Part shown: positions 1 through 64,000 of the stretch, piece by piece
How the letters are laid out: each line of letters begins with the position of its first letter
Position numbering within the stretch: position 1 is the stretch's first letter
DNA from: Lentimicrobiaceae bacterium
GTDB taxonomy: Bacteria > Bacteroidota > Bacteroidia > Bacteroidales > UBA4417
DNA: 64,000 bases
Direction: 5' to 3'
NCBI GenBank assembly: GCA_033809755.1
Contig: JAPXLB010000004.1
Location: 131,030 to 195,029 of the forward strand
Notes under the pieces: model-generated
Told to the model about the DNA's origin: nothing
The model's input: only the letters and a program-made list of their open reading frames with translations
The model's database searches: none
Program-made: the position numbers and the translations under genes

Positions 1-1032
1 CTATTTGCCGGCTCTTCGGTTGCTAACCCAATCGACTTTTTGGCTACAGGTACAGCCGAACAGTTAGGTTATATTTTAGATGCTTGCGAAAACGATTTCG
101 ACAACATCGACGGAGTTGCTGTTATTTTCGGTAGCCCCGGATTGACTCGAGTTTTTGATGTGTACGAACTTCTTAACGAAAAAATGAAAACGTGCAAAAA
201 ACCTATCTATCCGATATTACCTTCAATTGTTAACGTTAAAGAAGAAATAGAATATTTTATCAGTCTTGGCAGAATTAACTTCCCCGAAGAAGTTGTTTTC
301 GGTAGAGCTTTAGGAAAGGTTTACCATGCTCCTAAACCTGTTGACCCAAACGTAGTCTTGCCCAAAATTGACACTGCTGCGATAAGAAAAATTATAGACG
401 AATCACCTGACGGATATTTGCATCCAAATAAGGTTCAAGGACTATTCGACGCTGCGGGCATTCCACGTGTTGGCGAAGCTGTTGTTAATTCTGCAGCCGA
501 TGCAGTTAAAGCTGCAAACCAACTTGGATATCCTGTTGTGATGAAAGTTGTAGGACCGATTCACAAATCTGATGTTGGCGGTGTGGTTCTCAATGTTGAT
601 AACGATAAAACTGTTGAAGACGAATTTAACCGAATGATTAAGATTAAAGACACTACCGCAATTATGCTTCAACCAATGATTTCGGGACACGGTATTTACG
701 TTGGTGCTAAAAAAGAAGACAAATTCGGTCACATGGTACTTTGCGGTCTGGGTGGAATTTATATTGAAGTCCTTAAAGATGTTGTATCATCTCTTGCTCC
801 TATCGATACAGAAGAAGCAATGGAAATGATAAAAAGCTTAAAAACCTACGACCTTATCAAAGGTGTTAGAGGTCAGGAAGGAGTTAATCAGGAAATATTT
901 GCCGAAGTTATTTCAAGAGTTTCGGCGCTATGTCTTGCTGCTCCCGAGATAGCCGAAATGGATATAAATCCGCTTCTCGGTAATGCTAAAAAGGTTACTG
1001 CTGTTGATGCACGTATCAGAATTGAAAAATAA
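1..1032 (+). CDS. acetate--CoA ligase family protein (ADP-forming acyl-CoA synthetase), C-terminal ATP-grasp part; 5' end lies outside the window
   Basis: The frame is open from base 1 (LFAGSSVANPIDFLATGTAEQ precedes the first Met at 40). The ATP-grasp-like segment GYPVVMKVVGPIHKSDVGGVVLNV and the C-terminal AEMDINPL are typical of ADP-forming acetyl-CoA synthetases. Confidence 0.75.
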   Translation, partial: LFAGSSVANPIDFLATGTAEQLGYILDACENDFDNIDGVAVIFGSPGLTRVFDVYELLNEKMKTCKKPIYPILPSIVNVKEEIEYFISLGRINFPEEVVFGRALGKVYHAPKPVDPNVVLPKIDTAAIRKIIDESPDGYLHPNKVQGLFDAAGIPRVGEAVVNSAADAVKAANQLGYPVVMKVVGPIHKSDVGGVVLNVDNDKTVEDEFNRMIKIKDTTAIMLQPMISGHGIYVGAKKEDKFGHMVLCGLGGIYIEVLKDVVSSLAPIDTEEAMEMIKSLKTYDLIKGVRGQEGVNQEIFAEVISRVSALCLAAPEIAEMDINPLLGNAKKVTAVDARIRIEK

Positions 1033-1043
1033 CAAGTGTTGAT

Positions 1044-1727
1044 ATGAAGAAAAAAGACCTAATTTTTATCGTAATTGTTCTTCTTATTTTCTTGCCCTTT
1101 TTTATCATACCATCTGTGTACAACTTCTATGTAAGTTTTAACGAACAACACGGAATGATAATGGCATTTATCAAATTTTCGGTACTTGCCACAATGGGTG
1201 AGGTTATTGCTTTACGTATCCGAACAGGAAATTACAACGAAAAAGGTTTTGGCATAGTGCCGCGAATGATAGTGTGGGGTGTCTTAGGGCTGACAATTAA
1301 CGCAGCATTTAAAATATTTGCGACAGGTGTGCCACAATTCCTTGCTTATATGGGACTTGAAAACTCTCCTGCTTCAATGGGTGCAAAATTTTCAGGACTC
1401 AAATTTTTTACGGCATTGTCGATATCTACTGCAATGAACATTACCTTCGGAGTTGTAATGATGACTTTCCATAAAATCACCGATATGCATATCTATAATA
1501 ACGGCGGAACAGTAAAAGGATTATTCAAACCCATACAATTTAAAAGCATTATCAAAAGTTTAAACTGGGATGTTATGTACGGGTTTATTTATAAAAAAAC
1601 AATACCGCTGTTTTGGATACCTGCTCATACTATTGTCTTTCTTTTACCCGAGAACTTGCGAATTTTAGTCGCAGCGCTATTAGGCGTAGCATTAGGACTA
1701 ATATTAGCTTTAGCAAAAAGTAAATAA
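1044..1727 (+). CDS. hypothetical integral membrane protein
   Basis: 227-aa ORF with several hydrophobic helices. It starts 12 nt after the upstream stop. No family recognised. Confidence 0.6.
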   Translation: MKKKDLIFIVIVLLIFLPFFIIPSVYNFYVSFNEQHGMIMAFIKFSVLATMGEVIALRIRTGNYNEKGFGIVPRMIVWGVLGLTINAAFKIFATGVPQFLAYMGLENSPASMGAKFSGLKFFTALSISTAMNITFGVVMMTFHKITDMHIYNNGGTVKGLFKPIQFKSIIKSLNWDVMYGFIYKKTIPLFWIPAHTIVFLLPENLRILVAALLGVALGLILALAKSK

Positions 1728-1760
1728 AACTAATTAACAACAAAATTTTTAATTATAACT

Positions 1761-2384
1761 ATGGGAATAACACAATGGATTACTAATCTGGCGGTAGCCA
1801 TAATAGCAGCGACTTCTTATCCCGGTGTCTTTATTTTAATGGTGATGGAAAGCATGTTCTTTCCAGTGCCCAGCGAAGCTGTGATGCCTTTTGCAGGATT
1901 TTTGATAGCCGATGGCGAAATGACTTTTTTTGGAGTTGTTTTAGCTAGTACATTGGGCAGTATCGCCGGTTCATTAGCTTCGTACTATATAGGTTACTAC
2001 GGAGGTAAGCCCTTTTTAAAACGCTTCGGAAAATATTTTCTTCTAGATGAGCATCACCTTGAAGTTTCTGAAAAATTTTTCGCCAAAAGAGGCGATATTA
2101 CAATATTAATAGCTCGTTTTATACCTGTTGTCCGCCACGTGATTTCTATCCCGGCTGGCTTTGCCAAAATGAATGTTCCGAAATTTGTTTTATTCACAAC
2201 CATTGGAGCCGGTATTTGGAATTCATTCCTAATGTATTTGGGATTCAAATTAAAGAACAATTGGGATAGTGTTATGGAATACAGCCATACCATTGATATC
2301 TTTGTTGTTATTGTTTTGGCAATCTTGTTGGTGTACTACGGATACAAGATTGTTAAAAACTTTGTAAAGATGAAAAAGGAATAA
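1761..2384 (+). CDS. DedA family membrane protein
   Basis: VMESMFFPVPSEAVMPFAGFL, GKPFLKRFGKY and RFIPVVRHVISIPAG are characteristic DedA/SNARE-associated motifs. Confidence 0.85.
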   Translation: MGITQWITNLAVAIIAATSYPGVFILMVMESMFFPVPSEAVMPFAGFLIADGEMTFFGVVLASTLGSIAGSLASYYIGYYGGKPFLKRFGKYFLLDEHHLEVSEKFFAKRGDITILIARFIPVVRHVISIPAGFAKMNVPKFVLFTTIGAGIWNSFLMYLGFKLKNNWDSVMEYSHTIDIFVVIVLAILLVYYGYKIVKNFVKMKKE

Positions 2385-2385
2385 T

Positions 2386-3135
2386 ATGCGTCAGTATGCT
2401 TTAATAGGCAGTAAACTAAACCACTCTTTTTCACCTTCTGTTTTTGCCGAAATTTTTAAGGCGGAAAACGTATCGGATGCCGAATATTTTCTGTTAGAGG
2501 TTTCTGACCTGAACGATTTGCTTTATAAAATTGAAGCTACACCCGAGTTGTTGGGATTTAACATTACAATTCCTTATAAAACGTCGATTTTGCCTTTTTT
2601 GTCGGAGATTGATGAAGAAGCAAAATCAATTGGAGCAGTTAATTGTGTGAAAATATCTCGAAACGATAAAGTCAAACTGACCGGCTACAACACCGACCAC
2701 TTAGGATTTCAAGATTCCATAATTGAAATTTTGGAAAATAAATCTTTAAGCAATGCCTTGATTTTAGGAACAGGTGGTGCGTCAAAGGCGGTAAAATACG
2801 TTTTCGATAAGTGGGATATCAATTCCGTATTTGTTTCAAGAGGAGCAAAAGGCGGTAATATCATCAATTATGATATGATTGACGAAAACTTGGTAAACAA
2901 AACCCAGATTATCGTAAATGCAACGCCCGTTGGGATGTATCCAAAAGAAAATCAACTTGTAAATTTTCCTTATAATCTTGTTTCACAACATCACATTTTT
3001 GTCGATTTGATATATAATCCTACTGAAACACTTTTCTTGAAAGAAGCCAAAAGCAAAGGATGCACCTGTATAAACGGAATGAAGATGCTTATTAAACAAG
3101 CAGAATATTCGTGGCAAATATGGAACGCGGAATAG
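2386..3135 (+). CDS. aroE: shikimate dehydrogenase
   Basis: N-terminal HSFSP, NITIPYK, GAVNCV, GYNTD and the GTGGASKAV Rossmann loop. Starts 2 nt after the DedA stop. Confidence 0.85.
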   Translation: MRQYALIGSKLNHSFSPSVFAEIFKAENVSDAEYFLLEVSDLNDLLYKIEATPELLGFNITIPYKTSILPFLSEIDEEAKSIGAVNCVKISRNDKVKLTGYNTDHLGFQDSIIEILENKSLSNALILGTGGASKAVKYVFDKWDINSVFVSRGAKGGNIINYDMIDENLVNKTQIIVNATPVGMYPKENQLVNFPYNLVSQHHIFVDLIYNPTETLFLKEAKSKGCTCINGMKMLIKQAEYSWQIWNAE

Positions 3136-3251
3136 TTTTGAGTGTTGAGTGTTGAGTATTGAGTTTGAAGACTCGTAACTCGAAACTCGAAACTCAGAAC
3201 TAACCCACACCACGCAACACGCAACGCGCAACACGCAACACGTGCCACCCA
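3136..3251. repeat. heptad-periodic palindromic intergenic element, copy A
   Basis: (GAGTnTT)x4 at 3139-3170 faces (ACTCnAA)x4 at 3171-3202, giving an imperfect roughly 30-bp-arm hairpin. It is followed by (CACGCAA)x5 and CCACCCATCAC. The element fills the whole gap between the aroE and purB stop codons. Confidence 0.85.
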
Positions 3252-4598
3252 TCACATTTTTCCAATATAATTAAACGGCGTAATAGCCTTTATCTCTTCT
3301 TTAACTTCGTCGCTTATTTTAAGTTTATCAACAAAATCCCACAACACTTCTTTTGAAATATGTTTACCAGTTCTGGTAAGTTTTTTCAGTGTTTCGTACG
3401 GCTCAGGATAGCCTTCTCTTCTCAGAATTGTCTGTATCGGTTCGGCAAGAACAGCCCAATTGTGGTCAAGTTCGTCCAACATTTTATCCTTGTTAATAAT
3501 CACCTTATTCAAGCCGGTAATAATGGATTTGTAGGCAATGAGTGCGTGGGCAATGCCAACTCCAATATTTCTGGTAATAGTCGAATCGGTCAAATCTCTT
3601 TGCATTCTTGAAATAGGCAATTTATTCGACATAAAAATCAATATAGCATTAGAAATTCCTAAGTTGCCTTCTGCATTCTCAAAATCTATAGGATTAACCT
3701 TGTGAGGCATGGTTGAGGAACCTGTTTCGGAAGCATTAATTTTTTGTCTGAAATACTCTCTCGAAATGTACTGCCACATGTCTTGCGATAAGTCAATGAG
3801 TATAGTATTTATGCGTTTTAGTCCGTCAAAATAAGCGCTCATGCAGTCGTAGTGCTCAATTTGTGTGGTATATTTCTGACGCACCAAATTCAGTTTATCT
3901 TTGAGAAAATTGTCGGCAAATGTATTCCAATCGATATCGGGATACGAAGCGTAGTGAGCATTAAAATTGCCGACAGCACCGCCAAATTTTGCAGTTTTAG
4001 GAATAGATGTAAGTTGTTTTAATTGAACACTAAGTCTTTCGGCAAAAACCATTATCTCTTTACCCATAGTTGTAGGCGAAGCAGGTTGTCCGTGTGTATG
4101 CGAAAGCATTGGAACGTCCTTCCATTTCTTAGCTAAATTCGTCAACTTGGTCTGAATATTTTCTATCGTCGGAATAACATTGTCGTACAAGCAGGTATAC
4201 AGCGACAAAGGAACAGCAGTATTATTAATATCCTGCGAGGTCAGTCCGAAATGTATAAATTCGCTATATTTTTTTAAGCCGATTTTTGCAAACTGTTTTT
4301 TCAAGTAGTATTCAACAGCTTTTACATCGTGATTGGTTTTAGCCTCTATCTTTTTAACTTCGGCAGCATCGGCGAAGGTAAAGTTTTCGCTTATTTTTCT
4401 GATATTAGCAATATCGTCGGGCGTAATACCTTTAAGTTGAGGTAGCGGAATTTCAGCCAATGCTATAAAGTATTCAACCTCAACATAAATCCTGAAATTA
4501 ATTAGAGCACCTTCGCTAAAAAATAACGACAAAGATTCTACCTTTTTTCTGTAACGCCCGTCAACAGGCGAAATAGCTTTTAATGTACTTAAGTCCAT
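3252..4598 (-). CDS. purB: adenylosuccinate lyase
   Basis: 448 aa. SPVDGRY, GLTSQDINNTA, HGQPASPTTMGKE and SSTMPHKVNP (lyase-1 signature) are all present. Confidence 0.95.
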   Translation of the reverse strand: MDLSTLKAISPVDGRYRKKVESLSLFFSEGALINFRIYVEVEYFIALAEIPLPQLKGITPDDIANIRKISENFTFADAAEVKKIEAKTNHDVKAVEYYLKKQFAKIGLKKYSEFIHFGLTSQDINNTAVPLSLYTCLYDNVIPTIENIQTKLTNLAKKWKDVPMLSHTHGQPASPTTMGKEIMVFAERLSVQLKQLTSIPKTAKFGGAVGNFNAHYASYPDIDWNTFADNFLKDKLNLVRQKYTTQIEHYDCMSAYFDGLKRINTILIDLSQDMWQYISREYFRQKINASETGSSTMPHKVNPIDFENAEGNLGISNAILIFMSNKLPISRMQRDLTDSTITRNIGVGIAHALIAYKSIITGLNKVIINKDKMLDELDHNWAVLAEPIQTILRREGYPEPYETLKKLTRTGKHISKEVLWDFVDKLKISDEVKEEIKAITPFNYIGKM

Positions 4599-4772
4599 GG
4601 TATTTTTTTTCCAAATGTATAAAACATTTATAATAAAAAAAGAAATTGCAATTTTTTTTAAATAAATAATGTTTTTATTTACGGATTAATGCAAAATAAA
4701 GCCGTGTAATCAGGTATTTATAAGGATTTTCGTCAACAAACGACTTTATATCTAAAATACAGATATGTTTAC

Positions 4773-4780
4773 TACATTTG
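4773..4780 (+). promoter_or_regulatory. Bacteroidota -7 box (TACATTTG) for paralog A
   Basis: Matches TAnnTTTG about 22 nt upstream of the ATG at 4803. An identical box sits in front of paralog B. Confidence 0.55.
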
Positions 4781-4802
4781 CATTGTATTTTACAATTTTG
4801 TG

Positions 4803-6101
4803 ATGATAATAGATAAAGAATATCCAGCCACGCACTCTATGTCAACAAGTTGGTTTGCTGTTGATTGCGAGGGGAATGTTGCCTTGCTTGAATTCAATGA
4901 AAATGGACCCGTACCTACAATTGTTCAAGATGAGTGTTTCGAGAGTATTATAATTGATAGGTTTATTGACAAGAGTAACAAGATGAAGAGGACTGTCCTG
5001 ACAGAAGAACAAGTAAATTTATTGGTTTCGTGTTTGGAATTTAAACCTTTTGATAACAATGTTGAACCAATCTTTCTTTTCGATAGCATATGGCGTATAA
5101 ATACCCAATTAATTGATGAGTTCAACGAAATTATAGCTGGCAAAGAGGATGAAGTATTAGTCTTATCTGAAAAAGAGGGACTTTATCATGTTGGGTATAT
5201 ATATGATAGAGGAGGAGCAGAAAACCTTGAGTGGGAATGTATGATGGAGTACTTATCAGGTCAGGAACAAAAATTTTTCGAAAAACTTTGTCAAAAAAAC
5301 TTTTTATTGTCATATACTGAATTTGGGCTGCTTCCCAGTATAGAGGGCGGAGGGTACGGAGAACAAGTTTGGTTACCAAAAGCCTTAGAAAATTTTCCAA
5401 TATTTATATATGCTCAGGAGTACATAAATCCTGCACTAAAGAGAATCCACATACCCAAATGTCCGTTAAAAGCAGGTCAGCTTACTGAAGAATGCATGGA
5501 GCTGGCACTCAAAATACCTGTTTCATTCAGAGATAGCGAACAGTTTCAAGTTCAGTTTTATTATCCTTCATCCTGGCTGGGTGGTCAAGAGTGGAAACCT
5601 TACGATTCGCGATATTGCAGATTGGAAATAAGTAAGGGTAATAAGCCTTTTGTACGTACAGGTTGTTTAGCTGTTCACCATAATACTGAATATACCAATT
5701 ATCATTATTTTGATTCCCACAATTACGATTTTCACAGTCAGGCTTATACCTTTGAACCTACGGTTGCTATTATCAAAGACGAAGCAGGCAGCATTTTTAA
5801 TAAGTTGCCTGAATACATTTTCATGTACGCTTTTGAGCTTCATTATATGGAAAGAAACGAGTATTTACAGCAACTCATCGACTATTATCGTCCATACTTG
5901 CTGGTTGTAACTGACGGAGTTTTAAGTAAACTTAAAAACGAATTTCGTATAGACGATAAAAAAATATCCTTCGGAGATGAAGAACTTCCTATTTATACAA
6001 GCGAAGAGGTAGCCCAGCGCAAGGATGAAATCCTAGCTTTAGCCAAAAAACCTTATAGAGGCAAAAAAGACCCAATTATACTTGAAAAGAAAGAAGTATA
6101 G
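4803..6101 (+). CDS. hypothetical cytoplasmic protein, paralog A of a tandem pair (no recognised domain)
   Basis: Long ORF (GTG at 4800, ATG at 4803). No signal peptide or TM segment. Its first 34 aa are identical to the ORF at 6256, and the central and C-terminal blocks are conserved (YAQEY, PVSF..EQFQ, YTFEPTV, LPEYIF.YAF, YYRPYLLVV.DGVLSK, QRKDEILALA..YRGKKDPI). Confidence 0.75.
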   Translation: MIIDKEYPATHSMSTSWFAVDCEGNVALLEFNENGPVPTIVQDECFESIIIDRFIDKSNKMKRTVLTEEQVNLLVSCLEFKPFDNNVEPIFLFDSIWRINTQLIDEFNEIIAGKEDEVLVLSEKEGLYHVGYIYDRGGAENLEWECMMEYLSGQEQKFFEKLCQKNFLLSYTEFGLLPSIEGGGYGEQVWLPKALENFPIFIYAQEYINPALKRIHIPKCPLKAGQLTEECMELALKIPVSFRDSEQFQVQFYYPSSWLGGQEWKPYDSRYCRLEISKGNKPFVRTGCLAVHHNTEYTNYHYFDSHNYDFHSQAYTFEPTVAIIKDEAGSIFNKLPEYIFMYAFELHYMERNEYLQQLIDYYRPYLLVVTDGVLSKLKNEFRIDDKKISFGDEELPIYTSEEVAQRKDEILALAKKPYRGKKDPIILEKKEV

Positions 6102-6225
6102 AAATTAGGTTTTTAGTCGTGTCTTTTCTTGTTTTCTGTATAGGAATGACAAGCTTTCTAAAATTGAGTATCTCGAACTTTTTGTTAATATTTATCTTTA
6201 TATCTCAAAATCAAGATATGTTTAC

Positions 6226-6233
6226 TACATTTG
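6226..6233 (+). promoter_or_regulatory. Bacteroidota -7 box (TACATTTG) for paralog B / radical SAM operon
   Basis: Same TAnnTTTG box within the duplicated 5' module (6196-6354 matches 4744-4901). Confidence 0.55.
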
Positions 6234-6255
6234 CATTGTATTTTACAATTTTGTG

Positions 6256-7506
6256 ATGATAATAGATAAAGAATATCCTGCCACGCACTCTATGTCAACA
6301 AGTTGGTTCGCTGTTGATTGCGAGGGAAATGTTGCCTTGCTTGAATTCAACGAAGAAGGTCCAGTGCCAACTTTTGTTCGAGAAGTGACCTTTGAAGAAA
6401 TAATACTTGAAAGGCTTGTCGATAGTAGTGGCAAAATAAGGAGGAGCATATTAACCGACGAACAAGCTCTGTCATTAGCTTCTTGTTTTGAGTTCATACC
6501 GTATGTATATTCAGATGATTTTTGTTTTTTCTTTCAAACTGTTATTCGTATTAATCCCGAATTAAAAGAAGAGTTCTACGAAGTTATAGCGGGCTTTGAA
6601 CATACAATAGTAATCTTGTCTGAAAAAGAAGGGCTGTACTTATATGATGGCTTTAAATTATCAGAGGAAGAAGAAGAAAAAATAATGTGTGATAGGCTAC
6701 ACAATAAAACGTGCATAATATCATATGCTGAATTTCGTTTAGAATGCACCGTAGAAAAGCCGGACGACTATCCCGTGTGGTTAGCCGAAGGTTTTGAAGG
6801 AATTCCTATGTACATATACGCACAAGAGTACTGGGATACTGCACTAAAGAAGATACATACGCCTAAATGTATAGTAAACGCCAGCCAGTTTGTTGAGGAG
6901 GTTAAGGAGGTGGCGTTATATTTGCCTGTTTCTTTCAAAAATGCCGAACAGTTTCAGATACCGCTTTATTATCCATCAAGATGGATGTCTGAAAGAAAAA
7001 TTAAAAATTCTGATCGTCGATACCATGATTTAAGGATAAGTAAGGGTAACGAACCATTTTTGCTTACAGCGGAATTGCCAATTATTAATAGGATGTATTG
7101 GTCGTATAGTAATACCCCTGGTCTAACTTACACTTTTGAACCTACTGTAGGTATTATCGGAGAAGACAAATATCATATTTATTTTGAATTGCCCGAATAT
7201 ATCTTCAAGTATGCTTTTGGGCTTAACTATGAGATGGGAGGCAGGAAATTATCGGAACTTTTAGAATATTATCGTCCTTACCTGTTGGTTGTTATGGATG
7301 GAGTTTTAAGCAAAATTGAGGAGCATTATCAGATAGTAGATAAAAAATTAATATATGAGGGCGAAGAGTATCCTATTTTTACAAGAGAGGAGGTAACTCA
7401 ACGCAAGGACGAAATCCTTGCTTTAGCCAGAAGGCGATACAGAGGTAAAAAAGACCCAATTGTAATTGATAATGAAGATGATAGAGATAATATCTATAGA
7501 TATTAG
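6256..7506 (+). CDS. hypothetical cytoplasmic protein, paralog B of the tandem pair
   Basis: 417-aa ORF, collinear with paralog A along its whole length and roughly half identical by eye. The N-terminal 34 aa are identical. The 3' end overlaps the radical SAM ORF. Confidence 0.75.
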   Translation: MIIDKEYPATHSMSTSWFAVDCEGNVALLEFNEEGPVPTFVREVTFEEIILERLVDSSGKIRRSILTDEQALSLASCFEFIPYVYSDDFCFFFQTVIRINPELKEEFYEVIAGFEHTIVILSEKEGLYLYDGFKLSEEEEEKIMCDRLHNKTCIISYAEFRLECTVEKPDDYPVWLAEGFEGIPMYIYAQEYWDTALKKIHTPKCIVNASQFVEEVKEVALYLPVSFKNAEQFQIPLYYPSRWMSERKIKNSDRRYHDLRISKGNEPFLLTAELPIINRMYWSYSNTPGLTYTFEPTVGIIGEDKYHIYFELPEYIFKYAFGLNYEMGGRKLSELLEYYRPYLLVVMDGVLSKIEEHYQIVDKKLIYEGEEYPIFTREEVTQRKDEILALARRRYRGKKDPIVIDNEDDRDNIYRY

Positions 7507-8224
7507 CAACTTTTGCTCAAAACAGTGTCACTTCTGTTACAACGGCAGCAACAAACAGGGTTGTTCTTTGTGGAAGCCACAGGAGGTGATTGAGTTCGGA
7601 GTGGATTGCGTAGCCAATGGCGTTAAAGCTATTTCTCTTGGAGGAGGTGAACCACTCGAATACGACGGTGTTTTCGATATTATTTCTGCACTTCGCGAGG
7701 TCTGCTATTTAACAATTACTTCAAACGGTTTGCCTCTTGAAGATAGCCACGTGTACAGAAAATTGTTGGAAGCTAAGCCAGATAAAATTCATATCAGCAT
7801 TCACTACCCACATGTAGTTTCGGAAGTGAAACGTGTTATGCGTCAAATAAAACAGCTGAAGGAAACGGCTATTAAGCCTGGCGTTAATCTAATGGTTTCA
7901 AAAGACCAGCTTGCAGCCAGCCGAGAGGTTTATAGCCAGCTACGTAAAATATTATCTTCGGAACAAATTATCCTGATACCGCAACGCTTCTCAAATATCC
8001 CAACGCCCAAAGAGGTTGGGTCAATTTCGGGCGGTGAGCCTTTTCAAAGTCCATCTTGCTTAACAAAATGCGAAGCACCTACTCACTTTTGTTCGATTAC
8101 TTGGGATAAACACGCATCGTATTGCAGTTTTTCAAGTGGCAAAGCACCTCTTGAAATGCTAAATTACGAAGGACTACGCAATGCACTGAGGAAAAGTCAA
8201 TTTATTAGTTGTATGAAATGTTGA
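7466..8224 (+). CDS. small radical SAM protein with Cys-rich C-terminal tail
   Basis: CSKQCHFC (CX3CX2C) at residues 17-24 and the GGGEPLEY SAM-binding motif. C-terminal cysteines lie in CLTKCEAPTHFCSITWDKHASYC and in the final CMKC. The start overlaps paralog B by 41 nt; alternative Met codons at 7472 and 7478 still overlap. Confidence 0.8.
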   Translation: MIMKMIEIISIDISNFCSKQCHFCYNGSNKQGCSLWKPQEVIEFGVDCVANGVKAISLGGGEPLEYDGVFDIISALREVCYLTITSNGLPLEDSHVYRKLLEAKPDKIHISIHYPHVVSEVKRVMRQIKQLKETAIKPGVNLMVSKDQLAASREVYSQLRKILSSEQIILIPQRFSNIPTPKEVGSISGGEPFQSPSCLTKCEAPTHFCSITWDKHASYCSFSSGKAPLEMLNYEGLRNALRKSQFISCMKC

Positions 8225-8341
8225 AACAATAAACTAGAGTTTTGAGAGTTTGACTGTTAGCCTAAGCGCAACCAGCTCTCAATAAAACAAGAAATAAAAC
8301 CATTAAGTGTAATTGAAAAAATAACTTTAAAAATAAATATT

Positions 8342-8881
8342 ATGAAAAATATCAGATTTTTGTTTCTTTCGGTATTGCTCCTGGTTGGGTTTACTCTATC
8401 TAGCCAAAAGTACTTCTGGGAAGCCTACTACTTTAATGAAGATGAGAATCTTGAAATTGAGTACATATTAGAATTTAATGAATATGGTGAACCTACCATA
8501 TTTATAGTAAATGATGAGGATATCATCTGTGAGTTGGTAGGATATTATGATGAAGAATATGAAGTGACAGAATTATACTTTTATGATGAAGAACTGGGCA
8601 GAGAAGGTATGTACTTACAACACTTCTACTACGTAAGGGGAGATGAACTTTATTTACAATCATATAGCCCAAAACTTAAGGATTTTTATCTGTCGATAAA
8701 AATAGTTGGATTTTATAATCTTGGGTACTATAAAGATGATTTTAAATTAATACGCTATGATGAAAATAAGGATATTGTCCACGAGTTCGAACTAAAAATA
8801 GCTCATAAAAATATTATTACTATACGTAATGAAGACGGTAGGTATGTCGGGTTTGTATTAAGGAAACAGTTTTGTGAGTGA
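8342..8881 (+). CDS. hypothetical secreted protein (signal peptide, Tyr/Glu-rich)
   Basis: N-terminal MKNIRFLFLSVLLLVGFTLSSQ looks like a signal peptide. No family recognised. A strong hairpin follows the ORF. Confidence 0.6.
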   Translation: MKNIRFLFLSVLLLVGFTLSSQKYFWEAYYFNEDENLEIEYILEFNEYGEPTIFIVNDEDIICELVGYYDEEYEVTELYFYDEELGREGMYLQHFYYVRGDELYLQSYSPKLKDFYLSIKIVGFYNLGYYKDDFKLIRYDENKDIVHEFELKIAHKNIITIRNEDGRYVGFVLRKQFCE

Positions 8882-8951
8882 CGTCAATAAATGGAAACAG
8901 AACAGTATGAGTAAGATGCTTAAAACGTAAAATTTTTAAAATTACTAAAAT

Positions 8952-8988
8952 AAATAGTCCCGATTGCTTACGGCAATCGGGACTATTT
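8952..8988. terminator. bidirectional hairpin terminator
   Basis: AAATAGTCCCGATTGC-loop-GCAATCGGGACTATTT is a perfect 16-bp stem, A-rich on the left and T-rich on the right. It lies between the 8342-8881 ORF and the 3' end of tRNA-Lys. Confidence 0.8.
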
Positions 8989-9011
8989 GTTTGTATGGCT
9001 TACGCCTCTAG

Positions 9012-9084
9012 TGATCCGCCTGAGGCTCGAACTCAGGACCCCATCCTTAAAAGGGATGTGCTCTACCTACTGAGCTAGCGAATC
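9012..9084 (-). tRNA. tRNA-Lys (anticodon UUU)
   Basis: The reverse complement reads GATTCGCTAGCTCAGTAGGTAGAGCACATCCCTTTTAAGGATGGGGTCCTGAGTTCGAGCCTCAGGCGGATCA. It folds as a cloverleaf with anticodon loop CTTTTAA and T-loop GTTCGAG. CCA is not encoded. Confidence 0.9.
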
Positions 9085-9090
9085 ATTATT

Positions 9091-9135
9091 TTTAAACGAG
9101 GTTGCAAAGTTAGTATTATTTTACAAAATAACAAT
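9091..9135 (-). promoter_or_regulatory. tRNA-Lys promoter (-7 TAACTTTG, extended stable-RNA module)
   Basis: On the minus strand, TAACTTTGCAACCTCGTTT lies about 20 nt upstream of the tRNA 5' end, with TTG about 19 nt further upstream. The module closely matches the repeats upstream of 16S (TAATTTTGCAAACTCGTTT). Confidence 0.6.
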
Positions 9136-9196
9136 TATTAAATTCAAAATTTTTCTAAATACCTGTAATAATAAGCTTTGCAGAATTGCTAATTTA

Positions 9197-10126
9197 TTAT
9201 AAGTCGTTGTTATTAAGATTCTTATCCCTATAAAAAGGGTGATGAGTAATTATGTTATCTCGCAAAAACTCTTTGTTTAAGTGAGTGTAAATTTCGGTAG
9301 TCGTTATGCTTTTGTGTCCCAACATTTCCTGCACGGCTCTCAAATCAGCTCCTCCTTCTACCAAGTGTGTAGCAAAAGAGTGTCGCAATGTATGCGGACT
9401 AACATTTTTTTTAATCCCAGCCACCGGCAATAAGTCGTTAATAATAACATTTATCATGTTGCGCGTTAGTTTTTTGCCTCTTCTGTTTAAAAAAACGTAG
9501 TCTTCGTATCCTCTCTGAATCTCTACATGCGACCTCACATTATGAAGGTAAATATTCAACTGCCTTATAGCTTTATTTCCAATAGGTACAAGGCGTTCTT
9601 TGTTTCCCTTACCAATAATTTTAATAAATTCCTCTTTCAAAAACAGGTTGCTAATTTTTAAATTTATCAGTTCGGAAACACGCAGACCGCAGCCGTACAA
9701 AATTTCAATAATTGCCTTATTTCTTTCGCCTTGCGGATGCGACAAATCTATTGCTCCAATCAGTCTTTCCACTTCATCTATAGTCAGAAAATCGGGTAGG
9801 CGAGTGCCAAGTTTTGGGCTGTCAATCAGACTTGTAGGGTCATTTTCTATTTCTCCTTCTATTATTAAATATTTGTAAAATGCTCTAATGCCTGATATTA
9901 TCCGCATCTGCGATTTAGGAGAAATTTTCTCCTCGTTTATTGACACAATAAAACTCTCAATATCTTTGGTTTTTATTTCGGTGGGTTTGCAGCTTTCAGA
10001 CTTGTTTTCCCTGCAGTACACGGCAAACCTAGTAATATCTCTGTTGTACGCCGCAATAGTGTTAGCCGAGAGCGAACGCTCTATTTTTAGGTAAGTTATA
10101 AAGCCTTTAATGTAGTTATCCCACAT
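9197..10126 (-). CDS. xerD: site-specific tyrosine recombinase XerD
   Basis: 309 aa. The N-terminal SAM-like domain (YLKIERSLSANTIAAYNRD) is followed by the catalytic region: GLRVSEL, HTLRHSFATHL, LGHKSITTTEIYTH. Confidence 0.8.
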   Translation of the reverse strand: MWDNYIKGFITYLKIERSLSANTIAAYNRDITRFAVYCRENKSESCKPTEIKTKDIESFIVSINEEKISPKSQMRIISGIRAFYKYLIIEGEIENDPTSLIDSPKLGTRLPDFLTIDEVERLIGAIDLSHPQGERNKAIIEILYGCGLRVSELINLKISNLFLKEEFIKIIGKGNKERLVPIGNKAIRQLNIYLHNVRSHVEIQRGYEDYVFLNRRGKKLTRNMINVIINDLLPVAGIKKNVSPHTLRHSFATHLVEGGADLRAVQEMLGHKSITTTEIYTHLNKEFLRDNIITHHPFYRDKNLNNNDL

Positions 10127-10132
10127 GTTTTA

Positions 10133-10627
10133 CTATTTTCTTAGCAAAGTGATGTTTTTGTAGTGCAAATCGTCGTTGGCAACAAGGTGTTCTTTATCAA
10201 TTACGTCCCATTCGTCGAAATTAATTTCAGGGAAAAACGTGTCGGCTTCGTATTCTCTGTCAACTACAGTCAGATATATTTTGTTGGCGTAGGGCATAAA
10301 CATTTTATAAACAGATTCGCCTCCAATTACAAAATTTTCATTGCTAGGACTCAAATTTTTAAAAACCTGCTCAATATTATTGACAACAACGCAACCTTCG
10401 GCTTCAAAATTTTTGCTTCTGGTTAAAACAATGTTTTTTCTGTCGGGCAAAGGCTTTCTGGGTAATGATAGGTACGTTTTCCTGCCCATAATTATGGTAT
10501 TGCCGGTGGTCAGTTTTTTAAATCGTTTCAAATCAGCAGAAATATGCCAAAGCAGCTTGTTGTCCTTCCCAATGGCATAATTTTTTGAAATGGCAACTAT
10601 AATCGATATTGGTATATTGTTTTTCAT
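10133..10627 (-). CDS. folA: dihydrofolate reductase
   Basis: 164 aa. Motifs are IVAISKNYAIGKDNKLLW, RFKKLTTGNTIIMGRKTY, LPDRKNIVLTR and VIGGESVY. Confidence 0.9.
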   Translation of the reverse strand: MKNNIPISIIVAISKNYAIGKDNKLLWHISADLKRFKKLTTGNTIIMGRKTYLSLPRKPLPDRKNIVLTRSKNFEAEGCVVVNNIEQVFKNLSPSNENFVIGGESVYKMFMPYANKIYLTVVDREYEADTFFPEINFDEWDVIDKEHLVANDDLHYKNITLLRK

Positions 10628-10632
10628 AGTAA

Positions 10633-11427
10633 TTACACTGCTACTTTTGCTTTAATATGAGGATGCGGGTCGTAATTTTCTACAGTAAAATCCTCGTAAG
10701 TAAAATCAAAAATATTTTTAATATCCTTATTGATTTTCATTGTTGGTAGTTTTCTAGGTTCACGAACAACTTGAATTTTAGCCTGTTCAATATGGTCGGA
10801 GTACAAATGAGCGTCGCCTAATGTGTGAATAAAATCGCCCAACTTTAAATCTGTAACCTGAGCCACCATCATGGTTAAAAGTGAGTACGATGCAATATTA
10901 AAAGGTACGCCCAAAAAAACATCGGCACTACGCTGATACATCTGGCACGACAACTTTCCATCGGCTACATAAAACTGAAACAATATATGGCAAGGAGGCA
11001 AAGCCATCTTATCCAAAACGCCTACATTCCATGCACTTACAATATGTCTACGCGAATATGGCTCCTTTTTAATATTTTCTATTACTTCCGAAATTTGATC
11101 TACGAATCCGCCATCATGCTTGTCCCAACTACGCCATTGGTGTCCGTATATAGGACCTAAATCTCCGTTATCGTCAGCCCATTCATCCCATATGCTTACT
11201 TTGTTGTCCTTTAAGTATTTGATATTGGTATCGCCTTTCAAAAACCAAAGCAATTCGTGAATTATCGAACGAAGATGCAGTTTTTTGGTTGTCAGTAGTG
11301 GAAAACCTTCGTTTAAATCAAAGCGCATCTGATAACCGAATATACTTTTTATGCCGGTATTTGTTCGGTCGGGTTTATCAACTCCTTTTTTTAGTATAGT
11401 GTCTAATAATTCTAAATATTGTTTCAT
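10633..11427 (-). CDS. thyA: thymidylate synthase
   Basis: I place the start at Met46 of the tracked ORF ([15 protein letters not shown] at 11427), giving the canonical 264 aa. The longer ORF would overlap the upstream permease. Motifs are [42 protein letters not shown] and [12 protein letters not shown]. Confidence 0.93.
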
Positions 11428-11440
11428 CTGACGTGCATTA

Positions 11441-12691
11441 TTATTTTTGTAAAGACTGTGAAATTTTTTCCGGTTCGTGTTTATAATCAAATAAAATCCA
11501 GAACAAGAAAAATACAACCAAAGCGTAGGCGGCAAATACAAACCATGAATTGGGCCAACCAACTACATCGACAACTTTTCCGGCTGCATATGAACCTATA
11601 AGAGCTCCAAAACCGTTCGTCATTATCATAAACACTCCCTGTGCACTTGAGCGTATAGACGGATGGGTTTCTGTTTCAACATATAAAGAACCTGATATGT
11701 TAAAGAAATCGAATGCAAAACCGTAAATTATCATAGATAGAATCAACATCCAAACTCCGTCGCCCGGGTTCCCGGTTCCTAGCAAAGCAAAACGTAGCAC
11801 CCAAGCAATCATACTCATTAGCATAACGTTTTTAATTCCGTATCGTCTTAAAAAGAAGGGAATAAGCAATATGCACAGCGTTTCCGACATTTGAGATATT
11901 GAAATCAAAATATTTGCGTGCCTAACTCCAAAACTATCGGCATATTCCGGCATGTTCCCAAAATAATCAGTCAAATATAGGTTTGCAAAAGCATTTGTAA
12001 TTTGTAAGGCAACCCCTAAAAGCATCGAGAAAATAAAGAATACTGCCATCCTTTTTTCTTTAAAAAGAGTGAAGGCTCGCAAACCTAACATATCGACAAG
12101 CGAACTTTTATCAGGATTTTTATTAATGTCGCATTTAGGCAAAGTGAACGAGTATAATCCTAATGCAAATGAAATTATAGCCGAAAAATAAAGTTGGTTC
12201 GCAGATTTAGAAAGTGCAACGCCATCTATTTTTATTAAATCAACTAAAATCATTGAAACAATAAACCCTATTGTACCGAATATACGTACTGGAGGGAAGT
12301 GTTTTATAGGATCTAAGTTATGCTTTGCAAGTGCGTTGTAAGCTACCGAATTTGATAATGCTATTGTGGGCATGTAGAACAGAACTGCCAATAAAATAAA
12401 TGTGTATAGCATGTGGTACTCGGTTTGTCCTGCAGCAACGAACATAAATGTTCCACTTATTAAGTGAGATATGGCTAGAACTTTTTCGGCATTAACCCAT
12501 CTGTCGGCTATAATGCCCATTATTGCGGGCATTACCAAGGAGGCTATACCCATTGTTGCAAAAAAACTACCTATTTGTACTCCTGTATAATTCAGTTTTC
12601 CACCTAAGTAGCCGCCTAACGAAATCAACCATGCTCCCCATATTGCGTATTGGAACAGGTTCATTATTATTAACCTGATTTTTATCTTCAT
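11441..12691 (-). CDS. nucleoside:H+ symporter family MFS transporter (NupG/XapB-like)
   Basis: 416 aa with about 12 TM segments. The N-terminus [17 protein letters not shown]...IMGIIADRW resembles the nucleoside H+ symporter family. Confidence 0.75.
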
Positions 12692-12707
12692 ATACTATAA
12701 AATTATA

Positions 12708-13313
12708 TTAATTACTTTTTTTCTTTTCAATTATATCTCTTATTTTGGCTGCCAATTCGTAGTTTTCGTCTTCAATTGTTTGTTCCAGTAAAAATTCCAA
12801 ATCGGCAATGGACATGTTGTCAATACTATCTACATTATTTAAGGCATTGATAAAATCGTAGTCGTTGTCATCGTCAAAATCATCATTTGTTCTCTCCTCG
12901 TTGAGGTTAAATCCGGCTTCCAGCATTACTTCTTCGGTAACGAACAAAGAGCTTTTCGATAGTAAACACATTATTATTGCATCCGAAGCCCTTGAGTCTA
13001 ACATAATTGTCTCGCCATTATTTACAAAAAATATATTTGCTTTAAATATCCCTTCTTCAAGTCGGTTTATAACAGCGTGTTCAACAACACTGTCGGTTAC
13101 GTCAAGGTAGTTTTTAAACAGATTGTAAATCAGAGGTCTAGAGATGTCGTTTTTGCTGATATAAAGTTTTATAAAGTTGGCTTCGAATGTTCCAATAACT
13201 ATTGAAATATATCTGTCTCCATCAACTTCTTTAAGGAGGACAGTGTTGTTCATGCTAACGTCCTTACTGAAGTACAGTCGATTTAATTGTATTTGGATAA
13301 GTGATTTGTTCAT
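12708..13313 (-). CDS. bifunctional nuclease family protein (BFN/DUF151 domain plus UVR motif)
   Basis: I place the start at Met57 (ATG at 13313), which is preceded by a TAAATTTG -7 box. LLKEVDGDRYISIVIG and SRASDAIIMCL are BFN-like. The C-terminal EDENYELAAKIRDIIEKKK is a UvrB/C-type motif. Confidence 0.7.
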   Translation of the reverse strand: MNKSLIQIQLNRLYFSKDVSMNNTVLLKEVDGDRYISIVIGTFEANFIKLYISKNDISRPLIYNLFKNYLDVTDSVVEHAVINRLEEGIFKANIFFVNNGETIMLDSRASDAIIMCLLSKSSLFVTEEVMLEAGFNLNEERTNDDFDDDNDYDFINALNNVDSIDNMSIADLEFLLEQTIEDENYELAAKIRDIIEKKKSN

Positions 13314-13413
13314 ATATTGCACATTTGTTGCAAATTTACAATAATATCGAATTAAATCATTATAAGTGGATAAAAAAGTAATTAACAAAATAGTGTAGAG
13401 TAGGAGTGGGCGG

Positions 13414-13450
13414 GTTAAAAAAAAAGTGCTCAAAATTTTTTGAGCACTTT
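13414..13450 (-). terminator. rho-independent terminator of the rRNA operon
   Basis: On the minus strand, AAAGTGCTCAAAA-loop-TTTTGAGCACTTT is followed by a run of 9 T, about 50 nt downstream of 5S. Confidence 0.8.
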
Positions 13451-13500
13451 TCGGTATTATATTCAGACCTTGATAAAACAAGGTGTTATATTAAAGAAAA

Positions 13501-13608
13501 AAGGCGACTACATACTCTCCCGGTTTTATCCAGTACCATCTGCGTGTACGGGCTTAACTGCTCTGTTCGGAATGGGAAGAAGTGGACCCCGTAGCTATAG
13601 TCACCAAA
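13501..13608 (-). rRNA. rrf: 5S rRNA
   Basis: The reverse complement contains CCCATTCCGAACAGAG and GGGAGAGTA..GTCGCC. Length and position after 23S fit. Ends are approximate (about 5 nt either way). Confidence 0.9.
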
Positions 13609-13689
13609 ATTTTAAATATCTTAATCTAAAAATTGACTATTGACTGAAAGAAAATACGGTAGGATAAGGAAAAACTTGACTATAACAGA

Positions 13690-16568
<2,879 letters not shown>

Positions 16569-16656
16569 AATGCTCGATATCATAATTCTTACATTATCTT
16601 CTCGTATTTTCTTTCATCTCAATATGTCAAAGAACTTTATCTAATAAAGTATAGAT

Positions 16657-16733
16657 TGGTGGAGAATAACGGATTCGAACCGTTGACCCCCTGCGTGCAA
16701 GGCAGGTGCTCTAGCCAGCTGAGCTAATTCCCC
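16657..16733 (-). tRNA. tRNA-Ala (anticodon UGC), in the 16S-23S spacer
   Basis: The reverse complement reads GGGGAATTAGCTCAGCTGGCTAGAGCACCTGCCTTGCACGCAGGGGGTCAACGGTTCGAATCCGTTATTCTCCACCA. It has the G3:U70 identity pair, and CCA is encoded. Confidence 0.93.
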
Positions 16734-16742
16734 AAAACGATG

Positions 16743-16816
16743 TAGTCCCGCGCAGAGTTGAACTGCGGACCCCTACATTATCAGTGTAGTGCTCTAACCA
16801 ACTGAGCTACGGGACT
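16743..16816 (-). tRNA. tRNA-Ile (anticodon GAU), in the 16S-23S spacer
   Basis: The reverse complement reads AGTCCCGTAGCTCAGTTGGTTAGAGCACTACACTGATAATGTAGGGGTCCGCAGTTCAACTCTGCGCGGGACTA. Confidence 0.9.
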
Positions 16817-16938
16817 AAATTCCTTTTTAGCCTCAGGGCTAAGCCCTCACTCTTTCGTTTGGGATACAATATTAAATAAAAAGTCAAAAATAAAGCAGCA
16901 AAATCCAATACACTCTAGTGTATCATAACAACCTCTCT

Positions 16939-18462
<1,524 letters not shown>

Positions 18463-18588
18463 AGTAATTTGATCTTGTTTGTCTCAGATTGTTATCTCTG
18501 TCAAATAAAATTTGAACAGGGGATGTTGCTGCTTTTGTTATTTTGACTTCAATTATTCAAAGAACTTTATATTTTTTTCAAAAACGAG

Positions 18589-18934
18589 TTTGCAAAATTA
18601 ATATCATTTTTTAAATCTGCAAATTTATTTTGAACTTTTTTTCAAAACGAGTTTGCAAAATTAATATCATTTTTTAAATCTGCAAATCTTTTTTGCTTTT
18701 TTATGAACTTTTATTTTTCAGAAAAGTCAGAAAAAGGGTTTGCAAAATTAATACTATTTTTTAATTCTGCAAATTTTTTATCCGCTTTTTGAGAAAAAAT
18801 TTTCAGAGAAAAGAGAATGCAAAGATAGCAATAATTATTTAAATCTGCAAGTTTCTCGCACTTTTTCCTTTTAGTTTTTCCTAGAACTTGTCCGAAAGGT
18901 TTGCAAAGATAATACTGTTTTTCTAATCTGCAAA
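18589..18934 (-). promoter_or_regulatory. array of five tandem promoter modules upstream of the rRNA operon
   Basis: Five copies sit at 18589-18623, 18652-18686, 18739-18773, 18817-18850 and 18899-18934. On the minus strand each reads TTTGCAGATTTAAAAAATGATATTAATTTTGCAAAC, which is -33 TTTG, a 19-nt spacer, then -7 TAnnTTTG. Copies 1 and 2 are identical, copy 3 differs only slightly, and copies 4 and 5 are degenerate. Confidence 0.7.
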
Positions 18935-19383
18935 CTTTTTTTGTAATTTTTCAGCTTTTTATCCAACATGATAAGATGATACGTATTGTACATATAAATG
19001 TAATATACATTATAATATTTTGAGATTTTGTATCTTTTAAATTTAATAAAGGTGTTCCATTTTCAAATGTAATCATATAGAACTATGTGATTTTTATAAT
19101 TGTATATGAGCCGTGAAACGTTGATTTAAGAATATATTACTTTTGTTTTTTTGCAAGTCTTTTATTCTAGAATTTTTATAAATGTACTTTGTAAATCTAC
19201 TAAAATTATGTAAAATGTTTTTATCAAAATGCTAATGTGAATTTAAAAATATTATATATTTGCGCCAGTAAAATGGTTGAAGTATTACTTTTTTTATTAA
19301 ACTAAACCAAATAAAAATGGAAATTGTTGTATTTTATAGAATATATAAATTAATTACTTATAAACAAACTAAATAATCAAATC

Positions 19384-20511
19384 ATGAACAAAAATCGATT
19401 TTTTTTATTGTTATCATTCGTCTTATTGTCACTGTACTCGTGTAATAAAGACAATAACGAAGGAAGTGATTCTTACCACAAAAACTATTATTACAGGGTA
19501 GATAATGGAATTTTAAATTTTAGCGATTCGTCAAAATTACTCAGGTATGCCAACTATGTGAATGGAATGTCGTATGAAGATTTGACCAGTTTTGAAAATG
19601 AAATTGGTTTTGTATCACAAAAAAGAATTTTTGATGATATCGCATTTAAAGAATACCAGTTACAGATTGTACCATTTCAAAATAAAACTGAAGAAGAAAT
19701 GAAAAACATACCTTTTCCTGGACACTGTGCTGAGTACGTTGATGCTTTGAATAGTGGTGTTATTGTTGAAATAGAAGACAAGGAAGGCAAGTATATTGAC
19801 TATAATATAGAGGATAGTTATTATGCAGCAGTTTTAAACAAAGATGGATTTGTAACAATTGGAGAAAACACCTACTTGTACAAAGGAAATACCATAACAT
19901 GTATTAAAGGTAATCATGAAGGTGAAATAGAAGAACTAGAAGGTGTTACTGTTGGAAATAGAAGTAATACAGTAGAAGATGCATGGTACAACATTAATGG
20001 CACATCAAATTGGGTTTACAGTGGGTCAAAATTTAGGGCTAGAGTAGATGTAACCTCCAAGATAAGAGCTCTGGGTTTAGGAACAGGAGCTGCATATGCG
20101 AAAAAAATGCATTGTTATCCTTTTGTGATTAAAACTAATGCCCAGAAAAAAAATTTTTGGGGTATTTGGAATCAATATTGGGGTGCTGAGTACATAAATG
20201 GGAGTTGTACAATTGAGTTAGATTGGTCTCAAGATTGGTTTGGGCCTTATTATTCAAGTAATGGATTAAATAATACTTTTTTAATTAACCATTATTTCCC
20301 CAGTGCTAGTAATGCAACTTTAAAGTATAATATTATTACTGGACAACATAGTCCAAATCTTGAATATACGATTGTTACAGCTCCCTATAACGGATATTAT
20401 TTATTTCGGCATCAATCAATCAAATTCAATATAACTGCAGACTTGCCTGGAGGACCTAGCGGTATAACATGTGAAGCAAACATAATAGACGAAAGTATAG
20501 GTGGTTATTAA
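19384..20511 (+). CDS. hypothetical lipoprotein
   Basis: Lipoprotein signal LLLSFVLLSLYSC followed by NKDNN. First gene of a three-gene unit that ends in a TonB-dependent receptor. Confidence 0.65.
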   Translation: MNKNRFFLLLSFVLLSLYSCNKDNNEGSDSYHKNYYYRVDNGILNFSDSSKLLRYANYVNGMSYEDLTSFENEIGFVSQKRIFDDIAFKEYQLQIVPFQNKTEEEMKNIPFPGHCAEYVDALNSGVIVEIEDKEGKYIDYNIEDSYYAAVLNKDGFVTIGENTYLYKGNTITCIKGNHEGEIEELEGVTVGNRSNTVEDAWYNINGTSNWVYSGSKFRARVDVTSKIRALGLGTGAAYAKKMHCYPFVIKTNAQKKNFWGIWNQYWGAEYINGSCTIELDWSQDWFGPYYSSNGLNNTFLINHYFPSASNATLKYNIITGQHSPNLEYTIVTAPYNGYYLFRHQSIKFNITADLPGGPSGITCEANIIDESIGGY

Positions 20512-20524
20512 GGGTTAAGAATTT

Positions 20525-21475
20525 ATGAAATATCCTATTTTGGTACTTATAATACTGTTAATTGCGGTTTCGTGTGTTAGTATTAGTGATGATTTATTAC
20601 CGAATCATAAAAAACAAATGTATATGCAATCGGTATTATCACCTGACAGTGTTGTAAAAGTATATGTTGGTTATACTGCAGATTTGAGAGATAAGGGATT
20701 TGTTAAAGAAAATGGTGCTACAGTAATTTTATATCAAAATGATGTAATAATTGATACTTTAAATACCATTGGTAATGGAATATATGTTTCGGAGATAAAA
20801 CCACAAGTTAACACACAATATTTGTTACGTGTATATCATCAAGACGACACTATTTTTGCTTTAACTACAGTACCTGACTATCCTATAATATGTAACGCAC
20901 CAACTTATAAATATCCTACATATTACGATACACAGGATGAAGCTGAGTTTGGGGATTTGTATATTGAAATAGATGATCCTGCAGGTATTGATAATTACTA
21001 TGAGATAATATTGTTTGCCAGAACTCAAAATGAAAAATATAAATATGTTTTTTACGATCAACAATATGTACGTATTACTGATGGTGTCTTAATAAATGAG
21101 GGAGATTGGAATTATAATCCAACCTCTATTTTTTTTAGCGATTTATTATTTGACGGGCAGTGTTACAAAATGAAATTAATTGTTTCACCTCGTGGAGCGC
21201 ATATCTATGATGTAGGTGGTGTGGTAGAAGTTTCAACCCTGTTGGACGAATCAGGGTATGTTTTATTACGTTCGATTTCAAAAGAATATTATTTATATCG
21301 AAAACTATATACGCGACATGTATACAATTCACAAAGCGATTTTTCAGAAAGCACAATATATGATTTTTTCTTTATAGGTGAACCCCTCAATATGTACACA
21401 AATGTGAGTAATGGTGTTGGTGTATTTGCGTCTGTTAATTCAAAATTATATAAGATAAAAAAATATGAAAAATAG
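20525..21475 (+). CDS. lipoprotein, possibly DUF4249 family
   Basis: Lipobox LLIAVSC. The size and the pairing with a CarboxypepD_reg-type TonB receptor are typical of DUF4249, but the family call is from memory only. Confidence 0.55.
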   Translation: MKYPILVLIILLIAVSCVSISDDLLPNHKKQMYMQSVLSPDSVVKVYVGYTADLRDKGFVKENGATVILYQNDVIIDTLNTIGNGIYVSEIKPQVNTQYLLRVYHQDDTIFALTTVPDYPIICNAPTYKYPTYYDTQDEAEFGDLYIEIDDPAGIDNYYEIILFARTQNEKYKYVFYDQQYVRITDGVLINEGDWNYNPTSIFFSDLLFDGQCYKMKLIVSPRGAHIYDVGGVVEVSTLLDESGYVLLRSISKEYYLYRKLYTRHVYNSQSDFSESTIYDFFFIGEPLNMYTNVSNGVGVFASVNSKLYKIKKYEK

Positions 21476-23831
21476 AATAATCTTATTTTTTGCATTTTTT
21501 TTTCTATGTTTTATACAACTCAAGTCACAAGATGTTGTACAGGGTTACGTTTTAGATGCTAGTTCAAGAGAAAAATTAATAGGCTGTGATATATGCATAT
21601 TGAATACAACTGATGGTGTAGCAAGTAATAATTATGGCTTTTTTAGTTTAAAAGTTGCGAATTTTCCTTCTACCTTAGTTTTTAAGTACGTAGGATACCT
21701 ATCTGATACTGTAGTTGTTTATGCTGATATGCAAAATATTGAGGTTTTGATGAAACCACAAATTATGGAGCTACGGGGGGCAGTTGTAACCGCAAATAGA
21801 GTGCAAATTAACAGTCAGCGAGTGGGAGTTTTAAGGGTTCCTATGAAACAGATTAGTCTCATACCTACTTTGGGTGGCGAAGTTGATGTGATGAAGGCAT
21901 TTCAATTATTACCAGGCGTGCAAAGTGGAGTAGAAGGCACTAGTGGTTTATATGTTAGAGGAGGTACACCTGATCAAAACTTAATACAAATCGACGATGT
22001 TCCTTTATACTATGTAAATCATATCGGCGGATTTATTTCAGTTTTTGATGCCAATGCTATTAATGACATTACACTTGTCAAGGGCGGCTTTCCTGCACGT
22101 TATGGTGGCAGATTAAGTAGTGTTATAGATATTAGAATGAAAACAGGAAATTCTGAAAAAATTAAAAGCGAAGTGGGTGTGGGTCTATTAGCTACTCGTT
22201 TTTTTACTGAAGGTCCTTTGAATACCAAAACTCGTTTTATGTTTAGCATAAGAAGGTGTAATTTGGATTTAGCAACTCGAATTTTTGGTAACTTGTCTGG
22301 GAAAAAATATTCGGCAGGATATACTTTCTACGATTTGTATTCTAAATTTACACATGTGTTAGATAATAAGAATTCGCTCTCAGTTTCGGTATACAATGGA
22401 CGTGATCGTATTTTTTTTAACCAAAAAGAAACTCAATTGAGCTATATTGATAATTATAGTAAATCAAAATCTAATGTCAAGTGGGGTAATATATTAGTTT
22501 CAGCTAAGTGGAATCGTCAGTACACCCCAAATATTTTTGGTAGCACTACTTTTGCATACACATTATTCAACTACATTAACGGTAGTGATTATAAGCTTAA
22601 AGATGCTAATAAAAATATTATCGAAAGCAAAAGTTCATCATTTATATCTTCGGTAAATGATTTAATATTAAAAAAAGAAGTTGATTTTTTTATTAGTAAT
22701 AATACGAAACTTAATGCAGGGGCAAGTTTTATTAATCACGCTTTTTCACCAGGCTTAAATATTTTAAAAAATGTTGATAATGATACTGTTTTTGGTTCAA
22801 CAAAGGTCTTTTCAAATGAAATTATGCTTTATGCTGATAGTGAAATCAAATTTTCAAAACACTGGAGTGGTAATATGGGGTTGCACTTTAACACATATTG
22901 GGTGAAAAAAAGTAGCTTTAGTTCACTGCAACCTCGCTTAACATTGTGTTATACACCGTTAAATAGTGTTAGTCTTAAGGCAAGCTACACATACATGCAA
23001 CAAAACATGCATTTACTTTCAAATAATAATGCCGGCTTGCCTACTGATTTATGGGTGCCAGCGACTAGTAAAACCTTGCCTCTATATAGCAATATGTTAA
23101 GCTTGGGCGTGTTGCTTGATGTTGAAAAATATAGTACAGCAGTTACCATAGAAGGGTACTATAAAGACTTTATTAATTTGATTGAATTTAAAGAAGGAGC
23201 TAGTTTTTTTAATGGTACTAATCAATGGGAAGATAAGATTGAAAGAAATGGTAAAGGTAGAAGTTTTGGTATGGAGTGTTTAATTCAGCAAAAATTAGGC
23301 ATGATTACGGGCTGGGTGGCTTATACGTTAAGTTATAATTTCCGCAATTTTAAAAACATTAACCATGGCGAATGGTTCCCTTATAAATTTGATCGTAGAC
23401 ATAATGTTTCTGTATTTGCAAGTTATCAAATTAATGATAATATTATACTTAGCTCTAATTTCGTTTTCAATACAGGTAACGCAATTACATTGCCTAATGG
23501 TGTATATCCTACAATAAACGAAAGTTTTGTGGATAGCTACTTTTCTGATAATCCTGTTGTAGCAATAAATCAAACTTATGCCAACACATATACGTATGAT
23601 GGCCGTAACCAAGAAAGAATGCCTAACTATCACCGCCTTGATATATCTGCCCGATTTATTAAGCCTAAAAAAACAGGTAAACGTGAATGGGTTATTTCTA
23701 TTTATAATGTTTATAGTAAACTAAATCCCTATTTTGTTTATATTAATACAGATAACGAAAAAAAACTACACTTGTACAAAGTATCATTATTCCCGATTAT
23801 ACCCTCTATTTCTTATATACGTAGCTTTTAG
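21465..23831 (+). CDS. TonB-dependent receptor with N-terminal carboxypeptidase-regulatory-like domain
   Basis: 788 aa. A signal peptide is followed by VQGYVLDASSREKLIGCDICIL (CarboxypepD_reg-like) and a plug region (DVMKAFQLLPGVQSG..GLYVRGGTPDQNLIQIDDVPLY). The C-terminal barrel ends in an aromatic residue (...SYIRSF). Overlaps the upstream gene by 11 nt. Confidence 0.85.
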   Translation: MKNRIILFFAFFFLCFIQLKSQDVVQGYVLDASSREKLIGCDICILNTTDGVASNNYGFFSLKVANFPSTLVFKYVGYLSDTVVVYADMQNIEVLMKPQIMELRGAVVTANRVQINSQRVGVLRVPMKQISLIPTLGGEVDVMKAFQLLPGVQSGVEGTSGLYVRGGTPDQNLIQIDDVPLYYVNHIGGFISVFDANAINDITLVKGGFPARYGGRLSSVIDIRMKTGNSEKIKSEVGVGLLATRFFTEGPLNTKTRFMFSIRRCNLDLATRIFGNLSGKKYSAGYTFYDLYSKFTHVLDNKNSLSVSVYNGRDRIFFNQKETQLSYIDNYSKSKSNVKWGNILVSAKWNRQYTPNIFGSTTFAYTLFNYINGSDYKLKDANKNIIESKSSSFISSVNDLILKKEVDFFISNNTKLNAGASFINHAFSPGLNILKNVDNDTVFGSTKVFSNEIMLYADSEIKFSKHWSGNMGLHFNTYWVKKSSFSSLQPRLTLCYTPLNSVSLKASYTYMQQNMHLLSNNNAGLPTDLWVPATSKTLPLYSNMLSLGVLLDVEKYSTAVTIEGYYKDFINLIEFKEGASFFNGTNQWEDKIERNGKGRSFGMECLIQQKLGMITGWVAYTLSYNFRNFKNINHGEWFPYKFDRRHNVSVFASYQINDNIILSSNFVFNTGNAITLPNGVYPTINESFVDSYFSDNPVVAINQTYANTYTYDGRNQERMPNYHRLDISARFIKPKKTGKREWVISIYNVYSKLNPYFVYINTDNEKKLHLYKVSLFPIIPSISYIRSF

Positions 23832-24013
23832 CCAGTGTTTTTTAGACCTATCGTGCTTGTTATTTCGGTTAATTTTATTAATTGCATTTACTTTTCTGAC
23901 TATTTTTTTGTAATAATAGTATTGTTTATTAACATAGAAATATTTTTTCTTAAATGTTTAATAACAAGTATTCCTTATAATATATAAGCAAAATAACTTG
24001 CGCAGTTAGCAGC

Positions 24014-27000
24014 CTATTTGCCTTGCTGTTTGACTAATTTAAAGTGTTGTACCTTATTATTGTCAAGCATAACTTTTAGATAGTAAACTCCGTCGGCAAG
24101 ATTTTCGATACTAATAAGGTAATTGTTATTGTTTTTATAGCTACCTTGTTTGACTGTATTACCTTTGCTGTCGTATATTATCAGCATCATATCAATGTCT
24201 TGATGATTTCCACTCGTAATGATAAACTTTCCGTTATTAGGATTAGGAAATACAGTTACGTTGCGTGAGCTTTCATTATCTACATTAACATAAGCCAATT
24301 GATATAATGTAACTACAACATTGGCTACATTATTACTTCCGTTTACAGTAATATTGGCGCTTCTAACGACATTGGTTTGGTTCTCTTCGTAGTCTGCTAG
24401 TATGACATCGTTTCCGAAGCCTTGTGGAGTAACTGTACACCATGCAGCATCGGATGTTGCTGTCCAATCAACGTTTGAAGACACGTTAAATTCTACGGTT
24501 CCAGCGTTGTGATTTACTTGAATCTCGGATGGTGTAACACTCATATAAGGTGTTGTTCCTGATTGAACCACTTCTACAATAGCATCGGGGACGTTTGGAG
24601 CAGATACTGTTATTGTAGCTGTCCTGCTATTTACGCTGGCGTTGCTTGTAACTGTAGCTTCAATTGAACCGTCTCCCGTACCTGAGGTCGGATTTATTGT
24701 ACACCAGGTTTCGCTGCTAACAGCATTCCAACTCATATTTGAACTTACATTAAATATTGCGCTACCTCCTTCGTAACCAACACCTTGTTGTGCTGGCGTT
24801 ACGGTTAAGTAGCTAGTAGCAGCTTCTTGTGTTAATGTAACTACAACATCGGGTAGTCCTGTCGAAGAAACTGTAATGTTTGCTATACGTTGTTCTGGGT
24901 TGGTATTTTCGGTGTAAGTAGCTGTGATTGTTCCGTTACCGTTTCCGCTAGGTGTTACTGAGCACCACGACTGGTCTGATGCGGCAGTCCATTCGCCGGA
25001 GGCTGTCACTGTATAATCAACATTGCCTGCATCAGCACTTACGTTGTGATTAGCAGGTTCTACCGATAATACCAAAGGTGTAGCAGCTGCTTGAGTTAGT
25101 GTAACTGTAACATCGGGTAGTCCTGCAGAACTAACGACAATATTTGCTACACGTTGAGTTGTGTTAGTATTTTCGGTGTATGTAGCTGTAATAGTTCCGT
25201 TACCGTTTCCGCTAGGTGTTACGGTACACCAAGTTTGGTTAGATACGGCAGTCCATTCGCCGGAGGCAGTTACTGTATAATCAACGTTACCTGCTGCAGA
25301 GCTTACGTCGTGATTAGCAGGCTCTACGGTTAGCACCAAAGGTGTATTGGCAGCTTGAGTCAGTGTAACTGTAACATCGGGTAACCCTGTCGAAGTAACT
25401 GTAATATTAGCTACACGTTGACTAGTAGTTGTATTTTCGGTGTAATTAGCTGTAATGGTTCCGTTACCGTTGCCACTAGGTGTTACTGTACACCAAGTTT
25501 GGTCTGATACGGCATTCCATGCACCTGAACATACTACGTTGTAATCAACGGTTCCAGCCTGATAACCTACACTATGATTGCTTGGAGTAACGCTTAATGT
25601 GTTGGTTACGTTTCCGTTAATTTCAACATCATCTATTGCCCAATGGTAAGCCCATGAGGCTGTGTAATTAAACTTAATTTTTACGTTGCTTTGGTTATTT
25701 AATTCCGGTATAGATAGTTCTTCTAGGGTTGGATTTGCAGTGGTACTTGTTGTGTAGGAAACTCTTTCCACCCATGTATTACCATCGTCAATGCTGTAAT
25801 AAACTCTTCCTGACGAATTTGTATAATGACGATATTTGTGTTTAAATTTTAGTACTACGTTTGAATATCCGGTAAGGTCTATAGTTGGTGTTATAAGGTC
25901 GGCATTTTGCGAATTTCCCCAACCGTACGTATCGCTATCAATATAGGCGTAATTTCCTGTTAGAATAGGCGCTTGTGATACATTCATAATACCAAATTGC
26001 CATACTTGACCGTTGTTTTGATTATCTTGAATAGTCCAGCATAGAGGTATTGTAGTTTCGTTAAAATTTTCTACAAAAGGCGGATAATAAATACCGCAAT
26101 TAGTTGTAAAACTAACTTGCTGACCGTAAAATGTACCAAAAGAGTTTGTTGCGTAAGCTCTAACGTAATATTTTGTTGAGCTGTTTAAACCGGTAATATT
26201 GCTTGTAAACTGACCAGAGCCTGTTCCATCGCTAGTGTGTTGGTCGCTGATGGTTGGATTTTCTGTTGTTGACCAACATACTCCTCTTTGGGTTATTGCT
26301 GAACCTCCGTCAGATGTTATATTTCCACCGGATACTGCACTATTTGTGGTTATAGAAGTAACAGGATTGGTAGTAAGAACTATACCGCCTGGAGTAAATG
26401 TTTTATCTAGTCCGTATGAAGTTCCATCGCTGTTGGTAGCAGTAATTCTGTAGTGATATGTAGTACCTGGTGTTAATCCTGATAGGTCGGCACTAACATT
26501 CACAGCAGTCGTTCCTGCAGGTAAACTTTGCGTAGTTGTAGTATTTCCATAAGCTTCGGTAGTTCCCCATTCAAAGTGATAAGTAGTAGCCAGGGTGTTT
26601 GGGTTTACTGTACCATTGAGGGTAGCCGAGTTTTGGGTAACGCTGGTAGGATCCAAGGTAATAGCAACAGGATTATTTCCTATTTTGAACGATACTATTC
26701 TAGTATGATTGCCACTTGAGGTTTTTTTGTATTGTGATGTATACCAAAAGGTTATATTGTCGACTGGGTCGACAGCCATTAGCGAGTAGTCGCCCCATCT
26801 GTTAGCATTAGATTGTGATGCTGTTCCTTCTTGAACGCTAATTTCGGGGAAGTCCATTATTCCGCTAGCTAATTGATACTGAGCTTGAGTTTGTCCGGTA
26901 ACTCTAATTCCGGGATAAACCGTACTGCTTGAAATTGAATATCCAAGAGCTATTGCTCCGCTAGCATTCATAGCTATACTACCCATCCATCTGCTGTGCT

Positions 27001-28285
27001 GGTCTGGTGCGTATGTTCCTTGTTGTCTGATAGACCATCCACCTCCGGCTCCTGTACTTGTTTTTCTTAGCTCGTACCACCTAATTCCGGCGTGGTTGGT
27101 ATTATCTACATCGACAGTGTGGCAACATACAATAGTTTGATATGAACCGAAATTTCTGTATTGCGGCACGTTCATAACAACTTGTGGAATAGCATCTAAC
27201 TTTCTGGTAACGCCTGGTTGAGCAATGTTATCCCAGTTATTGCCAAAATTGCTGTCAAATGGTTGAACCTGAAGCTGTTGAACTCTGTTGAACGTAGAAG
27301 CAGAAGGGTTAGTCCAATTGACAGCCAACTCGTATATCCAAAGTTCATCCTGTCCGCCTGAAAAAGCGTCGTCTTTTATCGCAACAAACAGCCCTGGTGT
27401 TCCGGCAGGAGCGAATGTTCCGTCGTTATCAACCGGCGGGACACACATAAAGCCATCAACGCCAACGGGTCTCCAAGGATTATCAAAGCCGATAAACGTT
27501 GGGTTTGGCTGTCCGGTTAACATTGCATCTCTATCAAAAACGTATATATCTCTAGAAGAGCTATTATTCACACCCATGTAGTAACCATCTCGCCATATTC
27601 CTAACTTTTCGTAGTCGGGCATATCGTCAACATCGAAAGAATATTGATACCAAGTGCCTGTTGGGTCGTTGGTAGTTGAGACCGCCATCAGCATAAAGTC
27701 GTTACTACCTGAGATTGAAAACTCAACAGCTACCCATCTGTCAGCCATTTCGTCGTATTGGATTAGTGGGTCACCATCGTTATGCTGTGCTCCGGGGACA
27801 CTTCCGAATAGTTGGTTCATAGCTGTTGGTCCGGCAAGGAGTTGTCCGGTTTTTGAGTATATAGCATAGGTGGTATTAACTGTTTGCATATAATGATTAG
27901 GTCCTGCACTACCGTTTGCATCTGGAGGGTAATAAGGAGAACCCTGTCCTTCGAAATTTTGTAACACATAATTTGAGGTGCTTTTTCCAGCCTTAGAATA
28001 TACCTTCTGAAGAGCCGGGTCTTCACCTTTTGGCAACGCCGTTTCGGCAAATGGGTAGGAGCGATATCTTAATTTAGGATTTAAGACTCTTTTTTGAGCT
28101 TTTTCAGCCATTATTTTGGCTTCTTCTGCATCCATAGGAGGGATGTCACTTAGAGGCTTGCTTATGCCTACGAGTTTACCCGTTTTAATTAATGTTGGAC
28201 TTACGGGTTCGCTTTTTTGTGCTAAAGATGTGCTTGAAACAAACACAAAAAGCATTAGAACGGTGGCTAGGATTAACTTTTTCAT
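24014..28285 (-). CDS. 1423-aa multidomain T9SS cargo protein (unknown N-terminal domain, 2 Fn3-like, MAM-like beta-sandwich, 5 BACON, T9SS C-terminal domain)
   Basis: A signal peptide is followed by Fn3-like units (TLNGTVNPN...TTYHYRITATN; RGVCWSTTENPT...KYYVRAYATN). Five units of about 87 aa (WCTVTPSGNGNGTITATYTENT..R.ANITVSS) match BACON. The C-terminus VTVFPNPNNGKFIIT...GVYYLKVML is a Por secretion tail. Confidence 0.85.
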   Translation of the reverse strand: MKKLILATVLMLFVFVSSTSLAQKSEPVSPTLIKTGKLVGISKPLSDIPPMDAEEAKIMAEKAQKRVLNPKLRYRSYPFAETALPKGEDPALQKVYSKAGKSTSNYVLQNFEGQGSPYYPPDANGSAGPNHYMQTVNTTYAIYSKTGQLLAGPTAMNQLFGSVPGAQHNDGDPLIQYDEMADRWVAVEFSISGSNDFMLMAVSTTNDPTGTWYQYSFDVDDMPDYEKLGIWRDGYYMGVNNSSSRDIYVFDRDAMLTGQPNPTFIGFDNPWRPVGVDGFMCVPPVDNDGTFAPAGTPGLFVAIKDDAFSGGQDELWIYELAVNWTNPSASTFNRVQQLQVQPFDSNFGNNWDNIAQPGVTRKLDAIPQVVMNVPQYRNFGSYQTIVCCHTVDVDNTNHAGIRWYELRKTSTGAGGGWSIRQQGTYAPDQHSRWMGSIAMNASGAIALGYSISSSTVYPGIRVTGQTQAQYQLASGIMDFPEISVQEGTASQSNANRWGDYSLMAVDPVDNITFWYTSQYKKTSSGNHTRIVSFKIGNNPVAITLDPTSVTQNSATLNGTVNPNTLATTYHFEWGTTEAYGNTTTTQSLPAGTTAVNVSADLSGLTPGTTYHYRITATNSDGTSYGLDKTFTPGGIVLTTNPVTSITTNSAVSGGNITSDGGSAITQRGVCWSTTENPTISDQHTSDGTGSGQFTSNITGLNSSTKYYVRAYATNSFGTFYGQQVSFTTNCGIYYPPFVENFNETTIPLCWTIQDNQNNGQVWQFGIMNVSQAPILTGNYAYIDSDTYGWGNSQNADLITPTIDLTGYSNVVLKFKHKYRHYTNSSGRVYYSIDDGNTWVERVSYTTSTTANPTLEELSIPELNNQSNVKIKFNYTASWAYHWAIDDVEINGNVTNTLSVTPSNHSVGYQAGTVDYNVVCSGAWNAVSDQTWCTVTPSGNGNGTITANYTENTTTSQRVANITVTSTGLPDVTVTLTQAANTPLVLTVEPANHDVSSAAGNVDYTVTASGEWTAVSNQTWCTVTPSGNGNGTITATYTENTNTTQRVANIVVSSAGLPDVTVTLTQAAATPLVLSVEPANHNVSADAGNVDYTVTASGEWTAASDQSWCSVTPSGNGNGTITATYTENTNPEQRIANITVSSTGLPDVVVTLTQEAATSYLTVTPAQQGVGYEGGSAIFNVSSNMSWNAVSSETWCTINPTSGTGDGSIEATVTSNASVNSRTATITVSAPNVPDAIVEVVQSGTTPYMSVTPSEIQVNHNAGTVEFNVSSNVDWTATSDAAWCTVTPQGFGNDVILADYEENQTNVVRSANITVNGSNNVANVVVTLYQLAYVNVDNESSRNVTVFPNPNNGKFIITSGNHQDIDMMLIIYDSKGNTVKQGSYKNNNNYLISIENLADGVYYLKVMLDNNKVQHFKLVKQQGK
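24290..25600 (-). repeat. five tandem repeats of about 262 bp encoding BACON domains
   Basis: Repeats 1-3 are highly similar at the DNA level, for example the recurring ttccgttaccgtttccgctaggtgttac and cagtccattcgccggaggc. Repeats 4 and 5 are more diverged. Confidence 0.8.
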
Positions 28286-28302
28286 ATGTTTTATTATTTT
28301 TA

Positions 28303-28417
28303 GTGGTTGGTGGTTGGAGAATGGTGCGTGTTACGTATTTCGCGGTTCGAGTTTTTGCCACGCAACCCGCAACTCGCACCCCGCAACTCGCACCCCGCAA
28401 CTCAATTTCCAACTTCG
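28303..28417. repeat. heptad-periodic palindromic intergenic element, copy B
   Basis: GTGGTTGGTGGTTGG, GTGCGTGTTACGT and GGTTCGAGTTT face CACGCAACCCGCAACTCGCACCCCGCAACTCGCACCCCGCAACTC. The element occupies almost all of the 140-bp gap between the aspS stop and the start of the 1423-aa gene. Confidence 0.8.
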
Positions 28418-28425
28418 TTATATTA

Positions 28426-30177
28426 TTATTTATTCGCAATTATTTTCAAATTAAGTTCTTTAAGTTGTTCGTCGGATATTGGAGATGGAGAATCAATCAT
28501 AACATCTCTGGCGTTGTTGTTTTTTGGGAATGCTATGAAATCTCTAATTGACTCGCTTCCACCAAAAAGAGAACAAATTCTATCAAAGCCGAAGGCTATG
28601 CCACCGTGTGGCGGAGCTCCATATTGTAAGGCTTTTAGTAGAAATCCGAATTTTTCTTCGGCTTCTTCATTAGAAATACCAAGCAATTCAAAGACTTTAT
28701 TTTGCATTTGCTTGTCGTGTATTCTTATTGAGCCGCCACCGACTTCAACACCATTTATTACCATATCGTAGGCGTTGGCTCTAACTTCTGCCGGGTTGGT
28801 ATCCATAAGGTCAATATCGGCAATGTGTGGACTGGTAAACGGGTGATGCTTTGCATAAAAACGTTTATCTTCTTCGTTCCATTCAAGCAATGGGAAATCG
28901 ACAACCCAAAGCGGGGCATATACATCGTGATTGCGCAGTCCTAACTGATTACCCATTTCTAATCGTAGTTCGCAAAGAGCTTTACGAGTATGGTCTGTTT
29001 CTCCCGAAAGGATTAAAATCAAATCGCCTGCTTTTGCATTAAATTTTTCTGCAACTTTTTTAAGGTCGTCTTCGGTGTAGAATTTATCTACAGAAGACCT
29101 GACGCTGCCGTCTTCATTATATTTTATATACACCATGCCTTTAGCTCCAATTTGCGGTTTTCTCACAAAATCGGTAAGAGCGTCTAATTGCTTGCGTGAG
29201 TAGTTTGCACAGCCTTCGGCACAGATGCCGGCAATGTATTCGGCATTATCAAAAACTTGAAATCCTTTTCCTTTTAGTACATCATTGAGTTCGACAAATT
29301 GCATTCCGAAACGTATGTCAGGCTTGTCGGAACCGTATTTAGCCATAGCTTCGCTATATGCCATTCTAGGGAATTCGTTGAGTTCAATGTTTTTAACCTC
29401 TTTAAAAAGGTATTTAATTAAACCTTCAAAGGTATTTAAAACATCATCTTGTTCCACAAACGACATTTCGCAGTCGATTTGAGTAAACTCGGGTTGACGG
29501 TCGGCACGTAGGTCTTCGTCTCTAAAGCATTTTACAATTTGGAAATACTTATCAAATCCTGAAATCATCAAAAGTTGTTTAAAACTTTGCGGCGATTGAG
29601 GCAGAGCATAAAATTCTCCAGGACTAATCCTTGAAGGTACAACATAATCTCTTGCACCTTCGGGAGTGCTTTTAATAAGGACAGGAGTTTCAATCTCCAA
29701 GAAATCGCAGTTGTTGAGATAGTTGCGTGTTTCAAAAGCAAGTTTATGTCGGAGTATTAAATTTTTTCTCAGCGGTGGTCTTCTTAAATCCAAGTATCTG
29801 TACTTCATTCTGAGCTCATCTCCACCGTCGGTGTTTTCTTCTATTGTAAAAGGAGGTATCAGAGATTTATTAAGAATTTGAAAATTATCGACAATAATTT
29901 CGATTTCGCCGGTAGGTATATTAAGATTTTTGCTGCTTCTTTCGGTAACAGTGCCGTGAGCTTTGATAACAAATTCTCTTCCGAGTTCACGTGCTTTTTC
30001 GCAAAGTTCGGGATTCACTTCCATATTAAATGCAAGTTGTGTAATTCCGTATCTATCACGCAAGTCTATAAAGGTTAATCCGCCGAGGTTGCGTATTCTT
30101 TGCACCCAACCTGCAACAGTTACTTTTTCGGATGTGTTTTTTATCGTTAATTCTCCACAATTGTGTGTTCTATGCAT
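28426..30177 (-). CDS. aspS: aspartate--tRNA ligase
   Basis: 583 aa. Motifs are [50 protein letters not shown] and GGGSIRIH...[12 protein letters not shown]. Confidence 0.95.
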
Positions 30178-30234
30178 TTTTTTAACAGTAAAAATTTATA
30201 AATAAGTATTCGGGCACAAAAGTATTAAAAACAC

Positions 30235-31329
30235 TTATATTTTGACAATTTTTTTTCTGATTGGATTTAAATCGCCAAATTTTAGTATATATACGCCTTT
30301 TGGCAGCGACGATAAATCGATAGTTGCAGTTGAAGAATTGCAAATTGTTCTCTTTACCAATACACCTTCATTTGAATACAAGTACATAGGCATGTTTGAT
30401 GCGTTTTGATTTAGGTTTATATTGACAATATTTGTTGCAGGATTGGGAAATATTTGTATTTTGCTTTCCTGAAACTCGGGGATATTGGTATTAGGATTGC
30501 AATTAATTTGCATTATTGAATCGTATTTTCCTATAAGCCATCTTTGCTGGTTGAAGTAAACAACATTTTTTACTGCATTTTTAATTTTGTTTGCTGTGTA
30601 TTCATCTAAAGAAAAGTTGTAAGTTATATTTGCAGGGTCTTTTCGGAAAATAGTAGAGTAGAAGGTACAAGCTGCGGCGTATGAGCCTTCGGGCGAAGGG
30701 TGACTGCCGTCGCTACTATACAGCTCAATTTCTGGGTGTTTGTTTCTGATGTATCTCCAAACGGCTCCGACAGGCGAAACAATAGCGTTGTTGTCGTAGC
30801 CCATCATCATGTAACGCAAGTTTAGTAAGCTATCCATACCTTCGTACGTGCAAACGGGGGGCCAAACCGGGCAATTTTGTTGGTCGCCGTTTTTTCTACC
30901 CCAAGTCATATAAAATACAGTTTCAACGCAGGGTCCGTTGAAGTGGTTTATTAAACTATCCAAAGCTCTAGCGTAAGGAAACACTTCTTGTTGTACTTGC
31001 TGAATGGGGAATGACGGCAACTGACTTTGCTCTTGAAGCACCACATAACCCCAATTACCTTCTCTCAAAAGCCGATTGGTAGTGCTGTTGTACACGTGGT
31101 CTTGAAAGCGATAACCACCGGGTGAGTTTTGCTTGCAGAAAACCGTGTCGCCGGTAGATTCAACGACTTCTTGAAAAATATTAGGCAAATTATTAACAGC
31201 AGTATAACTGTTGCCAATAAACAAAACTCTTTTTTCTTGTGAAAAAGCTGATAATGTGCATAATGCTAACGTCAAAATAAACACAAGTTTAGTCGATTTT
31301 AGGAAATGATTTTTCATACTTTTATTCAT
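30235..31329 (-). CDS. secreted SGNH/GDSL-like hydrolase (DUF4886-like) with T9SS C-terminal domain
   Basis: After the signal peptide come VLFIGNSYT (block I Ser) and SDGSHPSPEGSYAAA (Asp-x-x-His block). The C-terminus IQIFPNPATNIVNINL...KGVYILKF is a Por secretion tail. Confidence 0.7.
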   Translation of the reverse strand: MNKSMKNHFLKSTKLVFILTLALCTLSAFSQEKRVLFIGNSYTAVNNLPNIFQEVVESTGDTVFCKQNSPGGYRFQDHVYNSTTNRLLREGNWGYVVLQEQSQLPSFPIQQVQQEVFPYARALDSLINHFNGPCVETVFYMTWGRKNGDQQNCPVWPPVCTYEGMDSLLNLRYMMMGYDNNAIVSPVGAVWRYIRNKHPEIELYSSDGSHPSPEGSYAAACTFYSTIFRKDPANITYNFSLDEYTANKIKNAVKNVVYFNQQRWLIGKYDSIMQINCNPNTNIPEFQESKIQIFPNPATNIVNINLNQNASNMPMYLYSNEGVLVKRTICNSSTATIDLSSLPKGVYILKFGDLNPIRKKIVKI

Positions 31330-31500
31330 ATATTTATTTAGTTACAAAGGTAGAAAATAATTAATAAGTACATTATTATATAGATAAAAAGAACAAAAAC
31401 TTATGGAAATAGAAGACAAACTAGATGGGAATGATGAAAAAATTGAGTAACTATACCGATTTTTAATACAAAAATTTTACCTTTACAAAAAAATAATATA

Positions 31501-32166
31501 ATGATAATATCACCATCAATATTGTCGGCAAATATGCTAAACTTGGCAGCCGACATTGAAATGATAAACAAAAGCAAGGCTCAATGGGTTCACCTTGACA
31601 TAATGGACGGCAGGTTTGTTCCTAATATTTCCTTTGGTATTCCTGTGGTAAAGGCGGTTCGTAAAGCTACCGACAAAATTTTGGATGTACACCTTATGAT
31701 TGTTGAGCCGGAAAAGTATTTTGCCGCATTTGCGGATGCCGGAGCCGATTTAATAAGTTTTCACGTAGAGGCTACAAATCACGTGCACCGATGTATATAC
31801 CAAATTAAAGAAATGGGCAAGAAGGTAGGAATTGTATTAAATCCGCACACACCGCTTGTTAGCATAAAGGAGGTTCTCATTGATGTGGATTTGGTGTTGC
31901 TTATGTCGGTTAATCCGGGATTTGGAGGACAGCAGTTTATTAAAAACACCTATTCAAAAGTGCGTGAACTAAACGAAATGATTAGGATATTTAATTCTTC
32001 GGCAATAATACAAGTTGACGGAGGTGTAAACCTCGAAAATGCCCAAGATTTGGCAAACGACGGAGCAACTTGTTTGGTTGCAGGCAATAGCGTATTCGGT
32101 TCGCCAAATCCTATTGAGGTTATTAATAAAATGGAAGCAATAAAAGATGAATCAATAAATATATAG
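31501..32166 (+). CDS. rpe: ribulose-phosphate 3-epimerase
   Basis: SPSILSAN, HLDIMDGRFVPNISFG, LDVHLMI, MSVNPGFGGQQF and VDGGVN. Confidence 0.93.
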   Translation: MIISPSILSANMLNLAADIEMINKSKAQWVHLDIMDGRFVPNISFGIPVVKAVRKATDKILDVHLMIVEPEKYFAAFADAGADLISFHVEATNHVHRCIYQIKEMGKKVGIVLNPHTPLVSIKEVLIDVDLVLLMSVNPGFGGQQFIKNTYSKVRELNEMIRIFNSSAIIQVDGGVNLENAQDLANDGATCLVAGNSVFGSPNPIEVINKMEAIKDESINI

Positions 32167-32172
32167 TACATT

Positions 32173-33630
32173 ATGAGTTATTTGTTTGAAAATTTAAAAC
32201 CCGAATTGTTGTGGAAATATTTTTACGAAATACTTCAAGTTCCACGACCATCGAAGAAAGAAGAAAAAATAATAGAATATCTTGTAGATTTTGCTGAATC
32301 ACAAAAATTAGATTATCAGCAAGATAAAATAGGTAACGTTGTTATCAGAAAACCTGCAACCAAAGGCTACGAACACTTTCCGATAGTAGTTTTGCAGAGT
32401 CATATGGATATGGTTTGCGAAAAAAACAGCGATGTTGAACATGATTTTGAAACCGACCCGATAATTCCTAGAATTGAAGACGGTTGGGTTAAAGCAAGCG
32501 GAACAACATTGGGAGGCGACGATGGAATAGGAGTGGCAACGCAGTTGGCAATATTGGCTTCCGACGATATTGAGCACGGTCCCTTGGAAATGCTTTTTAC
32601 AGTCGATGAAGAAACAGGACTTACCGGAGCAAAAGAGCTTGATAAAGATATGATAAAAGGTAGAATTTTGCTTAACCTTGACTCCGAAGACGAAGGCGAA
32701 CTGTTTATTGGCTGTGCAGGCGGAAGAGACACAAGAGCATTTTTGGATTACAAACATGAGGATATTGATAAAGATAAGTACAAAGCATACAATATTAATG
32801 TCAGCGGTTTGATTGGCGGGCACTCTGGCGACGATATAAACAAAAACAGAGGCAATGCCGTTAAAATTCTTGTCAGACTTTTATGGTTGTTCCAAGAAAA
32901 ATTCGGAATGCGTCTTTCAACTTTCGAGGGTGGAAACTTGCGAAACGCTATTGCTCGCGAGGCATCGGCTAAAATAGCTATTCCTGTATCTAAAAAGGCA
33001 AAGTTTTTGAAATTTTTCGACGAATATTCAGCTCAAATACTGGCTGAATTTAACTTAAACGAACCCGATTTGAAAATTACTTGCCTTGTTGATAATAAAG
33101 TTGGTAAAGTGATATCAAAGAAACAGCAGAAAAGACTGATAAACTCAGTGTATGCTTGTCCGCACGGCGTTATTGCTATGTCGGCAAGTATTCCCAACTT
33201 TGTTGAAACTTCTACAAATTTGGCATCGGTAAAAATGCACAAAAAATATTTCGAAATAGGCACAAGTCAGCGTAGTTCGGTAGAAAGTTCAAAAGAATAC
33301 GTTGTAAACATGGTTGAGAGCCTGTTTGACCTTGCCGGTTGCGAGGTAGTGCACGACGACGGCTATCCGGGTTGGACGCCTAATCCCGACTCTCACGTTA
33401 TGGAAGTTGCCAAAAAAGCCTATATCAGGCTGTTCGGTAAAGAGCCTAAGGTTTTAGCTATTCACGCTGGATTAGAGTGCGGTTTGATTGGCGAAAAATT
33501 CCCTGGTATGGATATGATTTCGTTCGGACCGACAATTAAAGGTGCTCACTCTCCTGACGAAAGGCTTGAAATTGAGACGGTTGAAATGTTTTGGGATTTA
33601 ACCCTTGAAGTGCTTAGAACAATAGCCTAA
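32173..33630 (+). CDS. pepD: aminoacyl-histidine dipeptidase (M20C, PepD)
   Basis: 485 aa. Motifs are LWKYFYEILQVPRPSKKEEKI, LQSHMDMVCEKN, GTTLGGDDGIGVA, FTVDEETGLTGA and GLECGL. Confidence 0.88.
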   Translation: MSYLFENLKPELLWKYFYEILQVPRPSKKEEKIIEYLVDFAESQKLDYQQDKIGNVVIRKPATKGYEHFPIVVLQSHMDMVCEKNSDVEHDFETDPIIPRIEDGWVKASGTTLGGDDGIGVATQLAILASDDIEHGPLEMLFTVDEETGLTGAKELDKDMIKGRILLNLDSEDEGELFIGCAGGRDTRAFLDYKHEDIDKDKYKAYNINVSGLIGGHSGDDINKNRGNAVKILVRLLWLFQEKFGMRLSTFEGGNLRNAIAREASAKIAIPVSKKAKFLKFFDEYSAQILAEFNLNEPDLKITCLVDNKVGKVISKKQQKRLINSVYACPHGVIAMSASIPNFVETSTNLASVKMHKKYFEIGTSQRSSVESSKEYVVNMVESLFDLAGCEVVHDDGYPGWTPNPDSHVMEVAKKAYIRLFGKEPKVLAIHAGLECGLIGEKFPGMDMISFGPTIKGAHSPDERLEIETVEMFWDLTLEVLRTIA

Positions 33631-33780
33631 ATAATTATTCAAGTATTTATTATTTTTTTATACTTTTGCAGGCTGTACAAAAAGTATAAATAAACAATGA
33701 AGGCACAAGAAAGCCTCATGTGAAGTTTTCTTAACAGGAAACGTGTTGATGGTTTTCTAGTGTATTAAATATAATTATAA

Positions 33781-36078
33781 ATGAAAAAAACTATATTTCT
33801 TTTTTTTACTCTATTAATACTGTCAACAGCTTTATTTTCGCAGAATAATACAATAAAAGGCTTTGTTTACGAAAAATCGACAGGCGAGCCTGTTATGTTT
33901 GCAAGTGTGTTTTTAAAAGGCACAACAATGGGTAGTACCACCGACGAAAACGGTTATTTTATTATCACCCGTATTCCCAAAGGCGAATACACTCTAGTAT
34001 CGACTTTTGTTGGCTACGATACTGTTACCAGACCGGTAAGTCTTAATGTTAACGATAACGTGCAGCTTCGATTAATATTAGAACAATCGACCATTCAACT
34101 CGAAGCGGTGTCGGTATCTGCAGAATATACTTCGGCACGAACAGATATAAGAACTTCGGTAACTCAAGTGACTCCCAAATTGATAAAACAAATACCAACA
34201 ATTGGCGGTCAGGCTGACTTTGCACAGTATTTGCAAGTTTTGCCTGGCGTCGTTTTTACAGGCGATCAAGGCGGACAACTATATATAAGGGGAGGTTCGC
34301 CAATACAAAACAAGGTTTTGCTAGATGGTATGGTTATTTACAATCCGTTTCACTCAATAGGTTTGTTTTCGGTGTTTGAAACCGACTTGTTGCGCACTGC
34401 CGACGTACATTCGGGCGGATTTAGTGCCGAACACGGCGGGAGAATTTCTGCAGTTATGGATTTGAAAACGCGTGACGGAAACAAACAAAGATTGTCGGGA
34501 AAGGTTAGCGGAACCACTTTTGGAGCTAACTTACTGCTTGAAGGACCTTTTGTAAAGCAAGACGAATCGCATGGAGGTACATCATTCTTATTATCGTATA
34601 AAAATTCATATCTCGAACAAAGTTCAAAAGTATTTTACAAATATATAGATGAAGACGGATTGCCTTATAACTTCGATGACTTGTACGGAAAAGTGTCTAT
34701 CAACACAACTAATGGTTCAAAGATAAACTTTTTTGGGTTTAACTTTGCCGATAGGGTAAAATACAAGGCTCTCTCCGATTTTAGTTGGAATACTTTTGGA
34801 GGCGGAACTCACTTTGTTGTTATTCCGGGTATAAGTCCGGTAATGATTGAAGGTAGTATCGCATACTCAAACTATGCTATTTCTATGGACGAAAAAAACA
34901 ACTTACCTCGTTCCAGTAAAATCGACGGTTTTAGTGCATCTGTGGGTGTTACCTCTTTTGTCGGGAAAGATGAGTTTAAGGCAGGAGTCGAAATGCAAGG
35001 TTTTAGCACCGATTTTGTTTATTACAATGCTATGAAACTCAAAACTACCCTTCAACAGTACACAACTGAAGTAGCACCTTACGTAACCTACAGAATGGGA
35101 ATAAATAAGTTTTTATTGGAGCCCGGAATACGACTTCAATACTACGCTTCGCATTCGTACGCTTCGTTTGAGCCACGCTTTGCTTTGAAGTATTTGTTAT
35201 CGGATAAACTTCGTTTAAAATTGGCGTCGGGAATATATTCGCAAAACTTTTTAGCTACAAGCAGCGATAGAGAAGTTGTGAATCTGTTTTACGGGTTTCT
35301 TTCAGGACCTAGAGATTTACCTTCAACCTTCGATGGTAAATCCTTAAAACATAAGATACAAAAAGCCGAGCACATTGTAGTTGGAGCCGAATACGATGCT
35401 TTGAAATATTTGACCTTTAATATTGAAGGCTACTACAAAAACTTTTCTCAACTTATTAATCTGAACCGAAATAAAATATATAACGATATACCGCAGTACA
35501 GCGATAAACCCGAAATTCAGAGAAAGGACTTTATTGTTGAAACCGGAAGAGCGTACGGATTGGACGTTTCTTTAAAATACGACCATAACAACTTGTACAT
35601 TTGGGGAGCTTATTCGCTTTCGTGGGTCGATAGATACGACGGAATGATTACATACGCACCGCACTACGACAGAAGACACAACGTAACATTGTTGGGAGTT
35701 TACAAGTGGGGTGAGTTCGACCAATGGGAAGTTAACTTAAAATGGAATTTCGGTTCTGGATTTCCGTTTACGCAAAATCAGGGATACTACGAGCAGCTGA
35801 TTTTAGTTGACGGAATTTCAAGTGATTTTATTACCGAAAATGGTAAAATTGAAACTATCTACGCCGATTACAATAAGGGCAGACTTTCCGATTATCACCG
35901 TTTGGATTTTGGTTTATCGTATAAGTTTATTATTACCGAGCATTCGAAAATAGAAGTAGCCTTTTCTCTGACAAACGTATATAATCGTAAAAATATATTC
36001 TATGTCGAAAGGCTTTCAACCGAAAGGATTTATCAGTTGCCCATCATGCCGAGTTTGGGCTTAGCTTGGACGTTTTAG
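33781..36078 (+). CDS. TonB-dependent receptor with N-terminal carboxypeptidase-regulatory-like domain
   Basis: 765 aa. IKGFVYEKSTGEPVMFASVFLKGT is the CarboxypepD_reg-like domain. The plug region is DFAQYLQVLPGVVFTGDQGGQLYIRGGSPIQNKVLLDGMVIYNP. The barrel ends ...LGLAWTF. Confidence 0.85.
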   Translation: MKKTIFLFFTLLILSTALFSQNNTIKGFVYEKSTGEPVMFASVFLKGTTMGSTTDENGYFIITRIPKGEYTLVSTFVGYDTVTRPVSLNVNDNVQLRLILEQSTIQLEAVSVSAEYTSARTDIRTSVTQVTPKLIKQIPTIGGQADFAQYLQVLPGVVFTGDQGGQLYIRGGSPIQNKVLLDGMVIYNPFHSIGLFSVFETDLLRTADVHSGGFSAEHGGRISAVMDLKTRDGNKQRLSGKVSGTTFGANLLLEGPFVKQDESHGGTSFLLSYKNSYLEQSSKVFYKYIDEDGLPYNFDDLYGKVSINTTNGSKINFFGFNFADRVKYKALSDFSWNTFGGGTHFVVIPGISPVMIEGSIAYSNYAISMDEKNNLPRSSKIDGFSASVGVTSFVGKDEFKAGVEMQGFSTDFVYYNAMKLKTTLQQYTTEVAPYVTYRMGINKFLLEPGIRLQYYASHSYASFEPRFALKYLLSDKLRLKLASGIYSQNFLATSSDREVVNLFYGFLSGPRDLPSTFDGKSLKHKIQKAEHIVVGAEYDALKYLTFNIEGYYKNFSQLINLNRNKIYNDIPQYSDKPEIQRKDFIVETGRAYGLDVSLKYDHNNLYIWGAYSLSWVDRYDGMITYAPHYDRRHNVTLLGVYKWGEFDQWEVNLKWNFGSGFPFTQNQGYYEQLILVDGISSDFITENGKIETIYADYNKGRLSDYHRLDFGLSYKFIITEHSKIEVAFSLTNVYNRKNIFYVERLSTERIYQLPIMPSLGLAWTF

Positions 36079-36221
36079 CGTGTTGCGGGTTGCCCCGAAG
36101 TTTCGGGATGTTACGTATTGCAGGTTATCCATCACTCGCTCAATTTTACAAATCGAGTGCTATAACTCCTGACTCAAAACTCAGAACTAGCAACTCACTC
36201 ACCACCATTCACCAACCACCA
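36079..36221. repeat. heptad-periodic palindromic intergenic element, copy C
   Basis: GCGTGTTGCGGGTTGC and the CCCGAAGTTTCGGG hairpin lie on the left. AACTCCTGACTCAAAACTCAGAACTAGCAACTCACTCACCACCATTCACCAACCACC lies on the right. The element fills the gap between two convergent stop codons. Confidence 0.8.
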
Positions 36222-36222
36222 T

Positions 36223-37479
36223 TTAAGTTTTTTGTTTCTCCTTTTTAGCTGCAGGGAAAAGAACATTGTTAAGAATAAGTCTGTAACCTGGCGAATTGGG
36301 GAATAATTCCAAGTCTGTTGGTGGGTCTCCAACTCTGTGTTGGTAGTCTTCGGGGTCGTGTCCTCCGTAAAAAGTCCATGTTCCTTTTCCAAACTCGCCG
36401 TGAATGTATTTAGCTTCGTCAAGCGCTTTATTTTCGCCCATAATAACCACATTAGGTTTTAGGTATTTTTTTCTGAATGCCGTTGATTGCCCCATAAAAC
36501 CTTTAATAACTTGAAAATGATTTTGGCAAAGCATGGTAGGAACGGGATCCCACTTAGCAGAGAAGTCGAAAAGTGTGAAAAAGTCGTTTCTTTCCGGAAT
36601 ACTTCTTGCGTGCGGCACATCAATATCAGCAATTTCGTATTCGTAGGGATTGGTGACCAATTTGAAATTTTGAAAAGCCAAACATTGGCTATAGTCCAAT
36701 TTTTCCTGTGCATCCTTGTCCATTGGGTCACCGTCGAACATTGTTTCGCATATATCCGTATTTTCGGCTGCAAGCGCCACATCGTAGCTATCGGGTGCTG
36801 AGCACATTGCAAACATATAACCACCGCCGGCAACAAATTCTTTTATCTTTTTTGCTACTGCAAGTTTTAGTTTGCTTACCTTATTGAAGCCTAATTTTTT
36901 AGCTGTTTCTTCATTCACGCGTTGGTCGTTTTTATACCAATCGCTGTTTCTGTATGCAACCCAAAACTTTCCGTATTGTCCGGTAAAGTCTTCGTGGTGC
37001 AGGTGAAGCCAATCGTACAAAGGCAAAACATTATCCATTACTTCTTCGTCGTAAATCAGGTCGTAGGGTATTTCGGCGTAAGATAGTGCAAGTGTAACGG
37101 CATCGTCCCAAGGTAATTTGTTTTTGGGTGAATAAACAGCAATTTTCGGTGCTTTGTTGAGCTTAACTTCATCCATATTTATTTCGGGCGACGAAATATG
37201 TTCGCGTATAGCCAGCACCTGAACATCGGCAATAACTTGATATTTAACGTTTCTGACTATGCATTCGTTTTCAAACATGTTTGTGTGTCGGAACAAAAAA
37301 GAGCCGCCCTTGTAGTTCAAAAGCCAGCTAACTTCGACATCTCTTTCTAAAACCCAATATGCAATTCCGTACGATTTCAAATGATTGGTTTGGGTATTAT
37401 CCATCGGTATTAAGATGTACGAGGCTTCTACCTTAAAAGATAAAATTATTAGTAAAATAAATAAAAGTCTTCTAATCAT
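36223..37479 (-). CDS. hypothetical secreted protein, possibly class-I glutamine-amidotransferase-like fold
   Basis: Signal peptide MIRRLLFILLIILSFKVEA. KIAVYSP...GGGYMFAMCSAPD resembles a nucleophile elbow, but the fold call is tentative. The start codon lies 1 nt after the dnaB stop. Confidence 0.6.
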   Translation of the reverse strand: MIRRLLFILLIILSFKVEASYILIPMDNTQTNHLKSYGIAYWVLERDVEVSWLLNYKGGSFLFRHTNMFENECIVRNVKYQVIADVQVLAIREHISSPEINMDEVKLNKAPKIAVYSPKNKLPWDDAVTLALSYAEIPYDLIYDEEVMDNVLPLYDWLHLHHEDFTGQYGKFWVAYRNSDWYKNDQRVNEETAKKLGFNKVSKLKLAVAKKIKEFVAGGGYMFAMCSAPDSYDVALAAENTDICETMFDGDPMDKDAQEKLDYSQCLAFQNFKLVTNPYEYEIADIDVPHARSIPERNDFFTLFDFSAKWDPVPTMLCQNHFQVIKGFMGQSTAFRKKYLKPNVVIMGENKALDEAKYIHGEFGKGTWTFYGGHDPEDYQHRVGDPPTDLELFPNSPGYRLILNNVLFPAAKKEKQKT

Positions 37480-37480
37480 T

Positions 37481-39040
37481 CTAAAAATCAGGGTCTTCGG
37501 GATAGTTGTTAGTATTGCCTAAGAAATTGTCATTGGGGTCGAGGTCGTTAATTTTCGACTGAAGAATGACAGAGCCTCCGCCGTGGTGACCTTGAAAGTT
37601 ATCAAAAGTTGGAAGTTCGGGCATGTTTTCAAATCGGGTAAACTCTTTAACAAATCTGAGCCATACATCGCCTGTTTTTCCGTTACGGTGCTTTGCAATG
37701 CTAATCATAGCTCTGCCTCTAGTGTCGCCTAAATCATCTTCGTAAATTTCGTAATACTCGGGTCGATAAATAAACAGAACAAGGTCGGCATCTTGCTCAA
37801 TAGCTCCCGATTCACGAAGGTCGGATAGCACGGGCTTTTTAGCAATTTTTCCACCTGTACTTCCCCTGGTTTCAACCGAACGGTTAAGCTGCGACAAAGC
37901 TATAATAGGTATATTAAGTTCTTTGGCTAAAGTTTTTAGCGAGCGTGAAATATTTGCAATTTCTTGCTCTCTGTTGCCCGACACCTTGGTTCCGCCTTCG
38001 GTCATCATTTGTATATAGTCAATAATAATGAGCTTAATATCGTGCTGAGCTTTAAGACGTCGAGCTTTGGCACGCAGTTCAAACAGCGACAGTCCGGGCG
38101 AATCGTCGATAAACATTGGAGCGTTGGCAAGAGCTTGTATTTTTGAGTTTATATGTTCCCATTCGTAATCGTGCAAATCGCCGGAACGTAGTTTTCCGAC
38201 TCCTATCTCCGATTCGGCAGCAATAAGCCTTGATACAAGCTGCTCGGCGGTCATCTCTAAAGAGAAAAAAGCTACAGGATTATTAAAATCTATTGCTATA
38301 TTCCTTGCCATGCTGAGCACAAACGAGGTTTTTCCCATTCCGGGACGAGCAGCGACAACTATAAGGTCGCTAGGTTGCCATCCACCTGTAATTTTATCAA
38401 TAACATCGAATCTTGTCAAAAGTCCTGTCGATGCATCTTCATTGGAACGTAAATGATTGACGTTGTGCATTACGTTAGATACCAACGTGCTCATGCTTGA
38501 GGCTTTTTGTCGCAGGTTGACTTCGCTTATTTCAAACAAATTTCTTTCGGTTTCGTCCAAAAGGTCAAACACATCAATAGTTTCGTCGTATGCTTTTCTG
38601 ATGGTTTCGGTTGCTGTGCTTATAAGGCAGCGTTGTAAATATTTTTGTTTTAAAATACCAACGTGATATTCAATATTAGCCGACGATGCAACACGAGCCG
38701 TGAGTTGAGCAATGTAATAATGTCCGCCCACGATTTCCAATTTACCGTTTTTTTTCAGCCTTTCAATAACTGTCATCACGTCAATAGGCTCGTTTGAGTG
38801 GAATAGTTCGTGTATTGCGTTAAAAATAATTTGATGATTTTCTTTGTAAAAAACATCTTCCGATAACTGGTCAATAACATTTGACACGGCATCTTTTTCA
38901 AGGAGCAATTCTCCCAAAACTATCTCTTCCAACTCAATAGCTTGAGGCGGAATTTTGCCGTATTCCAAAGGAAAATCTCTATTAAATCTTGCTGTGTTGC
39001 TTCTAACTGCCACTCTGCTCTTATTATCAACGTTACTCAT
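37481..39040 (-). CDS. dnaB: replicative DNA helicase DnaB
   Basis: 519 aa. PPQAIELEEIVLGELL is in the N-terminal domain. Walker A is AARPGMGKTSF and Walker B is LIIIDYIQMM. SRSLKTLAKELNIPIIALSQLNR is also present. Confidence 0.95.
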   Translation of the reverse strand: MSNVDNKSRVAVRSNTARFNRDFPLEYGKIPPQAIELEEIVLGELLLEKDAVSNVIDQLSEDVFYKENHQIIFNAIHELFHSNEPIDVMTVIERLKKNGKLEIVGGHYYIAQLTARVASSANIEYHVGILKQKYLQRCLISTATETIRKAYDETIDVFDLLDETERNLFEISEVNLRQKASSMSTLVSNVMHNVNHLRSNEDASTGLLTRFDVIDKITGGWQPSDLIVVAARPGMGKTSFVLSMARNIAIDFNNPVAFFSLEMTAEQLVSRLIAAESEIGVGKLRSGDLHDYEWEHINSKIQALANAPMFIDDSPGLSLFELRAKARRLKAQHDIKLIIIDYIQMMTEGGTKVSGNREQEIANISRSLKTLAKELNIPIIALSQLNRSVETRGSTGGKIAKKPVLSDLRESGAIEQDADLVLFIYRPEYYEIYEDDLGDTRGRAMISIAKHRNGKTGDVWLRFVKEFTRFENMPELPTFDNFQGHHGGGSVILQSKINDLDPNDNFLGNTNNYPEDPDF

Positions 39041-39181
39041 ATTTTTATTTTTATAATTTTTACTTTACTTTTTTATTTTCAAATCAAAAGTATAATAATA
39101 ACGCAAAAAACACAAATTCTTGCCACTATTATTTATTAACAAAGCAGCCAAAGTTAAGTAAAATAAGCTTTTTAAAGCGTA

Positions 39182-39640
39182 TTATTCGGCAAATGGAGCA
39201 GCAGTAGGGTTATTTATAGGCAATTGTGTGCTTGAAGGCTTAACTACATTGCCTTTCAAAAATAAAACCACCGATGAATTTTTTGCGTTGGTATTTACAG
39301 TCGCCGATTTATTAATTGTGCCCAATCTTTTGGTATCGTATTTTATCAATAGTGTGCCTGTACCTCCTGGCATTACGGGAGCTCTATCCCATTGAGGAAC
39401 TGTACAGCCACAGGTTGCAACAATATTGGTTATTATTAAAGGCGAATTGCCGGTATTTTTATATCTGAACTCGGCAGTACCATCAGAGCCGGTTATTATG
39501 TTTCCGTAATTGTGTACAGTATTTTCAAATTTTATAACTGCTTTTCTGGTAGTATCAACAACTGTTTCGCTACTTTGCGAAAAACCAACTACGCTTATCA
39601 GTAATAAACTTATTAATGTTATGATTCTTGTCTTATACAT
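39182..39640 (-). CDS. DUF1573 domain-containing protein
   Basis: A signal peptide is followed by FENTVHNYGNI...FRYKNTGNSPLIITNIVATCGCTVPQWDRAPVMPGGTG, typical of DUF1573. Confidence 0.75.
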   Translation of the reverse strand: MYKTRIITLISLLLISVVGFSQSSETVVDTTRKAVIKFENTVHNYGNIITGSDGTAEFRYKNTGNSPLIITNIVATCGCTVPQWDRAPVMPGGTGTLLIKYDTKRLGTINKSATVNTNAKNSSVVLFLKGNVVKPSSTQLPINNPTAAPFAE

Positions 39641-39969
39641 AAAATTGTTTTTTATTTTTTAGTTAACAATAATAATACCAATTTTGACATTCTAAAAGCT
39701 AAGATACTATTTTTATGTTATTCTTTTGAATTTTAAAAAGCTGTAAATTGTTAATTAATATTAATTGCAAATACTGTAAGGCTTGTGTGTTAGGCTTTTC
39801 TACTTAATACATGTTAATATTGATTTTGCTTTATAGAAATAAATTGTACTTTTGCCCAAACATTTTCGTTATACCACAAAGAATTAGTGCGAAATGAACA
39901 CTAAAACTATAATTTAACGCAAGTATAAGAATATAAATATGTGAGTTTCGTACAATTTTATAAAAACAT

Positions 39970-40488
39970 ATGCATATGAGAACATTAAAAACAGTTTTGT
40001 TATTTTCATCGATATTATTATTGATTTTTTCTTGCAAAACCCCTATTAACGTGGCAAACCAGAAGGAAACTACTGAGCAAATGTCAGCTCCGGGTCCTAG
40101 AATAATAATATATAAAACCAAAGCCGATTATAGCAATAATGTTCCGGTAATATTAAGTAAAGATAAGAAGACCATAGTTTCGTTTCCCGATATAGGAGAC
40201 CTTATTGTTGACGGGAACTACACAAAGCCTGTGGCTTTAGAACAAGGATATTGGCTAGACAAAAGGGGAATAAACGAAAATGTAGCATTTTTGAGTTATA
40301 CATATGAGCAGTATTCAAATTTGGACAAAACCCCAAGAGTTGAAGAATTGTACAGTAAAATTATTGCTAAAAGACCTTTAAAACGAATGTATAAGGGTGG
40401 AACTTTACCGAGAGATATTGATATAACTGAAAAGTTAAATGTAAAGATTTTAAACAAAGACTTTTCCGATTTTGTCCGCCTAAAATAA
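39970..40488 (+). CDS. hypothetical lipoprotein
   Basis: Lipobox LLLIFSC. 172 aa. No family recognised. Confidence 0.55.
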   Translation: MHMRTLKTVLLFSSILLLIFSCKTPINVANQKETTEQMSAPGPRIIIYKTKADYSNNVPVILSKDKKTIVSFPDIGDLIVDGNYTKPVALEQGYWLDKRGINENVAFLSYTYEQYSNLDKTPRVEELYSKIIAKRPLKRMYKGGTLPRDIDITEKLNVKILNKDFSDFVRLK

Positions 40489-40532
40489 ATCTTTTTTAAT
40501 AATTATATTTTTGACAAAGAAAACCTTATAGT

Positions 40533-42350
40533 ATGATTGTTACAAACAATAATATTACCGAAAAGATAAATGATGGCAAGTATTTTTACTATGCTTTCAT
40601 TTCGGGTGCTAAGAGGATAATTGCCAATCAGACTATTATAAATAAAATAAACGTATTTCCTGTTGCCGACGCTGATACAGGTACAAATTTAGCCAGCACT
40701 ATTCGAAGTATTATCGATAGTCCGGTTCCGACCGACAGCATAAAAAACGTTGCTGTTGCCATAGCCGACGCTGCTCTTGTTGGAGCAAGAGGAAATTCGG
40801 GAATTATTTTCGCCCAATTTTTATATGGTTTTGGAAATGAAATAAGCAAGTACGACGAATTTTCGTTGAAGGCTTTTGCTTCATCTGTCAATAAAGCCGT
40901 TAAGTACGCATACGAAGCTATTGCAAATCCTGTTGAAGGCACAATGATTACAGTTATAAAAGAATGGGCAATAGCTATCAATGAATTTAAAGATAGTGTT
41001 GAAGATATTATTCAGCTGTTTCTGAGAGCCTTTGAAGCAGCCAAAACAGCTTTAATTGAAACCACTGAGAAATTAGAGGTTTTGAAAAAGAATAAGGTGG
41101 TTGATGCCGGTGCCAAAGGTTTTGTTTGCTTTTTGGAAGGAATATTAGATTTTTTAAAAGGCAATACAAGTCTTAAATCGTTGAGTATAACCAAAGAAGA
41201 ACTTGCTTTCGAAGCACTTCCGGCTGTTGAACATGGAGAACTTACTTTCAGATATTGTTGTGAGGCATTGATATCAGTAGAAAAGCATAAAAACTCCGAT
41301 AAAGAAACAATTTCAAATGCTATAAAACATTTCGGAGATTCATTTGTAATTGCCGGCTCAACGAAAAAAATACGACTTCATATACACACCGATAAGCCAC
41401 AAGAATTGTTTGATACTATCAGCAATTACGCCGATGTTTTATATCAAAAAGTTGACGATATGGTTTTTCAGCAGTCGTTGACTACCGAAAATAAAAATTC
41501 CATTGCAATTCTGACAGATTCAACCTGCGACTTACCGACAGACTTATTGGAAAAGCACTTTATATCGGTTATTCCATTGAACCTACACGTTGGCGACAAT
41601 CAGTTTTTGGATAATGTTACCATTTCCAGTACACAGTTTTACGAAAAGTTAGATAAATCCAAAAAGCCGCTTTCTACTTCCCAGCCTTCGTATAAGGATT
41701 TGGTAAACAAATATTCTTATTTGGCTTCGCATTTTAAATATGTGATAAGCATACACATGTGTGGAAATTTTAGTGGAACTTTTTCTAATAGTAAAAAAGC
41801 AGCTCAGTTTGTTTCGGAACAAACGAGTGTTCCTATTTACGTGCATGATGCCAAAAATCTGACGGCAGCTACTGGCTTAATTGTATTGCGTACGGCAAAT
41901 TTGATTGAGAGCGGAAAAAGTTTTGAGGAAATAAAAGCCGAACTTCAAAATATGAACGCCAAAGCAAAGCTTTTTGCCGTTACAAAAACCGTTAAATATC
42001 TCGTTAAAAGTGGGCGCTTGAGCTATGCCAAAGGCTTTTTTGCCAGATTGTTAAATATTAATCCTGTACTGAGTATAAACATCGAAGGTAAGCCCGAAGT
42101 TATCAGCAAAATCAGAAGGATTGAAAAAGCCGAGAAAGATATTTTTGATGCAATAGAAAAGTTGATAGATGGAGGAGAGGTTCATAGCTACGCTGTTACC
42201 AGCGTTAGAAATGAAGAGATGGCTCAGAAATTTATTGATAGAATGAGAGAAAAGTACGGAATTGAACCTGTTTTCACAGGTTTTGCCAGTCCGGTTCTTG
42301 GCGTAAACGCTGGACCTGGTGTTACGGCTATTTCGATAATGAAGGAATAA
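40533..42350 (+). CDS. DAK2 (DhaL-like) domain / DegV domain fusion protein (fatty-acid-kinase-like)
   Basis: The N-terminal VFPVADADTGTNL...GARGNSGIIFAQF is the Dak2/DhaL phosphate-binding signature. The C-terminal roughly 285 aa, beginning IAILTDSTCDLP...VIPL...STSQPS, is DegV family. Confidence 0.8.
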   Translation: MIVTNNNITEKINDGKYFYYAFISGAKRIIANQTIINKINVFPVADADTGTNLASTIRSIIDSPVPTDSIKNVAVAIADAALVGARGNSGIIFAQFLYGFGNEISKYDEFSLKAFASSVNKAVKYAYEAIANPVEGTMITVIKEWAIAINEFKDSVEDIIQLFLRAFEAAKTALIETTEKLEVLKKNKVVDAGAKGFVCFLEGILDFLKGNTSLKSLSITKEELAFEALPAVEHGELTFRYCCEALISVEKHKNSDKETISNAIKHFGDSFVIAGSTKKIRLHIHTDKPQELFDTISNYADVLYQKVDDMVFQQSLTTENKNSIAILTDSTCDLPTDLLEKHFISVIPLNLHVGDNQFLDNVTISSTQFYEKLDKSKKPLSTSQPSYKDLVNKYSYLASHFKYVISIHMCGNFSGTFSNSKKAAQFVSEQTSVPIYVHDAKNLTAATGLIVLRTANLIESGKSFEEIKAELQNMNAKAKLFAVTKTVKYLVKSGRLSYAKGFFARLLNINPVLSINIEGKPEVISKIRRIEKAEKDIFDAIEKLIDGGEVHSYAVTSVRNEEMAQKFIDRMREKYGIEPVFTGFASPVLGVNAGPGVTAISIMKE

Positions 42351-42363
42351 AATTATTTGTAAG

Positions 42364-42945
42364 ATGCAAATCATTGAATCAATTAAAGAACTCGACGAAT
42401 CGCTGTTTTTGTGGTTAAATTCAATTCGAAGCTCGGCACTTGATTTTGTTATGTGGCATTTTACAAAATATACTTTTTGGATACCTCTTTTTATTATTTT
42501 GTTTTACATAATTGTTAAGCGTTTCAGAAAGTATTCCATTCTTATATTTATAATGTTGGGTGTATTGATACTCATAAACGACCAGTTTTGTAATCTGAGT
42601 AAGTATTTTTTTATGCGTTTGCGTCCGACACATGAAGGGACAATAAGTAGCATTGTCAATACAGTTAATGGGTACAGAGGAGGTTTGTACAGTTTTTATT
42701 CCGGGCATGCTTCAAATACATTTGCAGTTGTTACGTTTTTTTCGTTGATATTCAAGAACAAACCTAAATACTTGTTTATTCTTTTGTGGACTTTTGCCGT
42801 AATTACGGTTTTTAGCCGCATTTATTTGGGAGTGCACTATCCAGGCGATATTATTGTTGGAGCTATTGTTGGAACCTTATTCGGTTTCCTTGTCTACAAG
42901 GCTTTTAGGGAAATATACTTTCATTTCACCAAACAAGTTGTTTGA
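42364..42945 (+). CDS. PAP2 family phosphatase (phosphatidic acid / undecaprenyl-diphosphate phosphatase type)
   Basis: All three PAP2 motifs are present in a multi-TM protein: RLRPTHE, SFYSGHASN and SRIYLGVHYPGD. Confidence 0.85.
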   Translation: MQIIESIKELDESLFLWLNSIRSSALDFVMWHFTKYTFWIPLFIILFYIIVKRFRKYSILIFIMLGVLILINDQFCNLSKYFFMRLRPTHEGTISSIVNTVNGYRGGLYSFYSGHASNTFAVVTFFSLIFKNKPKYLFILLWTFAVITVFSRIYLGVHYPGDIIVGAIVGTLFGFLVYKAFREIYFHFTKQVV

Positions 42946-42960
42946 TAAAAACAGATTGAA

Positions 42961-45069
42961 ATGCAAATACTAAATATTATATACACTTCTAAACCGCTTG
43001 TATTAGTGCTTTTGTGCTTGTTGGTTGGTTTTGTATATGCATATTTTTTGTATTATTTCAAGAATAAGGGCGTTTTTACCAAGACGCTAACCGCAGTATT
43101 ATTTGCAGTGAGATTAGTTACAGTTTCGTTTTTGTGTTTTTTACTGCTGTCGCCATATTTACTCAGAAAGAAGACAATAGAAGAGAAGCCTATAATAATC
43201 ATAGCTCAGGACAATTCCGAGTCGATTTTAGGACACAATAATTCCGACAAAATAAGATTTATATCCGATTACGAAAACAGGGTAAATAATTTTGCAAGTC
43301 AGCTTTCGGATAAATTTGAAGTACACCAAGTGTTGTTCGGCGATGAAGTGAGAGATATAAACGACTATTCTTTGAATTTTTCCGACAAAACAACGAATAT
43401 TTCCGATGTTTTCAAATACGTAAATAAACAGTACTACAACAGGAACATCGCATCAGTATTGCTTTTCAGCGATGGTATTTACAATAAAGGATTAAACCCT
43501 GTTTACCTGAGTAGCGACGAACTTAAATTTCCGGTGCACACTGTTGCCCTGGGCGATACCAATGTTATTCCCGACATTAAAATACTTAAAATTAATGCTA
43601 ACGATTATGCATTTTTGGGCAACGAATTTCCTGTTGAAGTTGAAATAAAAGCCGATAAACTAAAAGATAGAGATATAATAGTTGATATTATTAAAGCTGA
43701 AAAAGTGCTTTATTCCAACAAGATAAAAATCGATAACAATGATTTTTACACCAAGATAAAAACGAATATTAAGGCTGAAGATGTTGGAGTGAACCATTAT
43801 AGGGTTAGGATTAAACCTGCCGATGGCGAAGAAAATATCAGCAATAATTACAAAAGTTTTTATATAGACGTTATTGAAAACAAACAAAGAGTTGCAATAA
43901 TATACTCGTCGCCACATCCCGATATTGCCGCGTTGAGGCAGGCAATAAAAAATAACGACAACTTATCCGTTGAGGTTTTTTCGTATAAAGAATTGGACAA
44001 AAATAATTTGAATTACGATATGCTAATATTGCATCAAGTGCCTGATATATACGGCATTACCTCCGATTTTGCCGACAAAATTACCGACTTAAATATTCCG
44101 TATTTAAACATTGTAGGTACTTCAACTGATATTGGCTATTTCAATAAGTATTTTTCTTTGGTGCAAATACCGTCAAAGTCAATGCTGTGGGATGCTGTTA
44201 CACCTGTTTATAATAACAGCTTTTCGTGGTTTCAAATAAATTCTTCTTTTATTGATATTGTGAACGATTATCCACCCTTGAAGTCGATAATTGGAGAGTA
44301 TAAAGCAAGTTCGATATTGCAGCCGGTGCTTTATCAAAAAGTGGGCTCATACGTAACTCAATCGCCGATTATGCTTGTGGGACAAGATTTTAACAACAAA
44401 ATGGCTTACATTTTGGGCGAAGGAATTTGGCGTTGGCGAATGAATACCTTCGTTAAAACCGGCGATTACAGGGCTTTTGATGATTTTATTAATTCCGTAA
44501 TTCAATATCTAACAGTAAAAGGCGATAAAGGTAGATTTAGAGTTAAAAGCAAAGCCAGCTTTGCCGAAAATGAACAGGTTGTTTTCGACGTTGAGTTCTA
44601 CAACAAATCGTATCAGCTTATAAATACACCCGAAGTGGTAATGGATATCTTCGATACTGCTTCCAATCAGTATACATATACATTTTCGCGAACAGATAAT
44701 TACTACACTTTGAATATAAACAACTTGTCGGCAGGCGAATATACATACTCGGTTTCCACAAGTTTTGAAGACGAAGATTTTGTAAAAAACGGGAAAATAA
44801 TGATTGAAGCAATCGAGGTTGAAGGTAGCAATCTTATTGCAAATCACAGTCTTCTTTATCAGTTGGCAGAAGTAAGCAACGGAAGTTTGTTTGCGTACGA
44901 CGATTTAGAATCATTAAGCGAATATTTAATGAGCAATACCGAATACAAAACACTTATTCATCACCAAAAACAATATACACAGTTGATTGACTTTAAACTT
45001 ATTATGTTCTTAATTGTGTTTTTGTTGGGATTTGAATGGTTTATGCGTAAGTATTTCGGATCATATTAA
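42961..45069 (+). CDS. hypothetical membrane-anchored protein
   Basis: 702 aa with two N-terminal TM helices and one C-terminal TM helix (LIMFLIVFLLGFEWFM). No motif I can name with confidence. Confidence 0.65.
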   Translation: MQILNIIYTSKPLVLVLLCLLVGFVYAYFLYYFKNKGVFTKTLTAVLFAVRLVTVSFLCFLLLSPYLLRKKTIEEKPIIIIAQDNSESILGHNNSDKIRFISDYENRVNNFASQLSDKFEVHQVLFGDEVRDINDYSLNFSDKTTNISDVFKYVNKQYYNRNIASVLLFSDGIYNKGLNPVYLSSDELKFPVHTVALGDTNVIPDIKILKINANDYAFLGNEFPVEVEIKADKLKDRDIIVDIIKAEKVLYSNKIKIDNNDFYTKIKTNIKAEDVGVNHYRVRIKPADGEENISNNYKSFYIDVIENKQRVAIIYSSPHPDIAALRQAIKNNDNLSVEVFSYKELDKNNLNYDMLILHQVPDIYGITSDFADKITDLNIPYLNIVGTSTDIGYFNKYFSLVQIPSKSMLWDAVTPVYNNSFSWFQINSSFIDIVNDYPPLKSIIGEYKASSILQPVLYQKVGSYVTQSPIMLVGQDFNNKMAYILGEGIWRWRMNTFVKTGDYRAFDDFINSVIQYLTVKGDKGRFRVKSKASFAENEQVVFDVEFYNKSYQLINTPEVVMDIFDTASNQYTYTFSRTDNYYTLNINNLSAGEYTYSVSTSFEDEDFVKNGKIMIEAIEVEGSNLIANHSLLYQLAEVSNGSLFAYDDLESLSEYLMSNTEYKTLIHHQKQYTQLIDFKLIMFLIVFLLGFEWFMRKYFGSY

Positions 45070-45090
45070 AATTAATAAACACAATTATCT

Positions 45091-45597
45091 ATGACAATTT
45101 CCACAAACAAAGTAGTTACACTACATTACGAATTGAGAGAAAATGATGAAAAAGGAACTTTTGTTGAAAAAACAGGTGAAAATTCGCCTTTAGTTTTTAT
45201 TTACGGAGTAGGACAAATGCTGCCAGAATTTGAAAGACAACTGAAAGGTTTAAAGGTTGGCGACAATTTTTCTTTCGGTTTATCCAGCAAAGATGCATAC
45301 GGCGAGTACGATAAAGAGGCTGTGATTGAAGTTAGCAAAAGCATTTTTATGGTTGACGGTAAGCTAAACACCGACCTTCTTGTAGTAGGAAGAATGATAC
45401 CACTGCAAGCACAAAACGGACATATTTTTAACGCCAAAGTCCTTGAAATTCTCGATGATGTCGTGGTGATGGATCTTAATCACCCTATGGCAGGCAAAAA
45501 CCTACATTTTACAGGAAATATTGTTGAAATCCGCGAGGCAACAAAAGAAGAATTAGAACATGGTCATGTTCATTCTTGCGGATGTGGGAGTTGTTAG
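45091..45597 (+). CDS. slyD: FKBP-type peptidyl-prolyl cis-trans isomerase (SlyD-like)
   Basis: VVTLHYELRE, YGVGQMLPEFERQLKGLKVGD and DLNHPMAGKNLHFTGNIVEIREAT. The short metal-binding tail is HGHVHSCGCGSC. Confidence 0.85.
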   Translation: MTISTNKVVTLHYELRENDEKGTFVEKTGENSPLVFIYGVGQMLPEFERQLKGLKVGDNFSFGLSSKDAYGEYDKEAVIEVSKSIFMVDGKLNTDLLVVGRMIPLQAQNGHIFNAKVLEILDDVVVMDLNHPMAGKNLHFTGNIVEIREATKEELEHGHVHSCGCGSC

Positions 45598-45760
45598 GGT
45601 TACGGGTTGCGTGGTGCGGGATAGTTCTGAGTTCCGAGTTTCGAGTCAGGAGTGTTGTCCCGAAAATTCGAGATTAACTCGTAACTCGTAACTCAATACT
45701 CGAGACTAAAAACACTCATCACCCATCACCAACCACTGACCACTAACAGCCAACAGCTAA
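45598..45760. repeat. heptad-periodic palindromic intergenic element, copy D
   Basis: The left half is G/T-rich: GGTTACGGGTTGCGTGGTGCGGG, GTTCTGAGTTCCGAGTTTCGAGTCAGGAGTGTTG. The right half is C/A-rich: AACTCGTAACTCGTAACTCAATACTCGAGAC...CACTCATCACCCATCACCAACCACTGACCAC. The element starts immediately after the slyD stop. Confidence 0.85.
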
Positions 45761-45770
45761 TCAATCAAAA

Positions 45771-46490
45771 TTACGGCTGCCCCAAAATAAAAATAGTAGG
45801 TTTTTTATCGAGAATCGGCTTGTCTTTTTTCCAATCGGCTATGGTTAAAGTTTTTATAAACTCATTTTCGCCGCTTATATCGCTTGCTATACACAAGTAA
45901 ATATGATTAGGTACGGTTTTTAGAAGCGTGTCGATTATATTATTGTTTCGGTAAGGCGTTTCTATAAATATTTGCGAATAATTATCTTTACAAATTCTGT
46001 TTACCAAATTATTTATAAACGGAATTTTTTCTTCCGCCCTTACGGGTATATATCCGTTAAAAGTAAACTGTTGCCCGTTAAGTCCCGAAGCCATAAGAGC
46101 CATCATAATTGATGATGTGCCCAAAAGCGGTATAACTTTGTAATTGTTGTTATGAGCCCATGCAATAAACCAATTACCCGGGTCGGCAATGCAGGGCGTA
46201 CCTGCTTCGCTCATCATTCCAATAGAATTTCCGTCCGAGAGTGTTGTAGCAATTTCTGAAATAAATTCAGACTTATTTGTATGTTCGTTTAAAACAAAAA
46301 ATTCAACCTCGTTTATTGGTCGGGGGAAAGATATGCTAGATAAAAAGCGACGAGCCGTTCGCAACTCTTCGACGACAAAAATATTTAGGTTGTGTATTAT
46401 ATTTATAGTGCTTTTAGGAATGCTCAGGCAGGCGTCGCCATCAGCGATAGGAGTGGGTATAAGATAAACACGACTGCTATTCATAAGCAA
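45771..46490 (-). CDS. SAM-dependent methyltransferase, tetrapyrrole-methylase (RsmI-like) superfamily
   Basis: 239 aa. VYLIPTPIADGD and MMSEAGTPCIADPG are typical of the RsmI/YraL-like fold. Confidence 0.7.
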   Translation of the reverse strand: MLMNSSRVYLIPTPIADGDACLSIPKSTINIIHNLNIFVVEELRTARRFLSSISFPRPINEVEFFVLNEHTNKSEFISEIATTLSDGNSIGMMSEAGTPCIADPGNWFIAWAHNNNYKVIPLLGTSSIMMALMASGLNGQQFTFNGYIPVRAEEKIPFINNLVNRICKDNYSQIFIETPYRNNNIIDTLLKTVPNHIYLCIASDISGENEFIKTLTIADWKKDKPILDKKPTIFILGQP

Positions 46491-46509
46491 ACCATTAATA
46501 TTTTACAAA

Positions 46510-48663
46510 CTACACTATTTCTGTTTTTTTGAGGTGTTTATTAATCTCGCTAAGAATATTATTTGTAGAAACGGGTTTGCCTATAACAGCGCACGCACCC
46601 GTATTGATAATATCTTCAATCAAATCGGGGTTGGTATGAGCTGTAGATACCATAACAGGTACATCAGGTTTAACTTGTTTGGTTTTTACAATAATTTCTT
46701 TGCCATTTCCGTCGGGAAGGTTAATATCGGTTATAATTAAGTCCAGATCGTTTTCTTCTATGGCTGCAACCGCCGATTTGTATGATTCGGCACATAGCAC
46801 TTTAAAATTATTGTCTTTAAGTATATTAGTTATAACTGTTAAAGAAATTGCGTCGTCGTCTACTATCAATACGTTAGCTACTTCTTTTTCGGTATTGCTT
46901 TCGGTTGACGCTTTAAGACTCGTTTCGTTAACTATAGTAACCGGTATCAACACTTCAAAAGTAGTGCCCTTATTGTTCGATTCAACCAATTCCATATTAC
47001 CTTTAAGTAATTCAACAAGTTTTTTTGTAATAGCTAATCCTAAGCCTGTACTACCTTCGATATTTGCACCTTTTGCTATATTGGTTTTTTCGTCGAATAG
47101 CTTGCTTTGTCTTTCCTTAGGGATGCCTGTACCTGTATCTTTTATAACAAATCTAAGGTAATCTTGGTTATTCTCTTTGTGTATAATTTCAATTAAGTTG
47201 CTTACCGTTCCTTTGTTAGTGTATTTTATAGCGTTATCAACAAGGTTTATTAGTATTTCTTGAATTTTGTTTCTGTCGCTAGAAATAATACACTTGGTAT
47301 TGTCTGTGAACTTAGTTTCAAAATTCAAACCTTTTTCGACAGCTTTAGGCTTTGTCAAATTAATTGTTTCGCTCAGAGTGCCGTGCAAATCGAACTCGGA
47401 GGCGGAAATACTAACGTACTGGTCTTCCAGCAAATTGTAGTTTAGTATGTGATTTGTGGTAGTTTGAATATGTAATGCCGAATCCTCAATGATGTCGAGG
47501 TATTTCTCGGTGTTTTGACTATCGTTTTTACATTGTTTTATAAGTAGCGGAATGTTGCTTATAGGTGCTTTAATTTCGTGGGTAACAACATTTATCAGTC
47601 TAGACTTGGAATTGGAGATTTTATCAAGTTTTTTATATTCCACTTTAAGCGCCCTGTCTCGTTTTTTAACTTCGTTAAGTAATATCATGACACCAATAGT
47701 CATAAATGCAAACAAGGCAACAGAAAAAGTAGAGTTGTTATTAATAGCTTTTTGAGCTTTGTCGGAAGTTATTTTAGCATCATATCTTAAGTGATTAACT
47801 CTGTTGCGTTCGTAGTTTCTTATTTCAATAAGCAGTTGGTTTATATTGTTGATAATATCGGAGTTGATACTAGCTAATTTTTTTTCTTCGTCGTCGAGGA
47901 CTTTTAACCTATAGTTGTGTGCGTTGAAAACATCTTGGTAGTACACCTGTATTGCTTTTTGAAAATCCGCCATTTTGGTTGAATCAGAGTCTGAAAATGC
48001 AATGGAATCTTGAGTTTCAGAAGAGCTAATTGTTTTGTATTCAAACTTTGGAGTATCATCTTGTTTGTTTACAAACAAATTTCTTAGTCGTGTTATAAAG
48101 CGAGTGTCTTTACCGGTACTGTCAAATACAGGTACAATACTGTCGGTTTTTATGGACTGACTAAAATATTCAATTTTTTTTATGTCATAAGCCGGAGCTA
48201 TCAGAGCCTTGGGCGTAGGTTTAAGCCGCTGTGGTTTAGACGTTATAGAGTCTATTTCGTGCTTTATTTCTATAATTCTATTCGAAAGATCAAGTTTGTT
48301 TTCGATAGTAGCGTCAAACTCTTTAGACGAGGTGTAGCTCAGTATGGTTGTTGAAAGTGTGTCTATTTTATTTTTTACCTCGTTGAGTTTTGAAATGTAA
48401 GTGCTTAAGTAATGATCAGACTTTGTTGCGAGGTACATTCTGAAGTTGTTGTCGGCATTATAAAGCGTTATAGAGCATTGATTAATAGCCTCAGAAACGT
48501 CTGAAGGTTGTGAAATCTCATCAACTGCCGACTTTAACATCTTTGAGTTTTCGATGGAGTGGTTGATAAATTTGTAAACTGTAATAACCAATATTACAAG
48601 TAAGCTTACAATCAGGATGTTTATCACATCAAACATTTTGTTTTTTTCGGAAGACTTTTTCAT
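46510..48663 (-). CDS. hybrid sensor histidine kinase / response regulator
   Basis: An N-terminal TM helix and a long coiled-coil region precede a second TM helix. The H-box is VVTHEIKAPI. The HATPase N/G boxes are NLVDNAIKYT and DTGTGIP..GLGLAI. The C-terminal receiver domain has VLIVDDD...DLIITDINLPDGNG. Confidence 0.85.
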   Translation of the reverse strand: MKKSSEKNKMFDVINILIVSLLVILVITVYKFINHSIENSKMLKSAVDEISQPSDVSEAINQCSITLYNADNNFRMYLATKSDHYLSTYISKLNEVKNKIDTLSTTILSYTSSKEFDATIENKLDLSNRIIEIKHEIDSITSKPQRLKPTPKALIAPAYDIKKIEYFSQSIKTDSIVPVFDSTGKDTRFITRLRNLFVNKQDDTPKFEYKTISSSETQDSIAFSDSDSTKMADFQKAIQVYYQDVFNAHNYRLKVLDDEEKKLASINSDIINNINQLLIEIRNYERNRVNHLRYDAKITSDKAQKAINNNSTFSVALFAFMTIGVMILLNEVKKRDRALKVEYKKLDKISNSKSRLINVVTHEIKAPISNIPLLIKQCKNDSQNTEKYLDIIEDSALHIQTTTNHILNYNLLEDQYVSISASEFDLHGTLSETINLTKPKAVEKGLNFETKFTDNTKCIISSDRNKIQEILINLVDNAIKYTNKGTVSNLIEIIHKENNQDYLRFVIKDTGTGIPKERQSKLFDEKTNIAKGANIEGSTGLGLAITKKLVELLKGNMELVESNNKGTTFEVLIPVTIVNETSLKASTESNTEKEVANVLIVDDDAISLTVITNILKDNNFKVLCAESYKSAVAAIEENDLDLIITDINLPDGNGKEIIVKTKQVKPDVPVMVSTAHTNPDLIEDIINTGACAVIGKPVSTNNILSEINKHLKKTEIV

Positions 48664-48717
48664 AATTTGGAATTGTTGTGGTTGGTAGCTAAATTACAAA
48701 TTATCTATAAAAAATCA

Positions 48718-50181
48718 TCAAAATCTGATTTTTTTATCAATTTCTTCTACATATACTTTAAATTGTTTGTCGGTTTCGATAAGATTTCTAACGGTTTTGC
48801 ATGCGTGCAGCACGGTTGCGTGGTCTTTGTTTCCGCAGTGTTTTCCTATAACAGCCAACGAATATTGGGTGTATTTTTTTGCGAAGTACATAGCCAATTG
48901 TCTTGCCTGAACAATGTTTCTTTTCCTCGATTTGTTATTAATAATTTCAACAGGAAGGTCAAAGTAGTCGAAAACACTTTTTTTGACTAGGTCTATAGAT
49001 ATTTCTTTTTCCGTGTTTTTGATAAACTTGTCGATAATGTTTTTAGTGAGCTCTAAGGTTATTTCTTTTTTATTGAGTGTAGTTTGAGCAATTATTTGTC
49101 TTAAAGCGCCTTCAAGTTCTCTAACATTGTTCGTAACGCGGTATGCTATATATTCAATTATATCGTTTGGAAGTGTAATTCCGTCTTTGTACGCAAGTTG
49201 GTTCAGTATTGCTATACGCGTTTCAACATCCGGTATTTGCAGGTCAGCAGCCAAACCCCATTTAAACCTTGACAGTAGACGTTGTTCAAAGCCGACTAAG
49301 TCAACGGGAGCTTTATCACTGGTTATAATAATTTGTTTACTTTTTTGATGTAAGAAATCAAATATATGGAAAAATACATCCTGAGTTTTTTCTTTACCGC
49401 TCAAAAATTCGATGTCGTCTATTATCAAAACATCTATCATTTGGTAAAAATGAATAAAGTCGTTTTGGTTATTATTTTTAACCGAATCGTAAAACTGCTG
49501 CATAAACTGCTCAATACCGACGTAAAGTACTATTTTTTCGGGAAACAATTCTTTAGCTTTCAAGCCTATAGCTTGTACAAGGTGGGTTTTACCTAATCCG
49601 GTTTGGCTGTATATAAATAATGGATTGAAGCCCGATTTGCCGGGGTTACATGCTACGGCATAACCGGCAGAGCGTGCAAGGCGGTTGCAGTCTCCCTCAA
49701 TAAAGTTATCGAACGAAAAACTTCCGTTAAGCTGCGAGTTGATTTCAATTTTTTTGAGACCTGGAATGATAAAAGGATTTGGAATTTCTCTGTTGTTGCC
49801 CGAGTTGAGGTCTATGGGCATTTGTACGCTTGGATTTTTAGTAACGTTCCGCTTGTTTGTCGGCAGATTTATCGTAAGTGGCGATGTTTGATTGTTTTGC
49901 ATGACAATACTGTATTCCAATCTAGCATCTTTGCCTATTTCTTGTATAAGCGTACGATGTATTATGTCAATATAATGTCCTTCGAGCCATTCGTAAAAGA
50001 AATGGGTTGGGACCTGAATAGTAAGGACATTGTTTTTCAGACGTATTGGTACTATTGGCATAAACCAGGTTTTGTACGCTTGCGGACTTATATTATCTTT
50101 TATTACTTCTAAGCAGTTTTTCCAAATTTTTTCGTGTTCCATGTTTTTGATTATATCTTTATAAAATAAATTATTAGTCAA
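48718..50181 (-). CDS. dnaA: chromosomal replication initiator protein DnaA
   Basis: AAA+ Walker A is GQTGLGKTHL and Walker B is VLIIDDIEFL. The C-terminal DNA-binding helix is RKRNIVQARQLAMYFAKKYT...IGKHCGNKDHATVLHA. The start may instead be the Met at 50142 (MEHEKIWKNCLEVI). Confidence 0.95.
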   Translation of the reverse strand: MTNNLFYKDIIKNMEHEKIWKNCLEVIKDNISPQAYKTWFMPIVPIRLKNNVLTIQVPTHFFYEWLEGHYIDIIHRTLIQEIGKDARLEYSIVMQNNQTSPLTINLPTNKRNVTKNPSVQMPIDLNSGNNREIPNPFIIPGLKKIEINSQLNGSFSFDNFIEGDCNRLARSAGYAVACNPGKSGFNPLFIYSQTGLGKTHLVQAIGLKAKELFPEKIVLYVGIEQFMQQFYDSVKNNNQNDFIHFYQMIDVLIIDDIEFLSGKEKTQDVFFHIFDFLHQKSKQIIITSDKAPVDLVGFEQRLLSRFKWGLAADLQIPDVETRIAILNQLAYKDGITLPNDIIEYIAYRVTNNVRELEGALRQIIAQTTLNKKEITLELTKNIIDKFIKNTEKEISIDLVKKSVFDYFDLPVEIINNKSRKRNIVQARQLAMYFAKKYTQYSLAVIGKHCGNKDHATVLHACKTVRNLIETDKQFKVYVEEIDKKIRF

Positions 50182-50353
50182 TAAAATTAATAAATTAAGG
50201 CATAATGAACGGACAATTAGGGTATTGGTATAATCTCGTGTTCGTTATAGCTTTCAAATTTCAGTTTTCAAAGGTCTTAATAAAATTGTTATAAAAAAAA
50301 TATTTTACCTATTGACTTTTTAGAAATATTTTTGTATAGAGCTTTTGTGACAT

Positions 50354-50374
50354 TTGTTAACAAATTGTTAACAA
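50354..50374. promoter_or_regulatory. tandem 10-bp palindromes TTGTTAACAA-A-TTGTTAACAA
   Basis: Two perfect copies with an 11-bp pitch lie between the yigZ stop and the dnaA start. This could be an operator or a weak AT-rich hairpin. Confidence 0.35.
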
Positions 50375-50390
50375 ACAGTTAAAATAAAAT

Positions 50391-50990
50391 TTATAACTTT
50401 CTAATAATCAATTCCCTTATATTACTAAATTTTTGAATAATTTCATCTTCCATATTTTTTCTGAAGTCGATTTCCAGAGCACAATTCGTGCCAGAAAAAT
50501 TATTATTAATATTGATATTAAACTCTTTTATTATTTTCATCACATCGTTCATCATAATGTATTCAAACTCAAGTATGTAGCCGACTGTAATTATTTTTGT
50601 AATAATTTCAGCTGCTTCAATTGTGAGTTTTGCAGACTTTTTATATGCTTTAATAAGTCCTGATACACCAAGTTTAATGCCTCCAAAATATCTAACAGAA
50701 ACAATCAGAACGTTGGTAAGATTGTACGATCTTATTTGTCCGTAGATTGGCAAACCTGCCGTGCCTGATGGTTCGCCATCGTCGTTGGCTCTGTAATTAT
50801 CCTCAGTAAAACCTAATTTATAAGCGTAGCAGTGATGGGTGGCTTTATAGTGTTCTTTTCTGATGTTAGCCAGTATTTCCTTTATTTCTTCTTCGTCGTT
50901 TACCGGAAATCCGTAGCCCAAAAACTTACTACCCTTAACTTTGTAAAGGCTTTCCGAGGGTTTGTTTATTGTTAAATATTCGTCGCTCAC
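50391..50990 (-). CDS. yigZ: YigZ / IMPACT family protein
   Basis: YKVKGSKFLGYGFPV...KATHHCYAYKLG...DDGEPSGTAGLPI matches the UPF0029/IMPACT N-terminal domain. Confidence 0.85.
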   Translation of the reverse strand: MSDEYLTINKPSESLYKVKGSKFLGYGFPVNDEEEIKEILANIRKEHYKATHHCYAYKLGFTEDNYRANDDGEPSGTAGLPIYGQIRSYNLTNVLIVSVRYFGGIKLGVSGLIKAYKKSAKLTIEAAEIITKIITVGYILEFEYIMMNDVMKIIKEFNININNNFSGTNCALEIDFRKNMEDEIIQKFSNIRELIIRKL

Positions 50991-51135
50991 ATCTATAATT
51001 ATTTTCAGCTGCCAATTACTGAATTAACTATTATTTTCTTTTCATTTCGTAACCAACTCTGTCTTAGTTTCGCAAATATAGTTAATTTTATCTGTATTTT
51101 GTCGCAATTGTCCCAATTTGGGAGTGGTTTATATT

Positions 51136-52536
51136 TTAGTTTTTGCTAAACAAAATAGGAAATTTTAATGCAAAGTATAAGTTGGTATTATAAATATCGC
51201 CTTTAACAATGTTGCTCAACAGGTCGTTAGAGCCTATCCATAAAAACAAGGCTCTGACAGCCAATCCGGTTTTAAACTGATTTAATTCGTTATATTGAAT
51301 TGGTACCGATACTGTAACATTACCAAGTTCTATGCGGGGTATCAGGTTAAGCGATACAAAATTACTCGATTTTGCAACCAAACTAGTACCCTTGTTCAGT
51401 GCTATATAAGGGATAAAGTTTAAGTAAATACCTTTAGAAACTCTAGCATCCAACTGTAAACTAATTGAAGTTGGAAGAGCCATATTAAAGTCGTCGGTGC
51501 ATGGCGTAACGTGAAATAGGCTGTCGGTATATCGGTTGAAATCTTCAATATTGTCAATTCTAATATCTCTAATGTACATGTTTTCTATATTGGCTACAAA
51601 GTCGGCACTTTCAGGATTTCTTCTGTAATTTACACTACCAATGTCGGTAATTGCTATACCTACTTTATATTTGTAATGAGCAGCATCTTGTAGCTTTAAT
51701 TTAGTGTAGCCTGTTGTTGGCGGATTGTAGTCGATGTCGCTTGTGCGGTATTCGTAAACTGCTCCTATATCAAAACCTAAAGAAGGTTTGCCGGCAAATC
51801 GGGGTTTTAATTTTTCGTCAATATCAAAATCGTAGGATGTACCGTAGCTAACCGAGGTTTTAAAAATTGAGAGTGTATCTTTGTCTGTAAATTTATAGCT
51901 GAGGTCTTTAATGTTTAAGTATCCTGCACCCAAGCCCTGAAGCAGTTTTACGGTGGCGCCGGCTTTAATAAAGTGATTACCGTCGTTGTAGACTGTTCTG
52001 GCGTACGTAAGTCCGTACTCTGCCCAAGCGTGAGTACTTAAATTTAAGTTGGCGTTTTTTAGTTCAATATTATGCAATGTTACATCGTTAAAATCGCTGA
52101 CAATAAGTCTGGCTAAGTCTTCCGATACGTGTGTAATGCTCAGTTTTGTCCTAAATGAAGGCGTGAAAGCTATAGCTGATTTTTCGTCAAGTTTAATCAT
52201 AAACGAAAACAGGTCGACTTTAGCACCTAGAAAGCCTTTTTTGGTTCCGCTTCTGGTATTTGCTACAACTTCAACAGGCATTACTTCCGATTTTTCTTCC
52301 TTAAAGGGGTATAGTAGCATTTTGTGCTTAATTGAGTATAAATTGTTGCTGAGGTCTAAACTAACTCCCAAAAATGTCATATCAAGTCTATATTCGGAAT
52401 CTGCTATAGAAGCTGGTTGGAATTGAGCTCCCAATGCTCCGGAGTATGGCTGCGCGGAAAACGGAAAAAATTCCTGTGCAACTATGCTAACATTTATAAA
52501 TAGCACTAAGGAAATTAAAAGTGTTGTTCGTTTCAT
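51136..52536 (-). CDS. hypothetical outer-membrane protein
   Basis: A signal peptide (LISLVLFINVSIVAQ) is followed by a beta-strand-like alternating pattern. Family not recognised. Confidence 0.6.
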   Translation of the reverse strand: MKRTTLLISLVLFINVSIVAQEFFPFSAQPYSGALGAQFQPASIADSEYRLDMTFLGVSLDLSNNLYSIKHKMLLYPFKEEKSEVMPVEVVANTRSGTKKGFLGAKVDLFSFMIKLDEKSAIAFTPSFRTKLSITHVSEDLARLIVSDFNDVTLHNIELKNANLNLSTHAWAEYGLTYARTVYNDGNHFIKAGATVKLLQGLGAGYLNIKDLSYKFTDKDTLSIFKTSVSYGTSYDFDIDEKLKPRFAGKPSLGFDIGAVYEYRTSDIDYNPPTTGYTKLKLQDAAHYKYKVGIAITDIGSVNYRRNPESADFVANIENMYIRDIRIDNIEDFNRYTDSLFHVTPCTDDFNMALPTSISLQLDARVSKGIYLNFIPYIALNKGTSLVAKSSNFVSLNLIPRIELGNVTVSVPIQYNELNQFKTGLAVRALFLWIGSNDLLSNIVKGDIYNTNLYFALKFPILFSKN

Positions 52537-52733
52537 AATTTTATAATTTAATAGGTTTAAGGTTAGATGTAACTCACATACTCAAAACCTTTTGTTTGTA
52601 CATAAGGTTCAAGTTAATTTCATAAGAAATCAACACGCTCACTTAGCACAAAAATACACAAATATTTGAATTGTTAGCTTTTTTGCAAAAAAATAACAAT
52701 CGAAAAATATCAAGGATATTTGTGTTACGCAGT

Positions 52734-54413
52734 TTAAATAAAAAACAAAATCATTAATTGAGCAGCAATAACTCTCATAAACATTGTAAGCGGATAAACC
52801 GTAGAGTACGCTATAGCAGGCTCTTGATTATCGGTTAGCGAACTTGAGTAAGCCAAAGCAGGCGGGTCGGTTGAGCTTCCCGAAAGAGCACCGGATAAGG
52901 TTATATAATTTATTTTTAAATATTTATATCCGATAAATCCCATTATTAGTAATGGAATAATCGTTATAGCAAATCCTATTGCAACCCAACTCAGCCCTTG
53001 CGATGAGAATGCAGTTGCAAAGAAATTTTTTCCAGCTGCCAATCCCACACTTGCCAAAAACAAGCTTATTCCAATTTCTCTAATCATAAGGTTGGCGCTA
53101 TTGGTAGTGTAGCTTATAATTTTGAATTTATACCCGAATTTACCTATCAAAATGGCAACAATTAGAGGACCGCCTGCAAGTCCTAACTTCACAGGCATTG
53201 GTATTCCAGGAATATAAAAAGGAATGCTTCCGAAAATAACACCTAAAAATATACCTAAGAATAGTGTAACTAAGTGAGGGTGTTCTAATTTGTTTTGGGC
53301 ATTACCTAAAATTTTCTCTACCTTTTTAATATTTTCAATTTCTCCAACAACAGTAACTTTATCTCCAATTTGAAGAGCCATGTTCTTTTTTGCTACAATA
53401 TCAATACCGGCGCGGTTTATACGCGTTAAATTCACATGGTACAAATAACGAAGTTTTAACTGTTTTAGAGTTTTACCGTTAATTTTATCTTGAGTTATTA
53501 TTATTTTTCTCGACACTAATTTTTTCTCCGAAGCAGCCCAGTTAACGTTATCAACTTCGTTTCCCAAAGCGGCAACAATAGCATCTTTGTCGTGGTGTGA
53601 AGCCACTATCAACATTGTATCGCCTGTTTTAACTTTGGTATCGGCACTTGGAATACAAAAATTTTCATCCTGAAAAAGACGAGATATTACAAAGTTTTGG
53701 GTAATAGCTTCTTTTATTTCTTTTACTGTATGATTATTTAGAGACTCGTTTTTTAAGCAAACCGAAAATGGTTCTGGTGTTACACCGTCATCTTCGTGGG
53801 CTGCTTCAAGTTTTTCCACCTCTTTTTTTACATCAACCTTAAATATGATTCTTAAAAGAATAATTGATAAAATAATACCCAACACTCCAAACGGATAGGC
53901 GACTGCATAGCCCATTCCTATTTGAGGTATTTGCGTAATTTGTCCGGCTTCAAATGCTTGTCTGAGAGCTTCTTGTGCGGCTCCAAGTCCTGGGGTGTTG
54001 GTTACAGCTCCCGACATTATACCAACTAATATTGGCATATCTATTTGCTTTTTTAAAATATAATAAAAGGCAATTGTAACGGCTACACCCAAAGACACAA
54101 CGCCTATTGCCAATAAGTTAAGTTTGAGTCCGCTTGATTTAAACGAGGAGAAAAAACCTGGACCAACCTGAAGTCCTATTGAAAAAACAAAGAGTATTAA
54201 GCCAAACTCCTTAATAAACTCTAAAACATTGTGATTAACACTTATACCGAAGTGTCCCGCAATGATACCTGTAAATAAGATAAATGTTGCACCAAGCGAA
54301 ACACCGAATATTTTGATTTTCCCAAGCATTAAGCCTGTAAAAATTATTAGGGAGTAAACCACAGCTGCTTGAGCAATACCTTCGTTTAAAAACAAATTCG
54401 AAAACCAAGACAT
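52734..54413 (-). CDS. AAE family transporter (YidE/YbjL-type, two TrkA-C domains)
   Basis: 559 aa. Duplicated membrane halves flank two central RCK_C-like segments (TVKEIKE...GDTMLIVAS and LKQLKLR...GDKVTVVG), the architecture of aspartate:alanine-exchanger-family putative transporters. Confidence 0.8.
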   Translation of the reverse strand: MSWFSNLFLNEGIAQAAVVYSLIIFTGLMLGKIKIFGVSLGATFILFTGIIAGHFGISVNHNVLEFIKEFGLILFVFSIGLQVGPGFFSSFKSSGLKLNLLAIGVVSLGVAVTIAFYYILKKQIDMPILVGIMSGAVTNTPGLGAAQEALRQAFEAGQITQIPQIGMGYAVAYPFGVLGIILSIILLRIIFKVDVKKEVEKLEAAHEDDGVTPEPFSVCLKNESLNNHTVKEIKEAITQNFVISRLFQDENFCIPSADTKVKTGDTMLIVASHHDKDAIVAALGNEVDNVNWAASEKKLVSRKIIITQDKINGKTLKQLKLRYLYHVNLTRINRAGIDIVAKKNMALQIGDKVTVVGEIENIKKVEKILGNAQNKLEHPHLVTLFLGIFLGVIFGSIPFYIPGIPMPVKLGLAGGPLIVAILIGKFGYKFKIISYTTNSANLMIREIGISLFLASVGLAAGKNFFATAFSSQGLSWVAIGFAITIIPLLIMGFIGYKYLKINYITLSGALSGSSTDPPALAYSSSLTDNQEPAIAYSTVYPLTMFMRVIAAQLMILFFI

Positions 54414-54470
54414 AATTATTTTATCTAAAAATTTTGTGCAAAGGTAGGTATATTTAAGATGCTAAAAAGA

Positions 54471-54505
54471 AAAGACGATAAAAAGATTTTCTTTCTATCG
54501 TCTTT
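54471..54505 (-). terminator. hairpin terminator downstream of the 603-aa T9SS gene
   Basis: AAAGACGATA...TATCGTCTTT is a 10-bp stem followed by a T-rich tract on the minus strand. Confidence 0.6.
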
Positions 54506-54527
54506 TAAAATCAGAATTTAAAATTGC

Positions 54528-56339
54528 TTATCGTATAACAACTTTTGCAGTTTCTGTGTAGCCGGTTTTTGGGTCGGTGAGCATTATTACATACAAACCT
54601 TTATTCAGGTCACTAACATCTATCTTTGTTTCGTTTAAGTTTCCTGCTTTTATGGTTTTACCTTGCATGTCGGATATTTTATACATGGTATTTGTTTTAG
54701 CATTTTCAACAACAATGTAGTTTGTAGCAGGGTTTGGATATACTTTAATGCTGTTTACTTTGTCCTGAGACACTCCACCTACAACATAAGAAGTAACACA
54801 TACATTGTCAATTTCCCAAGTAGCGGCTTCGGTATCTGTAGATGTGTATTTGAATGCTACATTAAAGTTATCCCACATATGTTCAGGGATTTCTATAAAC
54901 GATGAATTTGTCCAATTCCAAGAACCCGTTGAAAGAGTAGCTTGGTCGGTTACATCAATCCATGTCGCTAAATTTGGGTCGCCCGAAACGTAGTCGTTAG
55001 ATAAAAGAACTTTAATATTTTCGCCTGCATAATTTTTTGCGGAGAAAAATCTAAAATGCACATCGGCAGACTGTTTAAGTACAGTTGGTTTGGATAGACC
55101 TTTGGAAATTAGCCAGTCAATATTTGCAAAAGGAGCACCATCATATCCGCTCATTTTGGCGCAAGCCGAATTATCAATACCGTGTATTTCGTCTATAGTC
55201 CAAACCTGACTACCAAGTTCGTTATATGCTGTCCAATCGCCCATACCTTCTTCAAAATCTTCACTATAAACTATCATTTGAGTCTTTGTGATGACAGTAG
55301 GATAATTTCCGTCTGTTTTGTAGTCAACATTAGGTCCACCATTGGTATATGGGAAGATGGCAATTTTAATAGGTAAATCCGGATTCAACTCAGCGAAAGT
55401 GCAAGTTTCTACTCCATAAGCAACATTAATAGCTCCGTTGTTGTCGGAGAAATCCAAATCGTTAGTAACAAAGTTGCCGTCGGTTGGTACATTAATATTA
55501 CCGCTTGAAAACATAACTAAGTATCCTGTAGGCAATTGTTCACCTGTTGCATCATCCCAAGTAACGGTTACGTCAAAGCCTCTAACTTTAACCGCCAAGT
55601 TTGTAGGATAATTTGAAGGTTCCGGTAGTATTGTGGTTGAGCCGGTAGTAACGTCAATTTTAAGTTCATCAATAGCTAGTAGAGCATCAGAGCCAACGGC
55701 ATTGTCGTCAGTCCAGCGTATCCACATATCTGTGCCTGTTAGCCATTCAATATTATCTACAGTTGCGCTGATAGCTTGTCTGTTTTCGGCAGCGTTGCCA
55801 TCTAATGCCTCACTTTGAGTCGAATTTGTAACAATTTCAATAAGGTTAAAATCGCTTACTTCAGTCCATGTACCTGTCAAAAGGTCGGTAGCGTTGAAGC
55901 TGATTTCAAACTTATGAACTTCGTTTACGCTGCTGTTAGTTCCGGTACGCCATTGTTCGCAAAAGCCCGAGAAGTCAATTTTATTAATAGTCGAGCCTGT
56001 ACTATTGGTAAAGTTAGCTCCAAAAGCCGGAGATGTAGAGTTTGAACCTATTGTTCCCATAGCTCTCTCGGTTGAGCCTGTTGTACCAACATTGTAAACT
56101 GCACCGGTGTTTGCCGAGCCGTCGGTAACTTTTAATGGAAGAGCTTCGCCTATTGTGCCTGAGCCGGCAGCTCTAACTCCTTGCCAACCTGTTAGATAAG
56201 TTGTTCCGTCGGGACCTAAGCCGTCGAAATTTTCAAAGTAATTCAAATTGCCTTCAACAAACGAGAACGCCTGTCCGTAAGAAGTAATGCTTATTACTAA
56301 ACTTACAAGAAATGTGATAAAGAGTACGTTTTTTTTCAT
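54528..56339 (-). CDS. secreted T9SS cargo protein (Fn3-like plus choice-of-anchor-J/MAM-like beta-sandwich plus T9SS C-terminal domain)
   Basis: Signal peptide. PEPSNYPTNL..VTVTWDD is Fn3-like. SEDFEEGMGDWTAYNELGSQVWTID is anchor-J-like. The C-terminus IKVYPNPATNYIVVE...KGLYVIMLTD is a Por tail. Confidence 0.8.
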   Translation of the reverse strand: MKKNVLFITFLVSLVISITSYGQAFSFVEGNLNYFENFDGLGPDGTTYLTGWQGVRAAGSGTIGEALPLKVTDGSANTGAVYNVGTTGSTERAMGTIGSNSTSPAFGANFTNSTGSTINKIDFSGFCEQWRTGTNSSVNEVHKFEISFNATDLLTGTWTEVSDFNLIEIVTNSTQSEALDGNAAENRQAISATVDNIEWLTGTDMWIRWTDDNAVGSDALLAIDELKIDVTTGSTTILPEPSNYPTNLAVKVRGFDVTVTWDDATGEQLPTGYLVMFSSGNINVPTDGNFVTNDLDFSDNNGAINVAYGVETCTFAELNPDLPIKIAIFPYTNGGPNVDYKTDGNYPTVITKTQMIVYSEDFEEGMGDWTAYNELGSQVWTIDEIHGIDNSACAKMSGYDGAPFANIDWLISKGLSKPTVLKQSADVHFRFFSAKNYAGENIKVLLSNDYVSGDPNLATWIDVTDQATLSTGSWNWTNSSFIEIPEHMWDNFNVAFKYTSTDTEAATWEIDNVCVTSYVVGGVSQDKVNSIKVYPNPATNYIVVENAKTNTMYKISDMQGKTIKAGNLNETKIDVSDLNKGLYVIMLTDPKTGYTETAKVVIR

Positions 56340-56401
56340 GTTGTTAAATTTTTAAGTTTCGGGGTATAGAGATAAAAACATATCCCTATACCCTGAAATT
56401 A

Positions 56402-59400
56402 TTATTGTAAAATAAGTTTAATTGTTTCTGATTTATTCAGTTTAGTATCTGTAATCCTCAACATATAAAAGCCTTTTGCTTGATTATGGTAGTTGAGTGT
56501 AATAACAGAACCATTATCTATGCTTGTATCAACAATCTTACCCGAGAATGAAATCAATTCAATTTTCAAGGTACTATTGCTAATATTTTCTATTTTCACC
56601 AAACCGTTGCTTGGGTTAGGATACACTGTTATACCGCTCTTATCATAATCAACACCTTCTCTAATATCAACGTGGATATAGTTGGTTAGTGTAAGAGAAT
56701 CGGAGCCGTTTTCATTAGCTACCACTAGTGTTACTGAGTAGTCGCCAAAAGTATTGTAAACAACTTCCGGATTTCTTTCGGTAGAAGTTTCAGGTGTTCC
56801 ACCTTCAAAAGTCCAATTCCATTCTATAGGTGAATTTGTAGATAAATCGGTAAATCTAACCATATCTCCTTCAAAAATATCTGTAATATCGGCAATGAAG
56901 TTGGCAATAGGAAGTGGATATAAACAACCGCCAAGAGGTGTAGCCCAAAGAGTATCACCAATATTGTTTATACCTGCAAATTCAGTAGAAGCAGTCCAGT
57001 TGCTTGGTATGCTGTTGTCGGAAGTTGGGTCGCAAAGTGTAAGCGAACGACCTGTTCCGTTAGCTAAGGTATCCCACGGACTTGATGGCATGTAGTGAAC
57101 TTCGTCGATAATAACATCGAAATTATCAACTAATCTGATGTTTTCGCCGCTATTGCTCAAAGCACCGCTTGTCCATTGCAAGCTACCAACGTTAAATACG
57201 TTTCTGATAGCCGATGAATCAACTGCAACCAGCAAATACTGAGCAGTGTCTATTGTAATATCGGGGAAGGTAAACTGAATGCCTTGTGTGAATTTGAAAT
57301 CTTTTAAATTAATAGCAGTTTCGCCCAAATTGTATAGTTCAATAAACTCTAATGAGTCGGTTCCGGTTTCAGGCGGATTGTACATAATTTCGGTAATAAC
57401 GATATTAGCACCACTCATACAGCCTGTGCCTGGTGTAGCGTAAAGAGGCTGATTAGCAGTATTGTATCCTATAATGTTTGTCGATGCCGACCAGTTTGTG
57501 GGGTCGCTATTATCGAGAGATGTGTTGCAGAAGGTAATTGAAGGTCCACCGGTTAGTGGAATTTCTGGCCAAGGAGCCTGATTTGTATAAGCTACTTCGG
57601 CTTTAACAGTACCAATAGCATCTGTTAGAGTAACTATGTCACCTGTGTTGTCAAGCATACCCGATTCCCATTGAGCGCAATTTACACCAAAAGCGTATTG
57701 CATAGAAACAGAATTGAAAGCAACAAGATAATAGTTGTTTGGCATAAGGGTAGTATCGGGGAAAGTGTAGCTAATACCCGAAGTAAACTTCCAGCCTGTT
57801 AGGTCAACTATTGCGTTTCCTTTGTTGTAAATTTCAACAAACTCTAAAGTATCGTTTCCATTATCAGGCGGGTTGTACATAATTTCGCTTATAATGATAT
57901 TATCGCTTGAAAAATAACAACCTTCGCCAGGAGTTGCATAAATAGTATCTCCCTGAAGCGTAATAAAAGGCTCACTTGATGCCAACCAGTTTTCGGCTAA
58001 GCTATTGTCTAAAGAAGGATCGCAGAAAGTTAAACTGCTACCACCACCGTCAGCTGCTGTAGGCCATGGTGCACTATCTGTGTAAGCAACTGAATCGACT
58101 AACATATTATAATTATTGTATAATTTTATTTCATCTTGGTTGTTGTTCAAACTGAAGTTTCCGCTACCGTCAAAATCGGGAACAAATGGGAAATTTCCAT
58201 TTGTAGCAATTTTAACCGTATATCTTGCACCCGGATCTAATATTGCACCTTGTGGAAGCACTATTGGGGTGTGAGTAGCAACGTTGTCAATCAGCCAGTA
58301 GCCTTCCATATCAACGGCAATATTGTCGTTGTTGTATATTTCAATCCATTCTTCGTCGGGTCCGGGCGAATTGTACATTATCTCGGTAATTACCAAGTCG
58401 GGTAAAACAACAGGAGCAATGACTGAGAATACGGCGTCGCTTTCGTCAAAAATACTTGCATCTGCAACACTCGATATTTTTACTTTATAGTCGTCTGCAA
58501 TTGCTTGGTTTGCAGGTACTGCCCATGTGTACGAACCGTTGTTGGCAACAGAGGCAGCTATTACGCCGGCATTTGTGCCTGTAAGTTCAATTTTTACGTT
58601 ACCTGTAACATTTGCCGATGTCCAGGTTATGTTAAAGTTTGTTCCTTGTTGAACAAACTCGCCTCCGTTGGGACTTGTTACAGTTATAACTTGTGTTACA
58701 AACAGAAAATCGTCACTATCTCTGCTGGTAACATAGTCGCCATCGTTTCTGGAGTTCGGCAATACAACCATATCCATTAAATTAGCGGGTATTGCTGTAC
58801 CTATGTAGTTTGCGTCATAAAAGGTTGTTCTAAAATTGAAAGTGTTGTTATTATTATCAACAATAGGATAAACCTGACCTGTAGCAAAATTTCCGGTTGG
58901 ATTTTGGAATCTGACATCTTCTAATTTAATAAGTTCGGCTTCGTAATTGTCAAAGTTACTTATTAGTTGAGGAATAGTAACAACTTCAGGAGTTATAACA
59001 TTTCCGGTAGAAGTAGGAGCACCCGGGTCGCCTGTTGGGGTAAATTGCAACATATTACCGTATTCGTTTAAAACTCCGGTAAGACCCGTCATGCCGTCGC
59101 CAATTTGGTATGTAGTCGTAATAACACCACTGTTATCGTCAATTAATATCGCAGCTGTAGCATCTTGTATGTATTTCTGTTTTCTGAAATTTTGTGTATA
59201 AGTAACAATAGCTTCGCCTGTAAGTTTGTAGGTATTACCTATTGTGCCTGCTCTAAGTTCGGCTATAGTAGCAACAGTAGGAGTAGGAGCTACAATATTA
59301 AAAGTTCCGCTTTGTGCCGAAGCAGTCAGAGGTATGTCGGTTATTCTGATTTTACAATCGCTACTTAGAGCTTGTGAAGCAGGAATATTCCATGTCCAAG

Positions 59401-60118
59401 TGCCTGCCGATGCAGCAACCGAAGCTGCAAGAACATTCCATGTTGGAGAACCCGCAGATGCGTTATCAGAAAATTCAATCTTTACGTTACTGTTTGTATT
59501 GGAAGCAGTCCAAGTAATATTTTGCGAAGTGCCTTGTGTCCAGTTGGCTCCCGTGGTGGGAGAGGTAACGGCTATTGTTGGAGTGGAACCGCCGTATTCT
59601 GTCCAAGAAATATTGTCGATAGTAGTTTGCCTATTTGATGTGGTAGTACCAACATTTTTTATTCTTATAGTAACCGAACCGGAAGAGTTAACTGTGTGTG
59701 TAAAATCGTGAATGGTTGGATCTGCTCCTGAAACGCCACCAAACTCTGGCGTTGTTGCAACTTGAGTGCCATTTACTATTAATTCCAATTGTCTGGTATT
59801 AGCACCTGTAAATGCTTTTCTGTACTGAAAAGTAAATACACCTACGCCGTTTGGAAATGTGGCTTCTAAGTAACTGTCGGAAGCTCTTCTGAGCATTAAG
59901 CCCTTACTTGTTATTGGGTAACTTCCTTCATCTCTTGAATGTCCGTAAGTCCATGTAATTCCACTTACAGAGTTTGTAAATGAGCCGTCCAGATATGACG
60001 TGGTTAATGCTGTTTGTTCTTCAAAATCTTCGGTAAGATTTTGTGCCTTAACGCCATTTGCAAACGGCAGTAGCAAGAATAAACTTAGTGTTAAGAATGT
60101 GAATAGAATTTTTTTCAT
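56402..60118 (-). CDS. 1238-aa secreted T9SS cargo protein with three lamin-tail domains, two Ser/Thr-rich Ig-like modules, a PKD domain and a T9SS C-terminal domain
   Basis: Three LTD repeats are present: VITEIMYNSPGPDEEWIEIYNN, IISEIMYNPPDNGNDTLEFVEIYNKG and VITEIMYNPPETGTDSLEFIELYNLG. The PKD domain reads FTDLSTNSPIEWNWTFEGGTPETS..NPEVVYNTFGDYSVTLVVANENG. The C-terminus ITVYPNPSNGLVKIE...KGFYMLRITD is a Por tail. Confidence 0.85.
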   Translation of the reverse strand: MKKILFTFLTLSLFLLLPFANGVKAQNLTEDFEEQTALTTSYLDGSFTNSVSGITWTYGHSRDEGSYPITSKGLMLRRASDSYLEATFPNGVGVFTFQYRKAFTGANTRQLELIVNGTQVATTPEFGGVSGADPTIHDFTHTVNSSGSVTIRIKNVGTTTSNRQTTIDNISWTEYGGSTPTIAVTSPTTGANWTQGTSQNITWTASNTNSNVKIEFSDNASAGSPTWNVLAASVAASAGTWTWNIPASQALSSDCKIRITDIPLTASAQSGTFNIVAPTPTVATIAELRAGTIGNTYKLTGEAIVTYTQNFRKQKYIQDATAAILIDDNSGVITTTYQIGDGMTGLTGVLNEYGNMLQFTPTGDPGAPTSTGNVITPEVVTIPQLISNFDNYEAELIKLEDVRFQNPTGNFATGQVYPIVDNNNNTFNFRTTFYDANYIGTAIPANLMDMVVLPNSRNDGDYVTSRDSDDFLFVTQVITVTSPNGGEFVQQGTNFNITWTSANVTGNVKIELTGTNAGVIAASVANNGSYTWAVPANQAIADDYKVKISSVADASIFDESDAVFSVIAPVVLPDLVITEIMYNSPGPDEEWIEIYNNDNIAVDMEGYWLIDNVATHTPIVLPQGAILDPGARYTVKIATNGNFPFVPDFDGSGNFSLNNNQDEIKLYNNYNMLVDSVAYTDSAPWPTAADGGGSSLTFCDPSLDNSLAENWLASSEPFITLQGDTIYATPGEGCYFSSDNIIISEIMYNPPDNGNDTLEFVEIYNKGNAIVDLTGWKFTSGISYTFPDTTLMPNNYYLVAFNSVSMQYAFGVNCAQWESGMLDNTGDIVTLTDAIGTVKAEVAYTNQAPWPEIPLTGGPSITFCNTSLDNSDPTNWSASTNIIGYNTANQPLYATPGTGCMSGANIVITEIMYNPPETGTDSLEFIELYNLGETAINLKDFKFTQGIQFTFPDITIDTAQYLLVAVDSSAIRNVFNVGSLQWTSGALSNSGENIRLVDNFDVIIDEVHYMPSSPWDTLANGTGRSLTLCDPTSDNSIPSNWTASTEFAGINNIGDTLWATPLGGCLYPLPIANFIADITDIFEGDMVRFTDLSTNSPIEWNWTFEGGTPETSTERNPEVVYNTFGDYSVTLVVANENGSDSLTLTNYIHVDIREGVDYDKSGITVYPNPSNGLVKIENISNSTLKIELISFSGKIVDTSIDNGSVITLNYHNQAKGFYMLRITDTKLNKSETIKLILQ

Positions 60119-60491
60119 GTTTTATGTGATTTAATTATTAATTTTATGTTCACTATAATTTTTGCAAAGTTGTATTTTTTTTGTTAATGTCTAAATAAAA
60201 AACAATTAAGTTAACTTTAAGAAGTTTTATAATATTTTGATTTAGAGATGTTTTCATGACAATGCTCATGTATTAATAACAAAAACATAACAATTTCGTA
60301 ACATTAGGATTTTGCGTTTTGTTTCAATTTAGGAACAGTAATAACATACCTTTAAACCTGCAAATCATTTTGTTACAAAGTTTGTATATTTTCAACAAAT
60401 TTACAAAAATTTTTATAAAAAAAAAGAGATTTAATATATTGTTATTAACAAAATTTTCATCTTTATTTTTCGCTCATAACAATTGCGTACA

Positions 60492-60520
60492 GGAAGGTGT
60501 TTTCAACATTAACACCTTCC
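60492..60520. terminator. hairpin downstream of the SLC13 transporter gene
   Basis: GGAAGGTGTT-loop-AACACCTTCC is a 10-bp stem about 65 nt past the stop at 60586. The T tract lies only on the plus-strand side, so termination of the minus-strand gene is uncertain. Confidence 0.4.
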
Positions 60521-60585
60521 AATTTTTCTGTAGAAAATAAATTGGTAATGTAAAAAACACCCAGTGTATATGCTGAAATTAAATC

Positions 60586-62442
60586 TTAGAATGGGAAAAC
60601 AAGCGGTATTGCAAAAACCATAATTACCAGCTGAACTATCTGCAATGGTAAGCCAACTTTTACATAGTCCATAAAATTATATTTTCCTGCCGACATAACC
60701 ATAGCGTTAGGTGGTGTGGAGAATGGACTTGCAAAGCACATACTTGCTGCAACCGTTACTGCTATAAGGAATGGATACGGACTCAATCCCATTGATAAGG
60801 CTGCTTGCAAAGCAATTGGAGCAAATAAAATAGCCGTGGCGGTATTGCTAATAAACATGGTAAGGGTAGAAGTTGCTAGCAAAATTCCGGCAAGGACAGC
60901 GTAAGGTCCGTACGAACCCACTAAACCTATAATGCTTGATGTAACCAACGCCGATGTTCCGGTTTTTTCCATAGCGGTAGCAAGCGGCATCATTCCGGCA
61001 AATAGTACAACGCTTTCCCAGTTGATAGTGCGATAAGCGTCTTTAACTGTCCTGAAACAGCCACCCAAAACTACTGAAACCGCTGCCAGCAGGACTGCTA
61101 CCACTGGAGGCAACCAGTTAAATACCATTGCCAACACCATAAGTGTTAGTATTATACCGGCAAATGGAGCTTTATGGCTAAGGGTAACTTTGGAGGCTTC
61201 GGTTTCGGGTTGTCCTATTACAACAACCTCTTTTTCTAAGCGACTGAAACGGTCTATATCTTCCCAAGTTCCTTGTACTAGAAGCATATCGCCGGCTTGC
61301 ATTTTAACGTCTTTTACGTTTTGGATAATGTAGTTGTCGTGACGCTGTACGCTTAGAATGCTGATATTATAATTGTTGCGAAATTCCGAGTCTTTTACTG
61401 TTCGGTTATGCAAACGGCTGTTATGGAGAATTACAACTTCAGCCATTCCAATTTCATTAAATTTGAACTTTCCACCAAACTTCGGGCGTTCAATTTCTTT
61501 GTCAGCTTGCTTATCGACAAAAGTCAGTCCATTTTCATTAACAAAGTTAAGCACATTTTTGTATTCGCCTATAACGTACAGTATATCATTTTCCGAAAGC
61601 ACCGTGTTTGCATCGGGAACAAATGCACGAACCGAACGGCTCAGCGGAGAAAGCGAACGAACATGAATTTCGCTTATTATAAGCGAATAGCGTTTGGTTA
61701 TGTCAATATCGGCAAGGCTCTTATCAATAATTGGCGATCCTTTTTGAACAATTATTCTATATATATTATCAATTACATTGTAGTCGGTAGCTAATTGTTC
61801 AGGCGATTTAACAGTAGTTTTACCTTCTGCATCGTCTCTTTTACCCTTCTTTTCAAGAACCCTTGACAGGGGCCAAAGCATAAAAATTCCTACAGCCAGC
61901 AAAATTATTCCTATCGGCAATATTGTGAAAAACTGTAATCCTTCGTAACCAGCTTCAATTAAGGCGTTGTGTACTATTAAGTTTGGTGGAGTCCCGATTA
62001 AAGTCATCATTCCGCCCAAACTGCTGGCAAAAGCCATAGGCATTAAGTATCTGCTAACGTTAGCATTCGATTTTGTAGCCATACTTACTATTATTGGCAT
62101 TAGCATAGCTACTGTTCCGGTATTGCTCAACACCGAGCCAATTAGCGAGGTTACAAGCATAACCAAAAGGAACAGTTTGTAGCTGCTATCACCTGCAAAT
62201 TTCAGCAGTCGGTTGCTAATTGCGCTGGCAAGTCCGGTTTGAGTAATGGCGCCGCCTACTACGAAGAGAGCAGCAATCATAATGACAACGGAATTTGAAA
62301 AACCAGCCAATGCTTCGGCAGGTGTTAGGACGTTAGTTAACGTTAATGCTAATAAACAACACAGTGCTACAATATCGGAGCGGATTTTACCCCAAACCAG
62401 CAAACCGGCTGTTACTATCAGAATAATTATAGTTGCAGTCAT
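60586..62442 (-). CDS. SLC13/DASS family permease with two central TrkA-C domains
   Basis: 618 aa. N- and C-terminal multi-TM halves (GTPPNLIV; FASPFSTPPNAMV, the hairpin-loop SNT/PPN motifs) flank cytoplasmic RCK_C-like segments (GSPIIDKSL...NDILYVIG and RTVKDSEF...GDMLLVQG). Confidence 0.85.
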   Translation of the reverse strand: MTATIIILIVTAGLLVWGKIRSDIVALCCLLALTLTNVLTPAEALAGFSNSVVIMIAALFVVGGAITQTGLASAISNRLLKFAGDSSYKLFLLVMLVTSLIGSVLSNTGTVAMLMPIIVSMATKSNANVSRYLMPMAFASSLGGMMTLIGTPPNLIVHNALIEAGYEGLQFFTILPIGIILLAVGIFMLWPLSRVLEKKGKRDDAEGKTTVKSPEQLATDYNVIDNIYRIIVQKGSPIIDKSLADIDITKRYSLIISEIHVRSLSPLSRSVRAFVPDANTVLSENDILYVIGEYKNVLNFVNENGLTFVDKQADKEIERPKFGGKFKFNEIGMAEVVILHNSRLHNRTVKDSEFRNNYNISILSVQRHDNYIIQNVKDVKMQAGDMLLVQGTWEDIDRFSRLEKEVVVIGQPETEASKVTLSHKAPFAGIILTLMVLAMVFNWLPPVVAVLLAAVSVVLGGCFRTVKDAYRTINWESVVLFAGMMPLATAMEKTGTSALVTSSIIGLVGSYGPYAVLAGILLATSTLTMFISNTATAILFAPIALQAALSMGLSPYPFLIAVTVAASMCFASPFSTPPNAMVMSAGKYNFMDYVKVGLPLQIVQLVIMVFAIPLVFPF

Positions 62443-62528
62443 AGAAATTATAAAAATGCAAACTTATAAAAAATACCTTATATAAATGCAAATAACAAAG
62501 TTAAATTATTTTTTGAAGACCGTTTAAT

Positions 62529-62631
62529 CGGTGGTTGGTGATTGGTGATTGGTGAATGGTGGTGGGTGAGTTTCGAGTATTGAGTTTCGAGTTCCGAGTG
62601 TCTCAACTACCAACTCATAACTCAGAACTAC
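62529..62631. repeat. heptad-periodic palindromic intergenic element, copy E, left part
   Basis: GGTGGTTGGTGATTGGTGATTGGTGAATGGTGGTGGGTGAGTTTCGAGTATTGAGTTTCGAGTTCCGAGTG keeps a continuous 7-nt register. It is followed by CTCAACTACCAACTCATAACTCAGAACTAC. Confidence 0.85.
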
Positions 62632-62665
62632 AAAAAAAGTTGCGGGAAACCTCGCAACTTTTTTT
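62632..62665. terminator. bidirectional rho-independent terminator
   Basis: A7-GTTGCGGG-AAAC-CTCGCAAC-T7. It sits inside the heptad element, upstream of the candidate SLC13 promoter boxes (TAACTTTG at 62496-62503 and TAAGTTTG at 62459-62466 on the minus strand). Confidence 0.8.
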
Positions 62666-62783
62666 ATTTAAATTTTCGGTCATTGAGTGCCGATATTGAG
62701 CATAGCGAAATATCGGTGTATCGAAATGCCGAAAATGGAGAACGATTAAAAATTCAATAACATAAATGTCGAAACTTGGAACA

Positions 62784-62828
62784 CACGCCTCACTCATCAC
62801 TCACCACCAATAGCCAAAAGCCAAAAGC
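62784..62828. repeat. heptad-periodic palindromic intergenic element, copy E, right part
   Basis: CACGCCTCACTCATCACTCACCACCAATAGCCAAAAGCCAAAAGC is the C/A-rich complement type of the left arm at 62529-62600. About 150 bp separates it from the rest of the element. Confidence 0.7.
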
Positions 62829-62841
62829 AAAATCTTACAAT

Positions 62842-62872
62842 AAAAAAAGAGCTAACGAAACTCATTAGCTCT
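62842..62872 (-). terminator. rho-independent terminator of pepC
   Basis: On the minus strand, AGAGCTAA-loop-TTAGCTCT is followed by T7, about 30 nt after the pepC stop. Confidence 0.8.
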
Positions 62873-62904
62873 CTTCTCCGTATTTCAATTTGAGTAAAAC
62901 AGGA

Positions 62905-64000
62905 TTATTTTATTCCTAGTTTTTTGCGAATATCTTTAGGAATAGCATCTTTGTGCACTAATATATTCATGGTTTTGTATGCTGCAAAAGCTTCCGAAAC
63001 GTACCATATACCTTCGTATTTACCGGCTTTTCCCCATGAGTTTTTCATCATAAAATAAGGTTTACCGTTTTGGTCTTTGGCAACTCCGTATATTACCATT
63101 CCGTGGTCATCGGTGGTTTCCCAGTTGTCAAATGCTTTCTGACGCATTTCTTGAGTTATTTCCATTTCGGGTAGCGGTTTCGATGTAAGTTCTGCACGTC
63201 TGTCGGTTCTTGACATTCCTAACCATTTAGCCATATCCGAGCCTGTAAGTTCTGCACCGCGTTCAGCGTCGGGCATAACAGCTATACCGTTGCGTGTAAA
63301 ACCATCTTCGCTGACGTCGGAGCCCCAAGCAAAGGTGTAGCCGGTGTTTACAGCGTTTCTCATCACTTCCATAAGTTCTTCTATAGGCAGATTGTACGAC
63401 AAACCATTACGCCAATTGTCTTGAATTTCTATAGCAAATTTTTCGTAAAAAGGATGATGTGTGTAGCTTGTAAGCGAAATATAGTCGTCGGGATTTAGAC
63501 CAAAGCTATCGGCGTAGCTTCTGGGTGTATATGTTTTGCCGTTAACGGTAAATTCGGTAGGAAGTTTGCCCAAATATGTGTCGTAAATTGCTTCTAATGG
63601 TTGTTTCCATAGATGCGAAATTTTCGAAGATTTGGTGTTCACAACAGCATCGACATATCCCTTTGCAGCAGCGTCAACGTAGTTGTGGTTAGCCAATGTG
63701 TCGCCGTACATAACACCTGCAGGCATAATGTGGTCGGGGACAATGCCGTAGTGTTTCCAGCAATACATTACGTCGTAGAAACTGCCACCGGGCGAAAAAC
63801 TGGACTCTCCGTGTAGTCGCACGTAATTTGTTGCACGGTCAATCATAGTGTGATAAACCACAAACATTTCGGAAAAATCCTGCTCGCCTTTGCCCATGCG
63901 TAGCAACTCAGCTTCAACAAACGATAGGGTAGAGTACGCCCAGCATGTTGACGAACGATTTTGATTTTTAATAGAAGTAATAGGATTTTCTTTTACGGTT
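62905..64000 (-). CDS. pepC: aminopeptidase C (bleomycin-hydrolase-like cysteine peptidase, C1B); 5' end outside window
   Basis: The frame stays open upstream of the tracked TTG start to base 64000 (...IKNQNRSSTCWAYSTLSFVEAELLRMGKGEQ). That stretch carries the catalytic Cys motif. A downstream DDHGMVIYG His block and a KNSWG block complete the C1 triad. Confidence 0.85.
   Translation of the reverse strand, partial: TVKENPITSIKNQNRSSTCWAYSTLSFVEAELLRMGKGEQDFSEMFVVYHTMIDRATNYVRLHGESSFSPGGSFYDVMYCWKHYGIVPDHIMPAGVMYGDTLANHNYVDAAAKGYVDAVVNTKSSKISHLWKQPLEAIYDTYLGKLPTEFTVNGKTYTPRSYADSFGLNPDDYISLTSYTHHPFYEKFAIEIQDNWRNGLSYNLPIEELMEVMRNAVNTGYTFAWGSDVSEDGFTRNGIAVMPDAERGAELTGSDMAKWLGMSRTDRRAELTSKPLPEMEITQEMRQKAFDNWETTDDHGMVIYGVAKDQNGKPYFMMKNSWGKAGKYEGIWYVSEAFAAYKTMNILVHKDAIPKDIRKKLGIK

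Follow-up and report, generated by a model that had tools for sequence, protein, structure and literature searches.

Several described systems pair an auxiliary-cluster radical SAM enzyme with the co-encoded peptide or protein on which it acts, among them anSME/sulfatase, SkfB/SkfA, SuiB/SuiA, and QhpD/QhpC. Viperin/pVip and MoaA are radical SAM enzymes whose substrates are nucleoside triphosphates. A further pairing joins COG4277 (TIGR03916), which we take to be a radical SAM protein, to the family-4 UDG-like COG1573 in a putative DNA repair or modification pair found in several phyla. The COG1573 (UDG) and COG4277 genes form an SOS-regulated two-gene operon (PMC8565304). In type I R-M systems, HsdS-like logic joins a single conserved catalytic subunit to specificity subunits that have diversified and are sometimes multiple.

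The window, the whole 64,000-nucleotide stretch of DNA analyzed here, contains an unannotated module that recurs across gut and rumen Bacteroidales. Here it comprises two partner paralogs, A and B, and a small radical SAM enzyme, with the following features in and around it.

4744-4799, plus strand: putative promoter and 5' leader block upstream of paralog A, ~95% identical to 6197-6252 and thus duplicated upstream of B
4800-6101, plus strand: paralog A, 433 aa from GTG, a member of the unknown 'EYPATHSM' partner family and identical to P0004
4818-4853, plus strand: invariant N-terminal tail motif of A, residues 7 to 18, EYPATHSMSTSW, from the family alignment
5727-6068, plus strand: optional C-terminal alpha/beta domain of A, homologous to B residues 290 to 400
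6197-6252, plus strand: second copy of the putative promoter and 5' leader block, upstream of paralog B, from its identity to 4744-4799
6253-7506, plus strand: paralog B, partner family, 417 aa from GTG, 99% identical to P0001
6271-6306, plus strand: invariant N-terminal tail motif of B, residues 7 to 18, from the family alignment
7120-7452, plus strand: C-terminal alpha/beta domain of B, residues about 290 to 400, missing from short-form family members
7478-8224, plus strand: small radical SAM enzyme, 248 aa from ATG 7478, with a PF04055 match
7514-7537, plus strand: CX3CX2C (C13, C17, C20), radical SAM [4Fe-4S] site, invariant in 36 of 36 aligned members
7640-7654, plus strand: GGGEP SAM-binding motif, invariant in the enzyme alignment
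8057-8212, plus strand: Cys-rich C-terminal segment of the enzyme, putative auxiliary Fe-S cluster, from Cys conserved in the alignment
8342-8881, plus strand: small signal-peptide protein, 179 aa, a lineage-specific neighbor outside the conserved module
8948-8992, no strand assigned: palindromic terminator-like hairpin with 20-nt arms, from the terminator scan and inverted repeat
9011-9084, minus strand: tRNA-Lys(UUU), just after the hairpin

An earlier note on this DNA had described four same-strand ORFs, all of which appear at the claimed positions in the ORF list of the window. In the public annotation, both paralogs begin one codon after the GTG, at ATG 4803 and ATG 6256, and A and B are then 432 and 416 aa long. 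The 3' end of B does overlap the radical SAM gene as claimed, but the claimed size of 41 nt is valid only for an upstream TTG at 7466; TTG 7466 and ATG 7472 are alternative starts, and the family alignment supports ATG 7478 (MIEIISID..., 248 aa), reducing the overlap to 29 nt. Position 4744, at which that note set its boundary, marks where a block of putative promoter and 5' coding sequence begins that A and B share at 95 to 97% DNA identity; upstream of the shared leader block, identity falls to ~30%. The leader block of A contains a Bacteroidetes-type TAnnTTTG element (TAcaTTTG), and from their sequence we read the two duplicated blocks as probable promoters.

The conserved unit consists of three of the four ORFs, namely A, B, and the enzyme. 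The fourth has a signal-peptide-like N terminus, in agreement with its description as a small secreted protein; it has no homolog in 79 related loci and no family match in profile searches, and it occurs solely beside the module, in genomes at or above 90% identity, so that the proposed four-gene cassette does not stand. A hairpin (16-bp stem in the terminator scan) does end the same-strand gene run just before tRNA-Lys, as had been noted. The accompanying idea of island insertion at the tRNA fails: the neighboring recombinase clears the XerD equivalog cutoff and is therefore housekeeping, no duplicate of the tRNA 3' end and no att repeat was found, and GC content at the locus is unremarkable. 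The locus is indeed accessory, with the module occupying different chromosomal sites even among the closest relatives, and we regard it as a self-contained, horizontally shuffled, two-component module.

Pairing of partner and enzyme is its most consistent property. In 69 of 79 partner-anchored Bacteroidales loci, the next gene downstream is an enzyme homolog on the same strand (E values of 1e-74 to 1e-130), and 6 of the 10 remaining loci stop at a contig edge. Two orphan partners (L013 and L053) belong to MAGs in which a different contig carries a complete module (L004 and L062). In the reverse, enzyme-anchored test, a partner is directly upstream in 7 of 7 contexts. The partner stop and enzyme start usually overlap by a few nucleotides, a tight coupling, and no third conserved gene was found in the partner-anchored loci. 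A natural deletion, P0058, joins partner residues 1 to 58 directly to the enzyme core, confirming the adjacency in yet another lineage. The ratio is many to one, with 11 loci carrying two to three tandem partners followed by one enzyme. The two components differ in rate of change: enzymes are ~57% identical, versus ~25% for partners. It is very likely, as the earlier note had suggested, that partner and enzyme are made together and act together.

A and B share 50% identity from end to end (BLASTP E value, 5e-142), and the description of them as diverged paralogs holds. Likewise, hydrophobic stretches (maximum Kyte-Doolittle 19-mer, 0.7 to 0.9) and Walker A motifs are absent from both, as expected from the claim that they lack transmembrane segments and nucleotide-binding motifs. 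Searches of Pfam, NCBIfam, PADLOC, and PHROG with the A/B family gave no match, and Foldseek with the confident AlphaFold model of B (pLDDT 89.5, pTM 0.89) gave none in PDB or BFVD at an E value below 0.1, leaving both proteins outside any described family. The partners appear to be cytoplasmic, fast-evolving proteins of 300 to 480 aa that are predicted to be well folded. Short forms (~300 aa) stop near profile position 275, some members carry LRR or ankyrin-like fusions, and others have alternative C termini.

What the partners share is concentrated at the extreme N terminus. E7, Y8, P9, A10, T11, H12, S13, M14, T16, and W18 are invariant in 45 family members, giving a tail consensus of K-EYPATHSM-x-T-x-W at residues 6 to 18. 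Almost all invariant polar residues fall within residues 7 to 22, the remaining invariant positions are Pro, Phe, and Gly, and no Cys is invariant in the partner alignment. The tail is also the lowest-confidence part of the otherwise confident B model, with a pLDDT of 50 for residues 1 to 10, 79 for residues 11 to 20, and 92 to 98 for residues 21 to 80, which fits a segment that may become ordered only upon binding. Because the conserved tail contains no Cys, it cannot undergo thioether chemistry of the sactipeptide or anSME-Cys type.

As proposed, the third ORF encodes a radical SAM protein, matching PF04055 at 56.5 bits (cutoff, 29.5; E value, 4.9e-15) and carrying both CX3CX2C and GGGEP. 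Its 744 homologs are 245 to 250 aa long. In the C-terminal segment, which may bind an auxiliary Fe-S cluster, C194, C198, C216, and C245 are invariant, and C205 is kept in most members and replaced by A or V in a few. The AlphaFold model (pLDDT 89.1) retrieves MoaA, viperin, SuiB, EpeE, anSME, and SkfB at E values of 1e-8 to 1e-10, with PqqE also among the structural neighbors. The best Foldseek E value belongs to MoaA (5.9e-10) and the best TM-score to viperin-like enzymes (0.77, whole chain covered); by sequence, the enzyme's closest solved relative is SkfB, a peptide maturase (E value, 1.7e-6).

Our best reading is that the partner's N-terminal tail is what the enzyme acts on, or acts through. 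Tentatively, we propose that it modifies this tail in a set of variable client proteins. One enzyme would serve one to three clients (here A and B), binding the flexible tail of each at residues 6 to 18 and placing a posttranslational modification on it by 5'-deoxyadenosyl radical chemistry. The variable client body, with its optional UDG-like domain, repeat fusions, or alternative C termini, would then supply target or ligand specificity. We infer that the arena is most likely conflict or defense, or a nucleic-acid-directed activity. SuiB, EpeE, anSME, SkfB, and PqqE, all structural neighbors, modify peptides or proteins. Set against this, the enzyme lacks an RRE domain and is structurally at least as close to the nucleotide-acting MoaA and viperin as to peptide maturases. 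The same tail conservation would be expected of a docking or active-site-completing peptide that is not a substrate, and the variable body, repeat-domain fusions, and defense-island contexts fit a specificity-subunit model equally well.

An alternative, possible if somewhat doubtful, is a module acting on nucleotides or nucleic acids, maybe in defense or in DNA modification or repair, in which the partner is not a substrate. The enzyme would work on a nucleotide or on DNA or RNA, as MoaA and viperin do on NTPs; the partner would be a fast-evolving sensor, specificity, or effector subunit docking via its tail, and long forms would touch nucleic acid through a degenerate UDG-like domain. The top structural matches of the enzyme and the COG1573-COG4277 precedent favor this alternative, although the NCBIfam scores are far under their cutoffs (26.7 versus 180 bits for viperin and 46.7 versus 231 for MoaA), the PADLOC pVip match covers only residues 9 to 113, the generic N-terminal ~100 residues, and the partner has no PADLOC match. 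The C-terminal alpha/beta domain, with the pattern PT...P-Y-L-L-V-V...YP...PYRG in A, possibly has such a degenerate UDG-like fold. The UDG signals are weak and repeated: a Foldseek probability of ~0.6 in each of two libraries (PDB and BFVD); Pfam UDG matches in 3 of 27 members searched (best E value, 0.021), the sole Pfam family matched by more than one; and an hhalign alignment (P = 0.008, probability only 5%) that pairs equivalent helix, strand, and motif-B positions. The motif C-x(2-9)-C-x2-C is present in about half of the long forms, at the site where family-4 UDGs place their Fe-S ligands. Nevertheless, the catalytic motifs GE(A/G)PG and HPS are not conserved in the partner family, and the domain is dispensable, as short forms lacking it remain paired with the enzyme.

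Genomic context bears on the same alternative. Several modules lie in defense or mobile-element islands, whose contents include type I R-M with RhuM; GmrSD, HNH, and SIR2_2; Thoeris, BrxL, and an integrase; WYL, NUDIX, a relaxase, and Rep; and WYL, HIRAN, SIR2, and PBECR3. Among the 79 loci, WYL regulators are present in 14 and HIRAN in 11. Many other contexts are housekeeping, immediate neighbors are mostly housekeeping or miscellaneous, and searches of IMG/VR, phage, and plasmid collections did not find the module.

A role in making a peptide-derived cofactor or natural product is improbable; the partner would then be an oversized precursor whose tail is cross-linked by the radical SAM enzyme and cut out to yield a small molecule, as modeled on PQQ or mycofactocin. 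The invariant tail is rich in the E, Y, H, S, M, T, and W of known radical SAM cross-links, multiple precursor paralogs per maturase are typical of RiPP loci, and SkfB, PqqE, and SuiB are among the enzyme's nearest relatives. However, no conserved protease, transporter, RRE, or other tailoring gene lies nearby, and the partner is a large, apparently folded protein rather than a short peptide, its conserved part at the extreme N terminus showing no recognizable leader/core split. Least of all do we credit a glycyl-radical-type enzyme with its activase, the radical being made on the invariant Gly of the partner PYRG (Y396, R397, and G398, invariant or nearly so, ~20 residues from the long-form C terminus): the enzyme is like PflA and NrdG in its size and in the N-terminal position of its cluster, but enzyme-paired short forms lacking the PYRG domain effectively refute it, no invariant partner Cys could carry the thiyl radical, the partner model matches no GRE barrel, and the NrdG2 match is weak (29 bits; cutoff, 131).

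Modification of client tails stays our preferred, tentative reading, and the module probably points to an enzyme-plus-client or conflict system that is still unstudied. Compared with the peptide and protein modifiers, it shares CX3CX2C with a C-terminal Cys-rich segment, their members as nearest solved sequence relative and among the top structural neighbors, and client genes that adjoin the enzyme, several per enzyme. It differs in its small enzyme, which has no full SPASM signature, and in its large clients, which have a new fold, a Cys-free conserved tail, and neither a sulfatase motif nor leader/core organization. Viperin/pVip and MoaA offer the best structural matches, and, as a further point in common, some module loci lie within defense islands; yet pVips act alone, whereas the enzyme here is always partnered, and its C-terminal Cys pattern differs from that of MoaA.

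COG1573/COG4277 is similar in pairing a radical SAM gene with a protein that, in its long forms, shows weak UDG-like signals and, in many members, Cys motifs at family-4 Fe-S positions. The enzyme here is ~250 aa rather than ~400, any TIGR03916 match has an E value above 0.004, the partner has no significant NCBIfam or Pfam UDG match, its UDG motifs are degenerate and the domain optional, and its N-terminal tail has no counterpart in that system. With HsdS there is no sequence or structural relationship, and the analogy is one of organization only: a conserved enzyme with a fast-evolving partner, and tandem paralogs with homogenized 5' ends.

The interval between purB and tRNA-Lys(UUU) does hold the four same-strand open reading frames (ORFs) that the earlier note had described in the window. 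The features are arranged as follows.

3252-4598, minus strand: purB (NCBIfam adenylosuccinate lyase, 639.9 bits)
4800-6101, plus strand: paralog A, ORF
6253-7506, plus strand: paralog B, ORF
7466 (TTG, listed start) to 8224, plus strand: radical SAM gene (Pfam Radical_SAM, CX3CX2C and GGGEP)
8342-8881, plus strand: small ORF encoding 179 aa, signal peptide present, no match to any family
8948-8992: palindrome with arms of 20 nt, which the terminator scan scores as a 16-bp hairpin stem, closing the gene run
9011-9084, minus strand: tRNA-Lys(UUU)

A and B are full-length paralogs with 50% identity (BLASTP E value of 5e-142), and both start in the public annotation at an ATG one codon past a GTG. 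Both lack hydrophobic segments and a Walker A motif, in agreement with the reported absence of a TM segment and a nucleotide-binding motif. When 36 members of its family are aligned, the radical SAM enzyme starts at ATG 7478 (MIEIISID...). The enzyme gene thus overlaps B as had been claimed, by 29 nt rather than 41 nt, and the protein has 248 rather than 252 residues. Elsewhere in the window, tRNA-Ala(UGC) and tRNA-Ile(GAU) adjoin at 16657-16816 on the minus strand, indicating an rRNA operon spacer, so the long ORFs at ~13.8 to 14.3 kb (13815-14273) are probably spurious and lie within rRNA.

Position 4744 is the left edge of a block duplicated between A and B, which comprises 57 nt upstream of each gene and approximately the first 100 coding nt. 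Within this block the two copies share 95 to 97% DNA identity; identity is ~30% further upstream and ~60% in the genes past the block. Near-identical 5' ends recur in only a subset of the other tandem loci: promoter, leader, and the first ~100 nt are 93 to 97% identical at the DNA level between paralogs in the window (4744-4900 and 6197-6353), in L020/L021, and in L075/L078. Such DNA similarity in genes whose proteins are only 50% identical suggests gene conversion or constraint at the nucleotide level. An Rfam scan of the duplicated leader returned no riboswitch or other RNA element, the sole match being the tRNA. A 20-nt inverted repeat (85% complementary; 4711-4730 and 9146-9165) flanks the cassette together with tRNA-Lys and probably arose by chance, given the AT-rich region.

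A and B had been described as unassignable to any family, and searches of Pfam, NCBIfam, PADLOC, and PHROGs indeed returned no match for either. Scanning 45 members of the family of A and B homologues (here, the partner family) singly against Pfam likewise gave nothing significant. A word-indexed search recovered 58 relatives, all without informative names and from Bacteroidales metagenome-assembled genomes (MAGs). Searching 1.84 billion representatives with a profile raised the family to at least 1,217 clusters (50% identity) at an E value of ≤1e-3, with 218 clusters at ≤1e-30. An AlphaFold model of B built from the 45-sequence alignment (mean pLDDT, 89.5; pTM, 0.89) found nothing better than an E value of 0.1 when compared with PDB and BFVD using Foldseek, and the partner profile gave only chance-level matches to PDB sequences. 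The predicted partner fold is apparently new. Family members come in long forms of ~400 to 480 aa and short forms of ~300 aa, the latter lacking the C-terminal alpha/beta domain (B residues ~290 to 400) and keeping a short C-terminal helix; there is also a third C-terminal variant. Occasional partners are fused to BspA-type LRR or ankyrin-like extensions.

To define the setting of the family, we fetched 79 partner loci from GTDB contigs, taking one genome per species, and searched their ORFs with the window proteins. An enzyme homologue (E values of 1e-74 to 1e-130) lies directly 3' of the partner on the same strand in 69 of the 79 loci, usually with an overlap of a few nucleotides between partner stop and enzyme start. 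Six of the 10 enzyme-less loci end at a contig edge, and two of the four with room for the gene (L013 and L053) belong to MAGs in which a complete module, i.e., partner(s) plus enzyme, sits on another contig (L004 and L062). In 11 loci, two or three tandem partners precede a single enzyme gene. Taking radical SAM proteins on long contigs as the anchor instead, we found a partner immediately upstream in seven of seven distinct contexts. Adjacency of paralog and radical SAM gene, proposed as a check, is therefore conserved in both directions, and this coupled pairing upholds the earlier proposal of an undescribed system in which the two act together. A database protein of 263 aa (P0058), probably a pseudogene, carries a deletion that fuses partner residues 1 to 58 to the radical SAM core past the CX3CX2C position, independently confirming the adjacency in another lineage. 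Three module contigs are binned as Firmicutes (L005, L022, and L028; Lachnospiraceae, Acetatifactor, and Anaerovoracaceae), which could reflect mis-binning or real transfer beyond Bacteroidales; in L022 the radical SAM gene is upstream of the partner.

The proposed four-gene boundary does not hold. The secreted 179-aa protein, which is rich in Tyr, Glu, and Asp, has no homologue at any of the 79 partner loci and sits beside the module only in genomes at least 90% identical to the window genome. All-against-all clustering of neighbors revealed no third conserved module gene. Together with the enzyme adjacency, these results define the conserved unit as one or more partners plus one enzyme, with the secreted protein outside it.

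The module is accessory and mobile among sites. Another assembly of the same species (L085) shows the same arrangement as the window, whereas close relatives carry the module between a sensor kinase and recO (L086) or with recJ-recQ on one side and a RhuM-containing type I R-M system on the other (L080 to L083). The purB locus itself offered little for comparison, as the nearest metagenome purB loci are 57 to 63% identical with no shared synteny, and an exact-match PurB look-up returned one 2.4-kb contig only. The suggestion that tRNA-Lys marks an island insertion site failed: the adjacent recombinase is a housekeeping XerD equivalog (347.2 bits against a cut-off of 329.6), the 27-mer at the tRNA 3' end is single copy in the window with up to 3 mismatches allowed, and there is neither an att repeat nor a GC anomaly. 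Carriage by phages, other viruses, or plasmids was also rejected, with no module matches in IMG/VR, INPHARED phages, or PLSDB plasmids; one metagenomic context does, however, include a relaxase and Rep3.

Several module contexts are defence or mobile-element islands. These contain GmrSD, HNH, SIR2_2, Fic, and RhuM (L088); UvrD, an integrase, Thoeris ThsA/ThsB, and BrxL (L171); WYL, ADP-ribosylglycohydrolase, LRR_5, NUDIX, a relaxase, and Rep3 (L173); or WYL, HIRAN, SIR2, and PBECR3 (L175). Within 8 kb of the module in the 79 GTDB loci, WYL occurs in 14 loci, HIRAN in 11, and BspA-type LRR in 9 to 13. When the immediate (±1) and next (±2) neighbors were scanned against Pfam, and the former also against PADLOC, they proved mainly housekeeping or miscellaneous, with scattered WYL, nSTAND3, AAA_14/DUF4143, SLFN helicase, and Fic genes. 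The PADLOC-DB 2.0 defence HMMs match neither A, B, nor the small protein, and match the enzyme only partially, through pVip. The association of the module with defence is suggestive rather than established.

Two recurrent neighborhoods stand beside these counts. A WYL(-WCX) gene, often followed directly by a small HIRAN gene, lies within 8 kb of the module in L024, L031, L032, L036, L047, L052, L054, L055, L056, L064, L068, L073, L075, L078, L173, and L175; this recurrence may be the signature of one kind of variable island in Bacteroidales of the rumen and gut. In L040, L052, L056, and L073, a trio of LRR_5, AAA ATPase (AAA plus AAA_lid_6, weak nSTAND3), and LRR_5 genes is directly upstream of the partner. 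The trio and a database protein in which LRR_5 is fused to a partner (P0183) hint at a larger, optional system.

Conservation within the partner family is concentrated at its N terminus. The 45 aligned members are ~25% identical to B, and the residues Glu7, Tyr8, Pro9, Ala10, Thr11, His12, Ser13, Met14, Thr16, Trp18, Asp22, Gly25, Gly36, and Pro37 are invariant. Elsewhere, only Pro204, Phe228, Pro297, Pro342, and Gly398 are, such that nearly all invariant polar residues fall within residues 1 to 22; no Cys is invariant across the alignment. In the B model, residues 1 to 22 form an N-terminal tail preceding the first beta-strand, with pLDDT values of 50 for residues 1 to 10, 79 for residues 11 to 20, and 92 to 98 for residues 21 to 80. 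A tail that is invariant yet predicted to be poorly ordered would be expected of a segment that becomes ordered only upon binding a partner.

The enzyme belongs to the radical SAM superfamily (PF04055, 56.5 bits against a cut-off of 29.5). Its family comprises at least 744 clusters (90% identity) of 245 to 250 aa and is much more conserved than the partner, with ~57% identity to the window enzyme versus ~25%. Among 36 aligned members, the CX3CX2C cysteines (Cys13, Cys17, and Cys20) and GGGEP are invariant, as are Cys44 and, in the last 55 residues, Cys194, Cys198, Cys216, and Cys245; the latter four are putative ligands of an auxiliary Fe-S cluster, judging from the alignment. There is no SPASM Pfam match and Fer4_12 is marginal; all NCBIfam models score far below cut-off. 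Among solved structures, its closest relative by sequence is the sactipeptide maturase SkfB (E value of 1.7e-6). An AlphaFold model of the enzyme (pLDDT, 89.1) matches 62 PDB chains at an E value of ≤1e-3, and the best 50 of these 62 are all radical SAM enzymes; together with GGGEP, this fits the partial TIM barrel and SAM-binding GGE motif typical of the superfamily. The matches include MoaA (E value of 5.9e-10), viperin-like enzymes (TM score of 0.77), SuiB, EpeE, anSME, BlsE, SkfB, and PqqE, while the twitch enzyme SpeY matches over just 148 columns. The model thus places the enzyme in the MoaA/viperin/SPASM-twitch neighborhood, with a predicted structure compatible with a nucleotide or a peptide/protein substrate.

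Four weak signals agree in hinting that the C-terminal domain of the long forms may be related to uracil-DNA glycosylases (UDGs). Family-4 UDGs are among the top Foldseek matches to this domain in PDB and BFVD (probability of ~0.6, E values of 0.2 to 0.6, target-normalized TM score of ~0.3), and among Pfam families only UDG is matched by multiple members, in 2 of 45 full-length sequences and 3 of 27 domains taken alone (best E value of 0.021). An hhalign comparison with a family-4 UDG alignment, reaching a P value of 0.008 and a probability of only 5%, pairs the partner helix-strand C..YLE....P.VIII with the UDG Fe-S-ligand helix and P.IIV.LG strand, and the partner YP.F with UDG motif B (FPMFHPS). 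Further, about half of the long forms (e.g., P0015, P0028, and L071 7989-9449), A and B not among them, carry C-x(2-9)-C-x2-C directly before the domain, at the position of the family-4 UDG CxxC ligands; the motif might bind Zn or an Fe-S cluster. The helix that follows contains a Cys in 23 of 54 members with the motif versus 8 of 53 without it, as raw counts uncorrected for phylogeny. UDG motifs A (GE[AG]PG) and B (HPS) are not conserved in the partner, and the domain, missing from the short forms, is dispensable. We lean slightly toward a degenerate UDG-like fold for this domain.

How might the two proteins work together? We tentatively favor a mechanism in which the enzyme would bind the tail (residues 6 to 18) and modify it post-translationally, and the variable partner body would set the target of the modified protein. 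This reading draws on the obligate coupled pair, on the layout of one enzyme with several diversified partners, and on the concentration of partner function in the tail, as well as on the enzyme's probable auxiliary cluster and peptide-maturase relatives. Thioether chemistry would be impossible because the tail has no Cys; epimerization, Ser/Thr oxidation, or C-C or C-O cross-links at Tyr8, His12, Met14, or Trp18 are speculative candidates.

The tail could instead be a docking plug, with the partner serving as effector or specificity subunit of an enzyme that acts on a nucleotide or nucleic acid in defence or DNA repair; this is the chief rival reading, which we regard as possible but somewhat doubtful. 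If the system does act on DNA, it would help explain why radical SAM and UDG-like proteins are repeatedly linked, a long-standing puzzle. We consider it unlikely, though worth stating, that the module represents a novel type of immunity or conflict system, with interchangeable, fast-diversifying adaptors arming or steering a minimal radical SAM enzyme. Here the shared invariant N-terminal plug would enter the enzyme active site, the body (UDG-like, LRR-fused, ankyrin-fused, or other) would recognize the invader, and radical chemistry would be aimed at the invader or at the plug as a switch. We know of no described adaptor-steered radical SAM logic; were this a defence system, radical chemistry with swappable adaptors would join the immune repertoire of dominant gut anaerobes. 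A cofactor or RiPP-like product is improbable: no protease or transporter is conserved, the partner is a folded protein of 300 to 480 aa rather than a precursor peptide for a maturase, there is no third conserved gene, and a 248-aa enzyme is too small to hold an RRE. A glycyl-radical enzyme with its activase was rejected, as the PYRG domain is missing from the short forms, no Cys is invariant in the partner, the partner model has no structural match to a GRE barrel, and NrdG2 scores 29 bits against the enzyme (cut-off of 131).

Other known radical SAM systems fit no better. Taken as MoaA (GTP 3',8-cyclase), the enzyme scores 46.7 bits against a cut-off of 231 with the best of three models (the others give 45.4 against 325.25 and 38.3 against 284.05), and the alignment covers only its N-terminal 146 residues. 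The prokaryotic viperin model NF038283 gives 26.7 bits against 180, and the PADLOC pVip match spans residues 9 to 113 only. An anSME-sulfatase pair was rejected, since neither Pfam nor NCBIfam matches the partner and the C/S-x-P/A-x-R motif is absent from the conserved tail. We also compared the module with the pair of COG4277/TIGR03916 and a UDG-like protein (COG1573/TIGR03914-5); COG4277, which corresponds to TIGR03916, is a radical SAM protein. TIGR03916 is outside the best 25 NCBIfam matches of the enzyme (hence an E value above 0.004), and the partner has no NCBIfam match. An SOS-regulated two-gene operon of UDG (COG1573) and COG4277 is found in Bacteroidetes and other phyla (PMC8565304). 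That operon is a conceptual precedent, but the partner and enzyme described here belong to neither of its families.

Pfam, NCBIfam, PADLOC, and PHROGs contain no description of either family, and full-text literature searches turned up none of the pair. The families occur in Bacteroidales of the human gut, mouse gut, and rumen and carry no annotation, and their strict pairing and invariant, accessible tail place them among the more tractable uncharacterized radical SAM systems. Radical SAM enzymes paired with a dedicated, co-encoded protein are a known theme; new here are the partner family, its predicted fold, the invariant tail, the minimal enzyme, and the layout of many partners to one enzyme.

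Follow-up and report, generated by a model that had tools for sequence, protein, structure and literature searches.

Heptanucleotide repeat elements of constant strand polarity at gene junctions in a Bacteroidales genome

Described heptanucleotide repeats and the elements of the window

Tandem heptamers in cyanobacteria were reportedly noted in 1990, when Mazel et al. are said to have described the STRR heptamers CCCCAGT, TTGGTCA and CAACAGT. STRRs are described as a feature of heterocystous cyanobacteria, and we know of no account of their polarity or of their relation to stop and start codons. The heptad clusters in the 64-kb stretch of Bacteroidales DNA analyzed here (the window) presumably belong with the STRRs and, like them, consist of heptamers in tandem that are scattered over intergenic DNA; the AGT core is present in two of the three STRR units, and one window element (D) contains two copies of CCAACAG, which is one base away from STRR3. 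PMC4692102 cites three heptanucleotides that are repeated in tandem in Calothrix PCC 7601.

Tandem heptamers were noted in 2007 as the commonest long simple repeats of bacteria: as relayed in two later papers, the LSSR survey of Mrazek et al. (2007, via PMC4679880 and PMC4692102) found heptanucleotides to be the commonest among repeats of 5–11 nt in most genomes, and proposed polymerase slippage as the cause. The 7-nt-step polymorphism between strains of the window fits this proposal, whereas inverted pairing, polarity and a common GAGT core do not feature in the survey as these two papers relay it.

The Xanthomonas and Nostoc heptamers, GGGAATC and GGGGA(C/T)T respectively, mostly form arrays of ~4 units and are ~90% intergenic (Rehm et al. 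2015, PMC4692102). Xanthomonas has 70–75 convergent pairs of G-rich and C-rich arrays per genome, with the G-rich repeat on the coding strand up to 50 nt after a stop codon, which it may overlap, and on the noncoding strand before starts; these arrays occupy the same gene junctions in related species, with varying length and sequence (PMC4692102). The same convergent G-then-C order is found at all five window loci, and the G-rich array lies within 50 nt after the stop codon or overlaps it, with E as the exception. In contrast, the window units are GAGTnnn, GCGnGTT and GGTGnTT, the host is a member of Bacteroidales, the elements nest several heptad types of which the innermost pair alone is complementary, and the window copies lack G-quadruplex potential. 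G-quadruplex or i-motif repeats, as proposed for Xanthomonas GGGAATC and Nostoc GGGGAYT, are thus an explanation to which we give hardly any credence: (GCGGGTT)n does provide G3N4 repeats, and the canonical motif GGGTTGCGGGTTACGGGTTGCGGG is held by a sixth copy of the family, found in sister strain L164 ~2.7 kb outside the window, but no G3+N1–7 ×4 motif occurs on either strand of the whole 64-kb window, and a G4 cannot arise from the units that dominate, GAGTnnn and GGTGnTT.

Heptamer arrays are also described from Gramella, Aequorivita, Elizabethkingia and Flexibacter, with Elizabethkingia contigs ending inside heptamer repeat regions, probably because of assembly difficulty (MacGregor 2015, PMC4679880). 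The same work describes TAACTGA repeats from Beggiatoaceae, Cyanobacteria and a few Bacteroidetes, with a patchy spread, other heptamers in the same spacers, and close relatives that are without these repeats at the same junction (PMC4679880). All but one of the 170 TAACTGA sets of BOGUAY are direct, not inverted; ACT-type arrays lie a few nt upstream of start codons, and the one array in F. litoralis that follows a stop codon has the AGT orientation (PMC4679880). TAACTGA is proposed there to be the binding site of a translational regulator, with S1, Csp or CsrA as candidates (PMC4679880). As an nnnACTN unit (ATAACTG), TAACTGA stands upstream of starts in the same way as the ACTC-type arms of the window elements; the TAACTGA sets differ, however, in being direct repeats in which a single unit type dominates.

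The window elements are clusters of heptanucleotide simple-sequence repeats, a described but functionally unexplained class that is present in many phyla: they comprise 7-nt tandems of at least three copies, in noncoding spacers at dispersed loci, with variation in unit number. A previous sequence-only reading of the same DNA had taken them for an undescribed family, which does not stand, as intergenic heptanucleotide tandem repeats are described (PMC4692102, PMC4679880); it was correct, however, in separating them from REP, BIME and classic MITE families, and no Rfam family matches them. Like REP, BIME and REPIN sequences, the elements are intergenic, palindromic, often placed by stop codons, dispersed in many copies and arranged as inverted doublets of fixed polarity, but their arms are tandem heptads of varying number and the copies are not near-identical. 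As GTAG, the foot of REP sequences, is absent from all five elements, and as the copies are mosaics with differing module order, a REP/RAYT reading can be rejected; within the ~95 kb of this species that the analysis covered, a Y1 transposase (RAYT) domain is absent from the Pfam annotations, which extend over about half the window. With respect to MITEs, the outer ends differ in five of five copies and no target-site duplication is visible. Literature searches with GAGTTCT, AGAACTC, GAGTGCT and similar heptamer strings returned no relevant paper.

Architecture of the five elements

We recovered all five loci of the sequence-only reading with their coordinates unchanged, at 3136–3251 (A), 28303–28417 (B), 36079–36221 (C), 45598–45760 (D) and 62529–62828 (E). 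TRF calls period-7 arrays in the window at 3134–3242, 28303–28403, 45623–45694 and 62530–62599/62807–62832, and period-7 autocorrelation over the whole window flags these loci exclusively; locus C, where TRF calls no period-7 array and where autocorrelation stays below threshold, is caught by motif searches. Within the window, GAGTNNNGAGTNNNGAGT (GAGTNNN ×3, ≤1 mismatch) has 21 matches against 0.11 expected, GCGNGTT ×2 (≤2 mismatches) 23 against 2.8, and GGTGNTT ×2 (≤2 mismatches) 15 against 5.2, with all of these matches inside the five loci except for a few scattered ones. A G-rich half precedes a C-rich half on the same strand at five of five loci, and the strand asymmetry that had been described is evident from G+T fractions of 0.59–0.82 in the 5' halves and 0.20–0.44 in the 3' halves. 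All five loci, as well as the sixth copy, are intergenic, and at each copy the neighboring gene's sense strand is rich in G/T right after a stop codon, with arrays of GAGT, GCG-GTT or GGTG type, and rich in C/A right before a start codon.

Two of the earlier claims hold in part. Heptad arrays are present at all loci, but the period is not strictly 7 nt, given an 8-nt step from 45691 to 45699. Similarly, not every copy abuts a stop codon: this is the case for A, C and D, where the flanking stop codons lie inside or directly before the first heptad unit, but it fails for E, and B is 22 nt off. The three copies A, C and D do exactly fill convergent junctions (aroE/purB, TonB-dependent receptor/418-aa ORF, and FKBP-SlyD/237-aa ORF, respectively).

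That these are related elements, forming a dispersed family of heptad-periodic, strand-asymmetric intergenic sequences in a Bacteroidota genome, is supported by nonperiodic modules common to the copies. CCCGAA-NN-TTCGGG is found in C and in the sixth copy, with a diverged form in D, GTTACGTATT is common to B and C, and CCCnCACCACGCAAC is common to A and D. The argument for common descent now rests on these modules, since the shared junction ACTCNNNACTCAGAACTA of A, C, D and E1 was dropped as a sign of such descent: a metagenome scan with the junction ACTCAGAACTA matched >120 contigs from unrelated organisms with GC contents of 33–71%, so that GAGTTCT/AGAACTC is merely a common unit.

In element A, the 5' arm (3133–3168, plus strand) reads TAGTTTT, GAGTGTT, GAGTGTT, GAGTATT, GAGTTTG, with the aroE stop codon TAG (3133–3135) as part of its first unit. 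The 3' arm of the core hairpin (3171–3203, plus strand) consists of ACTCGTA, ACTCGAA, ACTCGAA, ACTCAGA and ACTA, and is thus of GAGT type on the minus strand. The outer unpaired arrays (3204–3254, minus strand) read GTGATGGGTGG and then five units of TTGCGTG on the sense strand of purB, the stop codon of which (TGA, 3252–3254, minus strand) sits in their first unit. The PurB and AroE proteins of the window diverge and stop 2–3 residues early, with their stops within the first heptads, and the spurious ORF containing CCVLRVACCVVW is indeed present at 2983–3255 on the minus strand.

Element B lies between aspS and a BACON/T9SS gene. Its G/T-rich half (28303–28356, plus strand) begins with two units of GTGGTTG and continues with degenerate GCGTGTT, ACGTATT and TCGCGGT units. 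The minus strand of this half, which is the coding strand of the BACON/T9SS gene, is a C/A-rich leader that ends 17 nt before the start codon and that, like the C/A-rich leader of E, contains no ATG, GTG or TTG. The second half (28357–28403, minus strand) comprises six CGCAACN units, with GAGTTGC and GGGGTGC on the minus strand; the last of these is 22 nt from the aspS stop codon (28426–28428), and the end assigned previously, 28417, is 8 nt from it.

The 5' half of element C (36076–36132, plus strand) starts at the TAG stop codon of the TonB-dependent receptor gene and proceeds through CGTGTTG and CGGGTTG to a small hairpin, CCCCGAAGTTTCGGG (36093–36107, plus strand), and a G/T-rich degenerate stretch. 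The 3' half (36133–36225, plus strand) contains an inner inverted repeat, CACTCG...CGAGTG, followed by ACTC heptads (ACTCCTG, ACTCAAA, ACTCAGA and ACTAGCA at 36165–36192) and then by CACC-type heptads up to the TAA stop codon of the 418-aa gene (36223–36225, minus strand), which closes the element.

In element D, the slyD stop codon TAG opens the 5' half (45595–45656, plus strand), in which GGTTACG, GGTTGCG and TGGTGCG precede a GAGT array of TAGTTCT, GAGTTCC, GAGTTTC, GAGTCAG and GAGTGTT. The center (45657–45676) holds a small hairpin module, CCCGAAAATTCGAG. The 3' half (45677–45773, plus strand) contains two units of ACTCGTA, then ACTCAAT, ACTCGAG and ACTA, followed by CATCACC/CAACCAC/TGACCAC, the two units of CCAACAG, and CTAATCA, and it ends at the TAA stop codon of the 237-aa gene (45771–45773, minus strand). 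We do not retain the methyltransferase label of this gene, as its match to TP_methylase is sub-threshold.

Element E is divided into two parts. E1 (62529–62631, plus strand), with 5–6 units of GGTGNTT, five of GAGTNNN and four of ACT(C/A), begins 86 nt upstream of the start codon of a CitMHS transporter gene (62442, minus strand), beyond the promoter of that gene. Beside it, at 62632–62665, stands a bidirectional intrinsic terminator with a canonical A7-stem-loop-stem-T7 structure, which is not heptadic and illustrates the form of a genuine terminator in this genome. E2 (62785–62832, plus strand) is a C/A-rich half alone (CACTCAT, CACTCAC, CACCAAT, AGCCAAA, AGCCAAA, AGCAAAA) that, over ~220 nt, is predicted to be capable of pairing with E1's GGTG array; its place is downstream of a peptidase C1 gene, the own terminator hairpin of which separates E2 from the stop codon.

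Variation between strains and species, folding and mobility

The slyD/237-aa spacer measures 173, 180, 180, 187 and 194 nt in five strains, and the TonB-receptor/418-aa spacer 144, 144, 151 and 151 nt. Every spacer difference between sister strains is one heptad, placed in differing arrays: an additional AACTCAG unit in the 3' half of C, and three different arrays in the 3' half of D that each vary by one heptad. Hairpin arms thereby gain and lose units independently of each other, while the 20.5 kb around the variable loci are otherwise colinear, with 96–99% identity; element A shows no difference in the sister strain, such that this locus is uninformative on variation. Replication slippage adds and removes whole 7-nt units, hence our reading of these differences as slippage, and the window thus adds a clean Bacteroidales example with 7-nt-step polymorphism at the strain level.

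The sister species L308 (79–90% nucleotide identity) has arrays at both junctions as well, of 309 and 228 nt, but these are composed of other heptads (GTGTTAC, CATCACT, CATTGCA, ATTGTTA), and within the elements only the outer ends and the small hairpin at locus C are conserved. The polarity is retained, with G+T fractions of 0.55–0.70 in the 5' half and 0.18–0.32 in the 3' half. In the nearest outgroup, L172 (PurB 69% identical), purB and aroE overlap by 14 nt, and no period-7 array is found in 16.7 kb. Sequence turnover is thus complete between species while the arrays stay at the same junction. It is because of this turnover that the arrays would appear, as far as sequence comparison can indicate, to be without function; that arrays are kept at one and the same junction in different species could be a sign of function.

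The family might alternatively be a nonautonomous mobile one, MITE- or REPIN-like, with heptad-array arms and moved by a transposase encoded elsewhere. This would account for the nonperiodic modules common to copies of the genome, for the missing element at the orthologous junction of the nearest outgroup, and for the polarity of the doublets, which is fixed as would be expected of REPIN-like units. It is also consistent with a separate high-GC subfamily, a ~150-nt repeat with conserved ends and wholly unrelated flanks that looks MITE-like, and with one IMG/VR contig on which three copies have an identical left arm and loop. However, the window copies lack common termini, target-site duplications and a GTAG foot, each is a different mosaic of modules, the apparent signature ACTCAGAACTA is that of the >120 unrelated contigs, and no transposase domain is present in the sister-strain Pfam annotations (about half the window) or in eight flanking proteins. 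As in-place turnover and variation in heptad steps account for most of the differences, we regard mobility as a quite unlikely explanation of the family. A search for pairs of arrays 0.3–4 kb apart, possibly flanking a transposase gene, yielded 23 candidates, mostly from one array-rich contig.

The sequence-only reading had the whole element folding into a long hairpin, whereas we find that the GAGT/ACTC core alone pairs. The outer arrays are without a complementary partner (CGCAACN in A; GGTTNCG vs CACCNAT/CCAACAG in D), the arms vary independently, and pairing decays in L308, with a fold z-score of about –2 at locus D in comparison to –6 in the window. For A, D and E1, the z-scores of the RNA folds run from about –3 to –6, and for B and C from 0 to –2.4. 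Conservation is stronger for the polarity than for the hairpin, and the core hairpin (as RNA or single-stranded DNA) looks like a by-product rather than a conserved feature, judging from these predicted folds.

The core hairpins of D (–58.6 kcal mol–1, z = –6) and A (z = –3.7) are nevertheless far more stable than shuffled controls, as would be expected if the elements were functional RNA stem-loops, that is, bidirectional terminators, 3'-end protectors (as REP in E. coli), or RNase III sites or insulators between convergent or co-directional genes. Furthermore, A, C and D take up entire convergent spacers, which leaves no room there for another terminator, and the junctions keep their arrays from one species to the next. 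A canonical intrinsic terminator can be rejected, as none of the window elements has a U-tract; they are not flagged as terminators except for a weak match inside A (3206–3235, minus strand), whereas true terminators are flagged elsewhere in the window (e.g., 62632–62665 and 8952–8988). A covariance search of the window against Rfam at the gathering threshold gave rRNA and tRNA matches alone, and none at the elements. Taking into account also the noncomplementary outer arrays, the independent unit gain in each arm and the decay of pairing in a sister species that keeps its polarity, we consider functional stem-loops possible but unlikely.

Strand polarity across phyla and its possible causes

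The five copies are far from being the only occurrences, a prospect that the sequence-only reading had raised: the heptad-array architecture, often with the same GAGT core, can be traced outward into hundreds of contigs across many phyla. (G/T)AGTnnn palindromes occur in at least 10 named bacterial groups, among them Acidobacteriota, Planctomycetota, Cyanobacteria, Bacteroidota, Nitrospirota, Chloroflexota, Verrucomicrobiota, Gemmatimonadota and Proteobacteria, and a genome scan finds GAGTnnn palindromes in Nostoc, Calothrix, Scytonema and Heteroscytonema. Period 7 dominates with 703 arrays, whereas no other period exceeds 50. The four-base core (G/T)AGT is kept at the 7-nt register in many phyla, with the other three positions free, although motif statistics from these loci are biased, as the loci were chosen by the GAGT pattern.

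The GAGT arm comes first and the ACTC arm second in 42 cases against 0 in the reverse order, and the GGTG arm precedes the CACC arm in 15 against 0. The G-rich arm thus comes first in all 57 of these 57 cases. The rule, by which the sense strand reads stop codon, G-type array, C-type array, start codon, makes what was a loose curiosity accessible to experiment. Adjacent array pairs more generally show this polarity in 322 cases against 2, most of the 322 having been picked by the search pattern itself, and solo GAGT arrays follow a same-strand stop codon in 48 cases against 10 in the opposite sense. Based on crude longest-ORF gene calls, as in all cross-phylum comparisons with genes given here, stop codons peak at –14 to +6 from the first unit, on 144 of 240 sides, most sharply right on that unit, and ACTC-type arrays lie within 19 nt of a start codon in 13 of 27 cases, as compared to 1 of 18 for GAGT-type arrays. 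Heptads without GAGT (GGTGnTT, GCGnGTT, GGGAATC, CATTGCA and others) keep the polarity and replace GAGT at orthologous sites. A preference for 3' ends or convergent junctions does not hold across phyla and was rejected, with gene context proportional to background; divergent-gene spacers, for instance, hold 25 of 130 elements (19%, vs 19% background).

This survey also bears on RNA stem-loops. In high-GC organisms, the arms are perfect stems of 20–35 bp, with variable triplets that are complementary within each element, and a T-tract (≥5 T in the 8 nt after the 3' arm) follows ~10% of the elements across phyla, vs ~2% expected, both of which favor a role in RNA. However, the elements stand between divergent genes as often as by chance, and terminator-like hairpins are G-first only slightly more often than not (49:35), which does not account for a polarity of 57:0.

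We lean toward a different explanation, namely that these are slippage-driven, mostly nonadaptive heptad repeats, filtered by selection on the neighboring genes. Heptad arrays would accumulate in untranslated spacers where genes end, in many cases around a small G+C hairpin, CCCGA-N4-TCGGG, as largely nonadaptive DNA that may in part have spread as MITE-like copies, and purifying selection on the neighboring genes would impose the polarity in which the G-rich arm comes first. All three reading frames are closed in 44–50% of G-type arrays, as compared to 3–11% in antisense; being rich in TGA and TAG, such arrays would be harmless downstream of a stop codon. [quoted passage not shown] The opposite arrangement may lengthen ORFs, give rise to spurious initiation sites, or present C-rich RNA on which Rho could load. 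Transcription-linked mutation bias as the source of the G/T richness was rejected, because in B and E the same sense strand is rich in C/A in the half that lies upstream of a co-directional start.

Such a selection filter leaves the recurrence of GAGT across phyla and the period of 7 unexplained, and the 57:0 polarity of pairs is somewhat stronger than the 48:10 bias of solo arrays predicts. Furthermore, TAACTGA obeys the AGT/ACT orientation rule, yet its stop-rich strand is the ACT-type strand, which weakens stop-codon supply as the sole cause of the polarity: it cannot be the whole cause.

By analogy, an oligomeric protein that binds nucleic acids and reads the 7-nt register could have its binding sites in the arrays, with binding to the first-transcribed GAGU arm competing with the hairpin and so regulating termination or translation. 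HutP, for instance, binds UAG triplets spaced 4 nt apart, and TRAP binds GAG/UAG repeats. The (G/T)AGT core at a 7-nt register across many phyla and a putative binding arm that is always transcribed first would agree with this, as would the proposal of S1, Csp or CsrA for the related TAACTGA arrays (PMC4679880). Set against it, the polarity is equally that of heptads without GAGT, which take the place of GAGT at orthologous sites, the distribution spans phyla without a known common protein of such a kind, and no candidate protein came to light, such that we consider this very unlikely.

It also seems doubtful that (G/T)AGTnnn palindromes are one pan-bacterial class that owes its core and polarity to a dedicated mechanism and not to passive filtering. 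If they were, candidates would include an enzyme specific for heptads or hairpins by which the arrays are produced or mobilized, a ring-shaped RNA-binding protein reading the 7-nt register, an insulator logic in which the G-rich RNA is the first to emerge and at once ties up the C-rich arm on which Rho would load, and GT-rich 3' tails that favor RecA loading after cleavage of the palindrome.

In practical terms, heptad arrays spawn false ORFs and provide flanking genes with their actual stop codons, and they constitute ready-made hypervariable strain markers.

Heptad arrays at five intergenic loci

At all five loci, the elements are clusters of heptanucleotide repeats driven by slippage, a kind that is known but unexplained. 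Arrays of 7-nt units can be read directly at loci A (3136-3251), B (28303-28417), C (36079-36221), D (45598-45760) and E (62529-62828); Tandem Repeats Finder places period-7 arrays at 3134-3242, 28303-28403, 45623-45694, 62530-62599 and 62807-62832, and a period-7 autocorrelation scan of the entire window flags nothing outside these loci. Each of the three motif types greatly exceeds chance expectation in the window, with 21 matches to (GAGTNNN)x3 at ≤1 mismatch (0.11 expected), and 23 to (GCGNGTT)x2 and 15 to (GGTGNTT)x2 at ≤2 mismatches (2.8 and 5.2 expected, respectively). The arrays described in the sequence-only reading are thus real, as is the strand asymmetry noted there, with a G+T fraction of 0.59-0.82 in the 5' halves and 0.20-0.44 in the 3' halves. 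Its "strict" 7-nt period holds in general, with one slip, from 45691 to 45699 in D.

As also described there, three copies fill entire convergent gaps: A between aroE and purB, C between the TonB-dependent receptor gene and a 418-aa ORF, and D between the gene for FKBP-type SlyD and a 237-aa ORF. The claim that every copy abuts a stop codon fails for E, and the last CGCAACN unit of B stops 22 nt short of one, the opposite end of B lying 17 nt from a start codon. The whole-element hairpin contracts to the GAGT/ACTC core (inner arms of GAGTNNN-type and then ACTC-type units), which does pair and to which self-complementarity is confined; RNA folding of A, D and the 62529-62631 part of E gives z-scores of -3 to -6, against values from near zero to -2.4 in B and C. 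The outer arrays on either side of A and of D are mutually non-complementary, each being G/T-rich on the sense strand of the gene it adjoins, and ATG, GTG and TTG are all missing from the C/A-rich leaders of B and E.

No Rfam family matches the elements, and they are not intrinsic terminators. The window copies cannot form a G-quadruplex and hold no canonical motif for one. REP elements were rejected because GTAG is absent, and classic MITEs because the copies lack common termini and target-site duplication, in agreement with the sequence-only reading.

Two further stretches were observed. Within E, ~170 nt (62666-62837) between a bidirectional terminator (62632-62665) and the terminator of a peptidase gene (~62838-62870) has no ORF and no Rfam match, but a strong hairpin at ~62677-62740, and may be a small RNA or remnant nested inside the element. 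A sixth copy lies ~2.7 kb left of the window in the sister strain GCA_050949205.1 (L164, 17262-17446), and comprises (GCGGGTT)x5, the hairpin CCCGAAGTTTCGGG, four GAGT units, five ACTC units and a second hairpin, CCCGAATTCTCGGG; it carries a canonical G-quadruplex motif, which the window copies lack.

Turnover among strains and a sister species

Orthologous 20-kb regions from four strains (L310-L313) and one sister species (L308) were obtained via SlyD cluster members. The spacer at D measures 173 nt in the window, 180 nt in L310 and L311, 187 nt in L312, 194 nt in L313 and 309 nt in L308, and that at C (not covered in L311) measures 144 nt in the window and L310, 151 nt in L312 and L313, and 228 nt in L308. 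Among the strains, whose flanks are colinear at 96-99% identity, the length steps are always one whole heptad and fall in different arrays (ATTGCTC, ACCACTA, AACTCGT and AACTCAG). L313 has an extra ACTC-arm unit without a corresponding GAGT unit, showing that the arms change independently of each other.

The sister species, at 79-90% nucleotide identity to the window, has arrays at both junctions, built from other heptads; conserved are only the outer ends and, at C, a small hairpin, CCCGA-N4-TCGGG. The G/T-then-C/A polarity is retained, while the fold z-score at D goes from -6 to -2. Arrays of CTTTAGC, AGCCAAT and TTTTAGT occupy two further spacers of L308 (4544-4691 and 16212-16270) where the window has none, so that arrays are gained and lost on a speciation timescale. 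The nearest outgroup, whose PurB is 69% identical, has a 14-nt overlap of purB and aroE, lacks the element, and shows no period-7 arrays in 16.7 kb. The window PurB and AroE are 2-3 residues shorter at the end, with their stop codons inside the first heptads.

Relatives in other bacteria, polarity and origin

The sequence-only reading would have been undercut had these five been the only occurrences, but the pattern (GAGTNNN)x3, 3 to 33 nt, (NNNACTC)x3 was found in 42 stretches in IMG/VR and at least 119 in species-representative genomes. Among the genome matches listed are Acidobacteriota (Pyrinomonadaceae, Blastocatellia, Terriglobia), Planctomycetota, Cyanobacteria (Nostoc, Calothrix, Scytonema), Bacteroidota (Hymenobacter, Larkinella, Mucilaginibacter, Gelidibacter, Lewinellaceae, Alistipes), Nitrospira, Chloroflexota, Verrucomicrobiota, Gemmatimonadota and Proteobacteria; >120 metagenome contigs of 33-71% GC matched another, narrower pattern. 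In high-GC organisms the arms form perfect stems of 20-35 bp, in which the three variable bases are complementary within an element and different between elements. The flanks of GAGT/ACTC matches hold 703 period-7 arrays, against ≤50 for any other period, and half of the other arrays there have cores without AGT. Across phyla, elements lie between divergent genes at the frequency predicted by chance.

A ~150-nt repeat is dispersed among unrelated flanks in seven metagenome contigs (L211, L214, L216, L224, L231, L288 and L292; GC 0.63-0.71), with an outer inverted repeat CACTTGAGTYGAG...CTCGACTCAAGTG, inner arms of GAGTTGT/GAGTTCT and AGAACTC/ATGACTC heptads, and unit numbers that differ between copies; it behaves like a MITE. 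Together with the non-periodic modules common to the window copies, this indicates that some dispersal by copying does happen. On a 40.8-kb putative viral contig, IMGVR_UViG_3300005578_000008 (L015, L024, L030, L043), there are at least seven GAGT/ACTC palindromes, of which three have an identical left arm and loop. In Lentimicrobium sp. GCA_054813825.1 (L173, 1-442), periods of 6, 7 and 8 occur together in one spacer (AGGTTG/CTTAAC, AATTTCC and TTCCATTA), so that the wider lineage is not confined to 7-nt units; AGGTTG arrays (109-145) have CTTAAC arrays on both sides, giving no simple G-first order.

The oldest example of such repeats is reportedly the cyanobacterial STRRs CCCCAGT, TTGGTCA and CAACAGT, attributed to Mazel in 1990. 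Xanthomonas GGGAATC heptamers are ~90% intergenic, and each genome has 70-75 pairs "with convergent orientation"; their G-rich strand is the coding strand ≤50 nt past stop codons, some overlapping these, and the non-coding strand directly before start codons, while array length and sequence differ between species and function is reported as unknown (Rehm et al. 2015, PMC4692102). In Beggiatoaceae, Cyanobacteria and five Bacteroidetes, TAACTGA heptamers directly precede start codons; Gramella, Aequorivita and Elizabethkingia have further heptamer arrays in the spacers concerned, and close relatives lack these arrays (MacGregor 2015, PMC4679880). As cited in both papers, Mrazek et al. 2007 found heptamers to be the most abundant long simple repeats, with polymerase slippage as a possible cause. 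The window elements therefore fall within a heptamer class that has been described but not explained (PMC4692102, PMC4679880), contrary to the view that no described family accommodates them, and add to it a new host and new unit types.

GAGT-then-ACTC order gave 42 matches and the reverse order 0, GGTG-then-CACC 15 and the reverse 0, and in 40/42 inverted pairs of other heptads the 5' arm has G ≥ C. For ordinary terminator-like hairpins, counted in these same sequences, the G-first bias is only 49:35, and thus the rule is not inherited from terminators. Instead, the evidence points to a polarity tied to genes rather than to the hairpin: solo GAGT arrays (those lacking an ACTC partner within 80 nt) directly follow a same-strand stop codon in 48 cases and in the opposite sense in 10, ACTC-type arrays are ≤19 nt from a start codon in 13/27 cases and GAGT-type arrays ≥28 nt away in 17/18, and the stop codons of incoming long ORFs have their peak at -14 to +6 of the first unit (144 of 240 sides), with a spike exactly on it, in line with the non-complementary, sense-G/T-rich outer arrays of A and D.

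Most likely, the elements are largely non-adaptive: selection would tolerate the slippage-driven arrays solely in the orientation that spares the stop and start signals of their neighbours, and the core hairpin would be a by-product. Such a filter fits the closing of all three reading frames by 44-50% of G-type arrays (antisense 3-11%) and the leaders of B and E without start codons. The explanation is limited by TAACTGA, which obeys the AGT/ACT orientation rule, yet has the ACT-type strand as its stop-rich strand. The 7-nt unit, the recurrence of GAGT across phyla and the exceptionless polarity are of interest beyond this account.

Host genome and other features of the window

The window PurB shares 99% identity with a protein labelled "MAG: Bacteroidales bacterium", its next relatives being Lentimicrobium and Lentimicrobiaceae at 65-69%, and DNA identity to the sister strain GCA_050949205.1 is 98.2%. 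Between these two strains, purB (3252-4598) has 62 differences in 1347 nt, whereas the adjoining element A and aroE (2386-3251) have 0 in 866 nt, suggestive of a recombination boundary at A or close to it. Both 4744-4930 and 6196-6382 match a single 187-nt stretch of this strain, which lacks the ~1.27 kb at 4931-6195 and has one gene (416 aa) where the window has two paralogues (417-433 aa); 4744-6382 looks like a recent tandem duplication.

The window also contains an rRNA operon (13499-18465), with 63- and 87-nt tandem repeats at 18572-18813, on its promoter side directly upstream of the 16S rRNA gene. A 264-nt tandem repeat (2.7 copies, 83% matches) at 24816-25520, within a 1423-aa BACON/Por_Secre_tail gene, reflects repeated BACON domains. 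Finally, dnaA, recognised by its Bac_DnaA domains, and an AT-rich spacer beyond it that contains several short repeats were noted at 48718-50181 and 50165-50608, so that the replication origin may lie within the window; the elements on either side of dnaA have the identical G/T-then-C/A order.
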